Below, piece by piece: positions 1-64,000 of a stretch of DNA of 64,000 bases (position 1 is the first letter of the stretch; each line of letters opens with the position of its first letter). The notes under the pieces were generated by a model, which made no database searches, was not told the DNA's origin, and saw only the letters and a list, made by a program, of their open reading frames with translations. The position numbers were made by a program, and so were the translations under genes. The stretch is from Woeseia sp. (GTDB taxonomy: Bacteria > Pseudomonadota > Gammaproteobacteria > Steroidobacterales > UBA11654): assembly GCA_019653755.1 (NCBI GenBank), contig BPCL01000004.1, forward strand, positions 5,524 through 69,523. Reading direction: 5' to 3'.

Positions 1-87
1 GTTTGTTTCGCGGGGAAAGGGTACATCCGAGTAGTTCGGACGAAGAAGAACATCATCAAATGTTAAGGCCAGTTTCTCTGTTGTCAT
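1..87 (-). CDS. guaB: IMP dehydrogenase, first 29 codons only (gene runs off the left edge)
   Basis: The reverse complement reads GGAG, 6 nt, ATG, then MTTEKLALTFDDVLLRPNYSDVPFPRETN. This matches the conserved GuaB N-terminus (ALTFDDVLL.P). It is divergent from xseA, as in E. coli. Confidence 0.75.
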   Translation of the reverse strand, partial: MTTEKLALTFDDVLLRPNYSDVPFPRETN

Positions 88-189
88 TGACATCTCCATT
101 TATCACTATGGATTTGTCAAAGGCATTTTACACTCATGGCTCAATTTGTAAACCGAGAGCTTTGGCTTCTTGTATAATTAAAAAGCTAT

Positions 190-936
190 ATGGACTCTGA
201 TATTTCACAAGAACACATCTACACCGTTTCAGAACTCAACGATGAAGTCTCGGGTCTGCTTAGTTCTAATTTTGGAATTGTTTGGATTGAGGGTGAGATC
301 TCAAACTACATGAAATCAGCGGCTGGGCATGCCTATTTCTCACTCAAAGACTCAGACTCTAGTGTCCGATGCGCAATGTTTAGAATACAAAATCAATCGA
401 TTGGTTTTGCTATGGAAGACGGACAACATATCCTAGCTAAAGCTAAAGTCGGGCTTTATCAAGCCCGTGGGGAATACCAATTGGTGATTGAGTATGCCGA
501 GCAAGCTGGTGAGGGTTTACTTCGTCAAAAATTTGAACTGTTAAAAAATAAACTCCAATCGGAAGGATTGTTTGATCCAGTTCACAAACAATCACTGCCT
601 TATATTCCAAATAAGGTCGGGATTATTTCATCACCAAAAGGGGCGGCTATTCAAGATATCTTCAACACTATTAAACGACGATTTAGCCTGGTTGAATTAT
701 TGGTTTACCCAACCATGGTGCAAGGCAAAGAAGCAAGTTATCAAATTTGTCAGGCTATAGCATCAGCCAATCAGGACAGTCAATGTTCTGTGATTATATT
801 AGCTAGAGGTGGAGGCTCACTGGAGGATTTATGGTGTTTCAATGATGAAGAAGGGTTTCGCGATCAATTTTCAACTCAAAAATACCGATTGTTACGGGTA
901 TTGGTCATGAAACCGATGTCACCATTGCTGATATGA
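190..936 (+). CDS. xseA: Exodeoxyribonuclease VII large subunit, N-terminal part (frame breaks near 853-855)
   Basis: N-terminal OB-fold region ([16 protein letters not shown]) followed by [17 protein letters not shown]. After FNDEE the frame loses XseA similarity and runs to a stop at 936. Confidence 0.85.
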
Positions 937-1550
937 TAGCCGATGTTAGAGCGCCAACTCCCACAGCTGCAGCAGAAATAGTACTGCCCGATAAATCAGA
1001 AATACAAAAAACACTCTCGAGCTTATCCAAGCAGATCACACAAAGCTTCAGCATTGCCCTAACAAACCTCCGTCATGCCTTAACTAAGAGTCATCTAAAA
1101 CTTGAAGACAATCACCCAAGAAGCAAATTACAACAACATCAACAGCGATTGGATTTTATTCTTGAAAGAATAAAAGCCACGCCTAAAACCTATGCGGATA
1201 ACCTTCGTTTAAGACTCAATGACGATCACAACTCGCTGTCCCTTGTTAACCCAAAATTTTCTATTGATACCATGCAACAAGACTTGCGATTAAAACAAAA
1301 TAACTTGCTGTCACTCACGGAAAATCTCTTAAAGGTTAAAGAAAAGCGATTCTCAATTGTCCTAGCAAAGCTTGAAGGCAGTTCACCGTTAACTTCTCTT
1401 TCTAGGGGTTATGCCTATATCACTGACAAAGACACTGGTAAAAATATCAGGTCAATTGACTCACTGAAGAAGGGTTCAATCTTATCCACACGCATCAAGG
1501 ACGGGTTATTTGAATCAAGTGTTACTCGCATCAAAAAGATAAAAGACTAG
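933..1550 (+). CDS. xseA: Exodeoxyribonuclease VII large subunit, C-terminal part (this frame is XseA-like from about 855)
   Basis: Read upstream of the called Met, this frame gives [41 protein letters not shown]. That is the XseA catalytic GHETD motif region. A coiled-coil C-terminus follows. Confidence 0.85.
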
Positions 1551-2947
1551 GAACGTTTCTTTCTCAAGCGAATAATTCGTCGTCTCTTTTTCCATTGCCT
1601 AGAGCTCAACTTGTTCTTCCTCTCAGAATAAGGGTTCTTACTGTCTTTAAAAAATAACTTTATTGGTGTTCCCAACAAAGAAAATCTGGTCCTTATTTGA
1701 CCTTCAATAAATCTCTTATAATTGTCTCTCAATTTTTTTGTCTGATTACCATAAATGATAAAGGTCGGTGGTTGCACCCCACCTTGATGTGCATACTTGA
1801 GCTTAATTCTTCGACCTTGAACATAAGGCGGTGGGTCTGTTTCCATTAGTCCATCAATCAACTTAGATAGCTCAGATGTTGCGACTGATTGCATAGCATT
1901 GTCAGCTGCATTCATTGCCAATTTAAGTGATTCCTTAATCCCTTTACCATCTTTTGCTGAAATAAATTCTATATCAGCATAGGATACAAACTTTAGTTTC
2001 CTTTTTATTTGTCGGTCAAGGTTTTCTAGATCTTCTTCATTCAGTAAGTCGCGTTTATTAATAGCAATGGTTAAAGCACGTCCAGAATTAAGTATCAAAC
2101 CAATCAAGGATAGATCCTGATCAGTAATACCCTCGCTGCCATCGATCATAACAATAACTGCATCCGATAAATCCAGTGCTTGCAATGCTTTAACAATGCT
2201 AAATTTTTCTATGGTTTCTTCCACTTTCTTTTTTCGTCGAATGCCTGCGGTATCAATCAGTACAAGATCTTTTTTGCCAAATTGGTAGTTAATGAAAATA
2301 CTGTCTCTGGTGGTCCCGGGTTGGTCTTCTGTCAATAATCGATCCTCTTTGATCAGGGAGTTTATGTATGTCGATTTACCAACATTTGGTCTACCGATTA
2401 GAGCAACAGAAATAAGATCTTCAGGTAGTTCCTCAATCTCTGAGATTGCTTGATCCAGGGTGAGACTTTCTGAGATTAGATCAACTAAACTCTGGCAATG
2501 ATCGCCTCGCAGTGCTGAAACACTTAGAGTGTCTTTAAAGCCTAAGGCATAAAAATCAGAAGCTAAGCCTTGATCGTCCATCCCTTCAGTCTTATTGATG
2601 ACCAAAACCATATTTTTGTTCTTTTTTCTTAAACGTTGGGCTATCTCTTGATCACTATTGGTTAAGCCTTCACGTCCATCAACGACAAACAATAACAAGT
2701 CTGATTCCTCAATAGCTTGGTCAGTTTGTTGATTGATTACCTGAGATAGATCGCCATGGTCATGCTCTAAACCACCGGTATCTATAAGAATAATTTCATT
2801 TTCATCTTTAACAATATGACCGTAGATCCGGTCTCTTGTTAAGCCATGAAAATCAGCAACCAATGCATCTTCTGTTTTGGTGAGTTGATTAAAGAGGGAG
2901 GATTTTCCGACGTTAGGTCTTCCAACAATTGCGACTACTGGTAACAT
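1547..2947 (-). CDS. der: Ribosome-associated GTPase Der/EngA (two tandem GTPase domains plus KH-like C-terminus)
   Basis: Two P-loops are present ([12 protein letters not shown] and [12 protein letters not shown]), each followed by DTGG/DTAG and NK.D motifs. The C-terminal tail is basic. The der-bamB-yfgM-hisS gene order is conserved. Confidence 0.95.
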
Positions 2948-2967
2948 GATTTGACCTCCTCATACTA

Positions 2968-4122
2968 TCAACTTGAAGAGAAAGTTTTAACTGCAACCAA
3001 ATCGCCGCCATCGGTTTGAACAAGAACCGTATCATCAACAACTATCGGAGTTGAAGAGATTTTATCCGAACCGATACTAATTCTTTGCTGGGTCTCACCT
3101 GATTCTTTGTTTAACCAATGCAGATAACCCTCTAGATCTCCTATGACTATGGAGTTCCCAACAATTGCAGGCGCTGTGGGATATCGATTTAGCAGGTTCT
3201 CTTTTTTCCAGATCTCTCGGCCAGTAAATCGAGATAGCGCCATAACCGTGCCATCAGCTTGAGAGACAAAAACAGCATCATCACTAACGGCCATGCCCGA
3301 ATAGATAGACGCCTCAGTTAGCCAAATAATATCTCCAGATTCGAGCGCTAATGCTGCTAGAGCTCCTTGATAACTTCCAGCATAGAGTTCATTGCCAACC
3401 ACCACGATAGGTGCATCAATATCTATGACCTTCTCGATTTCTGTTCGCCCCCCTGGAGGAGTCAACATCGTTTCCCACAAAAGGGCACCATCGATTAAAT
3501 CATAAGCGGTCACTTTTCCGTCATCAAAACCGCTTATCACCGCATTTGCAAATGTTGCAGGACTCGAGGTGCCGCGTAAACTTAATCGAGGAACTTTATG
3601 GTTTGCAATCCACAGCAATGAACCGTCCTCAGCTGCATAAGCGGATAAGTTTCCGTCTACAGAACGGACAAAGACTTGATTGTTTCTAATAGCTGCCGGA
3701 GCTAGAATCTCACTGCTCACTGAGGCTTCCCATAAAAGATTACCGGTCATTGAATCTATATTGATCAACTCTCCATTATTGGTTCCCAAAATTAGAATTC
3801 CATCTTTGTAAGTCGGTCCTGCAGTAAAAGATAGATCAAAGCTTCTGTCCCAAACTTTTCTTCCATTGCTCAAATTTAGAGCCACAACATTACCGTTAAA
3901 ACTTGCTGCGTAGACCACTTCTCCATCAGACGCTGGAAGCAACCCAACCCCTAATCCTTCATGACTTTTACCGACAGAGGTTTTCCAATCTCTATCAACT
4001 TCAACTGTTTCTATAAAATCAATCAACTCAGCAGGTAATAAAGACTCATCCTCATCATCTCCACCAAATAAGGAGCATCCCTGAATAAGAGATAGCATGA
4101 GCAGTAACGACAGTCCCTTCAT
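2968..4122 (-). CDS. bamB: Outer membrane protein assembly factor BamB (PQQ-like beta-propeller lipoprotein)
   Basis: Lipoprotein signal MKGLSLLLMLSLIQGC, then repeated propeller blades of the G.V.A.D..TG..LW type. Position between yfgM and der is conserved. The ORF is open to a GTG at 4173, but the ATG at 4122 gives a normal signal peptide. Confidence 0.85.
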   Translation of the reverse strand: MKGLSLLLMLSLIQGCSLFGGDDEDESLLPAELIDFIETVEVDRDWKTSVGKSHEGLGVGLLPASDGEVVYAASFNGNVVALNLSNGRKVWDRSFDLSFTAGPTYKDGILILGTNNGELINIDSMTGNLLWEASVSSEILAPAAIRNNQVFVRSVDGNLSAYAAEDGSLLWIANHKVPRLSLRGTSSPATFANAVISGFDDGKVTAYDLIDGALLWETMLTPPGGRTEIEKVIDIDAPIVVVGNELYAGSYQGALAALALESGDIIWLTEASIYSGMAVSDDAVFVSQADGTVMALSRFTGREIWKKENLLNRYPTAPAIVGNSIVIGDLEGYLHWLNKESGETQQRISIGSDKISSTPIVVDDTVLVQTDGGDLVAVKTFSSS

Positions 4123-4169
4123 GCATTGATTAGGAATTGTAATGATTGATAGTTGTTTTACTTCTGTGT

Positions 4170-4433
4170 TCACGAGTTGTCTGAGGGATTTACTTGAATT
4201 TGATCAGATTTCATCTTAATAAAATCAAAGTCAAAGTTACCAGGCTCCAATGACTCAAGTGCCATTGAATAGGCTGATTTAGCCTTATCTAATAGACCTT
4301 GAGAGGTATAAATATCACCCTTAACTGATTGATAGTAAGGGGCATAGGCATCCGGTATCATACTGACCGAACCTAGCAGGAGTAAGGCCTGATCTAATTG
4401 ATTCTGTTCAACCATAATTCTAGCTATTCTCAA
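4170..4433 (-). CDS. yfgM: YfgM-like TPR membrane protein, C-terminal part
   Basis: The upstream extension of this frame reads LRIARIMVEQNQLDQALLLL, a YfgM-like TPR helix. It is contiguous with the 4430..4822 ORF in a different frame. Confidence 0.65.
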   Translation of the reverse strand: MRIARIMVEQNQLDQALLLLGSVSMIPDAYAPYYQSVKGDIYTSQGLLDKAKSAYSMALESLEPGNFDFDFIKMKSDQIQVNPSDNS

Positions 4434-4822
4434 TCTGCAATGTGTTTAAAAGATTCATCAGAAGCATTATCCATAACAAACTCGAGCTGGATAATGGCGT
4501 TATCATAATCTAGTGTATCCATATGAAGTTTTGCTAAGGCAAGATGGCTTTGATATTGGTAAGGACTGTCAGAAAAATTATTGTCCATTTCTTGAAGAAG
4601 ATTTTGTGCTTGTGATATTCGTTGCTGCTTGAGAGCAAATTCAATTTCAGCATAAAGCCTCGAGGCATTTTCATAACCTCGAAGTTTATCTTTTTGGTAG
4701 AACTGCAAACCAAAATAGCCTGAAATACCAAGAGCAATTGAAAGAAGAATGCTCATGCCATTGTCCTTGAGCCACTTCTTAACAATCTCTGCTTGTTGTT
4801 GATCTGTTAAATTATCGTCCAT
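4430..4822 (-). CDS. yfgM: YfgM-like TPR membrane protein, N-terminal part (single TM anchor)
   Basis: The N-terminus is QQQAEIVKKWLKDNGMSILLSIALGISGYFGLQFY (TM helix), followed by TPR-like helices. Position between hisS and bamB is conserved. Confidence 0.7.
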   Translation of the reverse strand: MDDNLTDQQQAEIVKKWLKDNGMSILLSIALGISGYFGLQFYQKDKLRGYENASRLYAEIEFALKQQRISQAQNLLQEMDNNFSDSPYQYQSHLALAKLHMDTLDYDNAIIQLEFVMDNASDESFKHIAD

Positions 4823-4838
4823 TTATTGCGTTCCTTTT

Positions 4839-6110
4839 TTAGCCAAAGAATTCATCGAGTTGCCCGATCAGCTCTTCTTGTTTGACAGTTTTCTGTTCGC
4901 CGTCGCTTTTAAGAGGCTTAAGACTAACAGTGCCCTGCTCTATTTCTTGCTCACCAACTATAATTGCCAACTCAGCTCCAGATTTATCTGCCCTCCTAAA
5001 CTGCTGCTTAAAATTTCCTCCGTCCATATTTACCTCAACAGTGTAATTCTGATTCTCATCTCTAATGGTCTCTGCCATTATGCTGGCGTGTATCTCTGCA
5101 CCCTCACCAACTGCTACAATGTAAATTTTTGGCTGGCTATTTTCTGCTTTTTCTACAGAGAGTTCAACCAATTCAGTTAATCTTTCCATACCAATAGCAC
5201 AACCAATACCACAAATGTCTTTGCCGCCAAGCTGTTCAACCAAGCCGTCATAGCGTCCACCGCCGCAAACAGTAGCTTGTGAGCCTAATTGATCCGAAGT
5301 CCACTCAAAGACTGTTTTGGTGTAATAATCAAGGCCTCTGACCAGATTTGGATTTAATTTATAATCGATACTATGTGATTCCAGAGCTTTGAGCAGGATT
5401 GAGAAATGTTGCTTGGATTCATCGTCGAGATAATCTGTAATTTTTGGAGCATTTAAAATTAAAGTCTTCATGTCAGGGTTCTTACTATCCAGTATTCTCA
5501 TTGGATTTGTTTTTAAACGAGTCATTGAATCTTCATCGAGTGAGCGTTTGTGATCAGTAAAATAATCGACCAAAGCTTCTCGGTAAACCTGTCTTGATGC
5601 TGGGGTACCTAGTGAATTAATTTCAAGCTGAATCGAATTAATACCCAAGGCTTTCCATATTCTTGCTGTCATAAGAATGATTTCTAAATCAATTTCAGGT
5701 CCTTGATACCCAAATGCCTCCATATTGATTTGATGAAACTGCCTATAACGACCTTTTTGCGGTCTCTCATATCTGTACATTGGGCCCATAGACCATAGTT
5801 TTTGGGTTTGATTATAAAATAATCCATGCTCAATCCCTGCTCTAACAACCCCTGCTGTTGCCTCCGGTCTAAGAGTTAAGGATTGATCTTTCCGATCTTT
5901 AAATGAATACATTTCTTTAGAAACAACATCAGTGCTCTCACCGATGGTTCTTTGGAATAATTCTGTTCGCTCAACAATTGGTGTCCGAATCTCTCTAAAC
6001 GCATAAGCGTTCATCACTTGCTTAACTTGAGACTCGACAAACTGCCATTTAACCAACTCTTCAGGCAAAAGGGTCGGCATCCCTCTAATCGATTTTATCT
6101 GGTCGCTCAA
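4839..6110 (-). CDS. hisS: Histidine--tRNA ligase
   Basis: Carries IRGMPTLLPEE, class II aaRS motifs (FRYERPQKGRYRQFHQ, GGGRYDGL) and a C-terminal anticodon-binding domain. The ORF is open to 6140. A TTG at 6110 gives (M)SDQIKSIRGM, the usual spacing before RGM. Confidence 0.93.
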   Translation of the reverse strand: MSDQIKSIRGMPTLLPEELVKWQFVESQVKQVMNAYAFREIRTPIVERTELFQRTIGESTDVVSKEMYSFKDRKDQSLTLRPEATAGVVRAGIEHGLFYNQTQKLWSMGPMYRYERPQKGRYRQFHQINMEAFGYQGPEIDLEIILMTARIWKALGINSIQLEINSLGTPASRQVYREALVDYFTDHKRSLDEDSMTRLKTNPMRILDSKNPDMKTLILNAPKITDYLDDESKQHFSILLKALESHSIDYKLNPNLVRGLDYYTKTVFEWTSDQLGSQATVCGGGRYDGLVEQLGGKDICGIGCAIGMERLTELVELSVEKAENSQPKIYIVAVGEGAEIHASIMAETIRDENQNYTVEVNMDGGNFKQQFRRADKSGAELAIIVGEQEIEQGTVSLKPLKSDGEQKTVKQEELIGQLDEFFG

Positions 6111-6114
6111 ATCC

Positions 6115-6234
6115 TTAATTGTGAGAGAAATACATTCCAACCAGGGTTACCAGGAACAAGACCACACAAGCAATGGAAATTATCTTCAATGCGACCATGT
6201 GCTCTGGGATATTTGAATTTGAATTGTCAGACAT
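6115..6234 (-). CDS. Small hydrophobic protein, 39 aa (not in the ORF track)
   Basis: AGGAG lies 6 nt upstream of the ATG at 6234. Translation is MSDNSNSNIPEHMVALKIISIACVVLFLVTLVGMYFSHN*, with one predicted TM helix. The stop lies 5 nt before the likely hisS TTG start. Confidence 0.45.
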   Translation of the reverse strand: MSDNSNSNIPEHMVALKIISIACVVLFLVTLVGMYFSHN

Positions 6235-6282
6235 ACTTCACTCCTCTTATTTATCTATATGGTTATACAATAATAACTTTAT

Positions 6283-7368
6283 TTAATGCATTTGTTTTTT
6301 GAGCTTTTCCCTTAGTGTCTTCTTTGCTAAATTTCTGACACTCCCAGACAGTTGCCCACAGGCTGCTTGAATATCTTCACCTCGTGTTCTCCTTGTAATA
6401 GTCATTATTCCAGATTCCAATAAGATATTCCTGAATTCATTGATTTTTTTGGCTTCTGTTGATTCAAACTTTACCCCGGGAAAAGTGTTAAAAGGAATTA
6501 AATTAATTTTTGCAGGTTTGCCCCTAAGCAATCTAGCAAGCTTTCTTGCATTTTCCTTTGAGTCGTTAACTCCTTTAAGCATGGTGTATTCAAAAGTCAC
6601 TGTTTTTAAATTTTGTTTTCTTGCGTATAGCCAGCACGCATCAAGCAACTCTTCAATAGGGTGCTTTCGGTTAATAGGAACCAATTCATCACGTAGTTTA
6701 TTACTCGGAGCATGCAATGATATTGCGAGTGCAACGCCCACTTCGTCACCTAATTTATGCAATTGTGGAACTAGACCAGATGTGCTTACAGTAATTCGTC
6801 GTCTTGAAATATTGAATCCCTGTGGATCATTGAGGATTTTTATCGACTTTATTACCTCTGGATAGTTTGCTAGAGGTTCTCCCATACCCATAAAAACCAC
6901 ATTTGTAATTCTCTTTTCAGAGCCCAGGCTTTCTTTAGCAACAAGGATTTGCCCAATGATTTCATGTGCCTTTAAATTTCGATTAAACCCTTGATGACCA
7001 GTAGCACAGAAGGGGCAGTCGATTAAACATCCGATTTGACTTGAAATGCATAATGTTCCTCTTGATTCTTCGGGAATAAAAACGGTTTCGATGATTTGTT
7101 GATCTTGTTTTTCAATTAACCATTTTACGGTTCCATCTTTAGAGAAATCAGTTCTATTTGAATTATCAAACCCCAAAGTACAATTCTCATTGAGATACTC
7201 TCTCAGGTTAAAATTAAAATTGGTCATTAAATTAAAATCATAGACGCCCTTAGCATAGATCCACTGCATCAGTTGTTTTGCTCTATAGTTCTTCTCCTCG
7301 ATACCTTGAAAGAACTCTTGCAACTCACTTTGAGGGAGCCCTAGAAGATTATTTTGAATTTGACTCAA
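6283..7368 (-). CDS. rlmN: Dual-specificity RNA methyltransferase RlmN (radical SAM)
   Basis: Radical-SAM cluster motif CLIDCPFCATG, MGMGEPLAN, and the C-terminal catalytic Cys region AACGQL. Sits next to ndk as in E. coli. Confidence 0.93.
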   Translation of the reverse strand: MSQIQNNLLGLPQSELQEFFQGIEEKNYRAKQLMQWIYAKGVYDFNLMTNFNFNLREYLNENCTLGFDNSNRTDFSKDGTVKWLIEKQDQQIIETVFIPEESRGTLCISSQIGCLIDCPFCATGHQGFNRNLKAHEIIGQILVAKESLGSEKRITNVVFMGMGEPLANYPEVIKSIKILNDPQGFNISRRRITVSTSGLVPQLHKLGDEVGVALAISLHAPSNKLRDELVPINRKHPIEELLDACWLYARKQNLKTVTFEYTMLKGVNDSKENARKLARLLRGKPAKINLIPFNTFPGVKFESTEAKKINEFRNILLESGIMTITRRTRGEDIQAACGQLSGSVRNLAKKTLREKLKKQMH

Positions 7369-7374
7369 CTGTGA

Positions 7375-7773
7375 TTAACCAAAAAAGAAACTGATCTCTT
7401 CTTTAGCGGTGTCAGGCCCATCGGAGCCATGAACTGTATTTTTCTCTATGCTGGTAGCAAAGTCTTTTCTGATGGTGCCTTCATCAGCTTCGGCAGGATT
7501 AGTGGCGCCCATTAATTCTCGATTTCTCTCTATGGCATTTTCACCTTCTAGAACTTGAACCATAACTGGTCCTGAGATCATATAATCAACTAAATCATTA
7601 AAAAAAGGTCTCTCTTTATGCACGGCATAAAATCCTTCAGCTTGTTCACGAGTTAAGTGCAACATTTTTGCCTCAATTATAGTTAATCCTGAATCTTCGA
7701 AACGTTTATAAATTTCTCCAATGACATTTTTTTCAACGCCATCTGGTTTGATAATTGAAAGTGTTCTTTCCAT
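7375..7773 (-). CDS. ndk: Nucleoside diphosphate kinase
   Basis: [13 protein letters not shown]..., catalytic-His motif NTVHGSDG, and typical length. Confidence 0.95.
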
Positions 7774-7790
7774 GTTGAAATCCTCTTTAG

Positions 7791-8114
7791 TTAAACACTA
7801 AAACTTTCGCCGCAACCGCATTCACCAGTTGCATTTGGATTCTTGAATTTAAACACCTGGTTTAGCCCTTCATCGATGAAGTCGATCTCCGTGCCCTGGA
7901 TTAAGCTCATACTGTCAGGATCAACAAAAATAGAGATGTCAGATATTTTGATCAGCTTGTCCTGATCATTTACTTCACCAGCATAATCCAAGAGGTATGA
8001 GTATCCATTACACCCGGTTGATTTTATGCTGATTCTTAACCCAATAGCATCTGGCTGACCAGAGAGATTATCTCTGAATCTCTTAATTGCTTTGTCTGTT
8101 ACTGATAAATCCAT
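7791..8114 (-). CDS. iscA: Iron-sulfur cluster insertion protein, IscA/ErpA (HesB) family
   Basis: Conserved Cys at STGCNGYSY and the C-terminal CGCGESFSV signature. 107 aa. Confidence 0.85.
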
Positions 8115-8117
8115 GTT

Positions 8118-8438
8118 TTAACCTTTTTCAATGTGTTTTATACAATCTTTTACTGCATCTTCCAACAAAAAAAGTCGATCTTTCTTATTTTTAGGTAAGT
8201 CAACTGCCTCTGCCAATGATAAATAATCGAACTCTTGGAGAATAGTAGTGTCATTTCCTATGATTTTTTTTATCAATAATGATGTCAGTCCAATCAAGTG
8301 AGGACAACCAGAAACTTGGTATCTAGCATCATGAATTGAGTCTGTTTCCAATTTGATAAATATCTTAACATTCATCCCAGTCTGATTTTTTGAATGCCCT
8401 ACTAAATAACTCTTTAAGTCATCATTACTCTGTAGCAC
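8118..8438 (-). CDS. Divergent IscU/NifU-N-like protein (keeps only one of the three canonical Cys ligands)
   Basis: Aligns by eye to the IscU core: IHDARYQVSGCPHLIGLTSLL against IEDARFKTYGCGSAIASSSLV, and LPKNKKDRLFLLEDAVKDCI against LPPVKIHCSILAEDAIKAAI. It sits at the iscU position between iscS and iscA. Confidence 0.5.
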   Translation of the reverse strand: MLQSNDDLKSYLVGHSKNQTGMNVKIFIKLETDSIHDARYQVSGCPHLIGLTSLLIKKIIGNDTTILQEFDYLSLAEAVDLPKNKKDRLFLLEDAVKDCIKHIEKG

Positions 8439-8481
8439 CTTATCTCTGTTAAGAAATGCCTCCCTTAGAATTCAGCTTGGC

Positions 8482-9651
8482 TCATAGGGTTTCTCCACTG
8501 ACCAATCTTAAGTGCTCTGATGCGGCTCTTACAGAAGACGATGCTCTTTCTATATCTTGGTGTAAGGTTTTTCGACCAAAACTAATGCGTATGGTGCCGT
8601 TAATTTCTGCTTGGGAAAGGCCCATAGATTTAAGCACATGTGAAGGTTCATCGCTATCGGTGGCGCAAGCAGAACCTTTAGAAACAGCTAAGTCATCCAT
8701 GGCAAATATTAAGCTGTCTGCGTTTAAATCTGGAAAACATAGACTGATAATACCTGGGTAGGCGTTCTTGGGATCACCATTGATCTTTAGCCCTTCTATA
8801 TCTTTAATAGATTCTAGAAATAATTCTCTGCATTTAGACAAGTGTATGTGATCTTTTTGCATAGAAGATTTGGCTAAACGAAAGGCAGAGGCCATTCCGA
8901 CTATTTGATGGGTTGCTAATGTCCCTGGTCGCATGCCTCTTTCCTGGCCGCCCCCAAATATCAATGGCTTGAGCCGCCCCACCGTTTCATGATTAACAAA
9001 TAAAGCACCAACACCTTTTGGCCCGTATACTTTATGTGCTGATAAAGACATAAGATCAATGTTGTTTTCTCTAACATCAAGTGATAATTTTCCGTTACTC
9101 TGCGCAGCATCCACATGGAAAACAGTGCCTTTATCTCTGCATAGAGAGCCTATTAAAGCAATATCATTAGTACTACCTACTTCGTTGTTGATATGCATAC
9201 AGCTAAGCAAATCAACCCCATTATCTAGTGTCCTCGAGATCACATCGGGATCGATGTAACCATCATGATTTGGAGCAATAAATTCAACGCTATGTCCTTT
9301 TTGTTTGAGCTCCATAAGAGGCTCAATAACTGATTTATGTTCAATAAATGATGACGCGATTCTCAAAGGTCGATCTTTCATTTTAAACTCAGCAAAACCC
9401 ATAAGTGCCAGATTATTCGCCTCCGTTGCTCCAGAGGTCCAAATAATTTCATCTCCATCAGCATTAATTAATTTAGCAACATCCGTTCTTGAGGATTCAA
9501 TCAATTCATTAACTAAGCTTCCATACTCGTGATCTAAAGAAGAAGGATTGCCAAAAAGATCATTGTCTAAAACTGACTTTATGTCTGTTTTAACCTCCTC
9601 TGCAATAGGTGTGGTAGAGGCATAATCAAGATATATTTTCTTTATCGACAT
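8482..9651 (-). CDS. iscS: Cysteine desulfurase (class V aminotransferase, IscS/NifS-like)
   Basis: PLP-lysine motif SAHKVYGPKGVGALFV and catalytic Cys loop SKGSACATDSDEPSHVL. Confidence 0.88.
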   Translation of the reverse strand: MSIKKIYLDYASTTPIAEEVKTDIKSVLDNDLFGNPSSLDHEYGSLVNELIESSRTDVAKLINADGDEIIWTSGATEANNLALMGFAEFKMKDRPLRIASSFIEHKSVIEPLMELKQKGHSVEFIAPNHDGYIDPDVISRTLDNGVDLLSCMHINNEVGSTNDIALIGSLCRDKGTVFHVDAAQSNGKLSLDVRENNIDLMSLSAHKVYGPKGVGALFVNHETVGRLKPLIFGGGQERGMRPGTLATHQIVGMASAFRLAKSSMQKDHIHLSKCRELFLESIKDIEGLKINGDPKNAYPGIISLCFPDLNADSLIFAMDDLAVSKGSACATDSDEPSHVLKSMGLSQAEINGTIRISFGRKTLHQDIERASSSVRAASEHLRLVSGETL

Positions 9652-9652
9652 T

Positions 9653-10378
9653 TTATTCTTTTGGCTTTTGATAAGAGGTTAGTATGCCTCGCATAATATT
9701 TACTTCATTCTCATCAAGTTCAGCTCTATTAAATAATGCTCTCAATCTTCGCATTAGTTGTTTTGGGTTTCTAGGGTTAAGAAAACCGGTCTCAAGCAAC
9801 ACTTCTTTTAGATGTTCATAAAATAATTCCATTTCTTGGCCAGAAGCTAAATTTCTTTCGACAATTATCTTGTCGTCCGGCGACAGAGACATTTTGATCT
9901 CGTAAGCCACCACCTGAACCGCCATGGCTAGATTGAGAGAAGAATATTTTTCACCAGTAGGTATATAAACTAAGTGATTACATCTGTCGATTTCTTCATT
10001 GCTTAATCCTGAGGTCTCAGGCCCAAATACAATTGAGATCTTTTGCTTATCAGATATGCTGACAATCTCATCAACAAAGTCTCTTATCGGGGAGACGGGA
10101 ACACTGATCCTTCTATTTCTCGCTGTCGTTCCAATGACATAGCCAGAATCACCAATGGCATCTTCTAAATCATTATGAACGCTTGCGTTCAGCAAAATAT
10201 CAAGTGCAGCTGAAGATCTAGCCCTTGATTCTGGGTGAGGATGTTCACTCGGGTCAACCAAGGCTAGTTGATCAAAACCCATCGTTGCAATAGCCCTAGC
10301 AACCGCTCCTATATTTCCAGGGTGAGACGGTCTTACAAGAACAAATTGTATTTTTTGATTCAAAACAAACTTTAACAA
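9653..10378 (-). CDS. trmJ: tRNA (cytidine/uridine-2'-O)-methyltransferase TrmJ (SpoU/TrmH family)
   Basis: IQFVLVRPSHPGNIGAVARAIATMGF at the N-terminus and a SpoU knot region (LNLAMAVQVVAYE). Sits upstream of the isc genes and divergent from suhB, as in E. coli. Confidence 0.8.
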   Translation of the reverse strand: MLKFVLNQKIQFVLVRPSHPGNIGAVARAIATMGFDQLALVDPSEHPHPESRARSSAALDILLNASVHNDLEDAIGDSGYVIGTTARNRRISVPVSPIRDFVDEIVSISDKQKISIVFGPETSGLSNEEIDRCNHLVYIPTGEKYSSLNLAMAVQVVAYEIKMSLSPDDKIIVERNLASGQEMELFYEHLKEVLLETGFLNPRNPKQLMRRLRALFNRAELDENEVNIMRGILTSYQKPKE

Positions 10379-10466
10379 TTACCAATAAAGTAAAACATTT
10401 GATTAAAAAGTTTTGTTATTCTACACATATTCCATTGAGTTATTTATTCATGATAGAGATTTTAGC

Positions 10467-11273
10467 ATGCAAGCTTTTTTAAACACTGCCGTAGAAGCCG
10501 CGAGAAAGGCTGGTGATATTGCTCAAATTAATTTTGCACGAATTAATCAAAGCGATATAAAAACCAAGGCCTACAATGAGTTTGCGACCTTTGTGGATGA
10601 AGAGGCAGAAAAAGCCATCATTGAAATCATTCATAGCCGATACCCTGACCACACCATATTAGCTGAAGAACAAGGCCTTACAGGTGATGAGTCAGACTAT
10701 TTATGGATTATAGATCCCATTGATGGCACGACAAATTATATTCATTCCTTTCCGGTTTATTGCGTTTCAATTGCATTAAAGATCAAGGGAAGACTCGAGG
10801 TTGCTGTCATCTACGACCCTTCCAGACAAGAATTATTCACTGCTATTAGAGGTATGGGTGCTCTACTTGATGGAAGAAAGATCAGAGTAAGTAAACAGCG
10901 CAAGCTTCAGGGAGCATTGCTTGGAACAGGATTCCCGTATCGGGATCAATTTGATTGGATGGAGGTTTATCTAGACATTTTCATAGATTTTACAAAAATT
11001 GTCGGCGCAATCAGGCGTCCAGGATCTGCGGCTTTGGATTTAGCTTACGTTGCCTCAGGTCGATATGATGGGTTCTGGGAATTTGGGCTTAAACCTTGGG
11101 ACGTTGCAGCTGGGGTTCTTTTAATCCAAGAGGCAGGTGGTTTAGTTAAAAGCATGATACCTGGTGAAGATGCGGTAGAAAGTGGAAGCTTGTTATGCGG
11201 AAACCCTCATCTCTTCGATCCGATGTGTGAAATTGTCTCTAAATACGACGACCGTTTGAAAAAGCTATTCTAA
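10467..11273 (+). CDS. suhB: Inositol monophosphatase family protein SuhB
   Basis: IMPase motifs WIIDPIDGTTNY and WDVAAG. The ATG at 10467 gives the usual MQAFLNTAVEAARKAG N-terminus; the ORF is open from 10413. Confidence 0.88.
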   Translation: MQAFLNTAVEAARKAGDIAQINFARINQSDIKTKAYNEFATFVDEEAEKAIIEIIHSRYPDHTILAEEQGLTGDESDYLWIIDPIDGTTNYIHSFPVYCVSIALKIKGRLEVAVIYDPSRQELFTAIRGMGALLDGRKIRVSKQRKLQGALLGTGFPYRDQFDWMEVYLDIFIDFTKIVGAIRRPGSAALDLAYVASGRYDGFWEFGLKPWDVAAGVLLIQEAGGLVKSMIPGEDAVESGSLLCGNPHLFDPMCEIVSKYDDRLKKLF

Positions 11274-11285
11274 ATTAACTCAGCC

Positions 11286-12206
11286 CTAGGGCATTCCATC
11301 GTCAACTTCTTCTCGTTTAGAGGGCAAAAGATCGGTGGTAGAAATATCTAAATAAAAGACGCTGGTTGAGGCAACAAAGATAGAGGAATAAGTTCCTATT
11401 AATACACCAATAATCAATGCCACAGAGAAACCTGATAGCGATTGTCCGCCCATGAAATATAGAGCCAATAAAACCATCAAGGTCGTTGAACTGGTGATGA
11501 TAGTTCGGCTGATGGTTTGAGTGATTGAAGCATTGAGAACCTCAAGGGTTTCCGTTCTTCTCATAGATCGGAAATTTTCTCTAATTCGATCGAATATAAC
11601 AATGGTGTCATTAAGAGAATAACCAACCACAGCCAATATGGCGGCAAGAACAGCTAGATCAAAAGTAATCTGAAAGAACGAAAAAATACCTAAGGTTATA
11701 AGAACATCATGAATCAAGGCGAGCACCGCACCGATTGAAAATTTCCATTGGAATCGAAAAACAATATAAATCATGATCATGATTAACGCGAAGATCATGG
11801 CTAAACCACCTTGCTCAGTAAGCTCTTCCCCAACCTGCGCACTGACATACTCAGAACTTAATAGTTCGACATTATTTGATGATTGACTAACAGCTTCAAT
11901 AATCTGATTTCCTACTTTTCTTGAATCCACGCCTTCTCTAGGAGCAGTCCTAATCATGAGATCGGTGGCTGAACCTGAGTTTTGCACGATGGCATCATCA
12001 AAGCCAGATCTAGAAAGATCAAGTCTAACCTGCTGGATTTCAGGTGCTTCCTGAAAGCTAACCTCTATCTGGAATCCCCCTGTAAAATCTATCCCTGGGT
12101 TCAAGCCTCTTGTGACAAGAGATAGCCCTGACAAGATCATTAATACAATTGATAAGATCGTGGTTATGCGACGAATAGAGAGAAATTTGATGGTGGTTTT
12201 AAACAT
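11286..12206 (-). CDS. secF: Protein translocase subunit SecF
   Basis: Six-TM SecD/SecF-family C-terminal domain (GYSLNDTIVIFDRIREN). Lies immediately downstream of secD. Confidence 0.93.
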   Translation of the reverse strand: MFKTTIKFLSIRRITTILSIVLMILSGLSLVTRGLNPGIDFTGGFQIEVSFQEAPEIQQVRLDLSRSGFDDAIVQNSGSATDLMIRTAPREGVDSRKVGNQIIEAVSQSSNNVELLSSEYVSAQVGEELTEQGGLAMIFALIMIMIYIVFRFQWKFSIGAVLALIHDVLITLGIFSFFQITFDLAVLAAILAVVGYSLNDTIVIFDRIRENFRSMRRTETLEVLNASITQTISRTIITSSTTLMVLLALYFMGGQSLSGFSVALIIGVLIGTYSSIFVASTSVFYLDISTTDLLPSKREEVDDGMP

Positions 12207-12207
12207 C

Positions 12208-14052
12208 TTAAATCCTCAACTTCTCAATGGTTTTATTTCCATAGAAAAAATTCACAACAGCTCTAGAAGCAATAATAGCTGTGAACAATGAAGTGAGTAT
12301 CCCTAAGGAAAGTGTTACTGCAAAACCTTTAATGGGACCTGTACCAAAGGTAAAAAGCACTAAGGCAGCAATCAGTGTTGTTATATTGGCATCGGCAATG
12401 GTGCCAAAGGCTTTTTGATATCCTGCAGCAATGCTAGCTTGAGGTGAATTACCGTTTCTTAGCTCTTCTCTAATTCGCTCAAAGATAAGAACATTTGCAT
12501 CAACAGCCATCCCGACAGTAAGCACAATTCCAGCGATACCCGGGAGTGTCAGAGACGCCTGTAAAAGTGAGAGCAGAGCCACAATAAGCGTCAAATTAAC
12601 CACTAAGCCAATGTTTGCAATTAAACCAAAACCCTTATAGTAAAGAATCATAAAAATAATAATGGCTATCAGTCCGGCGACAATAGCTGCGAAGCCTTTG
12701 TCGATATTATCTTGACCTAAACTCGGACCCACAGTCTTTTCTTCAATTTTAAAAATAGGTGCCGCTAAAGCTCCTGCTCTCAGTAAAATTGCCAGGTCTT
12801 TAGCTTCAAAGACAGTTAATCCTGTAATTTCAAACTGACTACTAAAAACACCTCTGATGGTAGCTATGTTAATAACTTCTTTATCGAGAACAGACCGATT
12901 AAAAAAATCGCCATCCTCTTCTATGGTTTCTTGACGTTGCTGAACAAATAGAACAGCCATCGGTTTATTTAAGTTCTTTTTAGTGGTTTCCAGCATCGAT
13001 TTAGAACCTTTGCTGTCTAAGCGGATTGAAACAGCTGGCCTTCCTTGGGAAAAAGATTGTGATGCATCAATCAATTGATTACCTGTAACAATTGCCTTCT
13101 TCTTTAAAAGCACAGGGTTACCTGAACGATCCTTAAAAAGATCACAGCCAATTGGTGCTCGTCCTTTCTCTTCAGCTTCAAAAGCATTCTCGTTCTCACA
13201 AACTAAACGAAACTCTAATGTTGCTGTTGCCCCTAATATTCTTTCAGCTTGGGTTGGATCTTGAACCCCTGGTAGCTGGACCACAATGCGGTCAAGGCCT
13301 TGTCGCTGAACAATTGGTTCAGCCACACCTAATTCATTGACTCTATTTCTCATCGTCAGAATATTTTGTTGGATAGCAAAATCTCGTCTTTGCTTAAGCT
13401 GTTCGTCTGTCATGCTCACCACCATCACGGTTTGTGAGCCAGAAGAAGCGTTTGTTACCTCAAGTAAGTTATCAATCTCCCTAACAGATCGTCTTGCCTG
13501 ATTGTAATCCTCAGGGTTAACCAACTCGACTCTCAGGCTATTGCCTTCTTTTCTTATACTTCTTCGTATTCTCTGATCAATAAGTGATTTATTGATGTCA
13601 GTGATGTACTGATCAAGCCTCTGCTGAATTGCAGCATCAAGATCAACTTCAAATTTAAAATAAACCCCTCCTCTAAGATCAAGACCTAGACTCATTTGAT
13701 TTAAATCTAGCTGCTGAATCCAGCCCGGCATTCTCGGCGCGAAGGTCAAAGCCACTGTGGAAAATCTACCTAAATAGGATCTGAGACGATCACTAGCGTC
13801 TATTTGCCCTTCAACATTAGCGAAACGGATGAGCAAATCCCCATTTTTATTAGTAACGGAAGTAAAATTTGATTCTCTGCTCAAGAGGAAATCTTCAACA
13901 TCCTTTAACTCAGTTTCATTAAAAACCAGGCCACTCTCCTTGGAGATTATTAAGGCTGGATCTTCACCGTAGAAATTAGGTAGTGCAAATAGTGTCCCTA
14001 GAAGGATCACAATTATGACCATAGCATTTTTCCAAAAGGGGTACTGATTCAT
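12208..14052 (-). CDS. secD: Protein translocase subunit SecD
   Basis: N-terminal TM helix, large periplasmic domain, then a SecD/F membrane domain (GMAVDANVLIFERIREE). Confidence 0.93.
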   Translation of the reverse strand: MNQYPFWKNAMVIIVILLGTLFALPNFYGEDPALIISKESGLVFNETELKDVEDFLLSRESNFTSVTNKNGDLLIRFANVEGQIDASDRLRSYLGRFSTVALTFAPRMPGWIQQLDLNQMSLGLDLRGGVYFKFEVDLDAAIQQRLDQYITDINKSLIDQRIRRSIRKEGNSLRVELVNPEDYNQARRSVREIDNLLEVTNASSGSQTVMVVSMTDEQLKQRRDFAIQQNILTMRNRVNELGVAEPIVQRQGLDRIVVQLPGVQDPTQAERILGATATLEFRLVCENENAFEAEEKGRAPIGCDLFKDRSGNPVLLKKKAIVTGNQLIDASQSFSQGRPAVSIRLDSKGSKSMLETTKKNLNKPMAVLFVQQRQETIEEDGDFFNRSVLDKEVINIATIRGVFSSQFEITGLTVFEAKDLAILLRAGALAAPIFKIEEKTVGPSLGQDNIDKGFAAIVAGLIAIIIFMILYYKGFGLIANIGLVVNLTLIVALLSLLQASLTLPGIAGIVLTVGMAVDANVLIFERIREELRNGNSPQASIAAGYQKAFGTIADANITTLIAALVLFTFGTGPIKGFAVTLSLGILTSLFTAIIASRAVVNFFYGNKTIEKLRI

Positions 14053-14058
14053 CGAAAT

Positions 14059-14385
14059 TTAACCTTTTTTTATTGTACCTTTTGGCAACAAGGAGCCAAT
14101 TGTATGTCTCTGCACCTTGATAACCGTATCGTCTGATATTTGTAACTGAACATACTGGTCATTGATTTCTTTAATCTTGCCTAAAATTCCTCCAGCAGTT
14201 ACAACTTCATTTCCAACCTCTAAAGAAGTGATCATCTCTTGATGTTCTTTTTGCTTTTTAGACTGCGGCCTAATAAGCAAAAAATAAAAAACAACAAAAA
14301 TAATAATTAAGGGTATAAACGACATAATAGGGTCTCCCCCTATTCCGCCATCTTGTGCCCAAGCATTTTCAAAAAATATACTCAT
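14059..14385 (-). CDS. yajC: Preprotein translocase subunit YajC
   Basis: PLIIIFVVFYFLLIRPQSKKQKEHQEM and VVTAGGILGKI. The ATG at 14385 gives 108 aa; the longer ORF to 14433 is unlikely. Confidence 0.9.
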   Translation of the reverse strand: MSIFFENAWAQDGGIGGDPIMSFIPLIIIFVVFYFLLIRPQSKKQKEHQEMITSLEVGNEVVTAGGILGKIKEINDQYVQLQISDDTVIKVQRHTIGSLLPKGTIKKG

Positions 14386-14433
14386 TTTGCTCCCTTGAGA
14401 AAAAATAGATGTGCAATTATGACACAGAAACAA

Positions 14434-16559
<2,126 letters not shown>

Positions 16560-16619
16560 GAAAACATTATGACCTGTGGACTGTCCTATAAACAAGAGGT
16601 ATTCTGCCATAAGGATTTA

Positions 16620-16703
16620 GCCGGGATGGCGGAATTGGTAGACGCGCCGGATTCAAAATCCGGTGGGGTTAAACCCGTGAGAGTTCGAGTCTCTCTCCCG
16701 GCA
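16620..16703 (+). tRNA. tRNA-Leu (anticodon CAA), long variable arm, no genomically encoded CCA
   Basis: Acceptor GCCGGGA/TCCCGGC. Anticodon stem CCGGA/TCCGG with loop TTCAAAA. T-arm GAGAG-TTCGAGT-CTCTC. Discriminator A is followed by TAATAA. Confidence 0.9.
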
Positions 16704-16719
16704 TAATAAAGATGGGCTT

Positions 16720-17244
16720 ATGAAATATTGCAATCAATGTGGAAAAACTAACGAATCGATTATTCCTGAGAATGATACGAAGGTAAGATTTGTTTGCAGT
16801 GACTGTGGATTCATCCACTATGAAAACCCAAAAATTGTCGTAGGAACTGTGCCAATTTTCAAAAATGAAGTTCTCTTGTGCTTAAGAGCGATAGAACCAA
16901 GAAGAAATTATTGGACGCTTCCTGCAGGTTTCCTCGAGAACGGAGAAAGTCTTGAGCAAGGAGCTATCAGAGAATCTGAAGAAGAGGCAATGTTCACGCC
17001 TTCACTTGGGCCGATGTTAGCAATGATCGATGTTATTCATGCGAATCAAGTGCATATCTTCTTTAGAGCAACTCTAGAAAAATTAGAGTTCTCTGCTGGG
17101 GTTGAATCTCTGGATGTCAAAATGTTTCCTTTAAATGATATTCCTTGGGATAATATGGCATTTGAGACAGGGAAAATTGCTCTTAGAGGAATGATTGAGA
17201 AACCACCTGATGATTTTGAACCGATATATAAAACGATTCAATAA
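16720..17244 (+). CDS. NUDIX hydrolase with N-terminal zinc ribbon
   Basis: CNQCG...CSDCG zinc ribbon, then the Nudix box GFLENGESLEQGAIRESEEEA. Confidence 0.8.
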   Translation: MKYCNQCGKTNESIIPENDTKVRFVCSDCGFIHYENPKIVVGTVPIFKNEVLLCLRAIEPRRNYWTLPAGFLENGESLEQGAIRESEEEAMFTPSLGPMLAMIDVIHANQVHIFFRATLEKLEFSAGVESLDVKMFPLNDIPWDNMAFETGKIALRGMIEKPPDDFEPIYKTIQ

Positions 17245-17256
17245 AACGGAAAACTT

Positions 17257-17580
17257 ATGACATTTTTAGTTGGTGAAAATTGTATAAAGTGTAAATTAGG
17301 AGATTGCGTCGAAGTGTGTCCCGTGGACTGCTTTCATGAAGGTCCCAATATGTTAGTCATCAACCCCGATGAATGCATTGACTGTGCTCTATGTGAACCT
17401 GAATGCCCGGTTGATGCAATTTTTGCAGATGATGAGATTCCTGAAGGTCAAGAAGGCTTTTTGGAGCTTAATATAGAACTCAGTGAAATTTGGCCAGTAA
17501 TTTCTGAAGCGCCTGAACCACCTGAAGATGCTGATGAGTGGAGAGAAGTAAAGAATAAATTAAAATATCTTGAGCGATAG
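17257..17580 (+). CDS. fdxA: Ferredoxin, 7Fe (3Fe-4S plus 4Fe-4S) FdxA type
   Basis: [18 protein letters not shown] and [16 protein letters not shown], with an acidic C-terminal extension. 107 aa. Confidence 0.88.
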
Positions 17581-17589
17581 GCCCTAGTA

Positions 17590-18327
17590 TTATTGGCTAT
17601 CTAATCGAGCTCGGAGAGTAGCTGCAGGCATATAACCAACTATCATTTCTCCTTTATCGGTTAACATCGTCGGCGTGCCTTGGACATTAAACATTAACCC
17701 CAAATTATAGTGGTCTTGCACAGGATCATCGGCACAGACTTTATTTGATAACTCTTCGCCTCGCTTGGCTTTAGTAATTGCTTTCTGTCGATTATCACTG
17801 CACCAGACCTTTTGCGCCTTATACCAGCTATCTGTTTCAGGTCCGCTTCTTGGGAAAAAGACATACTGCACTCTGATTCCCTCATCCAAGACCTCTTCAA
17901 TTTCTTCATGAAACTTTCGACAATAGCCACAATCAATATCTGTGAAAATTGTAATTGTGTGCTGATAGTCAGGTGGGGCAAAAGTTATCATTGATGCCTG
18001 ACTGATTGAGTTCAAATAATCAATGCGAACATTTTCTCGTTCTAACTCTGTTAAATTCTCACTGGAAGCAGTGTCGTACAAATCCCCGTTAATTAAGTAT
18101 TTTCCATCGTCACTAACATAAAAAACCTGGGATCCAATCTTGACCGTGTAAAGATTATCGATAGGTGATTGCTGCAGGTTGATAGGCGTATCATTTGGGA
18201 AAAATTCTGAGAGTTGAGAAAGAATTGCCTCTACTCTAGTTGTTCCAGGATCATCTTCCTCAGAGTTAAGGCTCATAGTTCCAAACACGCAAGTCACACA
18301 AGCAATCATTGTTAAGTAACGAATCAT
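17590..18327 (-). CDS. dsbC: Thiol:disulfide interchange protein DsbC/DsbG family
   Basis: Signal peptide, N-terminal dimerisation domain, and a thioredoxin fold with DIDCGYCRKFH. Lies downstream of xerD as in E. coli. Confidence 0.8.
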   Translation of the reverse strand: MIRYLTMIACVTCVFGTMSLNSEEDDPGTTRVEAILSQLSEFFPNDTPINLQQSPIDNLYTVKIGSQVFYVSDDGKYLINGDLYDTASSENLTELERENVRIDYLNSISQASMITFAPPDYQHTITIFTDIDCGYCRKFHEEIEEVLDEGIRVQYVFFPRSGPETDSWYKAQKVWCSDNRQKAITKAKRGEELSNKVCADDPVQDHYNLGLMFNVQGTPTMLTDKGEMIVGYMPAATLRARLDSQ

Positions 18328-18347
18328 TGGTCTAGTTTATAAAAATC

Positions 18348-19250
18348 TCATCCCCTTGGGTGATGTTTTTGATGAATATCTTTTAAACGATGTTGAGCAA
18401 TGTGGGTGTAAATTTGGGTAGTGGACAAATCACTATGACCTAAAAGCATTTGCACTACCCTTAAGTCTGCACCGTGATTAATCAAATGAGTCGCAAAAGC
18501 GTGTCTCAGACTGTGTGGAGATAAATCTGATTTGATGCCAACTTTTTTAGAATATTTCTTAATAATTTGCCAAAAAGCCTGTCTTGAAATGTGTTCAGAT
18601 GTCTTCGTTGGAAACAAGAATTCTGATTGTCTTTCTCCTAAGATCTCTATAATTGGTCCATCCAGAAAATTCTTCAACCTTCGTTTTGCTATAGTGCCCA
18701 TAGGCACTAATCGCTCTTTGTTCCCCTTTCCCATCACCCTTACATAGCCTTGATTCAGGTTTACATCTGCTTGTTTGAGACTTACCAGTTCAGACACCCT
18801 TAAGCCGGTAGCATAAAGAATTTCTAACATTGTTCTGTCTCTAAAACCCAGAGGTTTTTTTGAGTTGGGTGCCTTAATCAATTGAAGGACTTCTTCCTCT
18901 GTCAATAACTTCGGAAGACTCTTACCTATTTTTGGCATAGAAATTTTTTCAGTGGGATTAGTCGATATTATTTCCTCTTGAAAAAGATAGCCATAGAATC
19001 GCCGGAATGAAGATAGCATTCTCGCTGAGGTTCTTGCACTGATCCCAGAATGGGCTTTATCTGCTATAAAATCCAATAGATCGGCACGAGAAATATCCTC
19101 GATCTTGAGACGTTTTTTTGAAGCCCATTTGCCTAAAACATTAATATCAGAACGATAGGCGCTCAAGGTGGATTTAGAAAGGCCCTGCTCCAGCCATATT
19201 GAGTCTATGAAAGCATCGATAATTTGATCGGTATCAGAATTATTCGTCAT
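18348..19250 (-). CDS. xerD: Tyrosine recombinase XerD
   Basis: Catalytic residues appear in RDRTMLEILYATGLRVSEL, HSLRHAFATHL, LLGHSDLSTTQIYTH. N-terminal SAM-like domain. 300 aa. Confidence 0.88.
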   Translation of the reverse strand: MTNNSDTDQIIDAFIDSIWLEQGLSKSTLSAYRSDINVLGKWASKKRLKIEDISRADLLDFIADKAHSGISARTSARMLSSFRRFYGYLFQEEIISTNPTEKISMPKIGKSLPKLLTEEEVLQLIKAPNSKKPLGFRDRTMLEILYATGLRVSELVSLKQADVNLNQGYVRVMGKGNKERLVPMGTIAKRRLKNFLDGPIIEILGERQSEFLFPTKTSEHISRQAFWQIIKKYSKKVGIKSDLSPHSLRHAFATHLINHGADLRVVQMLLGHSDLSTTQIYTHIAQHRLKDIHQKHHPRG

Positions 19251-19315
19251 GGGTTTTTTTCATTGCCTAGTTTTGTGTATTATGTTGTTTTTAATATACA
19301 CAATATAAAAAATCC

Positions 19316-20044
19316 ATGAAAAGTGTTTCTATGTATTTATTTGGTTCTTGGGCGTGGCTGGTCTTCACAGTTATTCTCTTAATCATGGTATGTTGCTTTC
19401 CCTTTACCCGTACAGCCGAATCCACTAGGACATTGGGGAAGAGATCTGCATCTGCAATGCTAAAACTAATGGGCATAGAACTTAATGTGGAAGGCAGTGA
19501 GCACCTTGTTAACGGGCCTTCGATTTTGGTCGCAAACCATGCCAGTTATACTGACCCTATGATTTTGGCAGCTGCATTACCTCCTAAATTTGGCTATGTT
19601 GCCAAAAAAGAATTAAAGCATATCCCCTTTGCCAATTATGTTCTTGGAAAGTTAGGGACACATCTTGTAGATAGAGTAAACCCTAAGAAAGGAGCGGATG
19701 ACTTAAACAAAATTATGAAAAGCAATAAAGCTCAAGATTCTATTGTGTTCTTTCCTGAAGCAACATTTCTAAAAGAAAAAGGACTCTTAAAATTTAAAAA
19801 GGGAGCATTTATCACAGCAATTAGAAATAAAAGTCCAGTGATCCCAGTAACCATTAATGGAAGCAGAGAGTTACTTAGATCTGAGAGCTGGTTACCAAAA
19901 AAAGTGAGTCTACACATAAAGATTCATCCGCCGCTCAATACCTCCAATGAATTCACAAATCCGCAGGAATTATCTGATGAGTCCAGGAAAATGATTCTTG
20001 GAGATCTAAACGAACCTGATCTCAACCACAGATCTTTCTCTTAA
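19316..20044 (+). CDS. 1-acyl-sn-glycerol-3-phosphate acyltransferase family protein
   Basis: N-terminal TM helix, the H(X)4D motif NHASYTDP, and the FPEATF motif. Confidence 0.75.
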   Translation: MKSVSMYLFGSWAWLVFTVILLIMVCCFPFTRTAESTRTLGKRSASAMLKLMGIELNVEGSEHLVNGPSILVANHASYTDPMILAAALPPKFGYVAKKELKHIPFANYVLGKLGTHLVDRVNPKKGADDLNKIMKSNKAQDSIVFFPEATFLKEKGLLKFKKGAFITAIRNKSPVIPVTINGSRELLRSESWLPKKVSLHIKIHPPLNTSNEFTNPQELSDESRKMILGDLNEPDLNHRSFS

Positions 20045-20045
20045 T

Positions 20046-21323
20046 CTAACCTCGTCTGTCGGAGACGTATTCTATCCAAGATTCTGCGTTTCTTTTATTG
20101 CTCTCAGTACCAACTTCTATAGCTTCAGTGAAAGATTCAATGGCTTGTTCATATTCTTCAAGTTCTGTATGAGCCATTCCTCTGAGAATAAAAACGTCCC
20201 CAGGATTCTCAAGATTAGGATCAAGCAACGCCATTTCTGTAGCTTCTTTAATTCCATCCCAATCGCTCATTTCATTAAGCAACATTGCCTTCTGAATGAA
20301 CAATGATCCATCTTCTATCATAGGGGCAAGTACATCTATTACTTCTATGGCTTCCTTGAACTCTCTCGCTGAAGTCCATGCGCCTAAAAGCAGTCTTAGG
20401 TTGTCCTCATTCCTCTCGATTAAACCAGCATCCATATTTTCTTGCATAATCACAGCTGCTTGATAGGGAATCTCTAGATATAGACTTAATCTTGCTAAAC
20501 TCTCAAGCGTCTCTTTTTTCTCAATAGAGTTGTTTTTATATCCCAAATTTAGAGCAGCTAATGCATCTGCATCCTTTTGCATTTCCATGTATGCGCCAGC
20601 CATTGTTTCCCAGTATTTTTCTTTTTCTGGCCAATATGTTGCAAGCTGCTTAACAATATTAATCGCATCGTCATAACGTTTATTAAGAAATAAGATGGCA
20701 AGCTCTAACTCAAGCCAGCTCTGTTTTGGCTCTAAAGATTTGAGATTAGCCATAGTGATATAGGGTAACGCTTCCAAAGGTTTCCCTTGTTGGAAATAAG
20801 CGATGCCTGTCATGATATAGGACTCTGCAGCTGGGTCCTTTTCATATTTAAAAAATTCCATCAAAGAAGCAATAGCAAGGTCCCATTGCTCTTTGGAACC
20901 ATAAAGACTAGCGATATTGAACAAGGTTCCTTGATGTTGTGTGTTACCTAAGACATTGTATTCAACACATTTACTGAATACCTCAATTGCGTCATCTATT
21001 TTGTTCTGATTAACATAGATGAATCCCATAAATTGATACACCACGGCTTCTTCGTATTTTGTCAAATTCCAACTCAGCATTTTCTGTAAATTTTCCATTG
21101 CTCCTTCAAAATCATTATCTCCAAAGCGATCGGCAATCCCTTCAAATTTCTTATTGACATTATTGGTCATCTGCCTTGCCGAATTCGGTCGTTCAATTGC
21201 CACACGATCCTCTCGCAGAGGATGATATTGTGGCAATGACTCGGAAATTGAATACTCTGCATAGACACCTAATAACAATGGCAATACAATCAACAATTTT
21301 CTGAAGTTAATGAATTTCGTCAT
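20046..21323 (-). CDS. Secreted TPR-repeat protein (TtpD-like accessory protein of TonB2-type systems)
   Basis: Signal peptide followed by multiple TPR helices. It is the last gene of the DUF3450/ExbB/ExbD/TonB cluster. Confidence 0.6.
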   Translation of the reverse strand: MTKFINFRKLLIVLPLLLGVYAEYSISESLPQYHPLREDRVAIERPNSARQMTNNVNKKFEGIADRFGDNDFEGAMENLQKMLSWNLTKYEEAVVYQFMGFIYVNQNKIDDAIEVFSKCVEYNVLGNTQHQGTLFNIASLYGSKEQWDLAIASLMEFFKYEKDPAAESYIMTGIAYFQQGKPLEALPYITMANLKSLEPKQSWLELELAILFLNKRYDDAINIVKQLATYWPEKEKYWETMAGAYMEMQKDADALAALNLGYKNNSIEKKETLESLARLSLYLEIPYQAAVIMQENMDAGLIERNEDNLRLLLGAWTSAREFKEAIEVIDVLAPMIEDGSLFIQKAMLLNEMSDWDGIKEATEMALLDPNLENPGDVFILRGMAHTELEEYEQAIESFTEAIEVGTESNKRNAESWIEYVSDRRG

Positions 21324-21326
21324 AAG

Positions 21327-21977
21327 CTAATCTAATTTAAATTCTAGTGTCTGCATGGCTTTTCTTTCAACAGGCACTCCGTTGACAATTCTTGGCTTAA
21401 ATTTCCATTTGAGAACAGCCCTGATCACGTTCCGATCAAAAAGTCTCTTAGGAACTGATTCCACCACAACCACACCTCTAACAGAACCATCTGTCGCTAT
21501 AGTAACCTCAACAACTACATAACCTTCTATACCTTCAACTAATGCTTCTCTAGGCCATTGTGGATCTATTCTTACTATAGGTAATACATCTCCTTCAGCA
21601 AGAGGGTTTCCTTGCCAGTTCCCTAAAAAGGGGCCTCCCCCAGCAATGGTGGGTAAATCTATATCAGGAATTTCTATCTTAACTTTATTCAAGGTTGGTT
21701 TTACCTGCTTGTTGACTATTAATTTAGGAGGTGGCGGAGGCTCTTTAGGTGGCTTAGGCTTTATGGGCTTTCTTCTGTCCTTAAAGCTTAAACTTTCGTC
21801 ATCCTTGATACGAATAAATTCCATCATTTGTCCTTCGGATGAAGAACGAAATCTTTGGTCTCCAGAATCAATTAATGCCTGCATTAGAAAAAACAAACAT
21901 AAAGTAATGATTACCCCTATCAACAAAGCAGTGAGGTATCTAAACTCTGGCTTCAAATTAATTGTTAATGATTCCAT
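21327..21977 (-). CDS. tonB: Energy transducer TonB
   Basis: N-terminal TM anchor, Pro/Lys-rich spacer RRKPIKPKPPKEPPPPPK, and a C-terminal TonB domain (YPREALVEGIEGYVVVEVTI..G). The ATG at 21977 lies 4 nt after the exbD stop. Confidence 0.8.
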   Translation of the reverse strand: MESLTINLKPEFRYLTALLIGVIITLCLFFLMQALIDSGDQRFRSSSEGQMMEFIRIKDDESLSFKDRRKPIKPKPPKEPPPPPKLIVNKQVKPTLNKVKIEIPDIDLPTIAGGGPFLGNWQGNPLAEGDVLPIVRIDPQWPREALVEGIEGYVVVEVTIATDGSVRGVVVVESVPKRLFDRNVIRAVLKWKFKPRIVNGVPVERKAMQTLEFKLD

Positions 21978-21981
21978 TCTT

Positions 21982-22383
21982 TTATTTTTCTTTCGCAGAT
22001 AGGGAAACTTTGGAAATACCGCCAAGGCGAATCTGATCCATAATATCTATAACCAATCCTGTCGATGCTAATTCATCGGCAACAATTACTACGCTGCTTT
22101 CAGGGTTTTCAGCATGAGCGGCTTCCATTAATATTCTCACTGACTCCAATTGAATCTGATTCTTATTCATCCAAATTTGATCGCTGGGAGAGATAGCTAT
22201 GAGTATATTGCCCTGTTCAGCTCTCATGGCAGTTTCAGCTTCTGGTCGATTGGGGTCAATGCCAGTCTCTTTTATGAAAGATGTGGTGACAATAAAGAAG
22301 ATTAACATGATGAAGACGATATCCATCATCGGCGTAATATTAATTTCGCTGTCTTCTTCTTCTCTTCTTCTCTTTCTAATCAT
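21982..22383 (-). CDS. exbD: Biopolymer transport protein ExbD/TolR (copy 2)
   Basis: EINITPMMDIVFIMLIFFIVTTSF TM signature. 133 aa. Confidence 0.88.
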   Translation of the reverse strand: MIRKRRREEEDSEINITPMMDIVFIMLIFFIVTTSFIKETGIDPNRPEAETAMRAEQGNILIAISPSDQIWMNKNQIQLESVRILMEAAHAENPESSVVIVADELASTGLVIDIMDQIRLGGISKVSLSAKEK

Positions 22384-22387
22384 AAAA

Positions 22388-22792
22388 TTATTTTTGAGCC
22401 GCTAGTGATACATTCCTCGCGCCGGCTAATCTTGACTGGTCAATCACCTTAACCAAGAATCCAGCATCTGCTTCTCGATCAGAAACCACAACCACTGTGG
22501 CCTGTGGTTTTAATGCAAGATTAGATTCGATATTCGCTCTCACGGCATCCAGGGTTATTAGTCGATCTTGAACAAAGATTTGCCCCTCTGCTGAGATTCT
22601 TACTGAGATAACTTCTGATTTCTTTTGCTCTTTAATTGGAGATTTTGTGGGTCGATTCACATCGATAGAGATTTCTTTGACAAATGATGTGGTGACAATA
22701 AAGAAGATTAGCATGATGAAGACAATATCAAGCATAGGCGTGATATTGATCTCACTTTCTTCTCGATTTTTTTTAAACTTTCTTCTCATCAC
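22388..22792 (-). CDS. exbD: Biopolymer transport protein ExbD/TolR (copy 1)
   Basis: EINITPMLDIVFIMLIFFIVTTSF TM signature. 134 aa. Confidence 0.88.
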   Translation of the reverse strand: MMRRKFKKNREESEINITPMLDIVFIMLIFFIVTTSFVKEISIDVNRPTKSPIKEQKKSEVISVRISAEGQIFVQDRLITLDAVRANIESNLALKPQATVVVVSDREADAGFLVKVIDQSRLAGARNVSLAAQK

Positions 22793-22795
22793 ACA

Positions 22796-23413
22796 TCAAT
22801 CGATTATTAGCTGATCAGCGATACGTGAAATTTCATCGTCAGCTTTTCGTTTTAAAAGGTTAGCAATATAGAGACCTGAGATAGCTGCCACTAAACCTGC
22901 CATTGTTGGAATTGTAGCCTGTGAAACACCGCTTGCCATAAGTCTTGCATTACCAGTGCCAAAAAATGTCATCACATCAAAAACCTTAATCATGCCCACA
23001 ACGGTTCCCAGGAGTCCCAAAAGAGGAAGAATCTGCATCATTGTTTCTATGGTCAATAAAAAGCGTTTGGTCTCAGTTGAAACTTCAGAGATCATTTGAT
23101 CTCTCATTCTCATGGAAAACCAATCCCCTTTATTATTGATTGAACCCCACTCATCAATAATCTCAAGTCGCTTCTGAGGTAATAGATATTGGAAAAACCA
23201 AAATCGCTCAATAATTAGCGTCCACATAATGATTGTAACCATAAGAATACCCCAGAGAACTGGCCCGCCAGCTTCAAAGAACTCTCTTATTTCCGGTAAA
23301 ACGATAAACAGGATAATGGCGACAATTACTGAAGATACAGCAACAATTACAGTGGTTTCCCTGCTTCTAGATTGTTGCTCAAACCAACGTGATAAATTTC
23401 TCAGAAATGACAT
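22796..23413 (-). CDS. exbB: MotA/TolQ/ExbB proton-channel protein (short ExbB)
   Basis: Three TM helices and the channel motif LPLLGLLGTVVGMIKVF...ATIPTMAGLVAAI. Confidence 0.85.
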   Translation of the reverse strand: MSFLRNLSRWFEQQSRSRETTVIVAVSSVIVAIILFIVLPEIREFFEAGGPVLWGILMVTIIMWTLIIERFWFFQYLLPQKRLEIIDEWGSINNKGDWFSMRMRDQMISEVSTETKRFLLTIETMMQILPLLGLLGTVVGMIKVFDVMTFFGTGNARLMASGVSQATIPTMAGLVAAISGLYIANLLKRKADDEISRIADQLIID

Positions 23414-23422
23414 AAAACAACA

Positions 23423-24829
23423 CTATTTTTTTCCTGCGTTTCTAGCAATAAGCCCGGCACTTTGTTCCTCTATGATTTCAATTAAAGAACCGCTCCAACT
23501 GGTCAAGACACTGTGGAGAAAAACCAAAGGTATGGCTACAATAAGGCCAAGCATAGTAGTAACCAAAGCTTGTGAAATACCACCAGCCATTAATTTAGGA
23601 TCCCCTGTTCCAAATAGAGTCAGTGCCTGAAAAGTAACAATCATACCCACCACCGTTCCTAATAATCCCAATAACGGAGCAACAGCAGCAAAGACTTTGA
23701 TGATGCTGTGATATTTTTCCAGCTTTGGTACTTCTCTTAGAATGGCTTCATCAATTTTTAGTTCGAGGGATTCTGGTTCTATGCTCTGATTCTGATCGTA
23801 AACAGATAAAATCCTTCCCAAGGAATTGTCATCAGAAATTACATCAGAGGCTAATTGTCGATTAATCGCATCGCCCTCATCTTTTAGTAGTTTTAATCGC
23901 CATCCCGACAAAGCTAAACCAAGCAATCCAATGAAGATGATTACATAACCCACAAATCCACCTTGGTTGATTCTCTCCCCAAGACCTGGAGCTTGGATAA
24001 GGAGGCCTAAGATTTGCCCTCTGCTGGGATCTACAGCCATTGCTGTATAACCTTCATCAAGATCATAGAGATCTTCAGCTAGGGATCTAAAGCGTCTCGC
24101 TGGTTGTCTAGCCAAAACCTGAAGTGATTGTGTTTCAGGTATAAATTTCAGGAAGAAGTTCTCAGTGATTGCATTAAAGACCCCTACTCTCACTATCTCT
24201 GCATCTGTGATTGACCCGCCTGGAAGAATGACTTTGCTGTTAAAACGTTCAACATTTCCAGATTTTGTCATTTCCTCGAGCATGGTAACGATTAATCCTT
24301 TCATCTGATCAATGCTCGGCAGATTTCTGGTTTCAGCTAACTCAGCTAATGACCCTTCCCTACCTGGATATTGAACTGATACAAGAGAATTTTTAACCGT
24401 TGCTATTGCTTCCCCTGCAACCTGTCTGACCACACCAAAAAGTTCACCAAAATTTCCTATTCTTATTCTTAAAGTCTCACCTATCTCTTCAAGAATCTTC
24501 TCGTTATCCTCAAATTCTTTTTGTAAACGCACACTTCGCTCTTCTTCCAGCTGCAGTCTGCGTTTTGCCTCTTCCAATAATTCTCGTTGACGGTTTCTAG
24601 CGCTCAAAAATTCTTCTTCCCTTTGATCATTAACAGCGCCAGTCCTAATGCTATCGGACTTAGTAATCTCAAGGAGCATTTCCATGGTCTGGATGTCCTT
24701 AAGTTTCTCTAATAAAACAGGATCCCCGGTTTCCTCTTCTGTCTGAGAGTCTTCTTGAGAAGAAACTTGCAGAGTAAATACCAATAAAAAAATTGATAAC
24801 CCTAGGATTTTGAGCTTCTTAAGAGTCAT
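23423..24829 (-). CDS. Large MotA/TolQ/ExbB-family protein with N-terminal periplasmic coiled-coil domain (TtpC-like)
   Basis: Signal peptide and a roughly 280-aa coiled-coil-rich domain. C-terminal channel motif APLLGLLGTVVGMIVTF...ALVTTMLGLIVAIP. Confidence 0.8.
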   Translation of the reverse strand: MTLKKLKILGLSIFLLVFTLQVSSQEDSQTEEETGDPVLLEKLKDIQTMEMLLEITKSDSIRTGAVNDQREEEFLSARNRQRELLEEAKRRLQLEEERSVRLQKEFEDNEKILEEIGETLRIRIGNFGELFGVVRQVAGEAIATVKNSLVSVQYPGREGSLAELAETRNLPSIDQMKGLIVTMLEEMTKSGNVERFNSKVILPGGSITDAEIVRVGVFNAITENFFLKFIPETQSLQVLARQPARRFRSLAEDLYDLDEGYTAMAVDPSRGQILGLLIQAPGLGERINQGGFVGYVIIFIGLLGLALSGWRLKLLKDEGDAINRQLASDVISDDNSLGRILSVYDQNQSIEPESLELKIDEAILREVPKLEKYHSIIKVFAAVAPLLGLLGTVVGMIVTFQALTLFGTGDPKLMAGGISQALVTTMLGLIVAIPLVFLHSVLTSWSGSLIEIIEEQSAGLIARNAGKK

Positions 24830-25647
24830 CGCACGGCTCCCGGAGCTTCTATCGGTAACTGAATGAGATCAGGTGTAATTTGTTTCTTTGCAATTCTCAG
24901 CCCTTCTTTAACATAGTCGGTGTATTTTCTAGGAAGATCCTCCCATTGGTTCGTTTCCTTATTCCAAAACCCGGTTTCATTCTGATCGGGTGTTTGGTAA
25001 GTCAAGGATGTCCTGCCAATCCTTAGAAAATCAACTTGTCTGGTTTCGCCATCGATATCCAAAAACCCAGTGTAGGCTTCGATATCAGACCCGAAACTCG
25101 TCTCAATCTGATAGGCATCCATAATCTGTCTGAATTTCTCAGAAACAGTTATGTCGGACTCGTCCATGATCACTCTCAGGCGTGCCACACGCTCTTTTCT
25201 CTCTTCAAGCAAGAATGGAATATCCAAATCGATAAAACGATCTAAAGTGTCTATGCTCTCGAGCATCAAGGGGACTATTCCGCGCTCTATTAGTGCAAAT
25301 TCTACAAGCTGTTGATTGATCTCAATAATTTGATTTTCCTGATCCTCTATCAATCTCTCAACATAATCATTGTAGGCAATTAATCTGTCAATTTGCTGAA
25401 GAACGACTCGATATTCTCCCAATAATTCTTGGGTTTCGACTGACAAATCTGTGATTCTTGCCTGAGAATCCTTTGAATCCATGGTGCTGTCATTCTGCAC
25501 GTAGAGACTATCGCCAAGAATTTCAACTGGATCGGGAAGAACTATCTCTTCATCGGTCTGAGATTTTAAAACGCCAGAATATGCCAATAGGATAGATACG
25601 CCTATTAAAAGGCTTACCGATAAATACTTTGCTCGAAGAATCATCAT
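24826..25647 (-). CDS. DUF3450-like periplasmic coiled-coil protein (TtpB-like)
   Basis: Signal peptide, coiled coil, and a conserved tail of the type PFLLEERKERVARL...SEKFRQIMDAYQIE...FLRIGR. It is the first gene of the TonB cluster. Confidence 0.65.
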   Translation of the reverse strand: MMILRAKYLSVSLLIGVSILLAYSGVLKSQTDEEIVLPDPVEILGDSLYVQNDSTMDSKDSQARITDLSVETQELLGEYRVVLQQIDRLIAYNDYVERLIEDQENQIIEINQQLVEFALIERGIVPLMLESIDTLDRFIDLDIPFLLEERKERVARLRVIMDESDITVSEKFRQIMDAYQIETSFGSDIEAYTGFLDIDGETRQVDFLRIGRTSLTYQTPDQNETGFWNKETNQWEDLPRKYTDYVKEGLRIAKKQITPDLIQLPIEAPGAVR

Positions 25648-25711
25648 TAAATTAAATACAAATCCTAGCTACTTTGAATATCAAGGCAAGTTATCAGATA
25701 GGTCACTGAAA

Positions 25712-26182
25712 TTAAAGTGGTTTGTCCTCAGCCTGTCTTAATGACAGCGCTAACATAATCAGTAAATAGAGAATCATATATGGAACAGCGACTTTGCCTG
25801 GAGTCACCCCTGAAGTATGTTCCGGCGCCATACCAAACAGCGGGTTTATGACCAATGGCCGAACAGCCCAAATGAAAATCCAAAGAATATACATCATCGG
25901 TATAAGATTCCGATATTTATATAAAACCACAGCATTAATGAAGCAAAAAGCAACTTGTTGAGCACCCCATAGTGAAAAGAGCATGTAAATAATTCGGTTG
26001 GGATCAGGCTCTCCTTCAAAAACGACAATAGTGGCTATCTGATGAGCAGCAAATTCAGGCTGTAAAAAATGCATGTAAGTTGAAAAAATCATCAACAAGA
26101 AGAAAGGAATCATTCCATAAAAAGCAATCGGGGAGCCCTTGTAATTATTATCAGCCTGATTTGGTATTATTCTCTGAAGCAT
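25712..26182 (-). CDS. Integral membrane protein, four predicted TM helices, family not recognised
   Basis: Long hydrophobic ORF that starts 9 nt after the ETF-QO stop. I recognise no motif. Confidence 0.5.
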   Translation of the reverse strand: MLQRIIPNQADNNYKGSPIAFYGMIPFFLLMIFSTYMHFLQPEFAAHQIATIVVFEGEPDPNRIIYMLFSLWGAQQVAFCFINAVVLYKYRNLIPMMYILWIFIWAVRPLVINPLFGMAPEHTSGVTPGKVAVPYMILYLLIMLALSLRQAEDKPL

Positions 26183-26191
26183 AATTTCTGC

Positions 26192-27838
26192 CTACATGTC
26201 CGTGTAATTTGGGCCTCCGGTACCTTCGGGACATCGCCACTGAATGTTTTGAGCGGGGTCCTTGATATCGCAGGTCTTACAGTGAATGCAATTTTGAGCA
26301 TTAATTTGGAAATAAGGCTTGCCCTCCTCTGACTCCACTACTTCATATACACCTGCTGGACAATAGAGTCGTGCTGGCTCACCGAACTCGGGTAAGTTCT
26401 TATCAATAGGAATGCTAGGGTCATCCAAGTGTAAATGACAAGGCTGATCTTCCTCATGATTGACTCCGGATAAATAAATAGACGTGGTGCGATCAAAAGT
26501 AAGGGTATTGTCAGGTTTTGGGTATTCTTTTATCTCGGCTTGATCGGTGTTTAAAAGTTTAGAGTGATCTGGTGTCGATGCCGATAAAGTAAACGGTAAT
26601 TTTCCAAAAAATATATTCTGATCTATCCATATAAATACAGATCCCAAGAGCAGTCCAAATTTTTTCTGAAAGGGTGAGAAATTTCTTGCCCCATGAAGCT
26701 CCTTAAAGACCCATGATTTTTTTAACTCTACCTCAAATTCATCAAGCTCTTCTTTCTCACTAGATTCGGTAAATGATTTTACAATGCTTTCAGCAGCAAT
26801 TAATCCTGACTTCATTGCGGTATGAGTGCCCTTAATTTTTGCCCCATTCATAAACCCTGCATCACATCCGATCATCATGCCGCCTGGAAAGGTTAATTTT
26901 GGAATAGACTGGACACCTCCTTTGTTTAGAGCTCTAGCACCATAAGAAATTCGTTCTCCATTTTCTAAAAGGCTTTTAACTGCTGAATGTGTTTTCCATC
27001 GTTGAAACTCTTCAAAAGGGCTTAAATACGGATTGATGTAGTCCAACGAGACTATTAAGCCGATAAAAATCTGATTGTTAGGAGCGTGGTAAATAAACCC
27101 TCCTCCTTCGGTTGTATTATCTAGTGGAAAACCTGCTGTGTGCATCACTAAACCTTCTGAATGTTTTTCAGGGTCTATATTCCATACCTCCTTGAAACCA
27201 ATTCCATAATGTTGGGGATCAGAGTCCTTAGCCAATGAAAACTTTTCAATGAGTTGTTTGCCAAGATTACCCCGACAGCCTTCAGAAAATATCGTTTGTT
27301 TCGCTCGAAGCTCATAACCTCTTTCAAAACTATCTTTTGGTTGTCCGTCTTTATCTAGTCCCATGTCACCTGTGATAACTCCGCATATTCTTCCCTCCTC
27401 TTCAATCACATCAACCGCAGGAAAACCAGGGAATACATTGACACCAAGATCCTCAGCTACTCTTCCAAGATACTGACACATCGAGCCTAAACTAATAATC
27501 CTGTTCCCATGATTCATCATGGTTCTTGGCATTAAGAATTTGGGGACGGAGATGCTTGACGTTTCCCCAGTAAGAAACAACATCTTGTCGTCAGTAACAG
27601 GTGTTTGTAAAAAATTATTGCCTTCATCCCAGTCGGGAAGCAATTCATCGAGTGATCGGGTTTCAATAACAGCTCCAGAGATAATATGAGCGCCTATTTC
27701 TGAGCCTTTTTCAAGCAAGCAGACACTTAAGTCTAAATTGTTCTCATTTGATAATTGCATCAAACGAATGGATGCGCTCAATCCTGCTGGGCCAGCGCCA
27801 ACAATAACCACATCAAAATCCATAGACTCCCTACTCAT
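26192..27838 (-). CDS. Electron transfer flavoprotein-ubiquinone oxidoreductase
   Basis: FAD motif DVVIVGAGPAGLS and the C-terminal 4Fe-4S domain CPAGVY...NAQNCIHCKTCDIKDP..NI.W..PEGTGGPNY. Confidence 0.92.
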   Translation of the reverse strand: MSRESMDFDVVIVGAGPAGLSASIRLMQLSNENNLDLSVCLLEKGSEIGAHIISGAVIETRSLDELLPDWDEGNNFLQTPVTDDKMLFLTGETSSISVPKFLMPRTMMNHGNRIISLGSMCQYLGRVAEDLGVNVFPGFPAVDVIEEEGRICGVITGDMGLDKDGQPKDSFERGYELRAKQTIFSEGCRGNLGKQLIEKFSLAKDSDPQHYGIGFKEVWNIDPEKHSEGLVMHTAGFPLDNTTEGGGFIYHAPNNQIFIGLIVSLDYINPYLSPFEEFQRWKTHSAVKSLLENGERISYGARALNKGGVQSIPKLTFPGGMMIGCDAGFMNGAKIKGTHTAMKSGLIAAESIVKSFTESSEKEELDEFEVELKKSWVFKELHGARNFSPFQKKFGLLLGSVFIWIDQNIFFGKLPFTLSASTPDHSKLLNTDQAEIKEYPKPDNTLTFDRTTSIYLSGVNHEEDQPCHLHLDDPSIPIDKNLPEFGEPARLYCPAGVYEVVESEEGKPYFQINAQNCIHCKTCDIKDPAQNIQWRCPEGTGGPNYTDM

Positions 27839-27923
27839 TAGTATTATTGTAACAATTTTTGTTAACGATTAAGGCTAGTCAGCGAGTTTTTTAGATTGAC
27901 CAATAAATAAACCAGCTTATTTA

Positions 27924-28376
27924 TTAATTACTATCAGGAATGAGATAAAGCGTTTCCTGTTTATCGGGTTCATAGGTAGGTGTGAAATCTCGATACTTGC
28001 TAAATGCTTCAATAATTTCCTCTATGCTCGCATTCACTTTTAATGCTTTTACTTTTTTTATCTTCAGTTCCTTAATCCCATCAAGCCTGTGATGCCCATC
28101 TATGAGGTAGTTGTCCCTGTCAATAACTAATGGACTATATGAACCACTTAGCAGTTGTTCTTTTTGTTTAGCTCTTAATTTAAAAGCTCTCACCCGTTGT
28201 GTTTGGACAGGAATAATGGATTCAGCAGAGATTAGTATTTTCTCGTATTTAAAATCACTTGAATCAAGTATCTCTTGACTTAGCTGCGGTAATTGATTTC
28301 TTTCAAAATGCTTGTCTTGAGCAAATGTTATAAGTGAAAAGAATGAGATCACTAAGATAATTGTTATTTTTTTCAT
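27924..28376 (-). CDS. Secreted ParB-like nuclease (ParB/Srx fold) domain protein
   Basis: The ATG at 28376 gives signal peptide MKKITIILVISFFSLITFA. The core reads PLVIDRDNYLIDGHHRLDGIKEL (ParBc DGHHR-type motif). Confidence 0.55.
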   Translation of the reverse strand: MKKITIILVISFFSLITFAQDKHFERNQLPQLSQEILDSSDFKYEKILISAESIIPVQTQRVRAFKLRAKQKEQLLSGSYSPLVIDRDNYLIDGHHRLDGIKELKIKKVKALKVNASIEEIIEAFSKYRDFTPTYEPDKQETLYLIPDSN

Positions 28377-28492
28377 GCAAGCGCCTCTTAAGGAATTTAA
28401 GTATATTTTATAATATAAGTTAGAAGAAAGATTAATTACATCCAAAGACATATAATCTATAATCCTAAAAAGTTTTTACATAGGAGCGCCTA

Positions 28493-29239
28493 ATGGCTGG
28501 AAAGCTTGTTCTCTGCAGGCATGGACAAAGTCAATGGAATCTTGAGAACAGATTCACGGGCTGGGTTGATGTTGATCTCACAACAAAAGGGGAAGAAGAA
28601 GCTCTAGAAGCTGGGAGTCAAATACAAGAGGCTAACTTAACGTTTGATATTGCCTATACGTCTCTCCTAAAACGAGCCACAAAAACTCTCTCCATAATTC
28701 TTGAGGAAATGGATTTAACTTGGATACCTGTAATTAAGTCCTGGGAATTGAATGAAAGGCATTATGGGGCGCTACAAGGATTATACAAATCTGAAGTCGC
28801 TAAAGAATACGGGGAAGATCAGGTAAAGATCTGGAGAAGAAGTTATGATATCCCTCCCCCAATGATGGCAGAAGATGACACTTCACACCCCAGGTTTGAT
28901 TCAAAATATGATGGGATTGATGAACTGCCAGGCTCTGAAAGTCTTAAAGACACTCTCACAAGAGTAAAGCCCTACTGGCAGGATAAAATATTGCCCGATC
29001 TGTTAGGGAATAAGGATGTCCTTGTTGTAGCCCATGGGAACAGTCTTAGATCTCTGGTAAAAATAATTGATAACATTAGCGATGAAGAGATTGTGAACCT
29101 AAATATCCCAACAGGAATACCATTGCTCTATGAATTTAATGAAAATCTTAACCCCACCTCAAAATCATTTCTCGGGGATGAAGAAACAATAAAAAAAGCT
29201 ACTGAAATGGTTGCTAAGCAAGGCAGCATAAAAAAATAA
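28493..29239 (+). CDS. gpmA: 2,3-bisphosphoglycerate-dependent phosphoglycerate mutase
   Basis: [27 protein letters not shown] and [14 protein letters not shown] Shine-Dalgarno sequence. Confidence 0.95.
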
Positions 29240-29757
29240 TGATCTACCAAATTGACAAGTCAAAACCTGTTTTTAATGAGACCAACTTTATTGCTCCAAA
29301 CGCGACAGTAATCGGGAATGTAATACTAGAAGAAGATGCAAGCGTTTGGTTCAATGTGGTCATTAGAGGGGACAATGATCCTATCCTTATTGGAAAAAAA
29401 AGTAATGTTCAAGATGGTTCAGTTCTTCACACTGACCCTGGGGCACCACTTAACATCGGTCAAGGTGTAACGGTAGGTCATAAGGTTATGTTGCATGGAT
29501 GCACGATCTCTAATAACAGTTTAATTGGAATAAATAGCACCATACTGAATCATGCAAAAATAAGAGAAAACTCAATTGTTGGGGCTAACTCTTTAATCAC
29601 GGAAGGAAAAGAGTTCCCTGAGAATTCATTGATTATGGGGTCTCCCGCTAAGCTAATTAGAGAGCTAACACAGCAAGAAATATTAATGATTAAAATGTCG
29701 GCTGAGAGTTATGTTCAGAATGGTAAACGATTTATGTCTTCGTTGACTGCCGTCTAA
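29239..29757 (+). CDS. Gamma-class carbonic anhydrase-like / hexapeptide-repeat protein (YrdA/PaaY-like)
   Basis: Left-handed beta-helix repeats: VWFNVVIRGD, the His ligands SVLHTD...GHKVMLHGC, and GMGS-like IMGSPAK. Confidence 0.8.
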   Translation: MIYQIDKSKPVFNETNFIAPNATVIGNVILEEDASVWFNVVIRGDNDPILIGKKSNVQDGSVLHTDPGAPLNIGQGVTVGHKVMLHGCTISNNSLIGINSTILNHAKIRENSIVGANSLITEGKEFPENSLIMGSPAKLIRELTQQEILMIKMSAESYVQNGKRFMSSLTAV

Positions 29758-30625
29758 CTCTCATTAAGCCCTCTTGAGATGTAGAGGCTATCAGAGTGCC
29801 GTCTTGTGAAAAAATCTCTGCTCTAGCAAAGCCTCTTGATCCAGAAGATCGTGTGCTTTCATATGCAAAAAGCATCCATTGGTCGATCATCATGGGTTTA
29901 TGAAACCACATGGCATGATCAAGGCTGGCCATTTGAAATCTATTTTGCATTAGATTTGTCCCATGGGGCAAAATAGCTGTTGTCAATAAATCATAATCAG
30001 AAACATAAGCCAGTAATGCTTGATGCAGACCCTCATGATCAGGCACCTTTCCATTTGCTCTGATCCAACTGTGTTTAATCGGTTCTCCGGTTTGATTGGT
30101 CAAAAATTGTGGTATTTCAACCGGTCTAACCTCGAAAGGTCTTCTTCGAGTAAGCATTCTTTTTATCCGACCAGGAAGCTGTTCTACCCACTCTGGTTTA
30201 ATAAGATCAACTAAATCTTCCAATTCGTTTGGAGGTTTTACTTCTGGCATTTTTGATTGATGCTCTAACCCATCTTCAGGCTTTTGGAATGATGCTGTCA
30301 TGTTAAATATTTGCTCGCCATGCTGCACAGCAATGATTCTTCTATTGGAAAAGCTGCCGCCGTCTCGTGCACGGTCTACTTCATAGACAATAGGTGCTTC
30401 AAAATCACCACGTCGAAGAAAATATGCGTGCAATGAATGCACAAGACGACCTTCAACTGTTCTAGAAGCTGCCATCAATGCCTGCCCGAGGACTTGCCCA
30501 CCAAACACCTGGGGGCTCCCTATATCCTGACTCTCTCCTCGAAAAATATTTTCCTCAATGACCTCAAGATCCATGAGCTCAACTAACCGCTCTATGGTTG
30601 TATCAAGGGTATTTTCTTTAGTCAT
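29732..30625 (-). CDS. tesB: Acyl-CoA thioesterase II
   Basis: Double hot-dog fold: VFGGQVLGQALMAA, SLHAYFLRRGD, LLAYVSDY, SLDHAMWFH. Confidence 0.88.
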   Translation of the reverse strand: MTKENTLDTTIERLVELMDLEVIEENIFRGESQDIGSPQVFGGQVLGQALMAASRTVEGRLVHSLHAYFLRRGDFEAPIVYEVDRARDGGSFSNRRIIAVQHGEQIFNMTASFQKPEDGLEHQSKMPEVKPPNELEDLVDLIKPEWVEQLPGRIKRMLTRRRPFEVRPVEIPQFLTNQTGEPIKHSWIRANGKVPDHEGLHQALLAYVSDYDLLTTAILPHGTNLMQNRFQMASLDHAMWFHKPMMIDQWMLFAYESTRSSGSRGFARAEIFSQDGTLIASTSQEGLMRVRRQSTKT

Positions 30626-30627
30626 GA

Positions 30628-31089
30628 TTATTTCAGATAATAGAAAGAAACTGTTTCAGCAATACAGGCCGGTTTTTCTTCACCTTCGATCTCAACCGTT
30701 GTTTGACCCATAACCTGAATTGCTCCAGATCGTTGCCTGACTCTAGCCACAATTGCTCGTGCCCTGATTCGACTATCCACTTGCACCATGTTCATAAATC
30801 GCACCTTGTTTACCCCATAATTAATTGCCCGCTCTAGATTGGTAAATTCGATAAAAGAAGCAGTCATTGCTGGAATCATTGCAAGGGTCAAGTATCCGTG
30901 CGCTATTGTTTTTGCACCAGGCATTTCTGCTGTTGCTCTCTCCTCATCGACATGAATCCACTGATGATCATGAGTAGCATCAGCAAATTGATTAATCTGT
31001 TCTTGATTTATGTCATACCAATCTGAAACACCGATTTCTTGACCTTCCAGAGCCTTTAAATCTTCAAATGATGAGATGGTGTGAGTCAT
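30628..31089 (-). CDS. MaoC-like (R)-specific enoyl-CoA hydratase / dehydratase
   Basis: FADATHDHQWIHVD and IAHGYLTLAM hot-dog motifs. The start overlaps the folE stop by 1 nt (TAATG). Confidence 0.8.
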   Translation of the reverse strand: MTHTISSFEDLKALEGQEIGVSDWYDINQEQINQFADATHDHQWIHVDEERATAEMPGAKTIAHGYLTLAMIPAMTASFIEFTNLERAINYGVNKVRFMNMVQVDSRIRARAIVARVRQRSGAIQVMGQTTVEIEGEEKPACIAETVSFYYLK

Positions 31090-31685
31090 TAACGATCAAC
31101 AGAGAGATTGCCAATAGTATTCAGGAACTCAGAACGTGTCGCATCACTGGTCCTAAAACTCCCGGTCATGGTGCTTGTGACCATGTCAACATTACTTTTA
31201 TGAACTCCTCTTGTGGTCATACAAGCGTGCCTTGCCACGATCACCACGCCGACCCCCTTGGGCTGTAGAACCTCTTCAATAGAGTTTGCAATTTGAGCTG
31301 TCATTTTCTCCTGAACCTGAAAACGCCTAGCATAAACATCAACCACTCGAGCAAGCTTACTAATTCCGACTACTCTATTAGTCGGTAGATAGGCCACATA
31401 AGCTTTACCGGTTATTAGAGCAATATGATGTTCGCAGTGTGATTCAAAATCTATTCCTCTAAGAGTGACCATTTCGTCATAATCCTCCACTTCTTGAAAA
31501 GTTCTATGGAGGTAATCATTAGGGTCCTCGTCATAGCCACTGAACCAATCTTGGTAGGCCTTTGCCACTCGTTTAGGAGTGTCGAGCATGCCCTCTCGAT
31601 CTGGATCATCACCAGCCCACTCTATTAGAGTTCTAACGGCAGCTTCTGCTTCCTGTTGTGACGGAGTCTTATCTTCTTTACTCAT
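31089..31685 (-). CDS. folE: GTP cyclohydrolase I (FolE type 1)
   Basis: FESHCEHHI, the [10 protein letters not shown] motif, and HACMTTRGV. Confidence 0.93.
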
Positions 31686-31759
31686 ATTTCTTACTCAATA
31701 GGTTAAATATAATCGAGAAACTATCTAAATGCAGATCATTATGCAAGGATTGATTAAGA

Positions 31760-32326
31760 TTATCCAAGCTCATCAGAGGAAGAATTCGCACTATACAATG
31801 CTCTTGGATTCAATGCTTTTATAATCTCAAGATCCATCGCAGCAAGAGTCTCTCTTGGGCTGCTATTATGGATTAATTGAGGATTAGACCGGACCTCCTC
31901 AAAGAAGACCGGTTCATAGATAGCGCATAAGGGCTCAACACCTGAGCCATCTGGTGATTCGAACACGGTTGCCATTTTATTAAAGTTTCTATGGAGAACG
32001 AGCTGCTCAATTGATTCTTTATCTAGATAGGGCATATCACAGGCTATAACCAGCCATGCGTTCTCTCGCTCAAAATCTCCTGCTGATAAAATTCCTGCTA
32101 TGGGTCCGTTATCATTCTCTTGGTCGACAATTAGAGGGTATTTAGCTCTATTTGGCTCATCTATTTGATCTGGCCTTACCGAGACATGTAACTGCTTTGT
32201 AAAAAGAGATATAAGATTTGCGGATCTATCTAGGAGAGTAAGGCCTTCAAATTTAATCAGTGCCTTATCTCGCCCCATTCTCCTGCTGTGACCACCAGTT
32301 AAGATCAAACCATTAAGTAAGTTCAT
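31760..32326 (-). CDS. mobA: Molybdenum cofactor guanylyltransferase
   Basis: LILTGGHSRRMGRDKAL N-terminal motif and the DMPYL motif. 188 aa. Confidence 0.75.
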   Translation of the reverse strand: MNLLNGLILTGGHSRRMGRDKALIKFEGLTLLDRSANLISLFTKQLHVSVRPDQIDEPNRAKYPLIVDQENDNGPIAGILSAGDFERENAWLVIACDMPYLDKESIEQLVLHRNFNKMATVFESPDGSGVEPLCAIYEPVFFEEVRSNPQLIHNSSPRETLAAMDLEIIKALNPRALYSANSSSDELG

Positions 32327-32346
32327 GACAATTTTTATTAATAGAA

Positions 32347-32811
32347 CTAACCGATATCTCTTTTGCCGCCTGATTTGCTCACAAGAGATATCTCAGTAAT
32401 CTCAATCTCGTGGCTCAAAGATTTGCACATATCATAGATAGTTAAAGCTGCTACACTTGCGCCGGTTAAGGCTTCCATTTCAACACCTGTTTTTTGTTCA
32501 ACAGAGACACTACAATTGATAATTAAATCTTGATTCTCATCAGGTTCAATTGAAATATTGCATGCATTAATATTAAGCGGATGACAAAAGGGAATGAGAT
32601 CGTGTGTTTTCTTAACCGCCATAGTCCCAGCGATGATCGCTGTATCTATTACTGGACCTTTTTTTGTTTGTAGATCCCCGTCTTTAAATCTTTCTTTTAT
32701 TTCCTGACTAAATATAACCTTTGCACTAGCCGTTGCTTTCCTTTGGCTAGCCTCTTTAGATGCAATGTCTACCATTGTTGGCCTATTTTTTTTATCAATG
32801 TGATTTAACAT
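32347..32811 (-). CDS. moaC: Cyclic pyranopterin monophosphate synthase MoaC
   Basis: MVDI..K, IPFCHPL, TGVEMEALTGASVAALTIYDM. Confidence 0.92.
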   Translation of the reverse strand: MLNHIDKKNRPTMVDIASKEASQRKATASAKVIFSQEIKERFKDGDLQTKKGPVIDTAIIAGTMAVKKTHDLIPFCHPLNINACNISIEPDENQDLIINCSVSVEQKTGVEMEALTGASVAALTIYDMCKSLSHEIEITEISLVSKSGGKRDIG

Positions 32812-32832
32812 GTCTATACCTTTAACAGAATA

Positions 32833-33909
32833 TTACAAAATACTGTCTAATATTTCTTGAGTATGTTCACCGCGTCTAGGACTTTTTTTAATCTCCTTGA
32901 TTGAATTATCAAATCTAGGCGCTGGACTAGCTTGCAATTGGTCGTCAACTTCCACCCAAATATCACGCTCATTAATGTGGGGGTGATGTTTGGATTCCTC
33001 TGGAGTAAAAACAGGTTCAACACAAGCATCGGAACCCTCAAAAAGATCCTGCCAATGGTCTAAAGGTTGCTTGGAAAAGCATTTGGTAAGTTCCTTTTTC
33101 ATTTTAGGCCAAGTCGATTGGTCCATTTGTGATGCAAAATCTGTGTTTTCAGAGAGTCCCATTGTTTTTACAAATTCCTCATAGAATTTTGGCTCGAGAC
33201 ATTGCACAGAAACCCACTTATTATCTGCCGTTGAATAACAGCGGCTCCAAGGAGGTCCATCGAGAAAACTTTCGCCTCGAGTTGGACTTAATAGGCCAGC
33301 AACTTGGGTGGACATCAATAAATTCATCATGTGAGCTGAGCCATCAACAATTGCAGCATCTACGACAGTGCCTTTCCCAGTTTTTTGTGCGTTTAGTAAG
33401 CCAGCCAACATCCCTGCAACTAAATACAGAGAGCCTCCACCTATGTCTCCAACCAATGTTGGTGGGGTAAATGGCGCTTGGCCTGCTGGAGACGCGTACC
33501 AAAGAGCACCAGATAACCCTATATAATTTAAGTCATGTCCTGCCTGTTTCGATTTAGGCCCATCTTGACCCCAGCCCGTCATCCGGCCGTAAACCAAACT
33601 TGGATTTTCTTTTAAAACCACTTCTGGACCAATGCCTAATCTCTCCATTACGCCAGGCCTAAAACCTTCGATTAATCCATCAGAAGTTTGCAGTAATTTT
33701 TTTAGATTTGTTAAATCATCTTCTTCTTTTAGATTCAGAATGATTGAACGTTTACCTCTATCAATGATATTTCTTTCGGGCATACCCGGCATGGGTTGAG
33801 AATGACGGTGAACAACAATAACATCAGCACCTAAATCGGCCAGCATCATTGAAGCGAATGGACCTGGTCCCAAGCCTTCAATTTCAATTATTCGAATCCC
33901 TTCCAACAT
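32833..33909 (-). CDS. Family III CoA-transferase (CaiB/BaiF; alpha-methylacyl-CoA racemase-like)
   Basis: GIRIIEIEGLGPGPFASMMLADLGADVIVV N-terminus, GHDLNY, and a GD.G.G motif. Confidence 0.85.
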   Translation of the reverse strand: MLEGIRIIEIEGLGPGPFASMMLADLGADVIVVHRHSQPMPGMPERNIIDRGKRSIILNLKEEDDLTNLKKLLQTSDGLIEGFRPGVMERLGIGPEVVLKENPSLVYGRMTGWGQDGPKSKQAGHDLNYIGLSGALWYASPAGQAPFTPPTLVGDIGGGSLYLVAGMLAGLLNAQKTGKGTVVDAAIVDGSAHMMNLLMSTQVAGLLSPTRGESFLDGPPWSRCYSTADNKWVSVQCLEPKFYEEFVKTMGLSENTDFASQMDQSTWPKMKKELTKCFSKQPLDHWQDLFEGSDACVEPVFTPEESKHHPHINERDIWVEVDDQLQASPAPRFDNSIKEIKKSPRRGEHTQEILDSIL

Positions 33910-34051
33910 GTCTTTATTTTATTATAAATTTTTCAAACTTTGATACATCTCTTTGGTGCTCAAAGCCTGATCAAAAGAATCATAGTAAAGCAATAAATGA
34001 AGTTGTTTAGAATTTTTCTTATAATGGCTCTACATTTGTATTCGAGAGATC

Positions 34052-35461
34052 ATGGGTCTAACACTATTTGAAAAGGTTTGGAATCAGCATTCCATTTGCA
34101 ACTTAGGTGATGGGAATGAACTATTGTACATCGATAGAATCTTCCTTCACGAGAGGACTGGGAGTATTGCTCTCAAATCTTTAGAAGAAAGGAACCTAGC
34201 TATTCGTAATCCCTTGCAAGTGTTTGCAACGATTGATCACATTGTCGATACCTTTCCAGGAAGGGATGACGAGACGCTTATGCCAAGTGGTTCTGATTTT
34301 ATAAAATCGCTAAGAAAATCTGCCAAGCAATCGGGGATTAATTTCTTTGATCTTGACAACCCGGATCAAGGGATTGTTCATGTGGTCTCGCCTGAACAAG
34401 GCATTGCCCTGCCTGGAATGACCTATATTTGTCCTGACTCGCACACATGCAGTTTAGGTGCATTAGGAACCTTAGCTTGGGGGGTTGGGTCCACAGAATG
34501 TGAGCATGCTCTGGCAACAAATACTCTAATTAAGAAAAAGCCACAACTCATGCAAATCAATATCGATGGTAAATTACCTAGTGGCGTTACCTCGAAAGAT
34601 ATTGTTCTGCATTTGATATCGGAATTTGGCTCCAATGGTGCTAAGGGTCATGCAGTCGAATTTACCGGATCAACAATTACTGATCTTGAAATAGAATCAA
34701 GGCTTACATTGTGCAATATGGCTGTAGAGTTTGGAGCTGTAACCAGCTTAATAGCTCCAGATGAGAAGACATTCTCTTATCTAGAAAACAAGAAGTTTGC
34801 ACCCAAGGGCGATGATTTTTTAACGGCAGTCAAGGAATGGGGGGAGCTTAAGTCGGACACAGAGGCAAAGTTTGACAAAATAATAAACCTTAATTGTTCT
34901 AATCTTACCCCTTATGTGACATGGGGTACTAGCCCACACCAAGCCGTACCAATTGATGAAATTATCCCTTTCTCAGAGCAGCTCAATGAACACGGCGAAA
35001 GAAAATCGATGAACAGAGCTCTAGAATATATGGATCTGAGTGAAGGTGAAGCCATCAAGGGTAAAACTATCGATGCAGCTTTTATTGGGTCATGCACAAA
35101 TAGCCGGATCAGCGATTTAAGGGCTGCAGCTCAAGTGCTTAAGAATAAGAAAGTAGCCAAGGGGGTTAAAGCAATATGTGTCCCAGGTTCATCTCAAGTC
35201 AAAAAACAGGCCGAAGAAGAAGGGTTGGACAAAATATTTATCTCAGCAGGATTTGAATGGAGAGAATCAGGGTGTTCGATGTGTTTCTTTGCAGGGGGTG
35301 AGAGCTTCGGTCATAACGAACGAGTTATTTCAACCACAAATAGAAATTTTGAGAATAGACAAGGTAAAGCCACAAGAACCCATCTTGCTTCACCAGAGAC
35401 AGTGGCTGCCTCAGCAATTAATGGAAAAATATCTAAGGCAAGTACAGGAATAGAATCATGA
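34052..35461 (+). CDS. leuC: Aconitase-family dehydratase large subunit, LeuC-like (atypical N-terminal substrate region)
   Basis: GSCTNSRISDLR, GFEWRESGCSMC and TTNRNFENRQG match the LeuC cluster ligands. However, LYIDRIFLHERTGS replaces the canonical LYIDRHLVHEVTSPQAF. Confidence 0.75.
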   Translation: MGLTLFEKVWNQHSICNLGDGNELLYIDRIFLHERTGSIALKSLEERNLAIRNPLQVFATIDHIVDTFPGRDDETLMPSGSDFIKSLRKSAKQSGINFFDLDNPDQGIVHVVSPEQGIALPGMTYICPDSHTCSLGALGTLAWGVGSTECEHALATNTLIKKKPQLMQINIDGKLPSGVTSKDIVLHLISEFGSNGAKGHAVEFTGSTITDLEIESRLTLCNMAVEFGAVTSLIAPDEKTFSYLENKKFAPKGDDFLTAVKEWGELKSDTEAKFDKIINLNCSNLTPYVTWGTSPHQAVPIDEIIPFSEQLNEHGERKSMNRALEYMDLSEGEAIKGKTIDAAFIGSCTNSRISDLRAAAQVLKNKKVAKGVKAICVPGSSQVKKQAEEEGLDKIFISAGFEWRESGCSMCFFAGGESFGHNERVISTTNRNFENRQGKATRTHLASPETVAASAINGKISKASTGIES

Positions 35462-36072
35462 AACCTTTTGAGACATTCTCTGGAATTGCGGCACCTTTGA
35501 TTAGAATGAATATCGATACGGATGCGATTATTCCAAGCCGAGAAATGAAGTCTGTCTCTAAACAAGGACTCGCCGATGGTTTATTCTCAGATTGGAGATA
35601 CGAATCGGTAGAATCAAGAAAAGAAAATAAAGATTTCATTCTCAATCAATCTCCATTCAATAAAGCCACTATTCTTCTTTCAGGAAGAAACTTTGGTTGC
35701 GGATCATCCAGAGAACATGCTGTTTGGGCTCTAAGTGAGTGGGGTATAAAAGTTATCATAGCCCCAAGTTTTGGGAGTATTTTTTATAACAATTGTATAA
35801 AGAATGGCCTGCTACCCATCACTTTAGATGAAAATAAAATAGATCTATTAGAGAGCTTTGTATCTATTGACCCCTTAAAAAACCAATTATCTGTTGATCT
35901 TGCTAGCAGAATCATTAGTTTTGGTACGGAAACCATAGAAGATTTTCCTATAGGGACAAAAGATCGAGAATCCTTAATAAATGGCTTGGATGAAATTGAG
36001 CAAACCCTAGATAAAATATCTTTAGTAAACGACTTCGAGACATCCCATAAGGCAAAGAACCCGTGGCTCTAA
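35458..36072 (+). CDS. leuD: Aconitase-family dehydratase small subunit, LeuD-like
   Basis: NIDTDAIIP and GRNFGCGSSREHAVWAL motifs. 4-nt overlap with the large subunit. Confidence 0.8.
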   Translation: MKPFETFSGIAAPLIRMNIDTDAIIPSREMKSVSKQGLADGLFSDWRYESVESRKENKDFILNQSPFNKATILLSGRNFGCGSSREHAVWALSEWGIKVIIAPSFGSIFYNNCIKNGLLPITLDENKIDLLESFVSIDPLKNQLSVDLASRIISFGTETIEDFPIGTKDRESLINGLDEIEQTLDKISLVNDFETSHKAKNPWL

Positions 36073-36125
36073 AAAAGCAATCCCAAAATAGATGTTTTTG
36101 AAATCAAATGGTTTATGATGTCGCT

Positions 36126-36935
36126 ATGAAAAATCTCTTCTTAATTTTGTTATTCATTCCCTTGAGCCTTGATGCAAGTGAAAAAGATCATGAATTAATT
36201 ATGGCTACTCTATACGTTCAATCTTCGGCAGAGTTTTATGCCAATTCAAGCACCATTTATCGAGCAGCTCAAAATAATTTAGATGCATTATTGTCCGATA
36301 AAAATCATACGGCAGCGCTTGAACAGTTAGAAAATTTCAGTGACAAACCACCAGCAATTATCCTTGATGTCGATCAGACAGTATTAGACAACAGTGCGTA
36401 TCAAGCGAGAATCATTGAGAAGGGAACTGCTTACCCAGATGGCTGGTTTGATTGGGCAAAAGAAGAAAAGGCAGAATTTATGCCTGGTGCACTTGAATTC
36501 ATGAAATACGCACAATCAAAAGGTGTGGAAATATTTTTTGTGACCAACCGAGATCTTGAGATAGAAAAAGCAACAATCAATAATTATATAGCCCTTGGTT
36601 TCAGCACTTCTTCAGAAGAGAATATCCTATCTCGGGGGGAAAACGGTTGGGGATCTAACAAAACATCAAGAAGAGAATTGATCGCAAAAGATTATCGTAT
36701 AGTGATGATGTTTGGAGATAATTTTGGCGACTTTGTGGACAACAATGAAAATCTGCTCTCTCCCAAAGACAGAGTTGAAGCCATCAAGAAATACTCAAAA
36801 TATTGGGGCACATCTTGGTACATGTTCTCGAATCCAATGTATGGAGCATGGGAAGGATCGATCATAGATTTTAATTATGGGCAACCTAGAGATGAACTCC
36901 TGCAAAAAAAGTTAGATGCCTTAGACTCTAAATGA
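36126..36935 (+). CDS. Secreted HAD-superfamily acid phosphatase / 5'-nucleotidase, lipoprotein e(P4)-like (class C)
   Basis: Signal peptide, the DDDD-type motifs ILDVDQTVLDN and GDNFGDF, and FVTNR. The ATG at 36126 is preferred over the ORF start at 36108. Confidence 0.7.
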   Translation: MKNLFLILLFIPLSLDASEKDHELIMATLYVQSSAEFYANSSTIYRAAQNNLDALLSDKNHTAALEQLENFSDKPPAIILDVDQTVLDNSAYQARIIEKGTAYPDGWFDWAKEEKAEFMPGALEFMKYAQSKGVEIFFVTNRDLEIEKATINNYIALGFSTSSEENILSRGENGWGSNKTSRRELIAKDYRIVMMFGDNFGDFVDNNENLLSPKDRVEAIKKYSKYWGTSWYMFSNPMYGAWEGSIIDFNYGQPRDELLQKKLDALDSK

Positions 36936-38191
36936 GGTCATTTTTAAAATACCTATCCATTATTCTGATTACCTCTGTCTTAACGATCGTTGCTTTGATA
37001 CAAATTGCACCATTTATCATCGTAGTTCCCAAAAAAGACACCCAAGAAATTGAGATTAATTTTGACCAGAACGTTACAAAGAAAGAATTAAAAGCAGTAG
37101 ACAGGAAAGCTAAAAATATCATTCTTTTAATTGGTGACGGCATGGGAATTAATCAAATCACTGCCTACAGAATTGCCAAGGGAGGCCCGAATTATACTTC
37201 GGCCTTTGATAAATTTCCCCACACAGGCTTGATTAAAACTCATGCCATCAACACATTAATTACTGATTCGGCTGCCTCTGCTACTGCTTTTAGCTCAGGC
37301 ATTAAAACTGTTAACGGATATTTGGGAGTTAATAAGGATAAACAGGTGGTAAAAAATATAACGGAAATGTTGCATGAGAAAGGATACGTGACAAGTCTAA
37401 TTGCAACATCTGAAATTACCCATGCAACACCAGCTGCATTTGTGGTTCACAACGAGTCAAGAGACAACACAGATCAAATAGCTGAACAGTTATTTAGATC
37501 CAATAATTTTATTTCGCTCGGTGGAGGAAGAGATTTTTTTATCCCTGAAGATCTAGGCGGCCAACGAGAAGATGACTTGGATATTCTCGCTCTGATAAAA
37601 GAGGAAGAAGCCTACCTAGGATCTAGATCTGACTTAATTAATTTTCAATTAGACCCGTCAAAAAGAATTTTTGGATTATTCTCGAAAGAGGGGTTTATCC
37701 GTGAAGAAAGTGAACCCGATCTACTAGAAATGCTTGATTTTTCATTGGAGCAATCTAACAAGATGATTTCAAATAATTGCACTGGTTTTTTCATAATGGC
37801 AGAAGGCTCACAAATAGATTGGGAGGGCCACGAGAATAATTTTGACGGTGTGTACAAAGAGATGGATGAATTCAGTCGGGTTGTGGACAGAGCTCTAAAG
37901 TTTGCAGAATCAAATCAAGATACGCTCGTAATAGTCCTCTCAGATCATGAAACAGGCGGGCTTCTTATAGAAACAGATACTTGGGAAAGAAACCCTCAGC
38001 CTAGAAACAAAATGAAAATTTCATGGAACACAGCAGTTGGACTAGGAACTCACACAGGAACAATGATTCCCGTATTCGCCTTTGGGCCTGGGGCAGAAAA
38101 TATAGGTGGAGTGATGGATAACACAGATATATTCTTCATTATGGAAGAAGCGCTCGGCATTGATAATCTAGCTGAGAGAAAATGTTTATAA
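36932..38191 (+). CDS. phoA: Alkaline phosphatase (PhoA family), N-terminally membrane anchored
   Basis: LLIGDGMG, active-site TDSAASATA, SDHETGG, and a THTG-type His motif. ATGA overlap with the upstream phosphatase. Confidence 0.85.
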   Translation: MRSFLKYLSIILITSVLTIVALIQIAPFIIVVPKKDTQEIEINFDQNVTKKELKAVDRKAKNIILLIGDGMGINQITAYRIAKGGPNYTSAFDKFPHTGLIKTHAINTLITDSAASATAFSSGIKTVNGYLGVNKDKQVVKNITEMLHEKGYVTSLIATSEITHATPAAFVVHNESRDNTDQIAEQLFRSNNFISLGGGRDFFIPEDLGGQREDDLDILALIKEEEAYLGSRSDLINFQLDPSKRIFGLFSKEGFIREESEPDLLEMLDFSLEQSNKMISNNCTGFFIMAEGSQIDWEGHENNFDGVYKEMDEFSRVVDRALKFAESNQDTLVIVLSDHETGGLLIETDTWERNPQPRNKMKISWNTAVGLGTHTGTMIPVFAFGPGAENIGGVMDNTDIFFIMEEALGIDNLAERKCL

Positions 38192-38224
38192 TAAAAAGCA
38201 CCGTTAAGATAAGAAGAGGATGAT

Positions 38225-39169
38225 GTGGCTGAAATAGATATATTAGTAAGTGAAGTTGGACCTAGAGACGGTCTCCAAAGCATAGATTCTATTATGTCGA
38301 CTGATGACAAGAAAAAGTGGATAAAAGCTGAATCTGAGGCTGGGGTTAGAGAGATTGAGGTGGGTTCGTTCGTACGCCCAGATTTATTGCCACAGATGGC
38401 AGACACGGCAGAAATTGTGCAATACGCAAAAAGCCTACCAAACCTTACTGTTGCAGCCTTAGTGCCTAATTTTAAGGGCGCAAAAAATGCAATCGATGCC
38501 GGGGTGGACAAAATGTGTCTTCCTTTATCGGTCAGTGAAACCCACAGCAAAGCCAATTTGAATAAGAGTCATGAAGAGGTTCTAGCTGAGATAAAAAAAA
38601 TAGCCGAATACATCAAATCTCTTGATGAGGACAAAAGACCCGAGTTTGAAGGCAATTTGTCTACTGCTTTTGGTTGCACCTTAGAGGGTAAAGTTTCAGA
38701 AAAGGTTGTTGTGTCCCTAGGTGCACAAATGATGGAATTAGGCTGTGATGAAGTCGGCTTATCTGATACAACCGGTTACGCCAATCCAATACAAATTAAA
38801 AGACTGATTGGGTTGCTTAAAAGTGAGGTGGGTGATCACAATCTAACCAGTATGCATTTGCATAACACCAGAGGCTTGGGCTTAGCTAATGCTTTGGCCT
38901 CCATCGATGAGGGAATCACCACTCTGGATTCATCACTTGGTGGTATTGGGGGTTGTCCTTTTGCACCGGGTGCCAGTGGAAATATAGTTACTGAAGATTT
39001 AGTTTTTATGTTGGATTCCATGGGCCTAAAAACGGGCATTAATATCGAGGCTCTTATCGAAGTCAATAAAACTGTTAAAACATTTCTGCCCAACGAAGAA
39101 CTCTATGGTTTTACAATAGATTCAGGGCTTCCCAAAGGTTATAGCAAAGGTGGATGGGGCACTAATTGA
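38225..39169 (+). CDS. Hydroxymethylglutaryl-CoA lyase family protein
   Basis: VGPRDGLQS, EVGSFV.P..LPQMAD, HLHNTRGLGLAN and GLGGCPFAPGASGN. GTG start. Confidence 0.85.
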   Translation: MAEIDILVSEVGPRDGLQSIDSIMSTDDKKKWIKAESEAGVREIEVGSFVRPDLLPQMADTAEIVQYAKSLPNLTVAALVPNFKGAKNAIDAGVDKMCLPLSVSETHSKANLNKSHEEVLAEIKKIAEYIKSLDEDKRPEFEGNLSTAFGCTLEGKVSEKVVVSLGAQMMELGCDEVGLSDTTGYANPIQIKRLIGLLKSEVGDHNLTSMHLHNTRGLGLANALASIDEGITTLDSSLGGIGGCPFAPGASGNIVTEDLVFMLDSMGLKTGINIEALIEVNKTVKTFLPNEELYGFTIDSGLPKGYSKGGWGTN

Positions 39170-39176
39170 TTGAGCT

Positions 39177-40241
39177 TTAAAGCTTGTATTTGAAGTCAAT
39201 AAACATTTTTTTGTAATCAATATTCATTTTCTTCTGGTTGTCAAACCACGTTAGCTCAACACTAAGTTTTTTTGAAAAATTATAGCTAAGATTGAGTTGG
39301 TGACCTTTATGGCCAACTCCACCTCCACCAAAGTCTGAGTCTACAAGAGCAGCAAAGACAGCATTTGCTTCAGCGTCTTTATAAAAATAGGTTGCTTTCC
39401 ATCGATCATTTAATGTGAGCTTAGCTCCAATGAGGAAGGCTGTATCATTTTCGTCTGCTTTGGAGTTTTTTGCAAAATCAACAAAATAGGTAATTGGAAG
39501 TAAATCAGAACCTATTGTTGTCTTCATCTCAGCAGAGAGGTTAGTAACATTGTAGTTATTGAGGTAGTAATTATTTGCATCGACAGGATTGCCAAATAAT
39601 TTGCCGTTCCATGTGATGTCAGATGCCGGCCTTCCCTTAATATCATCAAAATTGTATTGAGCTATAGCAATCTTATAACTTGTATCTGCAGATACTTTTT
39701 TATTTAATCCGGCCTGAAGACCTATAATGTTTACTGCCTTAGGACCTCCTTCGTCAAACTTAATTAGCCCTATATTTCCAAAAAAACCATCCTTTTTATG
39801 GCCAATGACAATTCCCTCAGGATTGTAGTCTCCATCGAAGAGAAGCTGACTCTTATTAGGTTTAAAAAAAGGATTGGCGATTTTACCCAGAGACACGGAC
39901 GAAGTAGCTGTTAACAAATAATCAATGTAAGCCTGATCCACTCCAATATCGCTTAAAGTAAAGCCAGTGCCTAGAGTTTGGTTGGCAGATGTTGTGTTCT
40001 CCTCAGCTGTGGCTAGCCTAATTTTAATTTTTAATCGTTCGTTATCTGAATACTGAAATCCTAAGCGAGAGCGGATTCTATTTCTTCTTCGTTTGGAGGG
40101 TTTACTGCTATCGTCAGTGTATTCATATCGAAATCTAAAGTCATAAGATGTTGTCACCTCTGAAGCTGATAGCGATTGGGGAAAAATAAAGAAACATATG
40201 ATGGACACAAAGAATAGGTTTGATCCTATTTTATAAATCAT
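39177..40241 (-). CDS. Putative outer-membrane porin (beta-barrel), last gene of the DUF47-Pit operon
   Basis: Signal peptide and alternating amphipathic strands rich in aromatics/Gly/Asn. The C-terminus is ..FIDFKYKL. Family not recognised. Confidence 0.5.
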   Translation of the reverse strand: MIYKIGSNLFFVSIICFFIFPQSLSASEVTTSYDFRFRYEYTDDSSKPSKRRRNRIRSRLGFQYSDNERLKIKIRLATAEENTTSANQTLGTGFTLSDIGVDQAYIDYLLTATSSVSLGKIANPFFKPNKSQLLFDGDYNPEGIVIGHKKDGFFGNIGLIKFDEGGPKAVNIIGLQAGLNKKVSADTSYKIAIAQYNFDDIKGRPASDITWNGKLFGNPVDANNYYLNNYNVTNLSAEMKTTIGSDLLPITYFVDFAKNSKADENDTAFLIGAKLTLNDRWKATYFYKDAEANAVFAALVDSDFGGGGVGHKGHQLNLSYNFSKKLSVELTWFDNQKKMNIDYKKMFIDFKYKL

Positions 40242-40250
40242 TACTTTCCT

Positions 40251-41516
40251 CTACCCAAAGAAACCTTTTAGAGCAAAGAAAAAGAGGATGGATAATCCAG
40301 CACCGATGGGCAGTGTGACAATCCAAGATAAAATAATTTTTCCAACAACCCCAAGATTAATTGCACCAATGCCTCTTGCTAGACCAACGCCCAGTACTGC
40401 ACCAACCAGAGTATGCGTTGTTGAAATCGGCAAACCTGTTCCTGAAGCAATCACAACTGTTCCTGCAGCGGCAAGCTCAGCTGCAAAACCTCTGCTAGGA
40501 GTTAACTCTGTAATGGACCTACCTATAGTCATCATGACTCTATAACCCAACATGGCTAGCCCAATCACAATACCTGTAGCTCCAATCAATAAAACCCAGG
40601 CCGGTAGAATTGATTTAGAGGCTATCTCGCCACCGCTATTTACCACTGAGACAATTGCTGCTAGAGGGCCTATGGCGTTAGCCACATCATTCGACCCATG
40701 AGCAAAAGCCATTGCACAAGCTGTAAACACCATTAAAACGGCGAAGACTCGCTCTACCCCATCAAACATGGCACCATTTTTTTCTTGAGTCGTATTATCT
40801 ATTCTCTGCAATGCAAGGGTTCCTACTAAAGCAATGATCAGAGCGAACACAAGAGACCAGGCAATAGCTTCAGTGCCCGTAAAGGTTAACCCAACATGTT
40901 TTAGTCCTTTTAAGAAAGTTACCATAGCGACTACAAAGCCTGCTAAAAACATGTAGAAGGGAACATATCTTTTTGCGCTCATGAAAGGATCTGATGTTTG
41001 TAGAATTAATTTCTTAACACTAGTAAATAATAGAAAAGAAATCGTTCCAGCCATCACTGGCGAGACTACCCAGCTGGCAACAATTGAGGCAACCTTACCC
41101 CATTGAACAACATCAACTCCTATTCCTACAGCAGCAAATCCTACTATGGCTCCAACAATAGAATGTGTTGTTGAAACAGGCCAACCGAAATATGAAGCAA
41201 TCAATAACCAAATTCCTGCAGCTAACAAAGCAGCAATCATTCCATAAACTAAGAGTTGAGGCGTATCAGTAATTGCAGCTGTATCAATTATCCCTTTTCG
41301 TATAGTAGATGTAACCTCACCACCTGCTAGATAGGCTCCTGCAAATTCAAAGATACATGCAACTAATATAGCTTGAGCTAATGTTAATGCTCTTGCGCCT
41401 ACAGAAGTACCCATTGCATTTGCAACATCGTTTGCCCCGATACCCCAGGCCATAAAGAAACCGCAAACACAACCGACAACCAATAAGATAAAGCCGTATT
41501 CAGCGATTACTTCCAT
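40251..41516 (-). CDS. pitA: Inorganic phosphate transporter, PiT family
   Basis: Duplicated GANDVANAMGTSVG / GSNDVANAIGP signature. Multi-pass membrane protein of 421 aa. Confidence 0.9.
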   Translation of the reverse strand: MEVIAEYGFILLVVGCVCGFFMAWGIGANDVANAMGTSVGARALTLAQAILVACIFEFAGAYLAGGEVTSTIRKGIIDTAAITDTPQLLVYGMIAALLAAGIWLLIASYFGWPVSTTHSIVGAIVGFAAVGIGVDVVQWGKVASIVASWVVSPVMAGTISFLLFTSVKKLILQTSDPFMSAKRYVPFYMFLAGFVVAMVTFLKGLKHVGLTFTGTEAIAWSLVFALIIALVGTLALQRIDNTTQEKNGAMFDGVERVFAVLMVFTACAMAFAHGSNDVANAIGPLAAIVSVVNSGGEIASKSILPAWVLLIGATGIVIGLAMLGYRVMMTIGRSITELTPSRGFAAELAAAGTVVIASGTGLPISTTHTLVGAVLGVGLARGIGAINLGVVGKIILSWIVTLPIGAGLSILFFFALKGFFG

Positions 41517-41532
41517 AATCCTTTTCCTTTAA

Positions 41533-42210
41533 TCATTTTGATACTAAGCGAACTAGAAGGTGGCCTACAGTCTGGGAAATGTCTGCAAGAGAACCAATCT
41601 TATTGATCACATCGTAGAAAAACATGACCTCTACAGGATCATATTGTTTCTCATGTTCAAAAAATTTATTTCTCAAGGCTATTTCTAATTCATCGTTTTC
41701 TTTCTCAATTTGCTCTAATTCAATTACAAGCTCGCTTAATACTGATGCATCGTGAGACCCAAAGCCTCTTTTTTGCATTTCATCGACTTTTCTAATGGCA
41801 TCAGATGCTTGATTAGCTGCTTTTATTGCAGCCTTAGAGCAACTCATAAAGTCCTCAGTAACCTCTTTAGGAAGTTCCATTTTTCTTCCAATCATGACTC
41901 CTGAGATATCTTTTGCTGCATTAGGAATGCCATCCATGGTGAACACCAAATCCAGTAAATCCTGTCTAGAGACACTCATAAAGAGCGATTTTGGTAGATT
42001 ATTTCTAATAGTATTCTTTATGTCGTCCGCTTGATTCTCTAGTTTGACTATCTTTTCTCTGCATTCTGCTGCAGTGTTCCAATCTGATTGGGAAATAGCC
42101 TTTAAAAAATTCTCTAGTTCAGCTGTGGCTTGATTGCCAAGTGACATATGTTCTTGTAATCCAGAAAACGGTGAATCTGCAAGCATTCCAAGAAAAGTAT
42201 CAGAATTCAT
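41533..42210 (-). CDS. DUF47 / PhoU-related phosphate-transport regulator (Pit accessory protein)
   Basis: All-helical 225-aa protein directly upstream of the PiT gene, which is the usual DUF47-PiT pairing. A GAGGA Shine-Dalgarno sequence is present. Confidence 0.75.
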   Translation of the reverse strand: MNSDTFLGMLADSPFSGLQEHMSLGNQATAELENFLKAISQSDWNTAAECREKIVKLENQADDIKNTIRNNLPKSLFMSVSRQDLLDLVFTMDGIPNAAKDISGVMIGRKMELPKEVTEDFMSCSKAAIKAANQASDAIRKVDEMQKRGFGSHDASVLSELVIELEQIEKENDELEIALRNKFFEHEKQYDPVEVMFFYDVINKIGSLADISQTVGHLLVRLVSK

Positions 42211-42275
42211 GTTTTTTCCTCATTGTTAGCTGCGATTGTAATTATTTTTAATCTAGACACAAGCAGAATCGGAAA

Positions 42276-42749
42276 TTATTTCTCAGAAGTTTGATCATAG
42301 AGAAATGCTATTAGATCATTCCGGTCTTCCTGTTTCCTCATTCCTGAAAATACCATCTTATTTCCAGGTAATATTTCATAAGGCTTCTCTAACCAAAGAT
42401 CAAGATTCTCTACAGTCCAAACAATTTCACTCCCCGATAAAGCATCTGAGTAGTTGTATCCATCTCGGATACCAGCTTTTGAACCAATTAACTTAAATAA
42501 ATTAGGTCCAATCTTGTGAGGCTCATTTTCTTTCAAAGAATGGCACGCTCTGCATTGGATATAGAGTTTGCTGCCTCTCTGTATATCGCCAACTGTCATT
42601 ATCGTTTCTAGATTAGCAATACTACTAGGTGGAACAGATTCTACTTTTTCATTATCGGGGCTCTGTTGATCGCTACAAGAAATCAATAGAAAAGAAACAA
42701 TAAGTAAACTTAGATTCTTCGAGCGGATCATAAGTATGTCAATCGTCAC
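42276..42749 (-). CDS. Class I c-type cytochrome (c2/c550-like), probable lipoprotein
   Basis: Lipobox LLISCS, heme motif CRACHS, and the distal Met region GNKMVFSGM...RNDLIAFL. ATGA overlap with the upstream gene. Confidence 0.8.
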   Translation of the reverse strand: MTIDILMIRSKNLSLLIVSFLLISCSDQQSPDNEKVESVPPSSIANLETIMTVGDIQRGSKLYIQCRACHSLKENEPHKIGPNLFKLIGSKAGIRDGYNYSDALSGSEIVWTVENLDLWLEKPYEILPGNKMVFSGMRKQEDRNDLIAFLYDQTSEK

Positions 42750-43609
42750 TCATAAATAACTGGACCGGTATCTTCTTCTAAGTTAAATCCGGATAACTCT
42801 GGGTGCTCTGCCATCATTCTTTTAGAGTACTCCTCTGGCAATTGGTCGATTGAATCTAACTTAACGCCTGATGCATGCCAAAGCGTATGGCCTTCAACAT
42901 CATCCATGTCCATCCATGGCAACCAAGGCATTAACACAGTGGCTGTAAACATCGTAGATAATGAAAGGTTATTTGGGTCAAGAAATTCATCCAAAGGAGC
43001 AAACATGGTCATTCTCTGTACTCTCGGTGGACTTAATCCTGGAGGGTATGAAGTCTGATTATGCAGCCAAACCGTCTTGGGACCAAAAGTCCAATCTAGG
43101 ATTAAAGGTTTATCAGGCATTTGATCAATAAAGGATGTTGGTCTCGAACCCATAGTTGAAATATTAAGACCTCTTCCCAAACTAGCTCGTCTGATATTTG
43201 GTGACACTTTATTTACTTTGCCTGTATAAGGATTTCTGTAATCCCGTATCATTTCTCCACTATCAACATCTCTAAAAAACGTCAGCATATTCCCAAGGAT
43301 TTCATACGACCCATCATCTTGTGGAATAACCTTGTAACTCTCCATCCCTTCGATTTTGACCATGGGAATGGGTTGCTCAGATCCTTTTTGAAAATACAGC
43401 GTCCCATTGTAGTGCCAAGGGACCTGGTCTTCATTACCTAGAGTCGATTGCATTCGCATGAGGTTCAATAAATTATTCACTGGCAAAGTCAAATCGGGTG
43501 CTGAAGAAGGCACCGTTCCACTAACCATGCTCTCAGTTTTATCAGAAGCAAGAACAGTAGCTAAACCGAGACCCATTAAAAACTCTCTTCTTAATAACTT
43601 CATCGACAT
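42746..43609 (-). CDS. Tat-exported periplasmic protein, family uncertain (DUF1838-like is only a guess)
   Basis: Twin-arginine signal MSMKLLRREFLMGLGLATVLA. No cofactor motif recognised. Confidence 0.55.
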   Translation of the reverse strand: MSMKLLRREFLMGLGLATVLASDKTESMVSGTVPSSAPDLTLPVNNLLNLMRMQSTLGNEDQVPWHYNGTLYFQKGSEQPIPMVKIEGMESYKVIPQDDGSYEILGNMLTFFRDVDSGEMIRDYRNPYTGKVNKVSPNIRRASLGRGLNISTMGSRPTSFIDQMPDKPLILDWTFGPKTVWLHNQTSYPPGLSPPRVQRMTMFAPLDEFLDPNNLSLSTMFTATVLMPWLPWMDMDDVEGHTLWHASGVKLDSIDQLPEEYSKRMMAEHPELSGFNLEEDTGPVIYE

Positions 43610-43627
43610 CGTATCTCCTTATATTTC

Positions 43628-44704
43628 CTAATTAACATTCGTTGATTCTATATGGTCGGTAACCTTGTCTGCAAGGAACTCAGCCACAGCGTAATGATCT
43701 TCTGTGACCTGCCACATTGACCATGTCCCTTTATATTGATCTTGCACTGGCTGATTTGGATCAGCAGAACCAAGTTCAGCTTGATAGCCCAAATGTCCAA
43801 ATTCAGAAACGTCATAAGCTAGAGAGGGATCTAGATCATCTCGTCTCTGATCAAGCTTTGCTTGCCTAGTTGGAGGGTAGGCCTGAGAGGTGCTGCACCC
43901 TCCCATTTCGAAGCAACACTCCTCGGTTTGATTTGCATTAACAGTGCTGGCACAAGATTGAGAGACCCATATTCCCCAATAATCTGCGAAGGGGTGTCCA
44001 TATTCTGGATAAGTGTCAAAATCCAAAGAATTGAAATAAAGCCAATTCTTATAACCGATTTCCTTTCCAATCTGATTGGGAACTTCTACGAGATTAAGAA
44101 CAGAATTTTCCATGATCTGAGGAAATGCCACGACAATATGTTTAACGTTATTTTTTCTGAGTTGATCAAGCGCTTCCCAATATCGATAACCCCATTCAGC
44201 TGAAGGCCTATCTCCGTCAGTATCATGAAGGATATTGTAACCTAGGTTCTCACCCCTCATTTCACGTGTTCTTTCCATTTGTGTGAAAGCTGGAGGAGCC
44301 GGTCTAACTCTTTCATTGATGACCATGTCGCCAAACCAGCCTCCGAGAATGTTTTCTTCACTTAACTCTGGGTAATTTTCTAACAATGCCTTTTTAATAT
44401 TCTTGTTAAGGGTAAGCGTGTCATTAATTTTTGGATCAAACACTTCATTGCCCGATAAAATACCGTGATTCACCATAAGCACAGCGGTGTCCTTAATTGA
44501 AATATCTTTGTTAAATTGAGCTGCAATGCCATCGGCTTGGAATTTAGCCAACCTCATATCCTCTATAACAGGATTGGGGTAATCGGAAAATTCTACTATA
44601 GGATTAAGCTCAGGCTTACCTTTAGACCGCGTCCACCCAGAAGGGTCTTGTGGGTATGATTTCACCATCAGATTGTCAGGATCATTGACCCATTCAATAA
44701 CCAC
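43628..44704 (-). CDS. Large uncharacterised lipoprotein, C-terminal part (continuation of 44668..45432 after a frame change)
   Basis: This frame is open upstream to 44761 and reads ..NVIDEHNKTTGDNVVIEWVNDP.. across the called start. It has no start context of its own. Confidence 0.5.
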   Translation of the reverse strand: MVIEWVNDPDNLMVKSYPQDPSGWTRSKGKPELNPIVEFSDYPNPVIEDMRLAKFQADGIAAQFNKDISIKDTAVLMVNHGILSGNEVFDPKINDTLTLNKNIKKALLENYPELSEENILGGWFGDMVINERVRPAPPAFTQMERTREMRGENLGYNILHDTDGDRPSAEWGYRYWEALDQLRKNNVKHIVVAFPQIMENSVLNLVEVPNQIGKEIGYKNWLYFNSLDFDTYPEYGHPFADYWGIWVSQSCASTVNANQTEECCFEMGGCSTSQAYPPTRQAKLDQRRDDLDPSLAYDVSEFGHLGYQAELGSADPNQPVQDQYKGTWSMWQVTEDHYAVAEFLADKVTDHIESTNVN

Positions 44705-45432
44705 GTTATCCCCGGTGGTTTTGTTGTGCTCATCAATGACGTTTCTGCCGCAGTATAAACGTCAAAGGATTTTGAGAAACGAGCTCCGGCAGTCGTTAGA
44801 TCCACCATAATGAATCGCTCAACCCCCACCTTTAGGAGCCTTTCGATGGGCCCATCAATATCGTAACGATTAGGATCGCAAAATAACCAAGACCAATCCC
44901 CTTTCCCACAAAAAGCAAGTATTGAACCGTCTTCAGTTCCGGGGTAATACAACATTCTCGGATTAGCCAACTCTTTAATATCAGGGCTCAACCAAGACAT
45001 CTTATCGACAATAAAATCAATTTCGTATTGATCTTCATAATCGGTCATGATTTCAACCAAATGCTCGGTCAGTTCAGCCTTAGATTTTGGGTACGGATCA
45101 ACACCTCCGATCCGCTCATACTCAAAAGAATATTTACCCGTCTCTTTTGGTGCGTTTCCAAAAACCAAGAGTTGTGGCCAATAATCAGGATTCCATAAAA
45201 TACGCTGATAGACCGGGCTATTTTTATCGTAGGAAAATATTTGGACTGTGGAATCCCAAACCTGTTGCTCTCCATAGGTCTCAAACCCACCGTGTGAGAC
45301 ATAAAGCACCCCTACCCTTGGTCGTTGCTTGTCCTCAGGGTTGTTGGTTTGTAATTGATCCGAGTATTGAGCACAAGCTGACAAAAAGATTGTCGCCATC
45401 AAGGGTATTAAAAATTTATAGTGCCTATTCAA
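44668..45432 (-). CDS. Large uncharacterised lipoprotein, N-terminal part
   Basis: The TTG start gives MNRHYKFLIPLMATIFLSAC (lipobox LSAC). Followed by VGVLYVSHGG.... Confidence 0.55.
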   Translation of the reverse strand: MNRHYKFLIPLMATIFLSACAQYSDQLQTNNPEDKQRPRVGVLYVSHGGFETYGEQQVWDSTVQIFSYDKNSPVYQRILWNPDYWPQLLVFGNAPKETGKYSFEYERIGGVDPYPKSKAELTEHLVEIMTDYEDQYEIDFIVDKMSWLSPDIKELANPRMLYYPGTEDGSILAFCGKGDWSWLFCDPNRYDIDGPIERLLKVGVERFIMVDLTTAGARFSKSFDVYTAAETSLMSTTKPPGITWLLNGSMILTI

Positions 45433-46096
45433 TACCTAGTGCTCCTGGGTTCATTAAATTCTTTGGGTCCAAGGATTGTTTTATTGATTTCAATGCATCA
45501 GAGGCCAATGGCTGTCTGCCTTTTTGGTATGGATAGCTCTTCCCAACTTGAAAATGAACAGCCCCTAGGTCTGAATATATGTCTTGTATTGACGCTCGAA
45601 GCTCGGCAACCAGGGCTCTTCCTTCTTTATTTTCTGGGTAAGTGGGAAGCATATCAAGATACTCTTGATCCAAGTAGAGTTTGTGATAAACCGTCCGCTC
45701 ATCTTGCCAATATAGAGCTACTTCGTAGAGAAAGCTGTGTGTTGAATAGGTCATATACATAGCACCTGCATAAACTGAGCACTCTTCCATTGCATCTTTC
45801 TTCTCCTCGTAGAGATCCATCAGTCGATTGTGCATCTCCTGCATCTTTGAGAACGATAAAAGTCCGTGCATAGGCACCCAACGTTCACCTTGAGGTCCTA
45901 AGATTGGATAGAGTGGCATAAAGGGCATAGCCCCTAAAACCGTTGGAATCGTATTGGCTATCTCGGTGCCAAAAGAAGAAACGGCTTTTCTGGTTTGTGC
46001 CAGTTTACTTTTGACTTCGCTCATGGAATGGCCTTCAACGACAAAGTGAGCTGAATAATCATAACCGGTTAAGAATCTCTTGCCGGCTATGGCCAT
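45425..46096 (-). CDS. FAD-linked oxidase, C-terminal (substrate/cap domain) part
   Basis: This frame is open upstream to 46159 and reads KNARNPLEAILQLFKMAIAGKRFLTG across the called Met. The C-terminus ..LDPKNLMNPGALGI is typical of GlcD/FAD-linked oxidases. Confidence 0.7.
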   Translation of the reverse strand: MAIAGKRFLTGYDYSAHFVVEGHSMSEVKSKLAQTRKAVSSFGTEIANTIPTVLGAMPFMPLYPILGPQGERWVPMHGLLSFSKMQEMHNRLMDLYEEKKDAMEECSVYAGAMYMTYSTHSFLYEVALYWQDERTVYHKLYLDQEYLDMLPTYPENKEGRALVAELRASIQDIYSDLGAVHFQVGKSYPYQKGRQPLASDALKSIKQSLDPKNLMNPGALGIE

Positions 46097-46998
46097 TTTG
46101 AAGAGCTGAAGAATCGCTTCGAGAGGATTGCGTGCGTTCTTAAAACAGCAAAAGCCGCTTTAAAAGCGTCAGCAATTGAAGTGCTCCCAAGTTGACCCTG
46201 TTGTAATTTAGGATCCAGTCCCCAATTACTTGATACTGATTCTTCTCTTGCAGCAGCCGCCATTGCCTGACTCATGGCATCATAACTTTTAAAACCGTAA
46301 GAACAGGTAAGACTGTGACTGGGCAATTTAATTAGGCGAAGAGTAATGCTCGCCTTGATGCCCAATGACCCAGCATCACCAGAAAATAAACCGGTTAAAT
46401 CAGGGCCATAATGCCTAAAGAATGGAGTGCTTTTTTCCATTGAAGAAGAGCCAGTTTTAAGAATTTCACCGCTTGCCAAAACAACGTCATAACACAGGAC
46501 TGACTCTGGTGAACCCCCGTATCTACTGGTTCCCATGCTGACACTATTTTGCGATGTCGAGCCGCCGACGGTGGCTTTTAACCCTGAGAACGGCCCCCAA
46601 AAAGGCGTCCTCAAATTTCTCTCGGCAAGCGCTGCAGCCATTTCTGCCCAAGTAACTCCTGGTTCAACGGTGATAAACATATCCTCTTCGTTGATCTCGA
46701 TAATCTTATTGAGTCGAGAGGTATCGATGATAAGTGATTGAGCGGTAGCCGGTAGGTAAGCGTCTGTATAAGATGCCCCTCCTCCACGAGTAATAACCGC
46801 AACATCTAAACCGGTTGTAACCCTCACAGCCTCTTGAAGCTCTTCTACTGAGCCCGGTTTAATAACAGCAATTGGAGTTTCAATTGACCTGTAGACATCC
46901 ATCGAATAAAAAGCCAGCGATTCTTGATCGGTTAAGACATGATCTTTTCCAACAGCTGCCTTTAGCACTTTAACCAAGTTTTTCTCGATATCAGACAT
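46087..46998 (-). CDS. FAD-linked oxidase (PCMH-type FAD-binding domain), N-terminal part
   Basis: VIKPGSVEELQEAVRV...VAVITRGGGASY and INEEDMFITVEPGVTWAE. The ATG at 46998 has GGAG 6 nt upstream; the ORF is open to 47025. Confidence 0.8.
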   Translation of the reverse strand: MSDIEKNLVKVLKAAVGKDHVLTDQESLAFYSMDVYRSIETPIAVIKPGSVEELQEAVRVTTGLDVAVITRGGGASYTDAYLPATAQSLIIDTSRLNKIIEINEEDMFITVEPGVTWAEMAAALAERNLRTPFWGPFSGLKATVGGSTSQNSVSMGTSRYGGSPESVLCYDVVLASGEILKTGSSSMEKSTPFFRHYGPDLTGLFSGDAGSLGIKASITLRLIKLPSHSLTCSYGFKSYDAMSQAMAAAAREESVSSNWGLDPKLQQGQLGSTSIADAFKAAFAVLRTHAILSKRFFSSSKWP

Positions 46999-47006
46999 CT
47001 CTACTC

Positions 47007-48680
47007 CTAGATCTCTATTGTCCACTCGTTCCTGTTTTCAGGCAGGGGCTTAAAAATAATTCTATTGTTTATCTTTGCCATTCTACTAGCAAAAACATCT
47101 CTTAAATTGCCTTGCCATGTCAGAACAGTCAAATCCATTGAAAGATTAATTAAATCTTCCTCAAAATCATATCCTAACAAATCATTTGTCACTAGCTGCA
47201 ATCGATCTCCACCTTTTAATAATTCAATAGCTTTGTTGTGAACTGACTCAGCTTCAATATCTGGCAGTCTCCCCAATGCACTTGAAACTTGTGACTTATA
47301 CCACGGAAAATATAGTTCACTATCACGTGCAAAATACCATGCTTTGAGAAGATGTTCGCCATAGGATGTTGGGGTAATATCGGGAATATAAGACTCTTTA
47401 AATTCTTCCTTCTCTTGATCATTCAAAAACCATGGGTCCAATGCCGCCAAGCGATCAACACTTAATTCTCTGCTCTCTGCAAGTCGCAAAGCTATCGGCA
47501 AGCTGCCACCAACAGCCAGTACACTAATTCGCTCTACCTTCAGGTTTTTCAAGGCTTCCCGTATCATCCTAGCAATCGACTGCGGGGAATAATTGCTTAA
47601 ATGACTAGGCCCTGTCTCTCCATGACCAGGAAGGTCGATCATTAACTTCAATGAAGCATTCTTGATCCCTTCAGAGTATCTGCGAGAACTTTTAGACGAC
47701 TCACCAAGATCGTGCAGAACCAAAACTATATTGTCCTTGTCCTCGCCCTCCGAGCAATAATAAAGAGGACCATAGGTTGTGGGAACAAACCCTTGCTTTC
47801 CTGATTTTAAATCCACTGAAGATGAAATTTTGATCTCCCCATTGTTTGCAGAGTGTTCTTTGAATATATCTCTTGATCTTTGTTCCACAGCAATGGGGTC
47901 AGGCAGAAGCTCAATCACAACATTTTCTGGAAGATTATCAAGTCGTTTAGGGTGGTCAGCTATAGGATCTCCCTCATAATTAATCAGATAGGTCGGAATT
48001 TTCAACTGCTTGATTCGATCTCTAGACGGGTATAAAAAAGCAGCTTTATAAGCTGTTTGAGACTCTGCATTTGAACGAACTAAATCTAATACATAAGGCT
48101 GTAAAAATTCTGGCGGGGGAAGATCGAGTGCCATCCTGCTGCTTGCTTCTTTTTTAAACCAAGGAAAGAAAATCAGCTGATCTCTTATCCTTGACCAAAT
48201 CCAAGGCATTTGCCCCCCTTCAGGGGTTGGCGAAAACCATTTAGTGTAATGAGCTAATATCTCCTCTTCCTCTTCAGGTTCAAGAACCACCAAACCATTG
48301 ACAACCACCACATTGCATAGATCCGGGTATAAGCGAGCCAACTCCGTGGCTATAATTGCTCCCGTATGAAAGCCATAAAAACAAGCTTTATCTATTGCCA
48401 ATGCATCTAGGAATTCTTTCAAAGCTTCGGCGTATTCAGTTATGTCTGGTTTAATATCATCTACAAAATCAGATAACCCAAACCCGGGTGTGTCTGGAGC
48501 AATAACGGTAAATTCATCACTAAATTGCTCAATCACTGAGGCCATCTCAGCAGAAGAAGTAGGACTTTGATGCAAAAGAACCAGTATCGGTCCCGAGCCA
48601 GAAACTCGATAATGGACTTGTCGAGAGCTCAAATTTACAAACCGTCTCTCAATGGAAATATTTTCGACTGATTGATACAT
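47007..48680 (-). CDS. Cytoplasmic protein with two tandem alpha/beta-hydrolase-fold halves
   Basis: Half 1: GSGPILVLLHQSP...DTPGFGLSD...CFYGFHTGAIIA. Half 2: IVLVLHDLGESS...DLPGHGETG...SVLAVGGSLPIA. No signal peptide. Confidence 0.7.
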   Translation of the reverse strand: MYQSVENISIERRFVNLSSRQVHYRVSGSGPILVLLHQSPTSSAEMASVIEQFSDEFTVIAPDTPGFGLSDFVDDIKPDITEYAEALKEFLDALAIDKACFYGFHTGAIIATELARLYPDLCNVVVVNGLVVLEPEEEEEILAHYTKWFSPTPEGGQMPWIWSRIRDQLIFFPWFKKEASSRMALDLPPPEFLQPYVLDLVRSNAESQTAYKAAFLYPSRDRIKQLKIPTYLINYEGDPIADHPKRLDNLPENVVIELLPDPIAVEQRSRDIFKEHSANNGEIKISSSVDLKSGKQGFVPTTYGPLYYCSEGEDKDNIVLVLHDLGESSKSSRRYSEGIKNASLKLMIDLPGHGETGPSHLSNYSPQSIARMIREALKNLKVERISVLAVGGSLPIALRLAESRELSVDRLAALDPWFLNDQEKEEFKESYIPDITPTSYGEHLLKAWYFARDSELYFPWYKSQVSSALGRLPDIEAESVHNKAIELLKGGDRLQLVTNDLLGYDFEEDLINLSMDLTVLTWQGNLRDVFASRMAKINNRIIFKPLPENRNEWTIEI

Positions 48681-48732
48681 GCTATGGGGGCTTATTATAG
48701 CTGTATATTCTCTTTAAATAACTCTCTATGTA

Positions 48733-50850
48733 TCAAAACTCGTATCTGACAATTAGGCCCATGTGTCTAGGATCTCCCTGACGCTCAAACAAGGTGGCGG
48801 GGAAATCAGGAGGAACATTCCCAAAATAGAATCCACGGAGTGAAAAATATTCATCAAAAATATTCCTGACCCAAAATTCGTATTTCCATTGATCTCGTTG
48901 ATAACCGAGAACTATATTTCCGAGCGTGTATGCGGATGATTTATTATTATGAGAATCAGAGTAATAAAAGCTACTCTTGCCGTTAATACCCATACTTAAA
49001 TAGATGTCATCAGTGACAAACCATTTCATGCCCGCTGCATAAGAGGTTCTGGGTGCATGAGCTTGGTCTCTGCCTTCCAAGGTAATGTTAGACCCGTGCT
49101 CAGTAACTTTTGTTCTTAACAGGCCAACGGATGCGTACATACTCAGTTGATCGCTCGGATTTGATTTTACAGTCATCTCAAGACCATAATTCTTTCCGCT
49201 GGCAGCGTTCTGTGTCAAAAAAGTAAAGGTGTTGGGATCGCCAGGATCTACTTGGGTTGAAGCCATAACCTGTTGATCTTTTCGGTCAGAGTAAAAAATG
49301 ACCATATCGATCCCAGTGTTTGACTCTGAGAATTGATGATTGACTCCAATCTCATAATTCCATAAGTATTCCGGCTCATAAACAAGGGTGTCATTGAATG
49401 ACTCAATCGATAAACCCGTGCCTAAATTGAACCCTCCTGATTTAAAACCCCTGCCAATACTTGCATAAATATTAGTGCTCTGATCCCATTGATTGATTAG
49501 AGATACCTTGCCGCCAAACATCTGATCACTCGGTGAGAAAGACTCACCAAATGTGTCTGAATAATCGGCCTCCCAGTCCTCCCATCGCAAGCCAAAACTC
49601 AGTCTCATGGATGGGGAGAGCGAATAGTCAAAACTCCCAAAAATAGCTTTATTCTCTGACGCATAATCTCTGGTCGCAGACACATCCTTAAAATAGGGAG
49701 GCCAGGGACTAAATGGGTCGATATAAGTGCCGAGATCTCTAATATCATTGCGCTCATTCAGTTTTAGATAATAAGCTCCAATCACCCAGGCAAAATCATC
49801 GTCTAATGTCTTATCTAGAGGCTCAGATAAGACTCTGAATTCCTGATTAAAAGATCGCCTTGAACGCTGTGTTTCAGAAAAGAAATCATAAGTATAAGGA
49901 CTGTTGGAGTCAGGATTACCCCAATCAGCATCGTAACTGACTGTAACATCGGAATTAGTGGCACTGGTTAAGCTTTGAACAATAGCATTTGTGGCTTGAT
50001 GATTGATCTTTAAGCCATAAGCTCTGGTGTCTTGAGAATCTAATCCTGGCTTATCAGATAGTGTGTTCAAACTGCCATCGATGTTCCAAGTATCCGATGA
50101 GGCATCAAAATCAGAGTTGAGTAAAAGAAAACTCAAATCTGTTATTTCACTTAATTGCCAATTTAGCTTTAAACGTCCTGTAAGTTCTTCTTTGCCTGTG
50201 GTGTCATCACGATTAAGGTATAGATTTTTTCTAAAGCCGTCGGTCTCATCTTGTCGCAATGACACTCTGTATTTAATGGCTGTGTTACCCTCAAAAGGAC
50301 CGCCAAAAGCTAAGCCAATATTTCGTATACCATCGCTTCCCAGGGTTAATTCAGATAATCCTTCGAAGGAGTCAGACGGTTCTTTAGATCGCATGTAGAT
50401 CATGCCAGCTAGAGCATTCGCACCCATTCTAGAGCCCTGAGGTCCGCGATGTACCTCGACTTGTTCCATGTCAAAACTACTAGCAACCCCACCTTGACCG
50501 GAGAAATCAATATCATCAATTATGAATCCCACAGAGCTATTCGGTGTGCCTTCATACCCTGATCGTTCTCCAATGCCTCTTATTTGAAAGTATCGTGGCC
50601 TGCCATCACTAACTGCCATATTAAGATTAGGCACAAGAAACGTCAGTTCTTCAAAATGTTTCATTGGTTGATCTTGTAATTGTTTTTCCTCAAGCAGCAA
50701 CAGACTACCGTCATTTTCTTCAAGTAGAGTTTCCCGGTAGTTGGCTTTAACTATAATTTCCTCAATACTGTCTGCAATTACAGGGGCTGCAAAGAGTGAT
50801 GCTGTATAAATTAATAGGACTGAAAAGAGTCGAAATGATAGATTGGTCAT
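48733..50850 (-). CDS. TonB-dependent outer-membrane receptor
   Basis: Signal peptide, TonB box IEEIIVKA, plug domain (HRGPQGSRMGANALAGMIYM), a 22-strand-type barrel, and C-terminal ..LIVRYEF. Confidence 0.92.
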   Translation of the reverse strand: MTNLSFRLFSVLLIYTASLFAAPVIADSIEEIIVKANYRETLLEENDGSLLLLEEKQLQDQPMKHFEELTFLVPNLNMAVSDGRPRYFQIRGIGERSGYEGTPNSSVGFIIDDIDFSGQGGVASSFDMEQVEVHRGPQGSRMGANALAGMIYMRSKEPSDSFEGLSELTLGSDGIRNIGLAFGGPFEGNTAIKYRVSLRQDETDGFRKNLYLNRDDTTGKEELTGRLKLNWQLSEITDLSFLLLNSDFDASSDTWNIDGSLNTLSDKPGLDSQDTRAYGLKINHQATNAIVQSLTSATNSDVTVSYDADWGNPDSNSPYTYDFFSETQRSRRSFNQEFRVLSEPLDKTLDDDFAWVIGAYYLKLNERNDIRDLGTYIDPFSPWPPYFKDVSATRDYASENKAIFGSFDYSLSPSMRLSFGLRWEDWEADYSDTFGESFSPSDQMFGGKVSLINQWDQSTNIYASIGRGFKSGGFNLGTGLSIESFNDTLVYEPEYLWNYEIGVNHQFSESNTGIDMVIFYSDRKDQQVMASTQVDPGDPNTFTFLTQNAASGKNYGLEMTVKSNPSDQLSMYASVGLLRTKVTEHGSNITLEGRDQAHAPRTSYAAGMKWFVTDDIYLSMGINGKSSFYYSDSHNNKSSAYTLGNIVLGYQRDQWKYEFWVRNIFDEYFSLRGFYFGNVPPDFPATLFERQGDPRHMGLIVRYEF

Positions 50851-50932
50851 GGTATTCCTCCGCCATAATTATATGGATCAGGTTCTAAGGGTTTCCTTAA
50901 GAATCTCAGGCGTTTCAGCCACCCCTTACCTT
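50851..50932 (-). promoter_or_regulatory. TPP (thiamine pyrophosphate, THI-box) riboswitch
   Basis: The reverse complement reads GGUAAGGGGUGGCUGAAACGCCUGAGAUUCUUAAGGAAACCCUUAGAACCUGAUCCAUAUAAUUAUGGCGGAGGAAUACC, followed by AUG. All conserved THI-element blocks are present in the correct order. Confidence 0.9.
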
Positions 50933-51001
50933 GCTGTCATCATAGTATAATTGCCTAAGTTTTGCTAATGTTGTGATTTATTTTAGAAACTCTAATAACA
51001 G

Positions 51002-51637
51002 ATGAATATTAACTACAAAGCTTTCCCGGTTGGCCCATTGCAATGCAACTGTACTGTCGTTGGTAATACCGAAACAGGAAAAGGTTACATCATTGATCCG
51101 GGTGGCGATCCAGAGATGATTATGCAAACGGTGAATGAGATGAATTTATCCATTGAAGCTATTTATCACACCCACGCTCATTTTGATCATTTCTTAGCTT
51201 CAGCTGAAATCAAAGAGAAAACTGGTGCACCTATTTTCCTTAATGAAGCTGATCGATTTCTTTGGGACAGCTTAGAAATGCAGTGCAACTATTTTAATAT
51301 TGATTTCAAGCCAACCCCTCCACCAGATTTCAATATTGAAGACCAACAGGATCTAGAACACTGTTCAGGAGTTTGTCTTCTTACCCCTGGTCATACTCCA
51401 GGATCTGTCAGTTTCCATTTCGACTCAGCAAAACTTCTGGTTGCTGGGGATACACTATTTCAAGGCTCTGTGGGTAGAACTGATCTACCAGGTGGTGATT
51501 TCAAAATGCTGAAGGATTCGATACAAAATAAAATTTATTCCTTGGATGAAGCGACTAATGTAATCACTGGGCACGGTCCAGAAACCACCATTAGAAGAGA
51601 AATGGAAAGCAACCTGTTTATCAGGCACGACAGTTAA
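51002..51637 (+). CDS. MBL-fold metallo-hydrolase (YcbL/glyoxalase II-like)
   Basis: HTHAHFDH metal motif, TPGHTPGS, and GDTLF.GSVGRTD. Confidence 0.85.
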   Translation: MNINYKAFPVGPLQCNCTVVGNTETGKGYIIDPGGDPEMIMQTVNEMNLSIEAIYHTHAHFDHFLASAEIKEKTGAPIFLNEADRFLWDSLEMQCNYFNIDFKPTPPPDFNIEDQQDLEHCSGVCLLTPGHTPGSVSFHFDSAKLLVAGDTLFQGSVGRTDLPGGDFKMLKDSIQNKIYSLDEATNVITGHGPETTIRREMESNLFIRHDS

Positions 51638-51645
51638 CTAGTAGC

Positions 51646-51867
51646 TCAATTCTCTTTGGATTTCATAAAATACGATTGAATAAGAAAAGATAAACCCATA
51701 CCAATCATCAATGTTAATACCGATAACTTTCCACGATGCGGGGTTTCACTGGTCCATGTTCCAGTCGATTCAAGCCAGAATAATATATAAATAGAGATCA
51801 ATAATGGGGCAAATGCAATCAGGATCTTAATCGCTGTAATCGCCTTTATTTTAAGGGTATCGAGCAT
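51646..51867 (-). CDS. Small membrane protein (two predicted TM helices), unknown function
   Basis: Only the hydrophobic profile supports it. No clear Shine-Dalgarno sequence. Confidence 0.4.
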   Translation of the reverse strand: MLDTLKIKAITAIKILIAFAPLLISIYILFWLESTGTWTSETPHRGKLSVLTLMIGMGLSFLIQSYFMKSKEN

Positions 51868-51912
51868 AAAAAAATACTACCATGAAATATAGGCATCGTA
51901 TACGATGGAAAT

Positions 51913-52710
51913 ATGGTGATTAAGCCTAAATCGTTGTTAAAAAATAAAGCTCTCAATAAATGGAACTTGTTCTGGCTGATCTCTGGTCCAATATCAATAT
52001 TCATGATTATCAACTTATTGGCAGTTGATACCTCAACTGGGGCTGGAATTTCAGAAATGATTCAGTTTTCAGTTCGTTGGGCAGTTCCCTTTGTCTATCT
52101 AGTGATAGCAACCTCCTCTGTTCAAATCCTTTTTCCGGGACCGTTCTCTAGATGGTTGATGCGAAATCGAAAATACATTGGATTATGCTTTGCTGTGGCC
52201 ATGGCTTGGCAGGCTTTGTTTATATTCATAATGTCCTATTTCTTTCATGAATATTACTATTCTGATGTTTACTACTTTCGTGATGAAATCGAAGGAAGCA
52301 TTGGCTATATCTTCCTTCCTGCCATGGTCTTAACATCGTTTAATTTTGGCAGTAAATTATTGACTCCTAAGCAATGGAAATTATTGCACACCAGCGGCAT
52401 TTATTTCTTGTGGGCCTATCCGTTCAGTGTCTATTGGTGGAACCTCTACTACTACGAGAACCCTGTTCTGATTGACTACGTGTTTTACTGGGTTGGTTTT
52501 GTAGCGTTTGCCTTGAGAATAGTTGCCTGGGGGAAACAGCGATATGAACTAAGCAAGAGAATTGACCCCAACTACAAAACACCCATTGAATCTAAGATGC
52601 TCGGTGGTTTATTTATAATATTTGGTCTGCTGGTCTCAGCATCTGGACTCTATTGGCAAGATCTCATTACCTCCTTATTCACCTGCTTCAGCATGGTCCG
52701 CCGAACTTGA
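51913..52710 (+). CDS. Multi-pass membrane protein, aromatic-rich, family not recognised
   Basis: Six or more hydrophobic segments. No motif I can name. Confidence 0.5.
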   Translation: MVIKPKSLLKNKALNKWNLFWLISGPISIFMIINLLAVDTSTGAGISEMIQFSVRWAVPFVYLVIATSSVQILFPGPFSRWLMRNRKYIGLCFAVAMAWQALFIFIMSYFFHEYYYSDVYYFRDEIEGSIGYIFLPAMVLTSFNFGSKLLTPKQWKLLHTSGIYFLWAYPFSVYWWNLYYYENPVLIDYVFYWVGFVAFALRIVAWGKQRYELSKRIDPNYKTPIESKMLGGLFIIFGLLVSASGLYWQDLITSLFTCFSMVRRT

Positions 52711-52851
52711 GCTTTGGCTGCCTTTTTGGCCTTTTGAGCCCTTTCTGTCGCTCTTAGTCATCGGGATTGGTGCCTTGCTCATTACAAGGGGACAAACCAC
52801 AGAAAGTCCAGTTCTAGCAAAAGGTTCCTAATCTAGGGCAGAGAAAAGATA

Positions 52852-53280
52852 TTAGAGCGGCTTTTTTGTTATCGGGATAAGTTTTACGGTTGATGTTGCA
52901 GATGCAACGATCGTTCCTTCTTGGGTTAATGTGCTAGACATGTAGGCGATACTTTTGCCTAGACGTAGAACTTTTGACTCAGCGTAAAGCATGCCCGGAT
53001 GGGCTGGCTCTAAAAAGCTTACGTTGATGTCTAGAGATACTGGATTGAATTTGAAATCCAGTAAACCAATTAATAAAAGTGCCATGGAAGCATCCATCAT
53101 TCCTGTGACAAAACCACCTTGGACAATTTGTGCTTCTGAATGGCAGAATTCCGGGACAGCTTCAAACTCAAGGATTGCGATCTCTTTTGATGAATCAAGC
53201 TTCACGCTCCTAAAGTTCATTGAATCAAGGCTAGGAGGTCTATTGGCGTCTAATAATCTCAGTTTTTCCTGTTCGTTCAT
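52852..53280 (-). CDS. Hot-dog fold thioesterase (PaaI/YbgC-like)
   Basis: About 140 aa with IVQGGFVTGMMDASMA, a PaaI-type motif. Confidence 0.7.
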   Translation of the reverse strand: MNEQEKLRLLDANRPPSLDSMNFRSVKLDSSKEIAILEFEAVPEFCHSEAQIVQGGFVTGMMDASMALLLIGLLDFKFNPVSLDINVSFLEPAHPGMLYAESKVLRLGKSIAYMSSTLTQEGTIVASATSTVKLIPITKKPL

Positions 53281-53309
53281 GATGCATCCCTTAATTTAAA
53301 TTCAATAAT

Positions 53310-54344
53310 TTACCCGCCGATGTAATACATTTCTACCTTCTCTTCATCTGCATCATTTTGCTTAAGGTATCTCAGTTCGCTATAGCGATTGTCTCTTTTT
53401 CGCCAAATAGAGACTAACCTGTCCTCAATCTCATAATCGTCCATGCCAGATCTGATCCAAGATTTTATATCGGCGCCAGTAGAAGCAAACAAACAGTTAT
53501 ATAATTTACCATCTGAGGATAATCGGGCCCTTGTGCAGCCACCACAAAATGGATTAGTCACAGAGGAAATAAAACCAATCTCAGTTCCTAAATCATCAAA
53601 GATATACCTTGAAGCCACTTCACCTTCATAATTTTCTTTCATTGGGCTTATCGGCCATTTATTTGAAATTAATTCAATTATCTCAGAACTTGGAACAGTT
53701 TCTTTTTGCTGCCATTGATTGATATTGCCAACGTCCATGTATTCTATAAACCGAAGGATGACTGGTTGATCTTTAAAGTAATCCACCATGTTAAGAATGT
53801 TCTTATTATTAACTCCTCTCTTGATCACAGCATTGATTTTAATTTTCTCAAAACCAGCAACTTGTGCTTCACTAATCCCATCAAGAACCCTTTTAATATC
53901 ACCTCTATTACCGGTCATCAGTCTAAACTCATCGGGATCTATAGAGTCTAAACTTATTGTTATTCTATTGAGTCCAGAGGCTTTTAGCTCATGAGCGTAT
54001 TTTTTTAATAAAACGCCATTTGTGGTTAGTGCAATATCATCAACTCTGTCAAGTGTCGATAAGTCACCAATAAAATCAGTGAGGTTCACTCTAAGAAGCG
54101 GTTCACCTCCTGTGATTCTTATTTTGCTAACACCAAGTTTGGTGAATATTTTTACTAAACGAAACATCTCATCAAAACTAAGCCGTTCTTTTGAAGGTAA
54201 GAATTTAAACCCTGGGTGAAACTTATCCTCTGGCATGCAATAGACGCATCTGAAATTGCATCGATCCATAACTGAGATTCTAAGATCTTTAATTGCTCTT
54301 CCCAATTGATCTCTAATGGGTGGTAAATGTGAAACTCTCTTCAT
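53310..54344 (-). CDS. moaA: GTP 3',8-cyclase MoaA (radical SAM)
   Basis: LRISVMDRCNFRCVYCMP, ITGGEPL, the C-terminal cluster CGGCTRARLSSDGKLYNCLF, and a terminal GG. Confidence 0.93.
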   Translation of the reverse strand: MKRVSHLPPIRDQLGRAIKDLRISVMDRCNFRCVYCMPEDKFHPGFKFLPSKERLSFDEMFRLVKIFTKLGVSKIRITGGEPLLRVNLTDFIGDLSTLDRVDDIALTTNGVLLKKYAHELKASGLNRITISLDSIDPDEFRLMTGNRGDIKRVLDGISEAQVAGFEKIKINAVIKRGVNNKNILNMVDYFKDQPVILRFIEYMDVGNINQWQQKETVPSSEIIELISNKWPISPMKENYEGEVASRYIFDDLGTEIGFISSVTNPFCGGCTRARLSSDGKLYNCLFASTGADIKSWIRSGMDDYEIEDRLVSIWRKRDNRYSELRYLKQNDADEEKVEMYYIGG

Positions 54345-54351
54345 TGTCTAG

Positions 54352-55473
54352 CTAGCCTTGATTAATCAATTCCATAGGTGAAATGTATTCATAGCCATGC
54401 TCTTCTGCAACAGCGGCTATAGTTAGATGTCCATTGCAAACACTTAATCCCTCACAAAAACCGGGATCGTCTCTAAGGGCATCTTTAAACCCATTATTGG
54501 CAAGCTTTAATATGTAGGGGAGCGTAACTTCGTTGAGTGCGTATGCAGATGTCAATGGAACTGCTCCAGGCATATTGGCAACACAATAATGGATAACATC
54601 TTCTTCTAGATAAGTAGGCTCGGAGTGAGTAGTTGGCCGACTGGTTTCACAGCACCCGCCTTGATCGATCGCCACATCGACAATAACTGAACCTGGCTTC
54701 ATGGATTTAATCATTTTTCTTGATATGATTTTTGGTGCTGAGGCGCCTGGAATAAGAACAGCTCCAATAACCAGATCGGCTGCCTCAATAAAAGCTCTGT
54801 TATTTTGATCGTTAGCTAGAACAGCATTTAATCGATCACCAAAAACTGATTCTAAATAATCTAGTCTTCTTGCTGATTTATCTAGAACAGTAACATTGGC
54901 CTGCATGCCTATAGCTATCTCTATGGCATTTATTCCAACCACACCTCCGCCAATAACCACAACTTTGGCAGGCTCCACGCCTGTTACCCCACCCATCAAA
55001 AGGCCCCTTCCACCTTTCGCTTTTTCAAGACAACTTGCACCGGCCTGCACCGCCATCCTGCCAGCCACTTCACTCATGGGAGTAAGCAGTGGGTAGGACC
55101 CATCGTTCGCTTTTACCGATTCATAGGCAATCGCTTTTGAGCCCGATGCAATAAGTGCCTTTATTTGTTCTGGGTCAGGTGCTAAATGCAAATAAGTAAA
55201 GAGTATTTGATCTTCTTTAAGTAAGGCGCATTCATCCAATTGAGGCTCCTTAACTTTAATTATCATCTCCGCACGATCAAATATCTCTTCTCTGGTTTCC
55301 GCAATAACTGCGCCCGAATTTATATATTCTTCATCGGTCTTACCAATGCCATGGCCCGCTTCTGTGAGAATCATGACCTCATGACCTGCTTCAGTTAATG
55401 CAAGGACGCTTTCTGGGGTTAAACCAATTCTGTATTCATCTGGCTTTATCTCCTTGGGCACACCTATTAGCAT
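54352..55473 (-). CDS. ald: Alanine dehydrogenase
   Basis: [24 protein letters not shown] motif [13 protein letters not shown], and DVAIDQGGC. Confidence 0.93.
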
Positions 55474-55482
55474 TAATTTCTC

Positions 55483-56985
55483 CTAATCAACCGTTGGCAT
55501 CGCCAAATTTATATCCTGATCTTCATCGATATCAGGCCAGCGAGTGGTCACTGTTTTAGTTCTTGTGTAAAAGCGAACACCGTCCATACCATAGATATTA
55601 GATGCTCCATAGATTGAATCTTTCCAACCTCCAAAAGAATAGAACGATAAAGGCACTGGAATCGCTACATTAATCCCAACCATGCCAACTTGCACAGAGT
55701 TCACAAACTCTCTAGCTGCAGAACCTTTGGAAGTAAATAAGGCAACTCCATTGCCAAATTGATGTTGATTGGCCAGTTCCATAGCTTCTGAAAAATCTTT
55801 GACTCTTAGCATCACCAGCACCGGCCCAAATATCTCATCAAGATAAATACTCATGTCACTTTTTACATGATCAAATAATGTTGGACCCAGAAAGAACCCT
55901 TTATCTTGGGAAGTGACCGGATGTTGTCTGCCATCAAGCAGAAGATCTGCGCCTGAATCTTGTCCCTGTTGGATATAATCCATGACTTTTGCTTTATGCT
56001 CAGCTGTTATTAATGGCCCCATGTCATTCTCAGAGTTTTGCCCTGGGCCAATCTTTAATTCTTTTGCCTTGTCTAACAATTTATCTTTTAGGGAATCTGC
56101 AACACTGTCAATAGCAACAACAACTGAAATGGCCATGCATCTCTCACCAGCGGACCCGTATGCAGCTCCAATAATAGAATTAGCCGTTTGCTCAATGTCC
56201 GCATCAGCTAAAACGATGGCATGATTTTTTGCACCACCCAGAGCTTGAACCCTTTTGCCATTGTCTGAAGCCTTGCTATGAACATATTGAGCAACCGGTG
56301 TTGACCCAACAAAACTAAATGTCTTGATCGAGGGATGCTCTAGGATTGCATCGACTATTTCTTTATCGCCATGCACCACATTCAAAACCCCATCTGGCAA
56401 TCCTGCTTGTTGCATCAACTCAGCCAATTTCATTGAACAAGATGGGTCCTTTTCAGATGGCTTGAGAATAAAGCTGTTGCCACAAACAATCGCGATTGGA
56501 AACATCCACATCGGCACCATTGCTGGAAAATTAAACGGGGTTACGCCAGAACAAATGCCAATGGGTTGGCGGATGGAATAACAATCAACACCTGTACCGA
56601 CCTGCTCACTATACTCTCCCTTCAAAAGGTGTGGGATACCGCAGGCAAAATCAACCACCTCTATACCTCTTTGAAGCGAGCCAGCTGCATCAATCAGCAC
56701 TTTGCCATGCTCAAGAGTAATCAATTCAGTTAGTTCTTCTCTATGGCTCTCAAGAAGTTCTTTGTATTTGAACATAACCTGCGCTCGTTTGGTTATTGAG
56801 GTTTTTGACCAAGAAGCATAAGCACCTTCAGCTGCAATAACCGCCTCCTCTAGGTCCTTCTTATTGCCCATCGGTAACTTTGAAATAACTTCTCCAGTAG
56901 CAGGATTGAAAACATCGCCGAAGCGATCAGAACTCGATGACTTAAAAGAGCCATTAATCCAGTGATCGATAATTTTCTGTTCCAT
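55483..56985 (-). CDS. mmsA: CoA-acylating methylmalonate/malonate-semialdehyde dehydrogenase
   Basis: ALDH fold with the catalytic Cys in GSAGERCMA and FVGST. About 500 aa. A typical MmsA C-terminus follows (SFYSFGGWK.S). Confidence 0.9.
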   Translation of the reverse strand: MEQKIIDHWINGSFKSSSSDRFGDVFNPATGEVISKLPMGNKKDLEEAVIAAEGAYASWSKTSITKRAQVMFKYKELLESHREELTELITLEHGKVLIDAAGSLQRGIEVVDFACGIPHLLKGEYSEQVGTGVDCYSIRQPIGICSGVTPFNFPAMVPMWMFPIAIVCGNSFILKPSEKDPSCSMKLAELMQQAGLPDGVLNVVHGDKEIVDAILEHPSIKTFSFVGSTPVAQYVHSKASDNGKRVQALGGAKNHAIVLADADIEQTANSIIGAAYGSAGERCMAISVVVAIDSVADSLKDKLLDKAKELKIGPGQNSENDMGPLITAEHKAKVMDYIQQGQDSGADLLLDGRQHPVTSQDKGFFLGPTLFDHVKSDMSIYLDEIFGPVLVMLRVKDFSEAMELANQHQFGNGVALFTSKGSAAREFVNSVQVGMVGINVAIPVPLSFYSFGGWKDSIYGASNIYGMDGVRFYTRTKTVTTRWPDIDEDQDINLAMPTVD

Positions 56986-56998
56986 AATTCGGGCTTAT

Positions 56999-58315
56999 TT
57001 AGTCAATGGCAGCTATTGATTCTTTAAGCGTCTGTACCGCGGTTTTTACCTGTTCCTCAGATGCTATTAATGGTGGGCATAAGGCTACCGTGTCTCCTGT
57101 TGTTCTGACCAGAACTCCTCTCGAGTAACATTCCCTAAAGACACTAAGAGCTCTTGCTGTGGGTTTGCCTTCGATCGGCTCTAATTCAATTGCACCTAAC
57201 ATGCCAAAATTTCTAATGTCAATGACGTATTGAGAGCCTTTAATAGTTTGTAATTCTGATTCCAGAATTGGTGCTAACTCGCTTGCTCGTTGAAACAGGC
57301 CCTCCTCTTGATAAACCTCCAATGCAGCAACTCCAGCAGCAGCTGCAAGCGGGTGACCTGAATAGGTATAACCGTGAAAAAATTCAATGCTGTCTTCAGG
57401 GCCTGTCATAAATGTATCGTAGATTTCCTGCTTAACCAAGACACCTCCCATTGGGACCATCCCACTGGTCATGCCTTTAGCGATGGTCATAATATCTGGT
57501 GAAACATTAAATGATTCAGCACCAAAACTCTTGCCGGTTCTGCCAAAGCCTGTAATCACCTCGTCGAGAATCAATAAGATACCGTGCTCATTACAAATCT
57601 CTCTTATGCGATCCAGATAACCGACTGGAGGAATTAAAACGCCTGCTGATCCAGCTATCGGCTCCATAATCACCGCAGCTACTGTTGAAGGATCATGTAA
57701 GGCTAAAATTTCTGACAATTCATCTGCAAGATGAGACCCCCATTTAGGTTGACCAATAGAATAAGCATTGTGTTCAAGATTATGGGTATGCTTGAGGTGA
57801 TCCACACCGGGCAACATTGACCCAAACATTTTTCGATTGGGCGACATTCCGCCAACTGAAATCCCTCCAAAGCCGACACCATGGTAACCCTTCTCCCTGC
57901 CAATTAATCGAGTTCGGTGACCTTCCCCTCTTGACCTATGGTAAGCCAAAGCAATTTTCAAAGCTGTATCAACAGCCTCGGAGCCAGAATTAGTGAAAAA
58001 AGCATGGGTTATCCCTTCAGGCGCGATACTGACCAATTTATTTGCCATTTCAAAAATTTTTGGATGGCCAAGTTGGAAAGCTGTCGCGTAGTCGAGTGTT
58101 TCTGCCTGTTTTTGAACCGCTTCAACAATTCTAGGGTGGCAATGACCGGCATTACAACACCATAGACCTGACACTGCATCTAATAACTGCTCATCTTCAT
58201 GAGTGGTATAGAACATACCGCTAGCTTTTTTAAACAATCGTGGGTTTTTTTTGAAATATCGATTGCCAGTAAATGGCATCCAATAGGCATCAAGATTAGG
58301 CAATTGATTTGACAT
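56999..58315 (-). CDS. Omega-amino acid (beta-alanine)--pyruvate aminotransferase
   Basis: LDAYWMPFTGNRYFKKNPRL and SGLWCCNAGH. Class III aminotransferase with DEVITGFGRTG and the PLP lysine in DIMTIAKG. Confidence 0.88.
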   Translation of the reverse strand: MSNQLPNLDAYWMPFTGNRYFKKNPRLFKKASGMFYTTHEDEQLLDAVSGLWCCNAGHCHPRIVEAVQKQAETLDYATAFQLGHPKIFEMANKLVSIAPEGITHAFFTNSGSEAVDTALKIALAYHRSRGEGHRTRLIGREKGYHGVGFGGISVGGMSPNRKMFGSMLPGVDHLKHTHNLEHNAYSIGQPKWGSHLADELSEILALHDPSTVAAVIMEPIAGSAGVLIPPVGYLDRIREICNEHGILLILDEVITGFGRTGKSFGAESFNVSPDIMTIAKGMTSGMVPMGGVLVKQEIYDTFMTGPEDSIEFFHGYTYSGHPLAAAAGVAALEVYQEEGLFQRASELAPILESELQTIKGSQYVIDIRNFGMLGAIELEPIEGKPTARALSVFRECYSRGVLVRTTGDTVALCPPLIASEEQVKTAVQTLKESIAAID

Positions 58316-58415
58316 AAACTAACTCCGTGAAAATATCGCTATATCATACACCATATTTTAGGTGTGTTTCAGCTTGTAATCTAGTGATCATTTGATTCAT
58401 CATATAGAGTTAGCA

Positions 58416-58946
58416 ATGAGTGATACAGATAAAAAATCAGCAGAATTTATTCCGGTAGCAATCGCAATATTAACGATTTCTGATCGAAGAACCATGGAGA
58501 ATGATGATTCAGGTGATCTCTTGGTTAAAGAGATCGAAAGTTTTGGACACCTTCTAGAGGATCGAAAGCTTTGCAAGGATGATCGATATCAAATCAGATC
58601 TATTCTTTCTGATTGGATAGTTAATGATTCTGTCCAGGCTATTATCACCACTGGTGGAACTGGAATAACCGGCCACGACGGAACACCCGAAGCAGTTGAA
58701 CCTCTTCTTGATAAAATTATCGATGGTTTCGGTGAAATGTTCAGAAGTCTTTCATACCAGAATATTAAAACTTCCACTCTACAATCCCGAGCACTTGCTG
58801 GAGTTGCTAATGGAACATTTATTTTTTGCCTTCCCGGATCACCAGGCGCATGTAAAGATGGCTGGGACTTTCTAATCAAGGAACAATTAGATTCTCGGAC
58901 TAAACCGTGTAATTTAGTTGAATTAATGCCTAGACTTAAAGAGTAG
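58416..58946 (+). CDS. moaB: Molybdenum cofactor biosynthesis protein B (MoaB/MogA family)
   Basis: ILTISD.R....D.SG and TTGGTGITGHDGTPEA motifs. The ATG at 58416 is preferred over the TTG at 58392. Confidence 0.8.
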   Translation: MSDTDKKSAEFIPVAIAILTISDRRTMENDDSGDLLVKEIESFGHLLEDRKLCKDDRYQIRSILSDWIVNDSVQAIITTGGTGITGHDGTPEAVEPLLDKIIDGFGEMFRSLSYQNIKTSTLQSRALAGVANGTFIFCLPGSPGACKDGWDFLIKEQLDSRTKPCNLVELMPRLKE

Positions 58947-58956
58947 AAGTATCTGT

Positions 58957-59736
58957 ATGACCCAAGCTGCCTCATTAGAAACCCATATGTTTCCATGCTT
59001 AAGTGATAACTATGGCTTCTTAATCCACGATCCAATTCATAAAATAACAGCCACCATTGATACACCAGAGGTAACTGCTATTCAGAATGCTTTGGAGGAA
59101 AAAAATTGGTCCTTAACCCATATTATTAATACTCACCATCATTACGATCATGCCGGGGGCAATCTAGAATTAAAAAATATCACCGACTGCCATATTATTG
59201 GTCCAGAAGCAGATCAATCGAGAATCCCAGGAATTGACCAAACCATTGCTCACGAAGAAGAATTTCAGTTTGGCGAACATAAAGTAAAGGCCTTCCATAC
59301 CCCAGGTCATACTCTAGGACATATGGTTTATCATTTTGAAGAACAAAGCCTAGCCTTTGTTGGGGATACTTTATTTGCTATGGGCTGCGGAAGGCTCTTT
59401 GAAGGAACCCCAGAACAGATGTGGTCCTCACTTAACATCATTAAAGAGTGGCCTGAGAAGACCCAGTTATTTTGCGCTCATGAATACACTCAAGCTAACG
59501 CTGAATTTGCCCTTACAGTAGACCCTGATAATGAAGCTTTATTGAAACGAAAAATAGATGTGGAGAATCTAAGAAATAATAACCAGCCAACGGTGCCAAC
59601 AACTCTAAGCATAGAAAAAGACACCAATCCGTTTTTAAGGGCAAACGATAGCAATATCAAAGCTCATTTAGGTATGTCACAGTCCTCTGATCTTGAGACT
59701 TTTGCAGAAATAAGAAAGCGTAAAGACAACTTTTAA
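58957..59736 (+). CDS. gloB: Hydroxyacylglutathione hydrolase (glyoxalase II)
   Basis: CLSDNYGFLIHD, THHHYDHAGGN, TPGHTLGH, CAHEYT, and the NPFLR tail. Confidence 0.9.
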   Translation: MTQAASLETHMFPCLSDNYGFLIHDPIHKITATIDTPEVTAIQNALEEKNWSLTHIINTHHHYDHAGGNLELKNITDCHIIGPEADQSRIPGIDQTIAHEEEFQFGEHKVKAFHTPGHTLGHMVYHFEEQSLAFVGDTLFAMGCGRLFEGTPEQMWSSLNIIKEWPEKTQLFCAHEYTQANAEFALTVDPDNEALLKRKIDVENLRNNNQPTVPTTLSIEKDTNPFLRANDSNIKAHLGMSQSSDLETFAEIRKRKDNF

Positions 59737-59752
59737 TTATAATTATTAGTGT

Positions 59753-59829
59753 GCGCCCGTAGCTCAGCTGGATAGAGCGTGTGGCTACGAACCACAAGGT
59801 CGGGAGTTCGAATCTCTCCGGGCGCGCCA
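59753..59829 (+). tRNA. tRNA-Arg (anticodon ACG) with encoded CCA
   Basis: Acceptor GCGCCCG/CGGGCGC. D-loop AGCTCAGCTGGATAGAGC. Anticodon stem TGTGG/CCACA with loop CTACGAA. T-arm GGGAG-TTCGAAT-CTCTC. Ends G-CCA. Confidence 0.92.
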
Positions 59830-59842
59830 AAAGGAGAAAGAA

Positions 59843-60214
59843 ATGCGAAGAATAATTACCGGACATAATAACGAGGGCAAATCAGTCATTAAGATTGATG
59901 GGCCGCCACTAAGATCAGTTGGTGAAGATGTTGGAGGCTTATTTGAAATATGGAACACAGATGGAAACCCCATAGATAGTCTAGATGCCATAGACAGGAC
60001 CGATACAGAGATAATCCTTTCTCCCTCTCCGGGCGGATCAAAATTCAGATACTTCAAAATTAATCCCACACCTGAGGGTGTTCCTAGAGATGTTCTAGAG
60101 GAACTTGCAGCCCAAGCATTTAAAAGAGCATTGGTGCGGAGCATGAAAGAGTTGACACCACTAGACACCCGACAATGCATAAAACAAAAACCATTGATTA
60201 CATCATTCTCTTAG
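59843..60214 (+). CDS. Cupin-domain protein, N-terminal part (frame breaks near the A-run at 60122-60125)
   Basis: AAGGAG Shine-Dalgarno sequence. MRRIITGHNNEGKSVI..., typical of small cupin proteins. The tail after ..AAQAFK looks like out-of-frame sequence. Confidence 0.6.
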   Translation: MRRIITGHNNEGKSVIKIDGPPLRSVGEDVGGLFEIWNTDGNPIDSLDAIDRTDTEIILSPSPGGSKFRYFKINPTPEGVPRDVLEELAAQAFKRALVRSMKELTPLDTRQCIKQKPLITSFS

Positions 60215-60369
60215 AAGGTGATGTGACCCTACTCTTGGACGATGATGAGGTTCAATTGAAGCCTTTCGATGTCGTTGTGCAAAGAGGTACCAATCATGCA
60301 TGGATTAATAATGGTTCAGAGCCTGCTTTATTCATTGCGGTTTTAATTGACGCCGATATTACAGAATAG
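60175..60369 (+). CDS. Cupin-domain protein, C-terminal part
   Basis: This frame is open from 60124 and reads KSIGAEHERVDTTRHPTMHKTKTIDYIILLEGDVTLLLDDDEVQLKPFDVVVQRGTNHAW.N (cupin beta-barrel motifs). Confidence 0.65.
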   Translation: MHKTKTIDYIILLEGDVTLLLDDDEVQLKPFDVVVQRGTNHAWINNGSEPALFIAVLIDADITE

Positions 60370-60371
60370 CA

Positions 60372-61055
60372 ATGCTCTATCTGAAAACATTTCTAGGCAT
60401 TATTTTTCAGGTAAGCTTGTTTGGACTGTTTCTATTATTACCAGCCCCTAATTGGTATTGGCCCGATGCTTTCATTTGGCTGGTGTTTTATTTCCTCTTA
60501 AATCTTATTACCTCGTTCTGGATATGCGCCTATTATCCAGAGAGCATGGAAGCAAGATTAGAATCTGATTTTAAGAAGCAACCGAAAAACGACAAAATAG
60601 CCACCGCAATAATTATTATTGGCATAGCTCTGGCACTAAATATGATTGCTGTTGATGTCTTCTATCTGAATATTTTTGAAGCACCAAAAGAAGGCAGTCA
60701 TTTACTTGGCTTAGCTATCTTCACTCTTGGTTATGTCATTATATTATTCACGATGATTCAAAATGAATTTGCCCAATCAGTGGTTAATATTCAAGATGAA
60801 AGAGATCAGGTTTTGGTTGATACAGGACTTTATAGCTTTATCAGGCACCCAATGTATACGGGGTTCATGTTTTTCATCTCGGGAATGGCTCTTTGGTTAG
60901 GCAGTCTTTTTATGGCAACGCTAGGTACTTTGCTTTTAATGTGTGCCTTCATTCCCAGAATGATCATTGAAGAACAGACATTAGCCAATGAATTAGAGGG
61001 TTATGAAGATTATTTGAAAAGGGTTAAGTACAGATTATTACCGAAGATCTTCTAA
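60372..61055 (+). CDS. Isoprenylcysteine carboxyl methyltransferase (ICMT/PEMT-like) family membrane protein
   Basis: Multi-TM protein with the C-terminal motif LVDTGLYSFIRHPMYTG....EE..L... Confidence 0.75.
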   Translation: MLYLKTFLGIIFQVSLFGLFLLLPAPNWYWPDAFIWLVFYFLLNLITSFWICAYYPESMEARLESDFKKQPKNDKIATAIIIIGIALALNMIAVDVFYLNIFEAPKEGSHLLGLAIFTLGYVIILFTMIQNEFAQSVVNIQDERDQVLVDTGLYSFIRHPMYTGFMFFISGMALWLGSLFMATLGTLLLMCAFIPRMIIEEQTLANELEGYEDYLKRVKYRLLPKIF

Positions 61056-62066
61056 TCACTTAAGAGCAATAGAAGCCTTGCCATCTGTTGCCTCAGATAA
61101 ATCACCAAACCTTATGCTTCGCCATGCACTAATATCATTTTTTACGTAAGCATTTAAAAATGTGATGCTAGCAGAGGCTGCAATCTCAAGTTCTTCATAT
61201 TGAGGCGGGCCAGGCACATCAGTTCTACAAATAAGTCCCCCTAAATAATGATCAGCACCATCGATTAAAACATAGTGATGGGGTGCAAAAGATCGGGTCA
61301 TTGATTTGGGGACCTCATACTTGAAGGGTGCGTTAATGCGACCAGAACCGACATCACTAAAATCCTTAGTCCCTGTTGAAATTAATGTGGGTACTTTTAC
61401 CCCTTTCCAAGGATCTTCAGGCATTAACGCCATCGTGCTTGGATCACTAATCATCAACAGAACTTTAAATCGAGTCTCATTGGAAGTTTCTTCATAGCCA
61501 TCCATAGGGTTCACCAGAGTCATCCCAGCAACAATCATAGCCGTTGCTGCCCCCATTGAATGCCCGGCTGCTACCAGTTTAGTGGTATCAAGCTTATTCT
61601 CTAGATCTGGAACCAGCTCCTCTATGGAATCTAGAGAATCAACAATAAAACTCATGTCTTGTCTGCGGCTATCTGTCACAAATAGCATTTGCTGATACAT
61701 TTCTCTCATATTATCGCGTTTTGTAACAAAGCCCAGTGAGGTTGAATCAACATGAGTCGGCTGGATAACGACATAGCCATGACTCGCCCAATAATCAGTG
61801 AAACCTTTGTACATGTCTCCCTTGGATCCATTGCCATGGGAAAAAACAATAACAGGAAACCTAGTATCAGCAACAGGATAAGAGACTCTGACAGGTAATT
61901 GTTTATTTAATTTTTTGAACTCTAGAGAAAATTCAGCTGTTTTAATGTCATATTGAGGCTCAGAAAAAGAAAATTCATCGTCTAAAACAGAGCAAGATTG
62001 AATAGCAGAAAGACACAGCAGTGCAAATACAAACAAAAAATTTCTCTTCCTATAAGTCCATGACAT
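61056..62066 (-). CDS. Lipoprotein alpha/beta hydrolase (PAF-acetylhydrolase / dienelactone-hydrolase-like)
   Basis: Lipobox AIQSC. FPVIVFSHGNGSKGDMY...ASHGYVVIQPTH. Nucleophile elbow AAGHSMGAA. Confidence 0.7.
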   Translation of the reverse strand: MSWTYRKRNFLFVFALLCLSAIQSCSVLDDEFSFSEPQYDIKTAEFSLEFKKLNKQLPVRVSYPVADTRFPVIVFSHGNGSKGDMYKGFTDYWASHGYVVIQPTHVDSTSLGFVTKRDNMREMYQQMLFVTDSRRQDMSFIVDSLDSIEELVPDLENKLDTTKLVAAGHSMGAATAMIVAGMTLVNPMDGYEETSNETRFKVLLMISDPSTMALMPEDPWKGVKVPTLISTGTKDFSDVGSGRINAPFKYEVPKSMTRSFAPHHYVLIDGADHYLGGLICRTDVPGPPQYEELEIAASASITFLNAYVKNDISAWRSIRFGDLSEATDGKASIALK

Positions 62067-62124
62067 AATTAAATTATAAACATTTTTTACCCACCTTTAT
62101 CTTTATTTATTACAATGCTTGTCT

Positions 62125-62589
62125 ATGAAAAGAAATATTAAAAAAACCATCCATTGGGTAATTGCGTTCTCAACGATTAGTTTGATTACTGCTTGCTCAG
62201 AACCCGAAAGTACCGGAGAAGAAATGTCAATCACTGGCACCATTGTTACCAGTGAGAACTTTGAAGGAAAAACTTTTCACGTATCTATGTTTCATGCCCA
62301 GTCTGGGATTGGGTTTCAACAACACCCATTATATGAAATAGAATCATTTACAACTCAGTCACCTAATTTTGAGCATAGCTTTCTATATTCGCCTGAAGGC
62401 AATACTGGATTAGTGGTTTATGCTTGGCTAGATAACGATGGAGATGGAATCAACTGTACAGTGTCATCTAGGAACGATGTAGCAGGCGCGGATGTAAACG
62501 AAGATTTTCCAAATTCAAAGAAAAATTACTCTATTGAATTAACAGACAAATGTGTCGGACCCGATTGGTTCTATCCTGCTGCTGACTAA
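62125..62589 (+). CDS. Small lipoprotein, unknown function
   Basis: MKRNIKKTIHWVIAFSTISLITAC (lipobox). Contains a DNDGDG Ca-binding-like motif. The ATG at 62125 lies within an ORF open from 62119. Confidence 0.5.
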   Translation: MKRNIKKTIHWVIAFSTISLITACSEPESTGEEMSITGTIVTSENFEGKTFHVSMFHAQSGIGFQQHPLYEIESFTTQSPNFEHSFLYSPEGNTGLVVYAWLDNDGDGINCTVSSRNDVAGADVNEDFPNSKKNYSIELTDKCVGPDWFYPAAD

Positions 62590-63911
62590 GCTTCACTCGT
62601 TTGTTTTGGTGTAGGGGCTACCTTGTTAACATAGATAGCAAACAAGGCAACAACGACATTACAAACACCAATAAATATAAACGGCGCAGAAGGATCAATA
62701 GCATCAAAGATTCGACCTCCAATCCCCGTTGAAATTAAAATTCCAAGGGCTCCAGCGAGATTAAATACTGCAACGATAGCTCCCCGTTTCATTGGGGGTG
62801 CTTCCTGACCCAATAGTGTGGTTGCTGCAAAAAAAGCGCATTGTTGGCCAACACCAAGCAGCATAAAGAGCGGTCTATAAGTTGGGTCAAGCACATTACC
62901 AACAAAGAACATTGACAGATAACCTGCTGCTGCTAAAGCCATGCAAACACTTACAGCAATGATGCGATCAACTTTATCAATTAGATAACCGATGATTGGA
63001 GAAGCGATAAGAGCAGATGTGGAGGCTGTGACAAATATTAGTCTCGCCGCCTTTGTGGCTTCAGAAGTTGTCATGCCCATATCAGTCCCAGCCGCAACTC
63101 CCCAAAGGACTAAGAAAGTCCCAAGAATAACCAAATCACTTCTTGCTACAAAAGCAGCAGCATAGGCTAATAATATCCTCGGATTTCTGCTCTCCTCGAA
63201 GCCAGATTTTACCTGTGTCAAATAAGGGATCTTTTTCTGTTCTTCTGTAGGGGTGCCTTTTTGCAAGCCAAAGGCGACAACAATGGCCGTGGTTAGACAC
63301 ATGCCTGCAACTACCCACATTGCATATTTTCCAGCTGTAATTTGGTCGTAGCCCATCTGTGCAAAGTTTTCTGGCAAACGAGCAAAAACCAAAGAAACAA
63401 GAATCACTCCCGTGGCATTGAGTATGCCTGTGACAGCTAGCATCTTGCCTCGCGTTCGATCCTGAGGGTAGTCTGCGTTTACGGTTCCCAGCATTCCTGT
63501 GGCCGCACCCATACCAATGGCATAAATGACTCTATAGACAGTTAATTCGCCAATCCCAGTTGCTAGGGGGTAAAGAAAATAAGACAGCCCCATTGCAGCC
63601 ATACCAAAAGAATAGACTTGTCGCCTACCTATCTTGTCGGCTATCAGTCCGACTGGAAGAAACACCATTAATAATGCTATTTCTGCAACAACCTGAAGAT
63701 CGCCTACAATTGTCCCTATTGATTCACGTTGATACTCGAGATTCTCGATAAGCACATAAGTGGTCGCGTAAGAGATAAAAGTTAATAAACCGATGGTAGT
63801 TAGTGCGCCATAACAGAGTGAGAAAAAATTAGTTTTAGTAACCCCCTCAACCAAATCAATTCTAAATTTACCTTTGGGTAAAAAGTTTAAACTCACGTAT
63901 GACTGACTCAT
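62586..63911 (-). CDS. Major facilitator superfamily transporter
   Basis: About 12 TM segments, with the MFS loop motif ADKIGRRQV between TM2 and TM3. Confidence 0.85.
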   Translation of the reverse strand: MSQSYVSLNFLPKGKFRIDLVEGVTKTNFFSLCYGALTTIGLLTFISYATTYVLIENLEYQRESIGTIVGDLQVVAEIALLMVFLPVGLIADKIGRRQVYSFGMAAMGLSYFLYPLATGIGELTVYRVIYAIGMGAATGMLGTVNADYPQDRTRGKMLAVTGILNATGVILVSLVFARLPENFAQMGYDQITAGKYAMWVVAGMCLTTAIVVAFGLQKGTPTEEQKKIPYLTQVKSGFEESRNPRILLAYAAAFVARSDLVILGTFLVLWGVAAGTDMGMTTSEATKAARLIFVTASTSALIASPIIGYLIDKVDRIIAVSVCMALAAAGYLSMFFVGNVLDPTYRPLFMLLGVGQQCAFFAATTLLGQEAPPMKRGAIVAVFNLAGALGILISTGIGGRIFDAIDPSAPFIFIGVCNVVVALFAIYVNKVAPTPKQTSEA

Positions 63912-63939
63912 GTAATTCCCCTATGATATGAAGTGTCGA

Positions 63940-63977
63940 AAAAAACTATCAAAGATTATAAACTTCTTATCTTTGAT
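63940..63977 (-). terminator. Weak rho-independent-terminator-like hairpin (or operator) upstream of the MFS gene
   Basis: On the minus strand: ATCAAAGAT, an 11-nt loop, ATCTTTGAT (9-bp perfect stem, AT-rich), then AG and TTTTTTT (63946-63940). Confidence 0.35.
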
Positions 63978-64000
63978 GAGTAAAGAATAGATGACAGATA

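Follow-up and report, generated by a model that had tools for sequence, protein, structure and literature searches.

Three consecutive minus-strand genes in a 64,000-nucleotide stretch of DNA from Woeseia sp. (GCA_019653755.1 BPCL01000004.1:5524-69523, in the following called the window) had been predicted to encode exported products, a large lipoprotein, a twin-arginine protein and a lipoprotein cytochrome c. This raised the question of what such a set of proteins could do together in the periplasm. All three ORFs were located with their export signals (Table 1), and the window was found to contain a conserved envelope gene cluster of an alpha/beta hydrolase, a VAO-type flavoenzyme, a ferrochelatase-fold lipoprotein, a DUF1838 protein and a cytochrome c2. 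The cluster may serve to handle scavenged haem-like pigments outside the cytoplasm in a manner not described before, in a marine bacterium unable to make haem.

Composition and conservation of the gene cluster

Table 1. Features of the analyzed locus, in order of decreasing position in the window.
Feature	Position	Strand	Remarks
MBL-fold gene	51002-51637		
TPP riboswitch 5′ of the TonB-dependent receptor gene	50838..50936	-	RF00059, 58.9 bits (gathering score 54.3), E 5e-9
TonB-dependent receptor	48733..50850	-	Plug and beta-barrel domains; outside the conserved cluster
Alpha/beta hydrolase, 557 aa	47007..48680	-	Abhydrolase_1, E 2.5e-18
VAO/GlcD-type FAD-linked oxidase, no signal peptide	45425..47025	-	Split: 46087-47025 and 45425-46096; FAD_binding_4, FAD-oxidase_C
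Ferrochelatase-fold lipoprotein, ~601 aa when intact	43628..45432	-	Read as two ORFs: 44668-45432 and 43628-44704
Tat-exported DUF1838 protein, 287 aa	42746..43609	-	Twin-arginine LRREFLMGLG; PF08894 match
Lipid-anchored class I (c2/mitochondrial-type) cytochrome c	42276..42749	-	PF00034 match; probable start ATG at 42731

The signal of the lipoprotein ends with IFLSAC (lipobox LSAC), and the motifs VGVLYVSHGG and AVLMVNHGILSG were found at residues 40-49 and 316-327, respectively. The predicted signal, lipobox and both HG motifs could therefore be read from the sequence; the single ORF in the window could not, because the gene is interrupted by a deletion of 1 nt (between window positions 44747 and 44746) and is read as two ORFs. 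The deletion was identified by DNA alignment with two independent assemblies, L001 (97.6% DNA identity) and L002 (96.4%), in each of which the lipoprotein is intact, with 601 aa. A second 1-nt deletion was found in the flavoenzyme gene between positions 46137 and 46136; the intact flavoenzyme has 533 aa (in L001). The lipoprotein and flavoenzyme genes are both intact in two related assemblies (96-98% DNA identity), and an intact lipoprotein homologue (P0001) is 99% identical to the window protein. Given a 1-nt deletion in each of two genes, the cluster in the window assembly is either inactive or mis-assembled.

The Tat protein starts with MSMKLLRREFLMGLG, and a ribosome binding site AAGGAG is located 5 nt upstream. 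It is a clear member of DUF1838 (PF08894; 70.2 bits, cut-off 25), a domain present in all of its homologues. The twin-arginine motif, whose absence from homologues would have counted against the original interpretation, was found in 30 of 30 aligned DUF1838 proteins, distant paralogues included, with the RR invariant and followed by a hydrophobic stretch. For the third protein, the lipobox LISC and the haem motif CRACH were found as predicted, together with GNKMVFSGM around the probable axial Met, and the lipobox Cys is present in 11 of 11 orthologues. The protein matches PF00034 with 24.5 bits (cut-off 21.3) and a CycA-like domain with an E-value of 7e-20, well under the equivalog cut-off. 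It is a lipid-anchored class I cytochrome c of the c2/mitochondrial type. Since the export motifs of DUF1838 and of the cytochrome c are kept in their homologues, they are not due to chance.

The ATGA overlap described for the last two genes had to be corrected. The DUF1838 stop codon TGA (42748-42746) overlaps a GTG instead (GTGA), and the likelier start of the cytochrome c gene is the ATG at 42731-42729, 14 nt past this stop, giving MIRSKNLSLLIVSFLLISC. The previously described ATGA corresponds to this ATG plus the next base.

The three families had been proposed to belong together, and they were indeed found to recur as neighbors. In 22 loci belonging to two clades, the DUF1838 gene directly follows the lipoprotein gene on the same strand, at a distance of -37 to +40 nt, and the order lipoprotein, DUF1838, cytochrome c is kept across the family of the window genome, to which the cytochrome c of the cluster is confined. 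The conserved unit also takes in the signal-less FAD oxidase upstream of the lipoprotein, the end of whose gene overlaps the start of the lipoprotein gene. The arrangement flavoenzyme, lipoprotein, DUF1838 recurs in sponge symbionts, where it was found in seven of eight carrier genomes (loci L027-L038; G055 not analyzed). In the relatives, the conserved cluster starts with the hydrolase gene, which lies 5′ of the FAD oxidase gene across the family of the window genome; the hydrolase shows matches in both halves and apparently consists of two domains.

In the window, the TonB receptor gene is directly preceded by a genuine TPP riboswitch, which has the orientation of the cluster, and no terminator was predicted before the hydrolase gene. 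The six genes behind the riboswitch could accordingly be read as a thiamine-related uptake and processing operon, which we regard as very improbable. Between the receptor gene and the hydrolase gene there is a promoter-like site, and riboswitch and receptor together form a 2.3-kb insertion specific to the window genome; four relatives have the MBL-fold gene right next to the hydrolase gene. No TonB receptor homologue was found upstream of the cluster in the relatives, 16 related loci had no TPP riboswitch in the vicinity of the cluster, and in congeners the riboswitch and the lipoprotein gene are located on different contigs. Because the insertion is genome-specific, thiamine was rejected as the ancestral function of the cluster.

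The ferrochelatase fold of the lipoprotein

Searches of Pfam and NCBIfam gave no match for either half of the lipoprotein, PF00762 included, and Pfam returned DUF1838 alone for the Tat protein; this agrees with the original prediction, in which no cofactor motif was recognized in the two proteins. The databases name the lipoprotein homologues only as hypothetical, and neither Pfam nor NCBIfam holds a model for them. When the PDB was searched with the single sequence and with the profile of the lipoprotein family, nothing significant was obtained, and the profile retrieved no ferrochelatase. A comparison of the lipoprotein family with a HemH alignment using hhalign was weak (E 0.0008-0.009).

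The AlphaFold (AF2) model of the intact lipoprotein reached a pLDDT of 85.7 and a pTM of 0.88. Using Foldseek against the PDB, 43 matches with E <= 1e-3 were found, all of them to ferrochelatase/CpfC (best E-value 8e-9, probability 1.00), with target-normalised TM-scores of 0.51-0.65. The next fold class, LacI and periplasmic binding proteins, appeared from E ~0.02 only. In the model, the first strand of either lobe (E39-46 and E316-322) ends in one of the two strand-His motifs. The class II chelatase-like fold, originally offered as a weak guess, was therefore right at the fold level.

The lipoprotein shares with the ferrochelatases (HemH, CpfC, FECH; class II chelatases, PF00762) the two-lobed Rossmann-like fold, the strand-GG loop of the N-lobe, the motif Y-x-R-I-G-G-x-x-P and a His that follows the first strand in a lobe. 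In contrast to bacterial HemH (~310 aa), it is ~290 residues longer and is not a protein of the cytoplasmic side: it is exported and lipid-anchored, with a lipobox or signal peptide across 34 aligned homologues. The residues invariant in the alignment include H47, H323, R107 and six Cys, which would fit three periplasmic disulfides. The lipoprotein is the founding member of a so far undescribed family of exported homologues of the class II chelatases. In the literature searched, no paper tying a ferrochelatase-like protein to the periplasm was found.

At the residue level, phmmer aligned the N-lobe segment QRPRVGVLYVSHGGFETYG...FEYERIGGVDP with RKPKTGILMLNHGGPETLG...QYRRIGGGSP of human ferrochelatase (M76H variant). 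In this alignment, the invariant H47 corresponds to M76/Y13, the position over the porphyrin, and the invariant R107 to human R115, which we take to be a propionate-binding residue. The hhalign register of the N-lobe agrees with it, and judging from these alignments the N-lobe retains residual sequence homology to ferrochelatase.

The second lobe offers a less uniform picture. Following the strand order of the AF2 model, the invariant H323 occupies the site of the catalytic His of HemH (Bsu H183/human H263). In the weak profile alignment (E 0.001-0.009), GGWFG with F367, and not H323, is found opposite the catalytic-His motif SFHS. Topology and profile disagree on the catalytic His at the residue level. 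In the weak hhalign alignment, the invariant L446 stands opposite the catalytic Glu, which is the first E of ETLEE (Bsu E264/human E343), and E450 opposite the second Glu. The catalytic Glu of HemH thus appears, provisionally, to be a Leu in the lipoprotein. With L446 at the position of the catalytic Glu and F367 at that of the catalytic His, HemH-type catalysis by the lipoprotein is therefore doubtful.

These comparisons bear on the idea that the lipoprotein is an active periplasmic ferrochelatase, inserting Fe(II) into scavenged porphyrin, or a dechelatase that removes iron from haem. Such an activity would be in line with the fold, with the invariant His ending the first strand of both lobes, with H323 at the catalytic position in the AF2 topology and with a cytochrome c that could supply reductant; carriers that have kept HemH alone of the late pathway suggest porphyrin salvage in these lineages. 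The apparent replacement of the catalytic Glu by an invariant Leu, the profile alignment that does not support H323 as catalytic His, the missing PF00762 match and the lack of a precedent for a periplasmic ferrochelatase in the literature searched make this explanation quite improbable.

Haem pathway in the carrier genomes

Uroporphyrinogen decarboxylase (HemE) was absent in 51 of the 58 genomes carrying the lipoprotein. In the order of the window genome, the lipoprotein family was found in 20 of 41 genomes, none of which had HemE or a canonical HemH; HemE was present in 17 of the 21 genomes without the lipoprotein. No HemE match was obtained for 31 of 38 further distinct carrier genomes, which include Rhodospirillaceae-labelled Alphaproteobacteria of 3-5.7 Mb. 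The lipoprotein family is therefore nearly restricted to genomes without uroporphyrinogen decarboxylase, a further difference from ferrochelatase, and HemB is often missing as well; unlike ferrochelatase, the lipoprotein is also never encoded next to haem-synthesis genes. In the family of the window genome (19-20 genomes per search), neither HemE nor HemH was found, and HemB (on a small contig) and HemJ gave one match each, while Ccm genes for cytochrome c maturation are present. The sponge-symbiont carriers (G040, G049-G055) lack both HemB and HemE in 8 of 8 cases.

Since HemB, HemE and HemJ are missing too, a role of the lipoprotein as HemH replacement in de novo synthesis was rejected. A second ferrochelatase-like protein (~500 aa, membrane-anchored, weak PF00762 matches) was also considered as a stand-in for HemH and dismissed, being absent from the window genome and sporadic in its family. 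In a pairwise comparison, it showed no similarity to the lipoprotein.

Haemophilus influenzae is a haem auxotroph which keeps HemH only, and uptake of the HmuRSTUV type is a known form of haem salvage. The carriers resemble such auxotrophs in that they make cytochromes without a haem pathway (the window genome encodes CcmC/E/F/H in addition to the cytochrome c of the cluster) and in that several keep HemH as the sole late-pathway enzyme. They differ from known salvage systems by the lack of any FecCD-type permease in the family of the window genome (0 of 19 genomes) and in 7 of the 8 sponge-symbiont genomes. To our knowledge, none of the known haem or porphyrin salvage proteins has a chelatase fold. 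A preprint on haem auxotrophy does not mention Proteobacteria.

We tentatively prefer, with slightly less than even confidence, to read the cluster as a periplasmic module that handles scavenged tetrapyrrole. The lipoprotein would bind or process externally acquired tetrapyrrole (haem, free porphyrin or possibly corrinoid) in the periplasm of bacteria that are unable to make haem. The cytochrome c, and perhaps also the flavoenzyme/DUF1838 pair, would give or take electrons and could, for example, keep bound haem or iron reduced. Here, the tetrapyrrole is a predicted ligand, and the positions of the HemH-type catalytic Glu and His, aligned with L446 and F367 in the weak profile, make a HemH-like use of it doubtful. 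The mode of the lipoprotein, whether binding, chelation or dechelation, and the roles of the flavoenzyme, DUF1838 and the cytochrome c are likewise predicted.

A more specific form of this proposal, which we consider unlikely, places the lipoprotein at the centre of a new periplasmic route by which marine and sponge-symbiotic Proteobacteria that are tetrapyrrole auxotrophs and have no HmuTUV/FecCD-type importer would acquire haem or porphyrin. Haem would be captured between the two invariant His, or scavenged porphyrin would be metallated, with redox support from the lipid-anchored cytochrome c and the Tat-exported DUF1838/flavoenzyme pair, possibly feeding the Ccm machinery directly. The supply and distribution of haem in abundant uncultured haem auxotrophs are largely unexplained. 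The streamlined marine Gammaproteobacteria family and the related sponge symbionts have no haem pathway and no canonical inner-membrane importers, yet c-type cytochromes are matured. An exported ferrochelatase homologue almost confined to such genomes is a concrete and testable candidate for the missing haem-supply step and, if true, class II chelatases would extend to the periplasm.

Five carriers with strong HemE matches and several with canonical HemH weigh against the tetrapyrrole module. The link to haem auxotrophy may also rest on few independent events; many of the genomes labelled ‘Chromatiales’, ‘Chromatiaceae’ and ‘Woeseia’ may belong to one order, perhaps leaving one gammaproteobacterial and one alphaproteobacterial clade.

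The flavoenzyme, DUF1838 and oxidative neighbors

The flavoenzyme matches FAD_binding_4 (E 5e-32) and FAD-oxidase_C, and its nearest relatives of solved structure are glycolate oxidase, D-lactate dehydrogenase and p-cresol methylhydroxylase, with the FAD domain alone aligned. The window protein and 24 orthologues were all without a signal peptide, which counts against a part in a periplasmic tetrapyrrole module.

p-Cresol methylhydroxylase (PchF/PchC) and NicA2/CycN are periplasmic flavoenzymes with a cytochrome c as electron acceptor. The main rival explanation, which we judge somewhat unlikely, sees the cluster as a comparable periplasmic module that oxidizes an organic substrate other than a tetrapyrrole, and in which the lipid-anchored cytochrome c would accept the electrons of the flavoenzyme. 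DUF1838 would be a Tat-targeted partner that may carry the flavoenzyme across the membrane (hitch-hiking), and the lipoprotein a substrate binding protein or scaffold similar to a periplasmic binding protein, to which the weak second tier of fold matches relates the ferrochelatase fold. The cluster shares with these systems a flavoenzyme of the VAO/PCMH superfamily whose gene accompanies that of a small class I cytochrome c, and a Tat signal somewhere in the system. It differs in that the Tat signal belongs to another protein, DUF1838, the cytochrome carries a lipid anchor and a chelatase-fold protein is encoded between flavoenzyme and cytochrome. The hitch-hiking is putative, and the flavoenzyme may be simply cytoplasmic. 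Moreover, the ferrochelatase-specific fold match, the kept porphyrin-side motifs of the N-lobe and the regular absence of HemE in the carriers are left unexplained by such an oxidation module.

The wider gene neighborhoods argue for the oxidation module and against tetrapyrrole handling. In many other lineages, the lipoprotein gene stands alone or beside other oxidative enzymes. Besides DUF1838, its commonest neighbors across lineages are MFS transporters, VanA-type Rieske oxygenases, SDRs, luciferase-like monooxygenases and alpha/beta hydrolases, which look like organic-substrate catabolism. The genes of the FAD oxidase and DUF1838 remain neighbors also when that of the lipoprotein is found at another site, as in Chromatiales bin74 (FAD_binding_4-DUF1838-DUF1838, lipoprotein 1.9 Mb away).

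For DUF1838, nothing on its function was found in the literature, and in published papers on Streptomyces clusters a DUF1838 gene is merely listed. The AF2 model of the protein is a beta-barrel (pLDDT 88.4), and a structure search with it gave no PDB neighbor below E 1e-3. Only generic beta-barrels were matched at E >= 1e-3 and TM-scores < 0.3, among them PsbO, a lipocalin and a Riemerella haemophore.

DUF1838 is present in 7-35 copies in the same genomes and is also paired with other Tat flavoenzymes; in the window genome itself, a second DUF1838 pair adjoins an oxidase with a Tat signal and FAD_binding_4/BBE domains. Its presence in the cluster therefore need not concern haem, and both its expansion and this second pair are in line with an oxidation module. 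Compared with the family literature, DUF1838 here gains a first functional context, namely Tat export, several copies per genome and pairing with flavoenzymes.

Gene organization and frameshifts of the cluster

The genes from the TonB-dependent receptor to the cytochrome c are tightly packed in one string on the minus strand. Downstream of the cytochrome c gene, PhoU_div, a PHO4-type phosphate transporter and a porin are located, which together with an alkaline phosphatase are phosphate-related genes beside the cluster (36932-42210).

Features of the cluster in the window
Feature	Position	Strand	Remark
TPP riboswitch	50838-50936	minus	RF00059, 58.9 bits
TonB-dependent receptor	48733-50850	minus	
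alpha/beta hydrolase	47007-48680	minus	557 aa
FAD-linked oxidase	46087-47025 + 45425-46096	minus	two ORFs jointly
Lipoprotein	44668-45432 + 43628-44704	minus	two ORFs jointly
Tat protein	42746-43609	minus	DUF1838
Cytochrome c	42276-42749	minus	

All sequence motifs quoted in the original prediction for the lipoprotein, the Tat protein and the cytochrome c were found. The proposed ATGA coupling of the last two genes is absent; the DUF1838 stop codon overlaps a GTG (GTGA), and the likelier ATG start of the cytochrome c is at 42731, 14 nt past this stop.

The TPP riboswitch was not found at 16 related loci, congeners carry theirs on contigs other than that of the lipoprotein, and in four relatives the MBL-fold gene (51002-51637 in the window) directly adjoins the hydrolase gene. 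Therefore, the riboswitch and the receptor, a 2.3-kb module between these two genes (48690-51000, minus strand), are an insertion of this genome outside the conserved cluster. A second TPP riboswitch is located on contig 12 of the same genome.

With 601 uninterrupted amino acids, the metagenome lipoprotein P0001 is intact, and the joined lipoprotein is 99% identical to it. P0001 belongs to a 90% cluster of 432 members. Alignment of the window to the contig of P0001 (L001, 97.6% DNA identity) and to a MAG contig (L002, 96.4%) resulted in exactly two gaps, each a 1-nt deletion on the window side, one in the FAD oxidase (between 46137 and 46136) and one in the lipoprotein (between 44747 and 44746). 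The two genes are neighbours in one operon, and no long homopolymer was found at either site. Contig 9 of this assembly has a third split gene, a frameshifted DUF1838 paralogue (40093-40970); for this reason, real decay is no more likely than an assembly error.

Fold and conserved residues of the lipoprotein

Neither half of the lipoprotein matched Pfam or NCBIfam, sequence searches of the PDB gave no results, and its only name in the sources is 'hypothetical protein'. The family is compact, with 599 matches (90% clustering) that all have at least about 45% identity; the 1.84 billion 50% clusters contain no more than 160 representatives of it, most of them fragments. About 110 positions are invariant in an alignment of 34 members, including H47 (HGG), H323 (NH), R107, many Arg/Lys and six Cys. 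The export signal of these homologues is mostly a lipobox, with a plain signal peptide in a few.

The AlphaFold2 model obtained from this alignment (pLDDT 85.7, pTM 0.88) was compared with the PDB using Foldseek. All 43 matches at E ≤ 1e-3 (best E 8e-9) are ferrochelatases or coproporphyrin ferrochelatases, and the next fold class follows only from E about 0.02. Since these matches are exclusively ferrochelatases, the earlier weak guess of a two-lobed class II chelatase-like protein is confirmed at the level of the predicted fold. No description of such an exported ferrochelatase-like protein was found in the literature search.

In a sub-threshold phmmer alignment with the human M76H variant, RVGVLYVSHGGFETYG of the lipoprotein pairs with TGILMLNHGGPETLG and FEYERIGGVDP with QYRRIGGGSP. 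The N-lobe register given by hhalign against ferrochelatase is identical, which places H47 at the position of human M76 and B. subtilis Y13, facing the porphyrin. R107 is found at the position of R115, a propionate ligand. In the C-lobe (hhalign, E 0.001-0.009), HIVVAFPQIMENSVLNLVEV aligns with NIQVICPGFAVDCLETLEEL, which puts the invariant L446 opposite the catalytic Glu and E450 opposite the second one. The counterpart of the catalytic His would be H323 by AlphaFold2 strand order, but F367 by profile alignment.

We conclude that the lipoprotein is a genuine homologue of ferrochelatase that has diverged strongly. It has probably kept the binding of a porphyrin-like ligand, and it probably does not carry out the HemH reaction by the HemH mechanism. 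That it is a real chelatase or dechelatase of the periplasm is improbable, as the C-lobe alignment leaves the protein without the catalytic Glu.

Partner proteins and conserved neighbourhoods

The Tat protein is a DUF1838 member (70 bits), and the RR of its twin-arginine motif is invariant in 30 homologues. Its model is a beta-barrel (pLDDT 88.4) with no significant structural neighbour in the PDB, and the literature on DUF1838 merely lists the family by name. DUF1838 is expanded in the genomes that carry the lipoprotein, with 9 matches in the genome of the window and up to 35 in others; 13 of 17 HemE-positive relatives have none, the remaining four have 1, 1, 2 and 7, and none was found in 14 control genomes. 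Seven DUF1838 loci, most with RR leaders, are distributed over contigs C1, C4, C5 and C9 of the own 1.5-Mb genome, only that of the Tat protein falling inside the window, and one tandem pair adjoins a Tat-signal FAD_binding_4/BBE oxidase.

The cytochrome c is of class I, mitochondrial/c2-type, and its lipobox is kept across 11 orthologues. The FAD oxidase belongs to the VAO/GlcD superfamily, its likeness to glycolate oxidase, D-lactate dehydrogenase and PCMH being restricted to the FAD domain, and no signal peptide was found in its orthologues. The set of flavoenzyme, DUF1838 protein and cytochrome c looks like a periplasmic dehydrogenase:cytochrome c module on the logic of PCMH or NicA2/CycN. 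It may act on another substrate, in which case the lipoprotein would be a binding component; we consider this reading less likely than not.

Synteny was compared over 80 loci from GTDB species genomes. The family of the window has kept the order hydrolase-FAD oxidase-lipoprotein-DUF1838-cytochrome c-PhoU-Pit-porin, and FAD oxidase-lipoprotein-DUF1838 was found again in Ca. Foliamicus and related sponge symbionts. At 22 loci the DUF1838 gene is located on the same strand, -37 to +40 nt downstream of the lipoprotein gene. Two MAG loci of the window's gammaproteobacterial family carry a borderline SAM_alpha riboswitch match of 36.7 bits (gathering score 36; L006 228-304 and, from genome G017, L109 253-329).

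In other lineages, the lipoprotein is solitary or accompanied by other genes. Alphaproteobacteria have a VanA-type Rieske oxygenase 5′ of it and a chlorophyllase/PETase-like hydrolase 4 nt downstream, which is a different conserved operon around the same lipoprotein. At the alphaproteobacterial loci L060, L067, L070, L071 and L076, an alpha/beta hydrolase (Pfam Chlorophyllase, 52 bits) lies within about 4 nt 3′ of the lipoprotein gene, with an overlap of 12 nt at L071; the VanA-type oxygenase precedes the lipoprotein at L060 and L071. A convergent MFS transporter and a Rieske oxygenase are conserved near it in other Gammaproteobacteria. Chromatiales bin74 has the FAD oxidase with two DUF1838 genes, the lipoprotein being 1.9 Mb distant. 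A FAD oxidase-DUF1838 pair of this bin is also near CHAD, PhoB, PhoR, PhoU and PstS (L087 15406-20861), and the vicinity of phosphate genes here and in the window may be a coincidence.

Distribution of the lipoprotein and haem biosynthesis genes

From the order of the window, 41 genomes were searched; the lipoprotein is present in 20 and absent from 21. HemE or canonical HemH was found in 0 of the 20 positive genomes; among the negative ones, HemE was identified in 17 and HemH in 16. In the family of the window (19-20 genomes per search, about 1.5 Mb), HemE, HemH and any FecCD-type permease were not found, and HemB (one match, small contig) and HemJ (one match) were otherwise absent. CcmC/E/F/H are present in the window's own genome. 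Apparently, this is a tetrapyrrole-auxotrophic lineage that has no canonical importer for haem or B12.

Further carriers amount to 38 distinct genomes, as 2 of 40 handles duplicate genomes counted already. A HemE match is missing in 31 of them, strong in 5 and weak and partial in 2. Many retain HemB, and canonical HemH is retained in sponge symbionts and several Rhodospirillaceae. The association of the lipoprotein with haem gene loss was seen in at least two classes, and since many of the searched genomes may fall in few clades, the carrier counts overstate independence.

The best single reading of the cluster, which we hold tentatively and at somewhat short of an even chance, is the periplasmic handling of a scavenged tetrapyrrole. 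It is based on the ferrochelatase-specific fold, the retained porphyrin-side motifs, the export and the carriers being largely unable to make haem, as well as on a family that has no known haem importer yet matures cytochromes c.

Another ferrochelatase-like family, with proteins of about 500 aa, carries a membrane anchor at the N-terminus and matches PF00762 weakly (E 1e-5 to 1e-9). The genome of the window does not have it, and by pairwise sequence comparison it is not related to the lipoprotein. It was found in G019 (L092 799-2295), G008, G010, G034, G040 and many carriers, and many genomes that lack HemE have it together with the lipoprotein.

Follow-up and report, generated by a model that had tools for sequence, protein, structure and literature searches.

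A TPP riboswitch aptamer with an embedded ribosome-binding site abuts the start codon of a putative thiamine receptor gene in an uncultured marine bacterium

In the window, the whole 64-kb stretch of DNA from an uncultured marine bacterium that was analyzed here, the gene of a TonB-dependent receptor directly follows a TPP riboswitch aptamer, and the ribosome-binding site of this gene lies inside the aptamer: the GGAGG overlaps the 3′ strand of P4 and the AUG comes after P1. We read this arrangement as a TPP-sensing OFF riboswitch that would directly occlude translation initiation of the receptor with no separate expression platform, the cargo being most likely thiamine, and we give this reading a probability of about 0.75. 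It builds on the identity of the aptamer, the conservation of its structure, its abutment on the start codon, a substitution that creates the Shine-Dalgarno (SD) sequence and the association with thiamine transport genes. The aptamer belongs to the 5′ leader of the receptor gene, and in relatives the orthologous receptor shares an operon with pnuT and a ThiK-like kinase.

Searching the window with cmscan and Rfam 15 returned a single riboswitch match in the 64 kb, RF00059 (TPP) at 50936..50838 on the minus strand, with 58.9 bits, above the gathering score of 54.3, and E = 5.3e-9. The alignment spans the full model (positions 1-105). The parts of the leader are as follows:
50838..50936, minus strand: TPP riboswitch aptamer (RF00059 match by cmscan), with the structural core from P1 to P1′ at 50930-50851
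50927..50930, minus strand: P1 5′ strand GGUA (Rfam alignment, alignment A1 of related leaders, covariation)
50904..50909, minus strand: CUGAGA block, at invariant consensus positions and invariant in A1
50857..50882, minus strand: pyrophosphate-sensing P4/P5 arm, CCUG-AU-CCAU-loop-AUGG-CG-GAGG (Rfam alignment, covariation)
50857..50861, minus strand: Shine-Dalgarno GGAGG, 6 nt 5′ of the AUG, its AGG being the P4 3′ strand
50851..50854, minus strand: P1 3′ strand UACC, with the start codon next (sequence, Rfam alignment, covariation)

A TPP (THI-box) riboswitch had been proposed at this site by a sequence-only reading, together with a cmsearch-type check against RF00059, and the proposal is borne out by the match and by covariation in relatives. 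That reading gave the RNA exactly as it stands on the minus strand at 50932-50851, but its start takes in two surplus A residues; the true extent is 50930-50851, or 80 nt. It had also placed the AUG directly after the aptamer, and the ATG at 50850-50848 indeed follows the last P1 base with zero spacer. The order of conserved blocks that it listed could be confirmed as well, since GGGGUG, the GGC/GCC hairpin, CUGAGA, ACCCUU.GAACCUGAUC, the CCAU/AUGG hairpin, GCGGAGGAA and the GGUA/UACC pairing all occupy the expected positions of the RF00059 model. The CUGAGA block forms the pyrimidine-sensing junction of TPP aptamers in the published thiM structures. The conserved blocks of the sensor arms (GGGGUG, CUGAGA, ACCC, GAACCUGAUC and GGCG.AGG.A) match the consensus save for a u to G and a G to A change in the last of them, and they are invariant across the 34 relatives in A1. 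These two departures from the RF00059 consensus turn CG-u-AGG into CG-G-AGG and AGGGA into AGGAA. By the former, G50860 stands in place of the consensus U and the closing pair atop P4 becomes a G.G mismatch, which cmscan marks as non-canonical.

The window aptamer exceeds the Rfam gathering score by only 4.6 bits and scores 96.4 bits with the clade covariance model R1. Sister copies lie close to the Rfam threshold: the one at L001:9918-10004 is unreported at threshold (93 bits with the clade model), and those at L086:2301-2399 and L089:1775-1874 reach 53.6 and 54.3 bits. Because sister copies score at or under the gathering threshold, part of the clade is missed by standard Rfam annotation.

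The distribution of the aptamer was followed with the receptor protein, which was searched against one-genome-per-species contigs and gave 80 loci. Most of these, with receptors 50-70% identical, belong to the SAR86 cluster and further uncultured Gammaproteobacteria of marine origin; the receptors on two MAG contigs that bear the label Woeseia are 94-98% identical, and distant relatives (25-44%) were found in Steroidobacteraceae, Thalassotalea, Pseudocolwellia and Verrucomicrobia. With clade model R1, exactly one aptamer per locus was detected in 74 of the 80, on the same strand and just upstream of the receptor, including about 20 SAR86 leaders that a regex survey had overlooked. The six loci without aptamer are devoid of upstream sequence or merely 25-29% identical. 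Across the several phyla spanned by the 74 loci, the aptamer always sits at the orthologous receptor gene. Three matches of an exact 20-mer scan (L161-L163) have no aptamer upstream and were set aside as chance hits, about one being expected in 596 Gb. Some labels in this set call for caution. The SAR86-like receptor/pnuT contigs L007, L119 and L134 come from MAGs labelled Candidatus Nitromaritima, Methanobacteriota archaeon and Pelagibacterales, and are probably mis-binned, and the "Woeseia" label of the nearest relatives of the window, which itself has a GC content of 40%, may merit checking.

In A1, an alignment of 34 leaders with a structure derived from Rfam, 90.4% of the cells hold standard pairs, compared with 32-54% in a control in which the 3′ partners were slid. 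Six pairs, in P1, P3 and P5, show changes on both sides. Compensatory changes occur at three of the five P1 pairs and two compensatory variants were seen in P5, while P2 and P4 are uninformative on covariation because they are invariant; pair 65-84, which closes P4, is G.G in 34 of 34 sequences. The P1 helix GGUA/UACC of the window, which the sequence-only reading had identified correctly, covaries with (U)GCAA/UUGC(A) in most SAR86 leaders and with GUAA/UUAC in another subgroup. In most SAR86 leaders the fifth P1 pair can use the A of the AUG.

The substitution in the last conserved block is the one that yields the ribosome-binding site: G for U in CG-U-AGG makes a GGAGG Shine-Dalgarno out of the P4 3′ strand. 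Between the AGG and the AUG stand only AA and the four bases of the P1 3′ strand. For the 74 loci, the spacing from the conserved CGNAGGRA 3′ block to the start codon was measured, and the base at the substituted position was compared between the resulting groups:
Start codon at most 7 nt from the CGNAGGRA block (usually exactly 4): 53 loci, with 52 G, 1 A and 0 U
Spacer of at least 24 nt: 19 loci, with 15 U (the consensus) and 4 G
AUA at the start position: 2 loci, with G

The usual distance of 4 nt corresponds to the P1 3′ strand. That the ribosome-binding site lies within the conserved 3′ block, as had been suggested from the window alone, is thus matched by an SD-creating G in 52/53 abutting loci versus 4/19 long-spacer loci; three of these four long-spacer G loci have a second aptamer 3′ end abutting the start codon. 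The loci behind this association are not phylogenetically independent, and it recurs in GC-rich lineages in which the receptor is only 36-44% identical (L050, L063, L071, L077). In the window, SD-like motifs precede genes more often than expected (36% versus 14% background), which makes it likely that the GGAGG is in use.

Several leaders depart from the common layout. In L002:9786-9962, and also in L003 and L021, an 87-nt spacer after the aptamer terminates in a second copy of its 3′ end (AAUGGCGGAGG-UGUACC-AUG), which abuts the real start; the distal UGUAC is a better pairing partner for the P1 5′ strand (GUGCA) than its proximal counterpart. Such a leader may be an expression platform born of a partial duplication. 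For the L002-type duplicated leader the fold was non-significant (z = -0.78), and the three copies, at 99% identity, are too alike for covariation to show. In L004-L007 (for example L004:9985-9995) the sole in-frame start AUG comes 1 nt past the GGAGG and shares bases with the aptamer GGGA, a distance too short for normal SD spacing. Finally, two independent MAGs (L010:1890-1940 and L039:8240-8290) have AUA and then AUU at the receptor start position, 6 nt from the GGAGG. The next in-frame TTG there falls within the hydrophobic core of the signal peptide, and an out-of-frame AUG-GAA-UAA mini-ORF overlaps. The AUA may serve as a non-canonical start codon.

Upstream of the aptamer, a consensus scan revealed a promoter-like site of the sigma-70 type:
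50939..50968, minus strand: -35 TTAGCA (50968-50963), 18-nt spacer, -10 TATGAT (50944-50939)

In the window, the -10-like TATGAT stops 8 nt short of P1; among 43 distinct related leaders, 42 likewise have a TAnnnT box, the end of which lies 2-12 nt (in most cases 6-12) before P1. On the basis of this conserved spacing, transcription is predicted to start at about 50932-50930, on the first P1 bases. The 5′ end of the mRNA, as judged from the promoter, would then probably lie at P1 or at most 2 nt from it, and the leader of about 80 nt would probably consist of essentially the aptamer alone. A scan for terminator-like sites found no transcription terminator near the leader. Folding gave no statistically significant alternative fold of the leader that could act as an alternative-pairing platform, although pairing partners may exist in the coding region or, if transcription starts farther upstream than predicted, 5′ of P1.

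Nearest-neighbor estimates attribute about -3.2 kcal/mol to P4 and about -2.2 kcal/mol to P1, both weaker than the -9.5 kcal/mol predicted for the SD:anti-SD duplex, so that the 30S subunit should be able to open both helices without ligand. At low TPP, the 30S subunit would melt P1 and P4, which are weak helices of 4 bp and of 3 bp plus the G.G pair, respectively, and receptor synthesis would proceed. Bound TPP would bridge the P2/P3 and P4/P5 arms and shut P1; the SD and the AUG flank would then be held in the folded aptamer and initiation would be stopped by direct occlusion. In the published thiM structures, the pyrophosphate of TPP is bound in the internal loop that joins P4 to P5, and the ligand would therefore directly stabilize the helix that holds the SD. 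The G.G pair adjoins this pocket. Two-dimensional predictions show the AGG of the SD as mostly paired in the apo ensemble (probability of being unpaired 0.05-0.15), so the ON state rests on an assumed 30S invasion of the 3-bp P4. A thermodynamic OFF switch is the most likely type, and the mRNA level may drop secondarily via Rho or decay after the loss of translation. Translational control, also favored by the sequence-only reading, is the best reading for this RNA, whose ligand binding, transcription start, occlusion step and cargo we infer from sequence and comparison.

Main control could instead be exerted on the RNA level, by Rho termination or decay within the receptor gene or by effects on RNA polymerase, the embedding of the SD being incidental to genome compaction. 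Such control would agree with the partial pairing of the SD in the apo state, with the roughly 3-fold drop of OMthi-pnuT mRNA upon thiamine addition in B. uniformis (bioRxiv 10.1101/867226) and with the dual translational/Rho control known for E. coli TPP switches (PMC10907184). However, the leader has no intrinsic terminator nearby, a Rho effect normally comes after a translation block and does not replace it, and the tight tie between the SD-creating G and abutting starts points to selection on the initiation site, which makes this alternative quite unlikely.

A shift in aptamer specificity (for example to thiamine, TMP or HMP-PP) through the G.G at the P4 closing pair appears very unlikely, given that all other strongly conserved positions are kept, including CUGAGA, ACCUGAUC and the CG bulge, and that both sensor arms are present, unlike in the truncated HMP-PP variant. 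TPP-like variants with altered ligands do exist (the HMP-PP thiS motif), and both the G.G shared by all 34 aligned clade sequences and the AGGAA in place of AGGGA could be taken to speak for such a shift, but the canonical U in long-spacer orthologous leaders suggests one ligand across the family. The modest excess over the gathering threshold might further be ascribed to a chance match or to a decayed relic with no regulatory role; this is effectively refuted by E = 5e-9, by the compensatory changes and the conservation over 74 loci, and by the presence of the identical aptamer on independent metagenome contigs. Direct occlusion of translation initiation by the TPP-bound aptamer remains the preferred reading.

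Seawater contains little thiamine, a vitamin that SAR86 and most other bacterioplankton are unable to make. The omr1 family is among the most expressed B1-uptake markers; we know of no case in which its substrate and regulation were tested in marine lineages. The gene under the riboswitch of the window is:
48733..50850, minus strand: TonB-dependent outer-membrane receptor of 705 aa, putative thiamine receptor of the omr1/OMthi type (Pfam; start codon 50850-50848)

Its assignment to the TonB-dependent receptors, already made by the sequence-only reading, agrees with the Pfam domains Plug (48-149) and TonB_dep_Rec_b-barrel (243-664). The N-terminus is signal-peptide-like (MTNLSFRLFSVLLIYTASLFAAPVIA/DS), and the protein has a TonB-box-like EEIIV and a C-terminal Phe. 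The exact protein is found on 12 marine metagenome contigs. NCBIfam places it in a generic siderophore-receptor subfamily, under the cutoff, and a PDB sequence search returned the FyuA plug as its sole relative, which was uninformative.

More can be learned from the receptor neighbors, which were defined by clustering the ORFs of all loci. The gene after the receptor encodes a Pnu-family carrier (PF04973) in 63 loci, about 50 of which show an intergenic distance of -13 to +15 nt, and an APH-family kinase follows in 37 loci; with the ThiK model TIGR02721 this kinase reaches 66 bits, far under the cutoff of 299 bits. In these relatives, TonB-driven entry would be followed by facilitated diffusion through PnuT and by a phosphorylation that traps the vitamin, a route that matches PnuT biochemistry and Bacteroides genetics. 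The earlier statement that cargo and downstream handling are mostly unknown is therefore outdated: PnuT, usually with the APH/ThiK-like kinase, stands next to the receptor in related operons, and Bacteroides OMthi/pnuT have been genetically tested (PMC5613172; bioRxiv 10.1101/867226).

The receptor most likely imports thiamine. A cargo other than intact thiamine, be it a precursor or degradation product (HMP, AmMP, FAMP, thiazole) or phosphorylated thiamine, is unlikely but deserves consideration, as the specificity and substrate of omr1 are called unclear in the field (PMC12442306) and B1 vitamers are used by marine bacteria (PMC10881298, PMC10470507). The low score of the co-operonic kinase and the lack of an informative relative with a solved structure would fit such a cargo too. 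Against it stand the Pnu-family carrier as the next gene in 63 loci, together with the finding that characterized PnuT binds thiamine and not TMP or TPP (PMC5749112), the absence from SAR86 genomes of the thiamine pathway that precursor use requires (PMC3358033), and the roughly 10-fold higher thiamine requirement of Bacteroides OMthi mutants (PMC5613172).

The window and its nearest relative L001 differ from this operon in that pnuT and the kinase are absent downstream of the receptor, so that the three genes do not cluster here; no PnuT or kinase homolog was found anywhere in the 64-kb window. In the MAG that holds L001, pnuT and the kinase lie on a separate contig, L086. There, a second promoter and aptamer (53.6 bits with Rfam) and the first eight receptor codons stand directly upstream of pnuT (L086:2268-3830). 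The mini-ORF, MTGLMFRF and a stop, ends 12 nt before the pnuT ATG, and the L001 receptor leader and the L086 pnuT leader are identical over about 165 nt. A like arrangement is seen in L159:6340-7916 and L127 (single-cell genome AG-435-A22), with a diverged 9-codon leader, MNSISIRFI*. In both cases the mini-ORF cassette sits 9-12 nt upstream of pnuT and the APH-family kinase, and an Amidohydro_2 gene adjoins the pnuT-kinase cassette. Since AG-435-A22 is independent and has the same arrangement with a diverged mini-ORF, that of L086 is not an assembly artefact. With a second copy preceding pnuT in sister genomes, we attribute the split of the ancestral operon to duplication of the promoter-aptamer-SD-AUG cassette. 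Judged from gene order, downstream handling is by PnuT and the kinase, which in the lineage of the window appear to have moved under a second riboswitch copy; the genome of the window probably has this copy outside the 64 kb. Through the remnant mini-ORF, pnuT may be coupled to initiation under TPP control.

Taken together, these loci lead us to lean slightly towards a wider proposal. The TPP class, commonly regarded as the textbook case of strand exchange, would also exist in a direct-occlusion form without platform, widespread among SAR86-like marine Gammaproteobacteria. In it, one U to G change at the P4 closing pair would make the GGAGG, the start codon would abut or enter P1 and transcription would begin at P1, so that the aptamer of about 80 nt would be the whole 5′ UTR and the binding of the ligand would in itself occlude the ribosome site. 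The promoter-aptamer-SD-AUG cassette would also be a portable module, duplicated in the lineage of the window with 8-9 receptor codons (now the leader mini-ORF) for separate TPP control of pnuT and the kinase.

The genes that follow the receptor in the window form a cluster of their own:
42276-48680, minus strand: gene cluster 3′ of the receptor, encoding a 557-aa double alpha/beta-hydrolase, an FAD-linked oxidase, two unknowns, a DUF1838 protein and a cytochrome c

The two proteins without family match have 254 and 358 aa. The gap between receptor and hydrolase is 52 nt. With a perfect TATAAT (48699-48694) 13 nt ahead of its start codon and no SD, the hydrolase gene may give a near-leaderless mRNA. 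We considered whether the cluster could be a new TPP-regulated pathway (for example thiamine salvage or oxidation) and rejected this: it is syntenic in L001 and same-species metagenome contigs only, is absent from the other 70+ loci, and its hydrolase has a TATAAT of its own. Because of this restricted synteny, the cluster is not part of the conserved riboswitch unit. The FAD-linked (VAO-type) oxidase at 45425-47025 on the minus strand is split into ORFs of 312 and 223 aa with a junction near 46136, owing to a 1-nt deletion with respect to L001 (AAGAAC-GCAC versus AAGAACAGCAC). On other metagenome contigs with the identical receptor it is intact, as one ORF of 524-533 aa; the split oxidase is either a strain-specific pseudogene or a sequencing error. 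Rfam further detected two tRNA genes in the window:
16620-16703, plus strand: tRNA gene
59753-59826, plus strand: tRNA gene, with identical sequence in L001

The pairing of gene and riboswitch described here is known. The association of the TPP riboswitch with omr1 (OMthi) and pnuT, translational control and duplication of the riboswitch on operon splitting are already published, and the locus leaves the knowledge of TPP riboswitches and thiamine uptake genes unchanged. It is a tidy, very compact case of the known pairing, and its architecture is a modest mechanistic nuance: in the literature we found no description of an SD made from the P4 strand by U to G with the AUG abutting P1. The minimal 80-nt RNA with its embedded ribosome site offers a model for three-way-junction gating without expression platform, and so compact a riboswitch could serve as a synthetic biology part.

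The THI element was linked with omr1 receptors and pnuT by Rodionov et al. 2002, as cited in PMC5749112. In SAR86 MAGs, a TDP riboswitch next to omr1 has been reported (PMC10881298), and SAR86 is thiamine-auxotrophic and without thiamine synthesis (PMC3358033). These SAR86 and other proteobacterial omr1 loci share with the window the gene-riboswitch association and the setting of thiamine-auxotrophic bacterioplankton, and many of the genomes, SAR86 SAGs and MAGs, are the same (PMC10881298; PMC12442306). The omr1 papers treat omr1 as a marker gene, and we found in them no account of the leader architecture or of the operon split in the lineage of the window.

Bacteroides OMthi (BT2390) and pnuT-tnr3 resemble the relatives of the window locus in having a TPP riboswitch and a receptor-pnuT-kinase operon (PMC5613172; bioRxiv 10.1101/867226). 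In B. thetaiotaomicron, TPP riboswitches immediately 5′ of the OMthi and pnuT starts repress translation (bioRxiv 10.1101/867226), and OMthi and PnuT are required for growth at low thiamine (PMC5613172). Translational repression by thiamine is thus reported for Bacteroides OMthi/pnuT, whereas for the receptor of the window we infer it. The Bacteroides system belongs to another phylum, and its kinase is the pyrophosphokinase Tnr3, compared with the APH/ThiK-like kinase in the relatives of the window. Bacteroidetes are, moreover, largely without SD-led initiation, whereas the window has a canonical GGAGG within P4.

E. coli thiM and thiC share with the window locus the aptamer class, the OFF direction and, as proposed here, the control of translation initiation. 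They have a separate platform with an exchanged anti-SD strand (PMC10907184), whereas no platform was found in the window, and the P4 position that is U in thiM is G in the window aptamer. A 2024 review accordingly puts the TPP class in the "strand exchange" and not the "direct occlusion" group (PMC10907184). In the latter, SAM-II, SAM-V, SAM-III and preQ1-I/II have the ribosome-binding site within the ligand-stabilized aptamer, so that the aptamer is the platform, as proposed here, and direct-occlusion riboswitches are common in streamlined marine genomes (PMC10907184). SAM-II, SAM-V, SAM-III and preQ1 are unrelated to the TPP riboswitch in fold and ligand, and in the latter the SD lies not in a pseudoknot but in P4, a peripheral helix of the three-way junction that the TPP aptamer forms.
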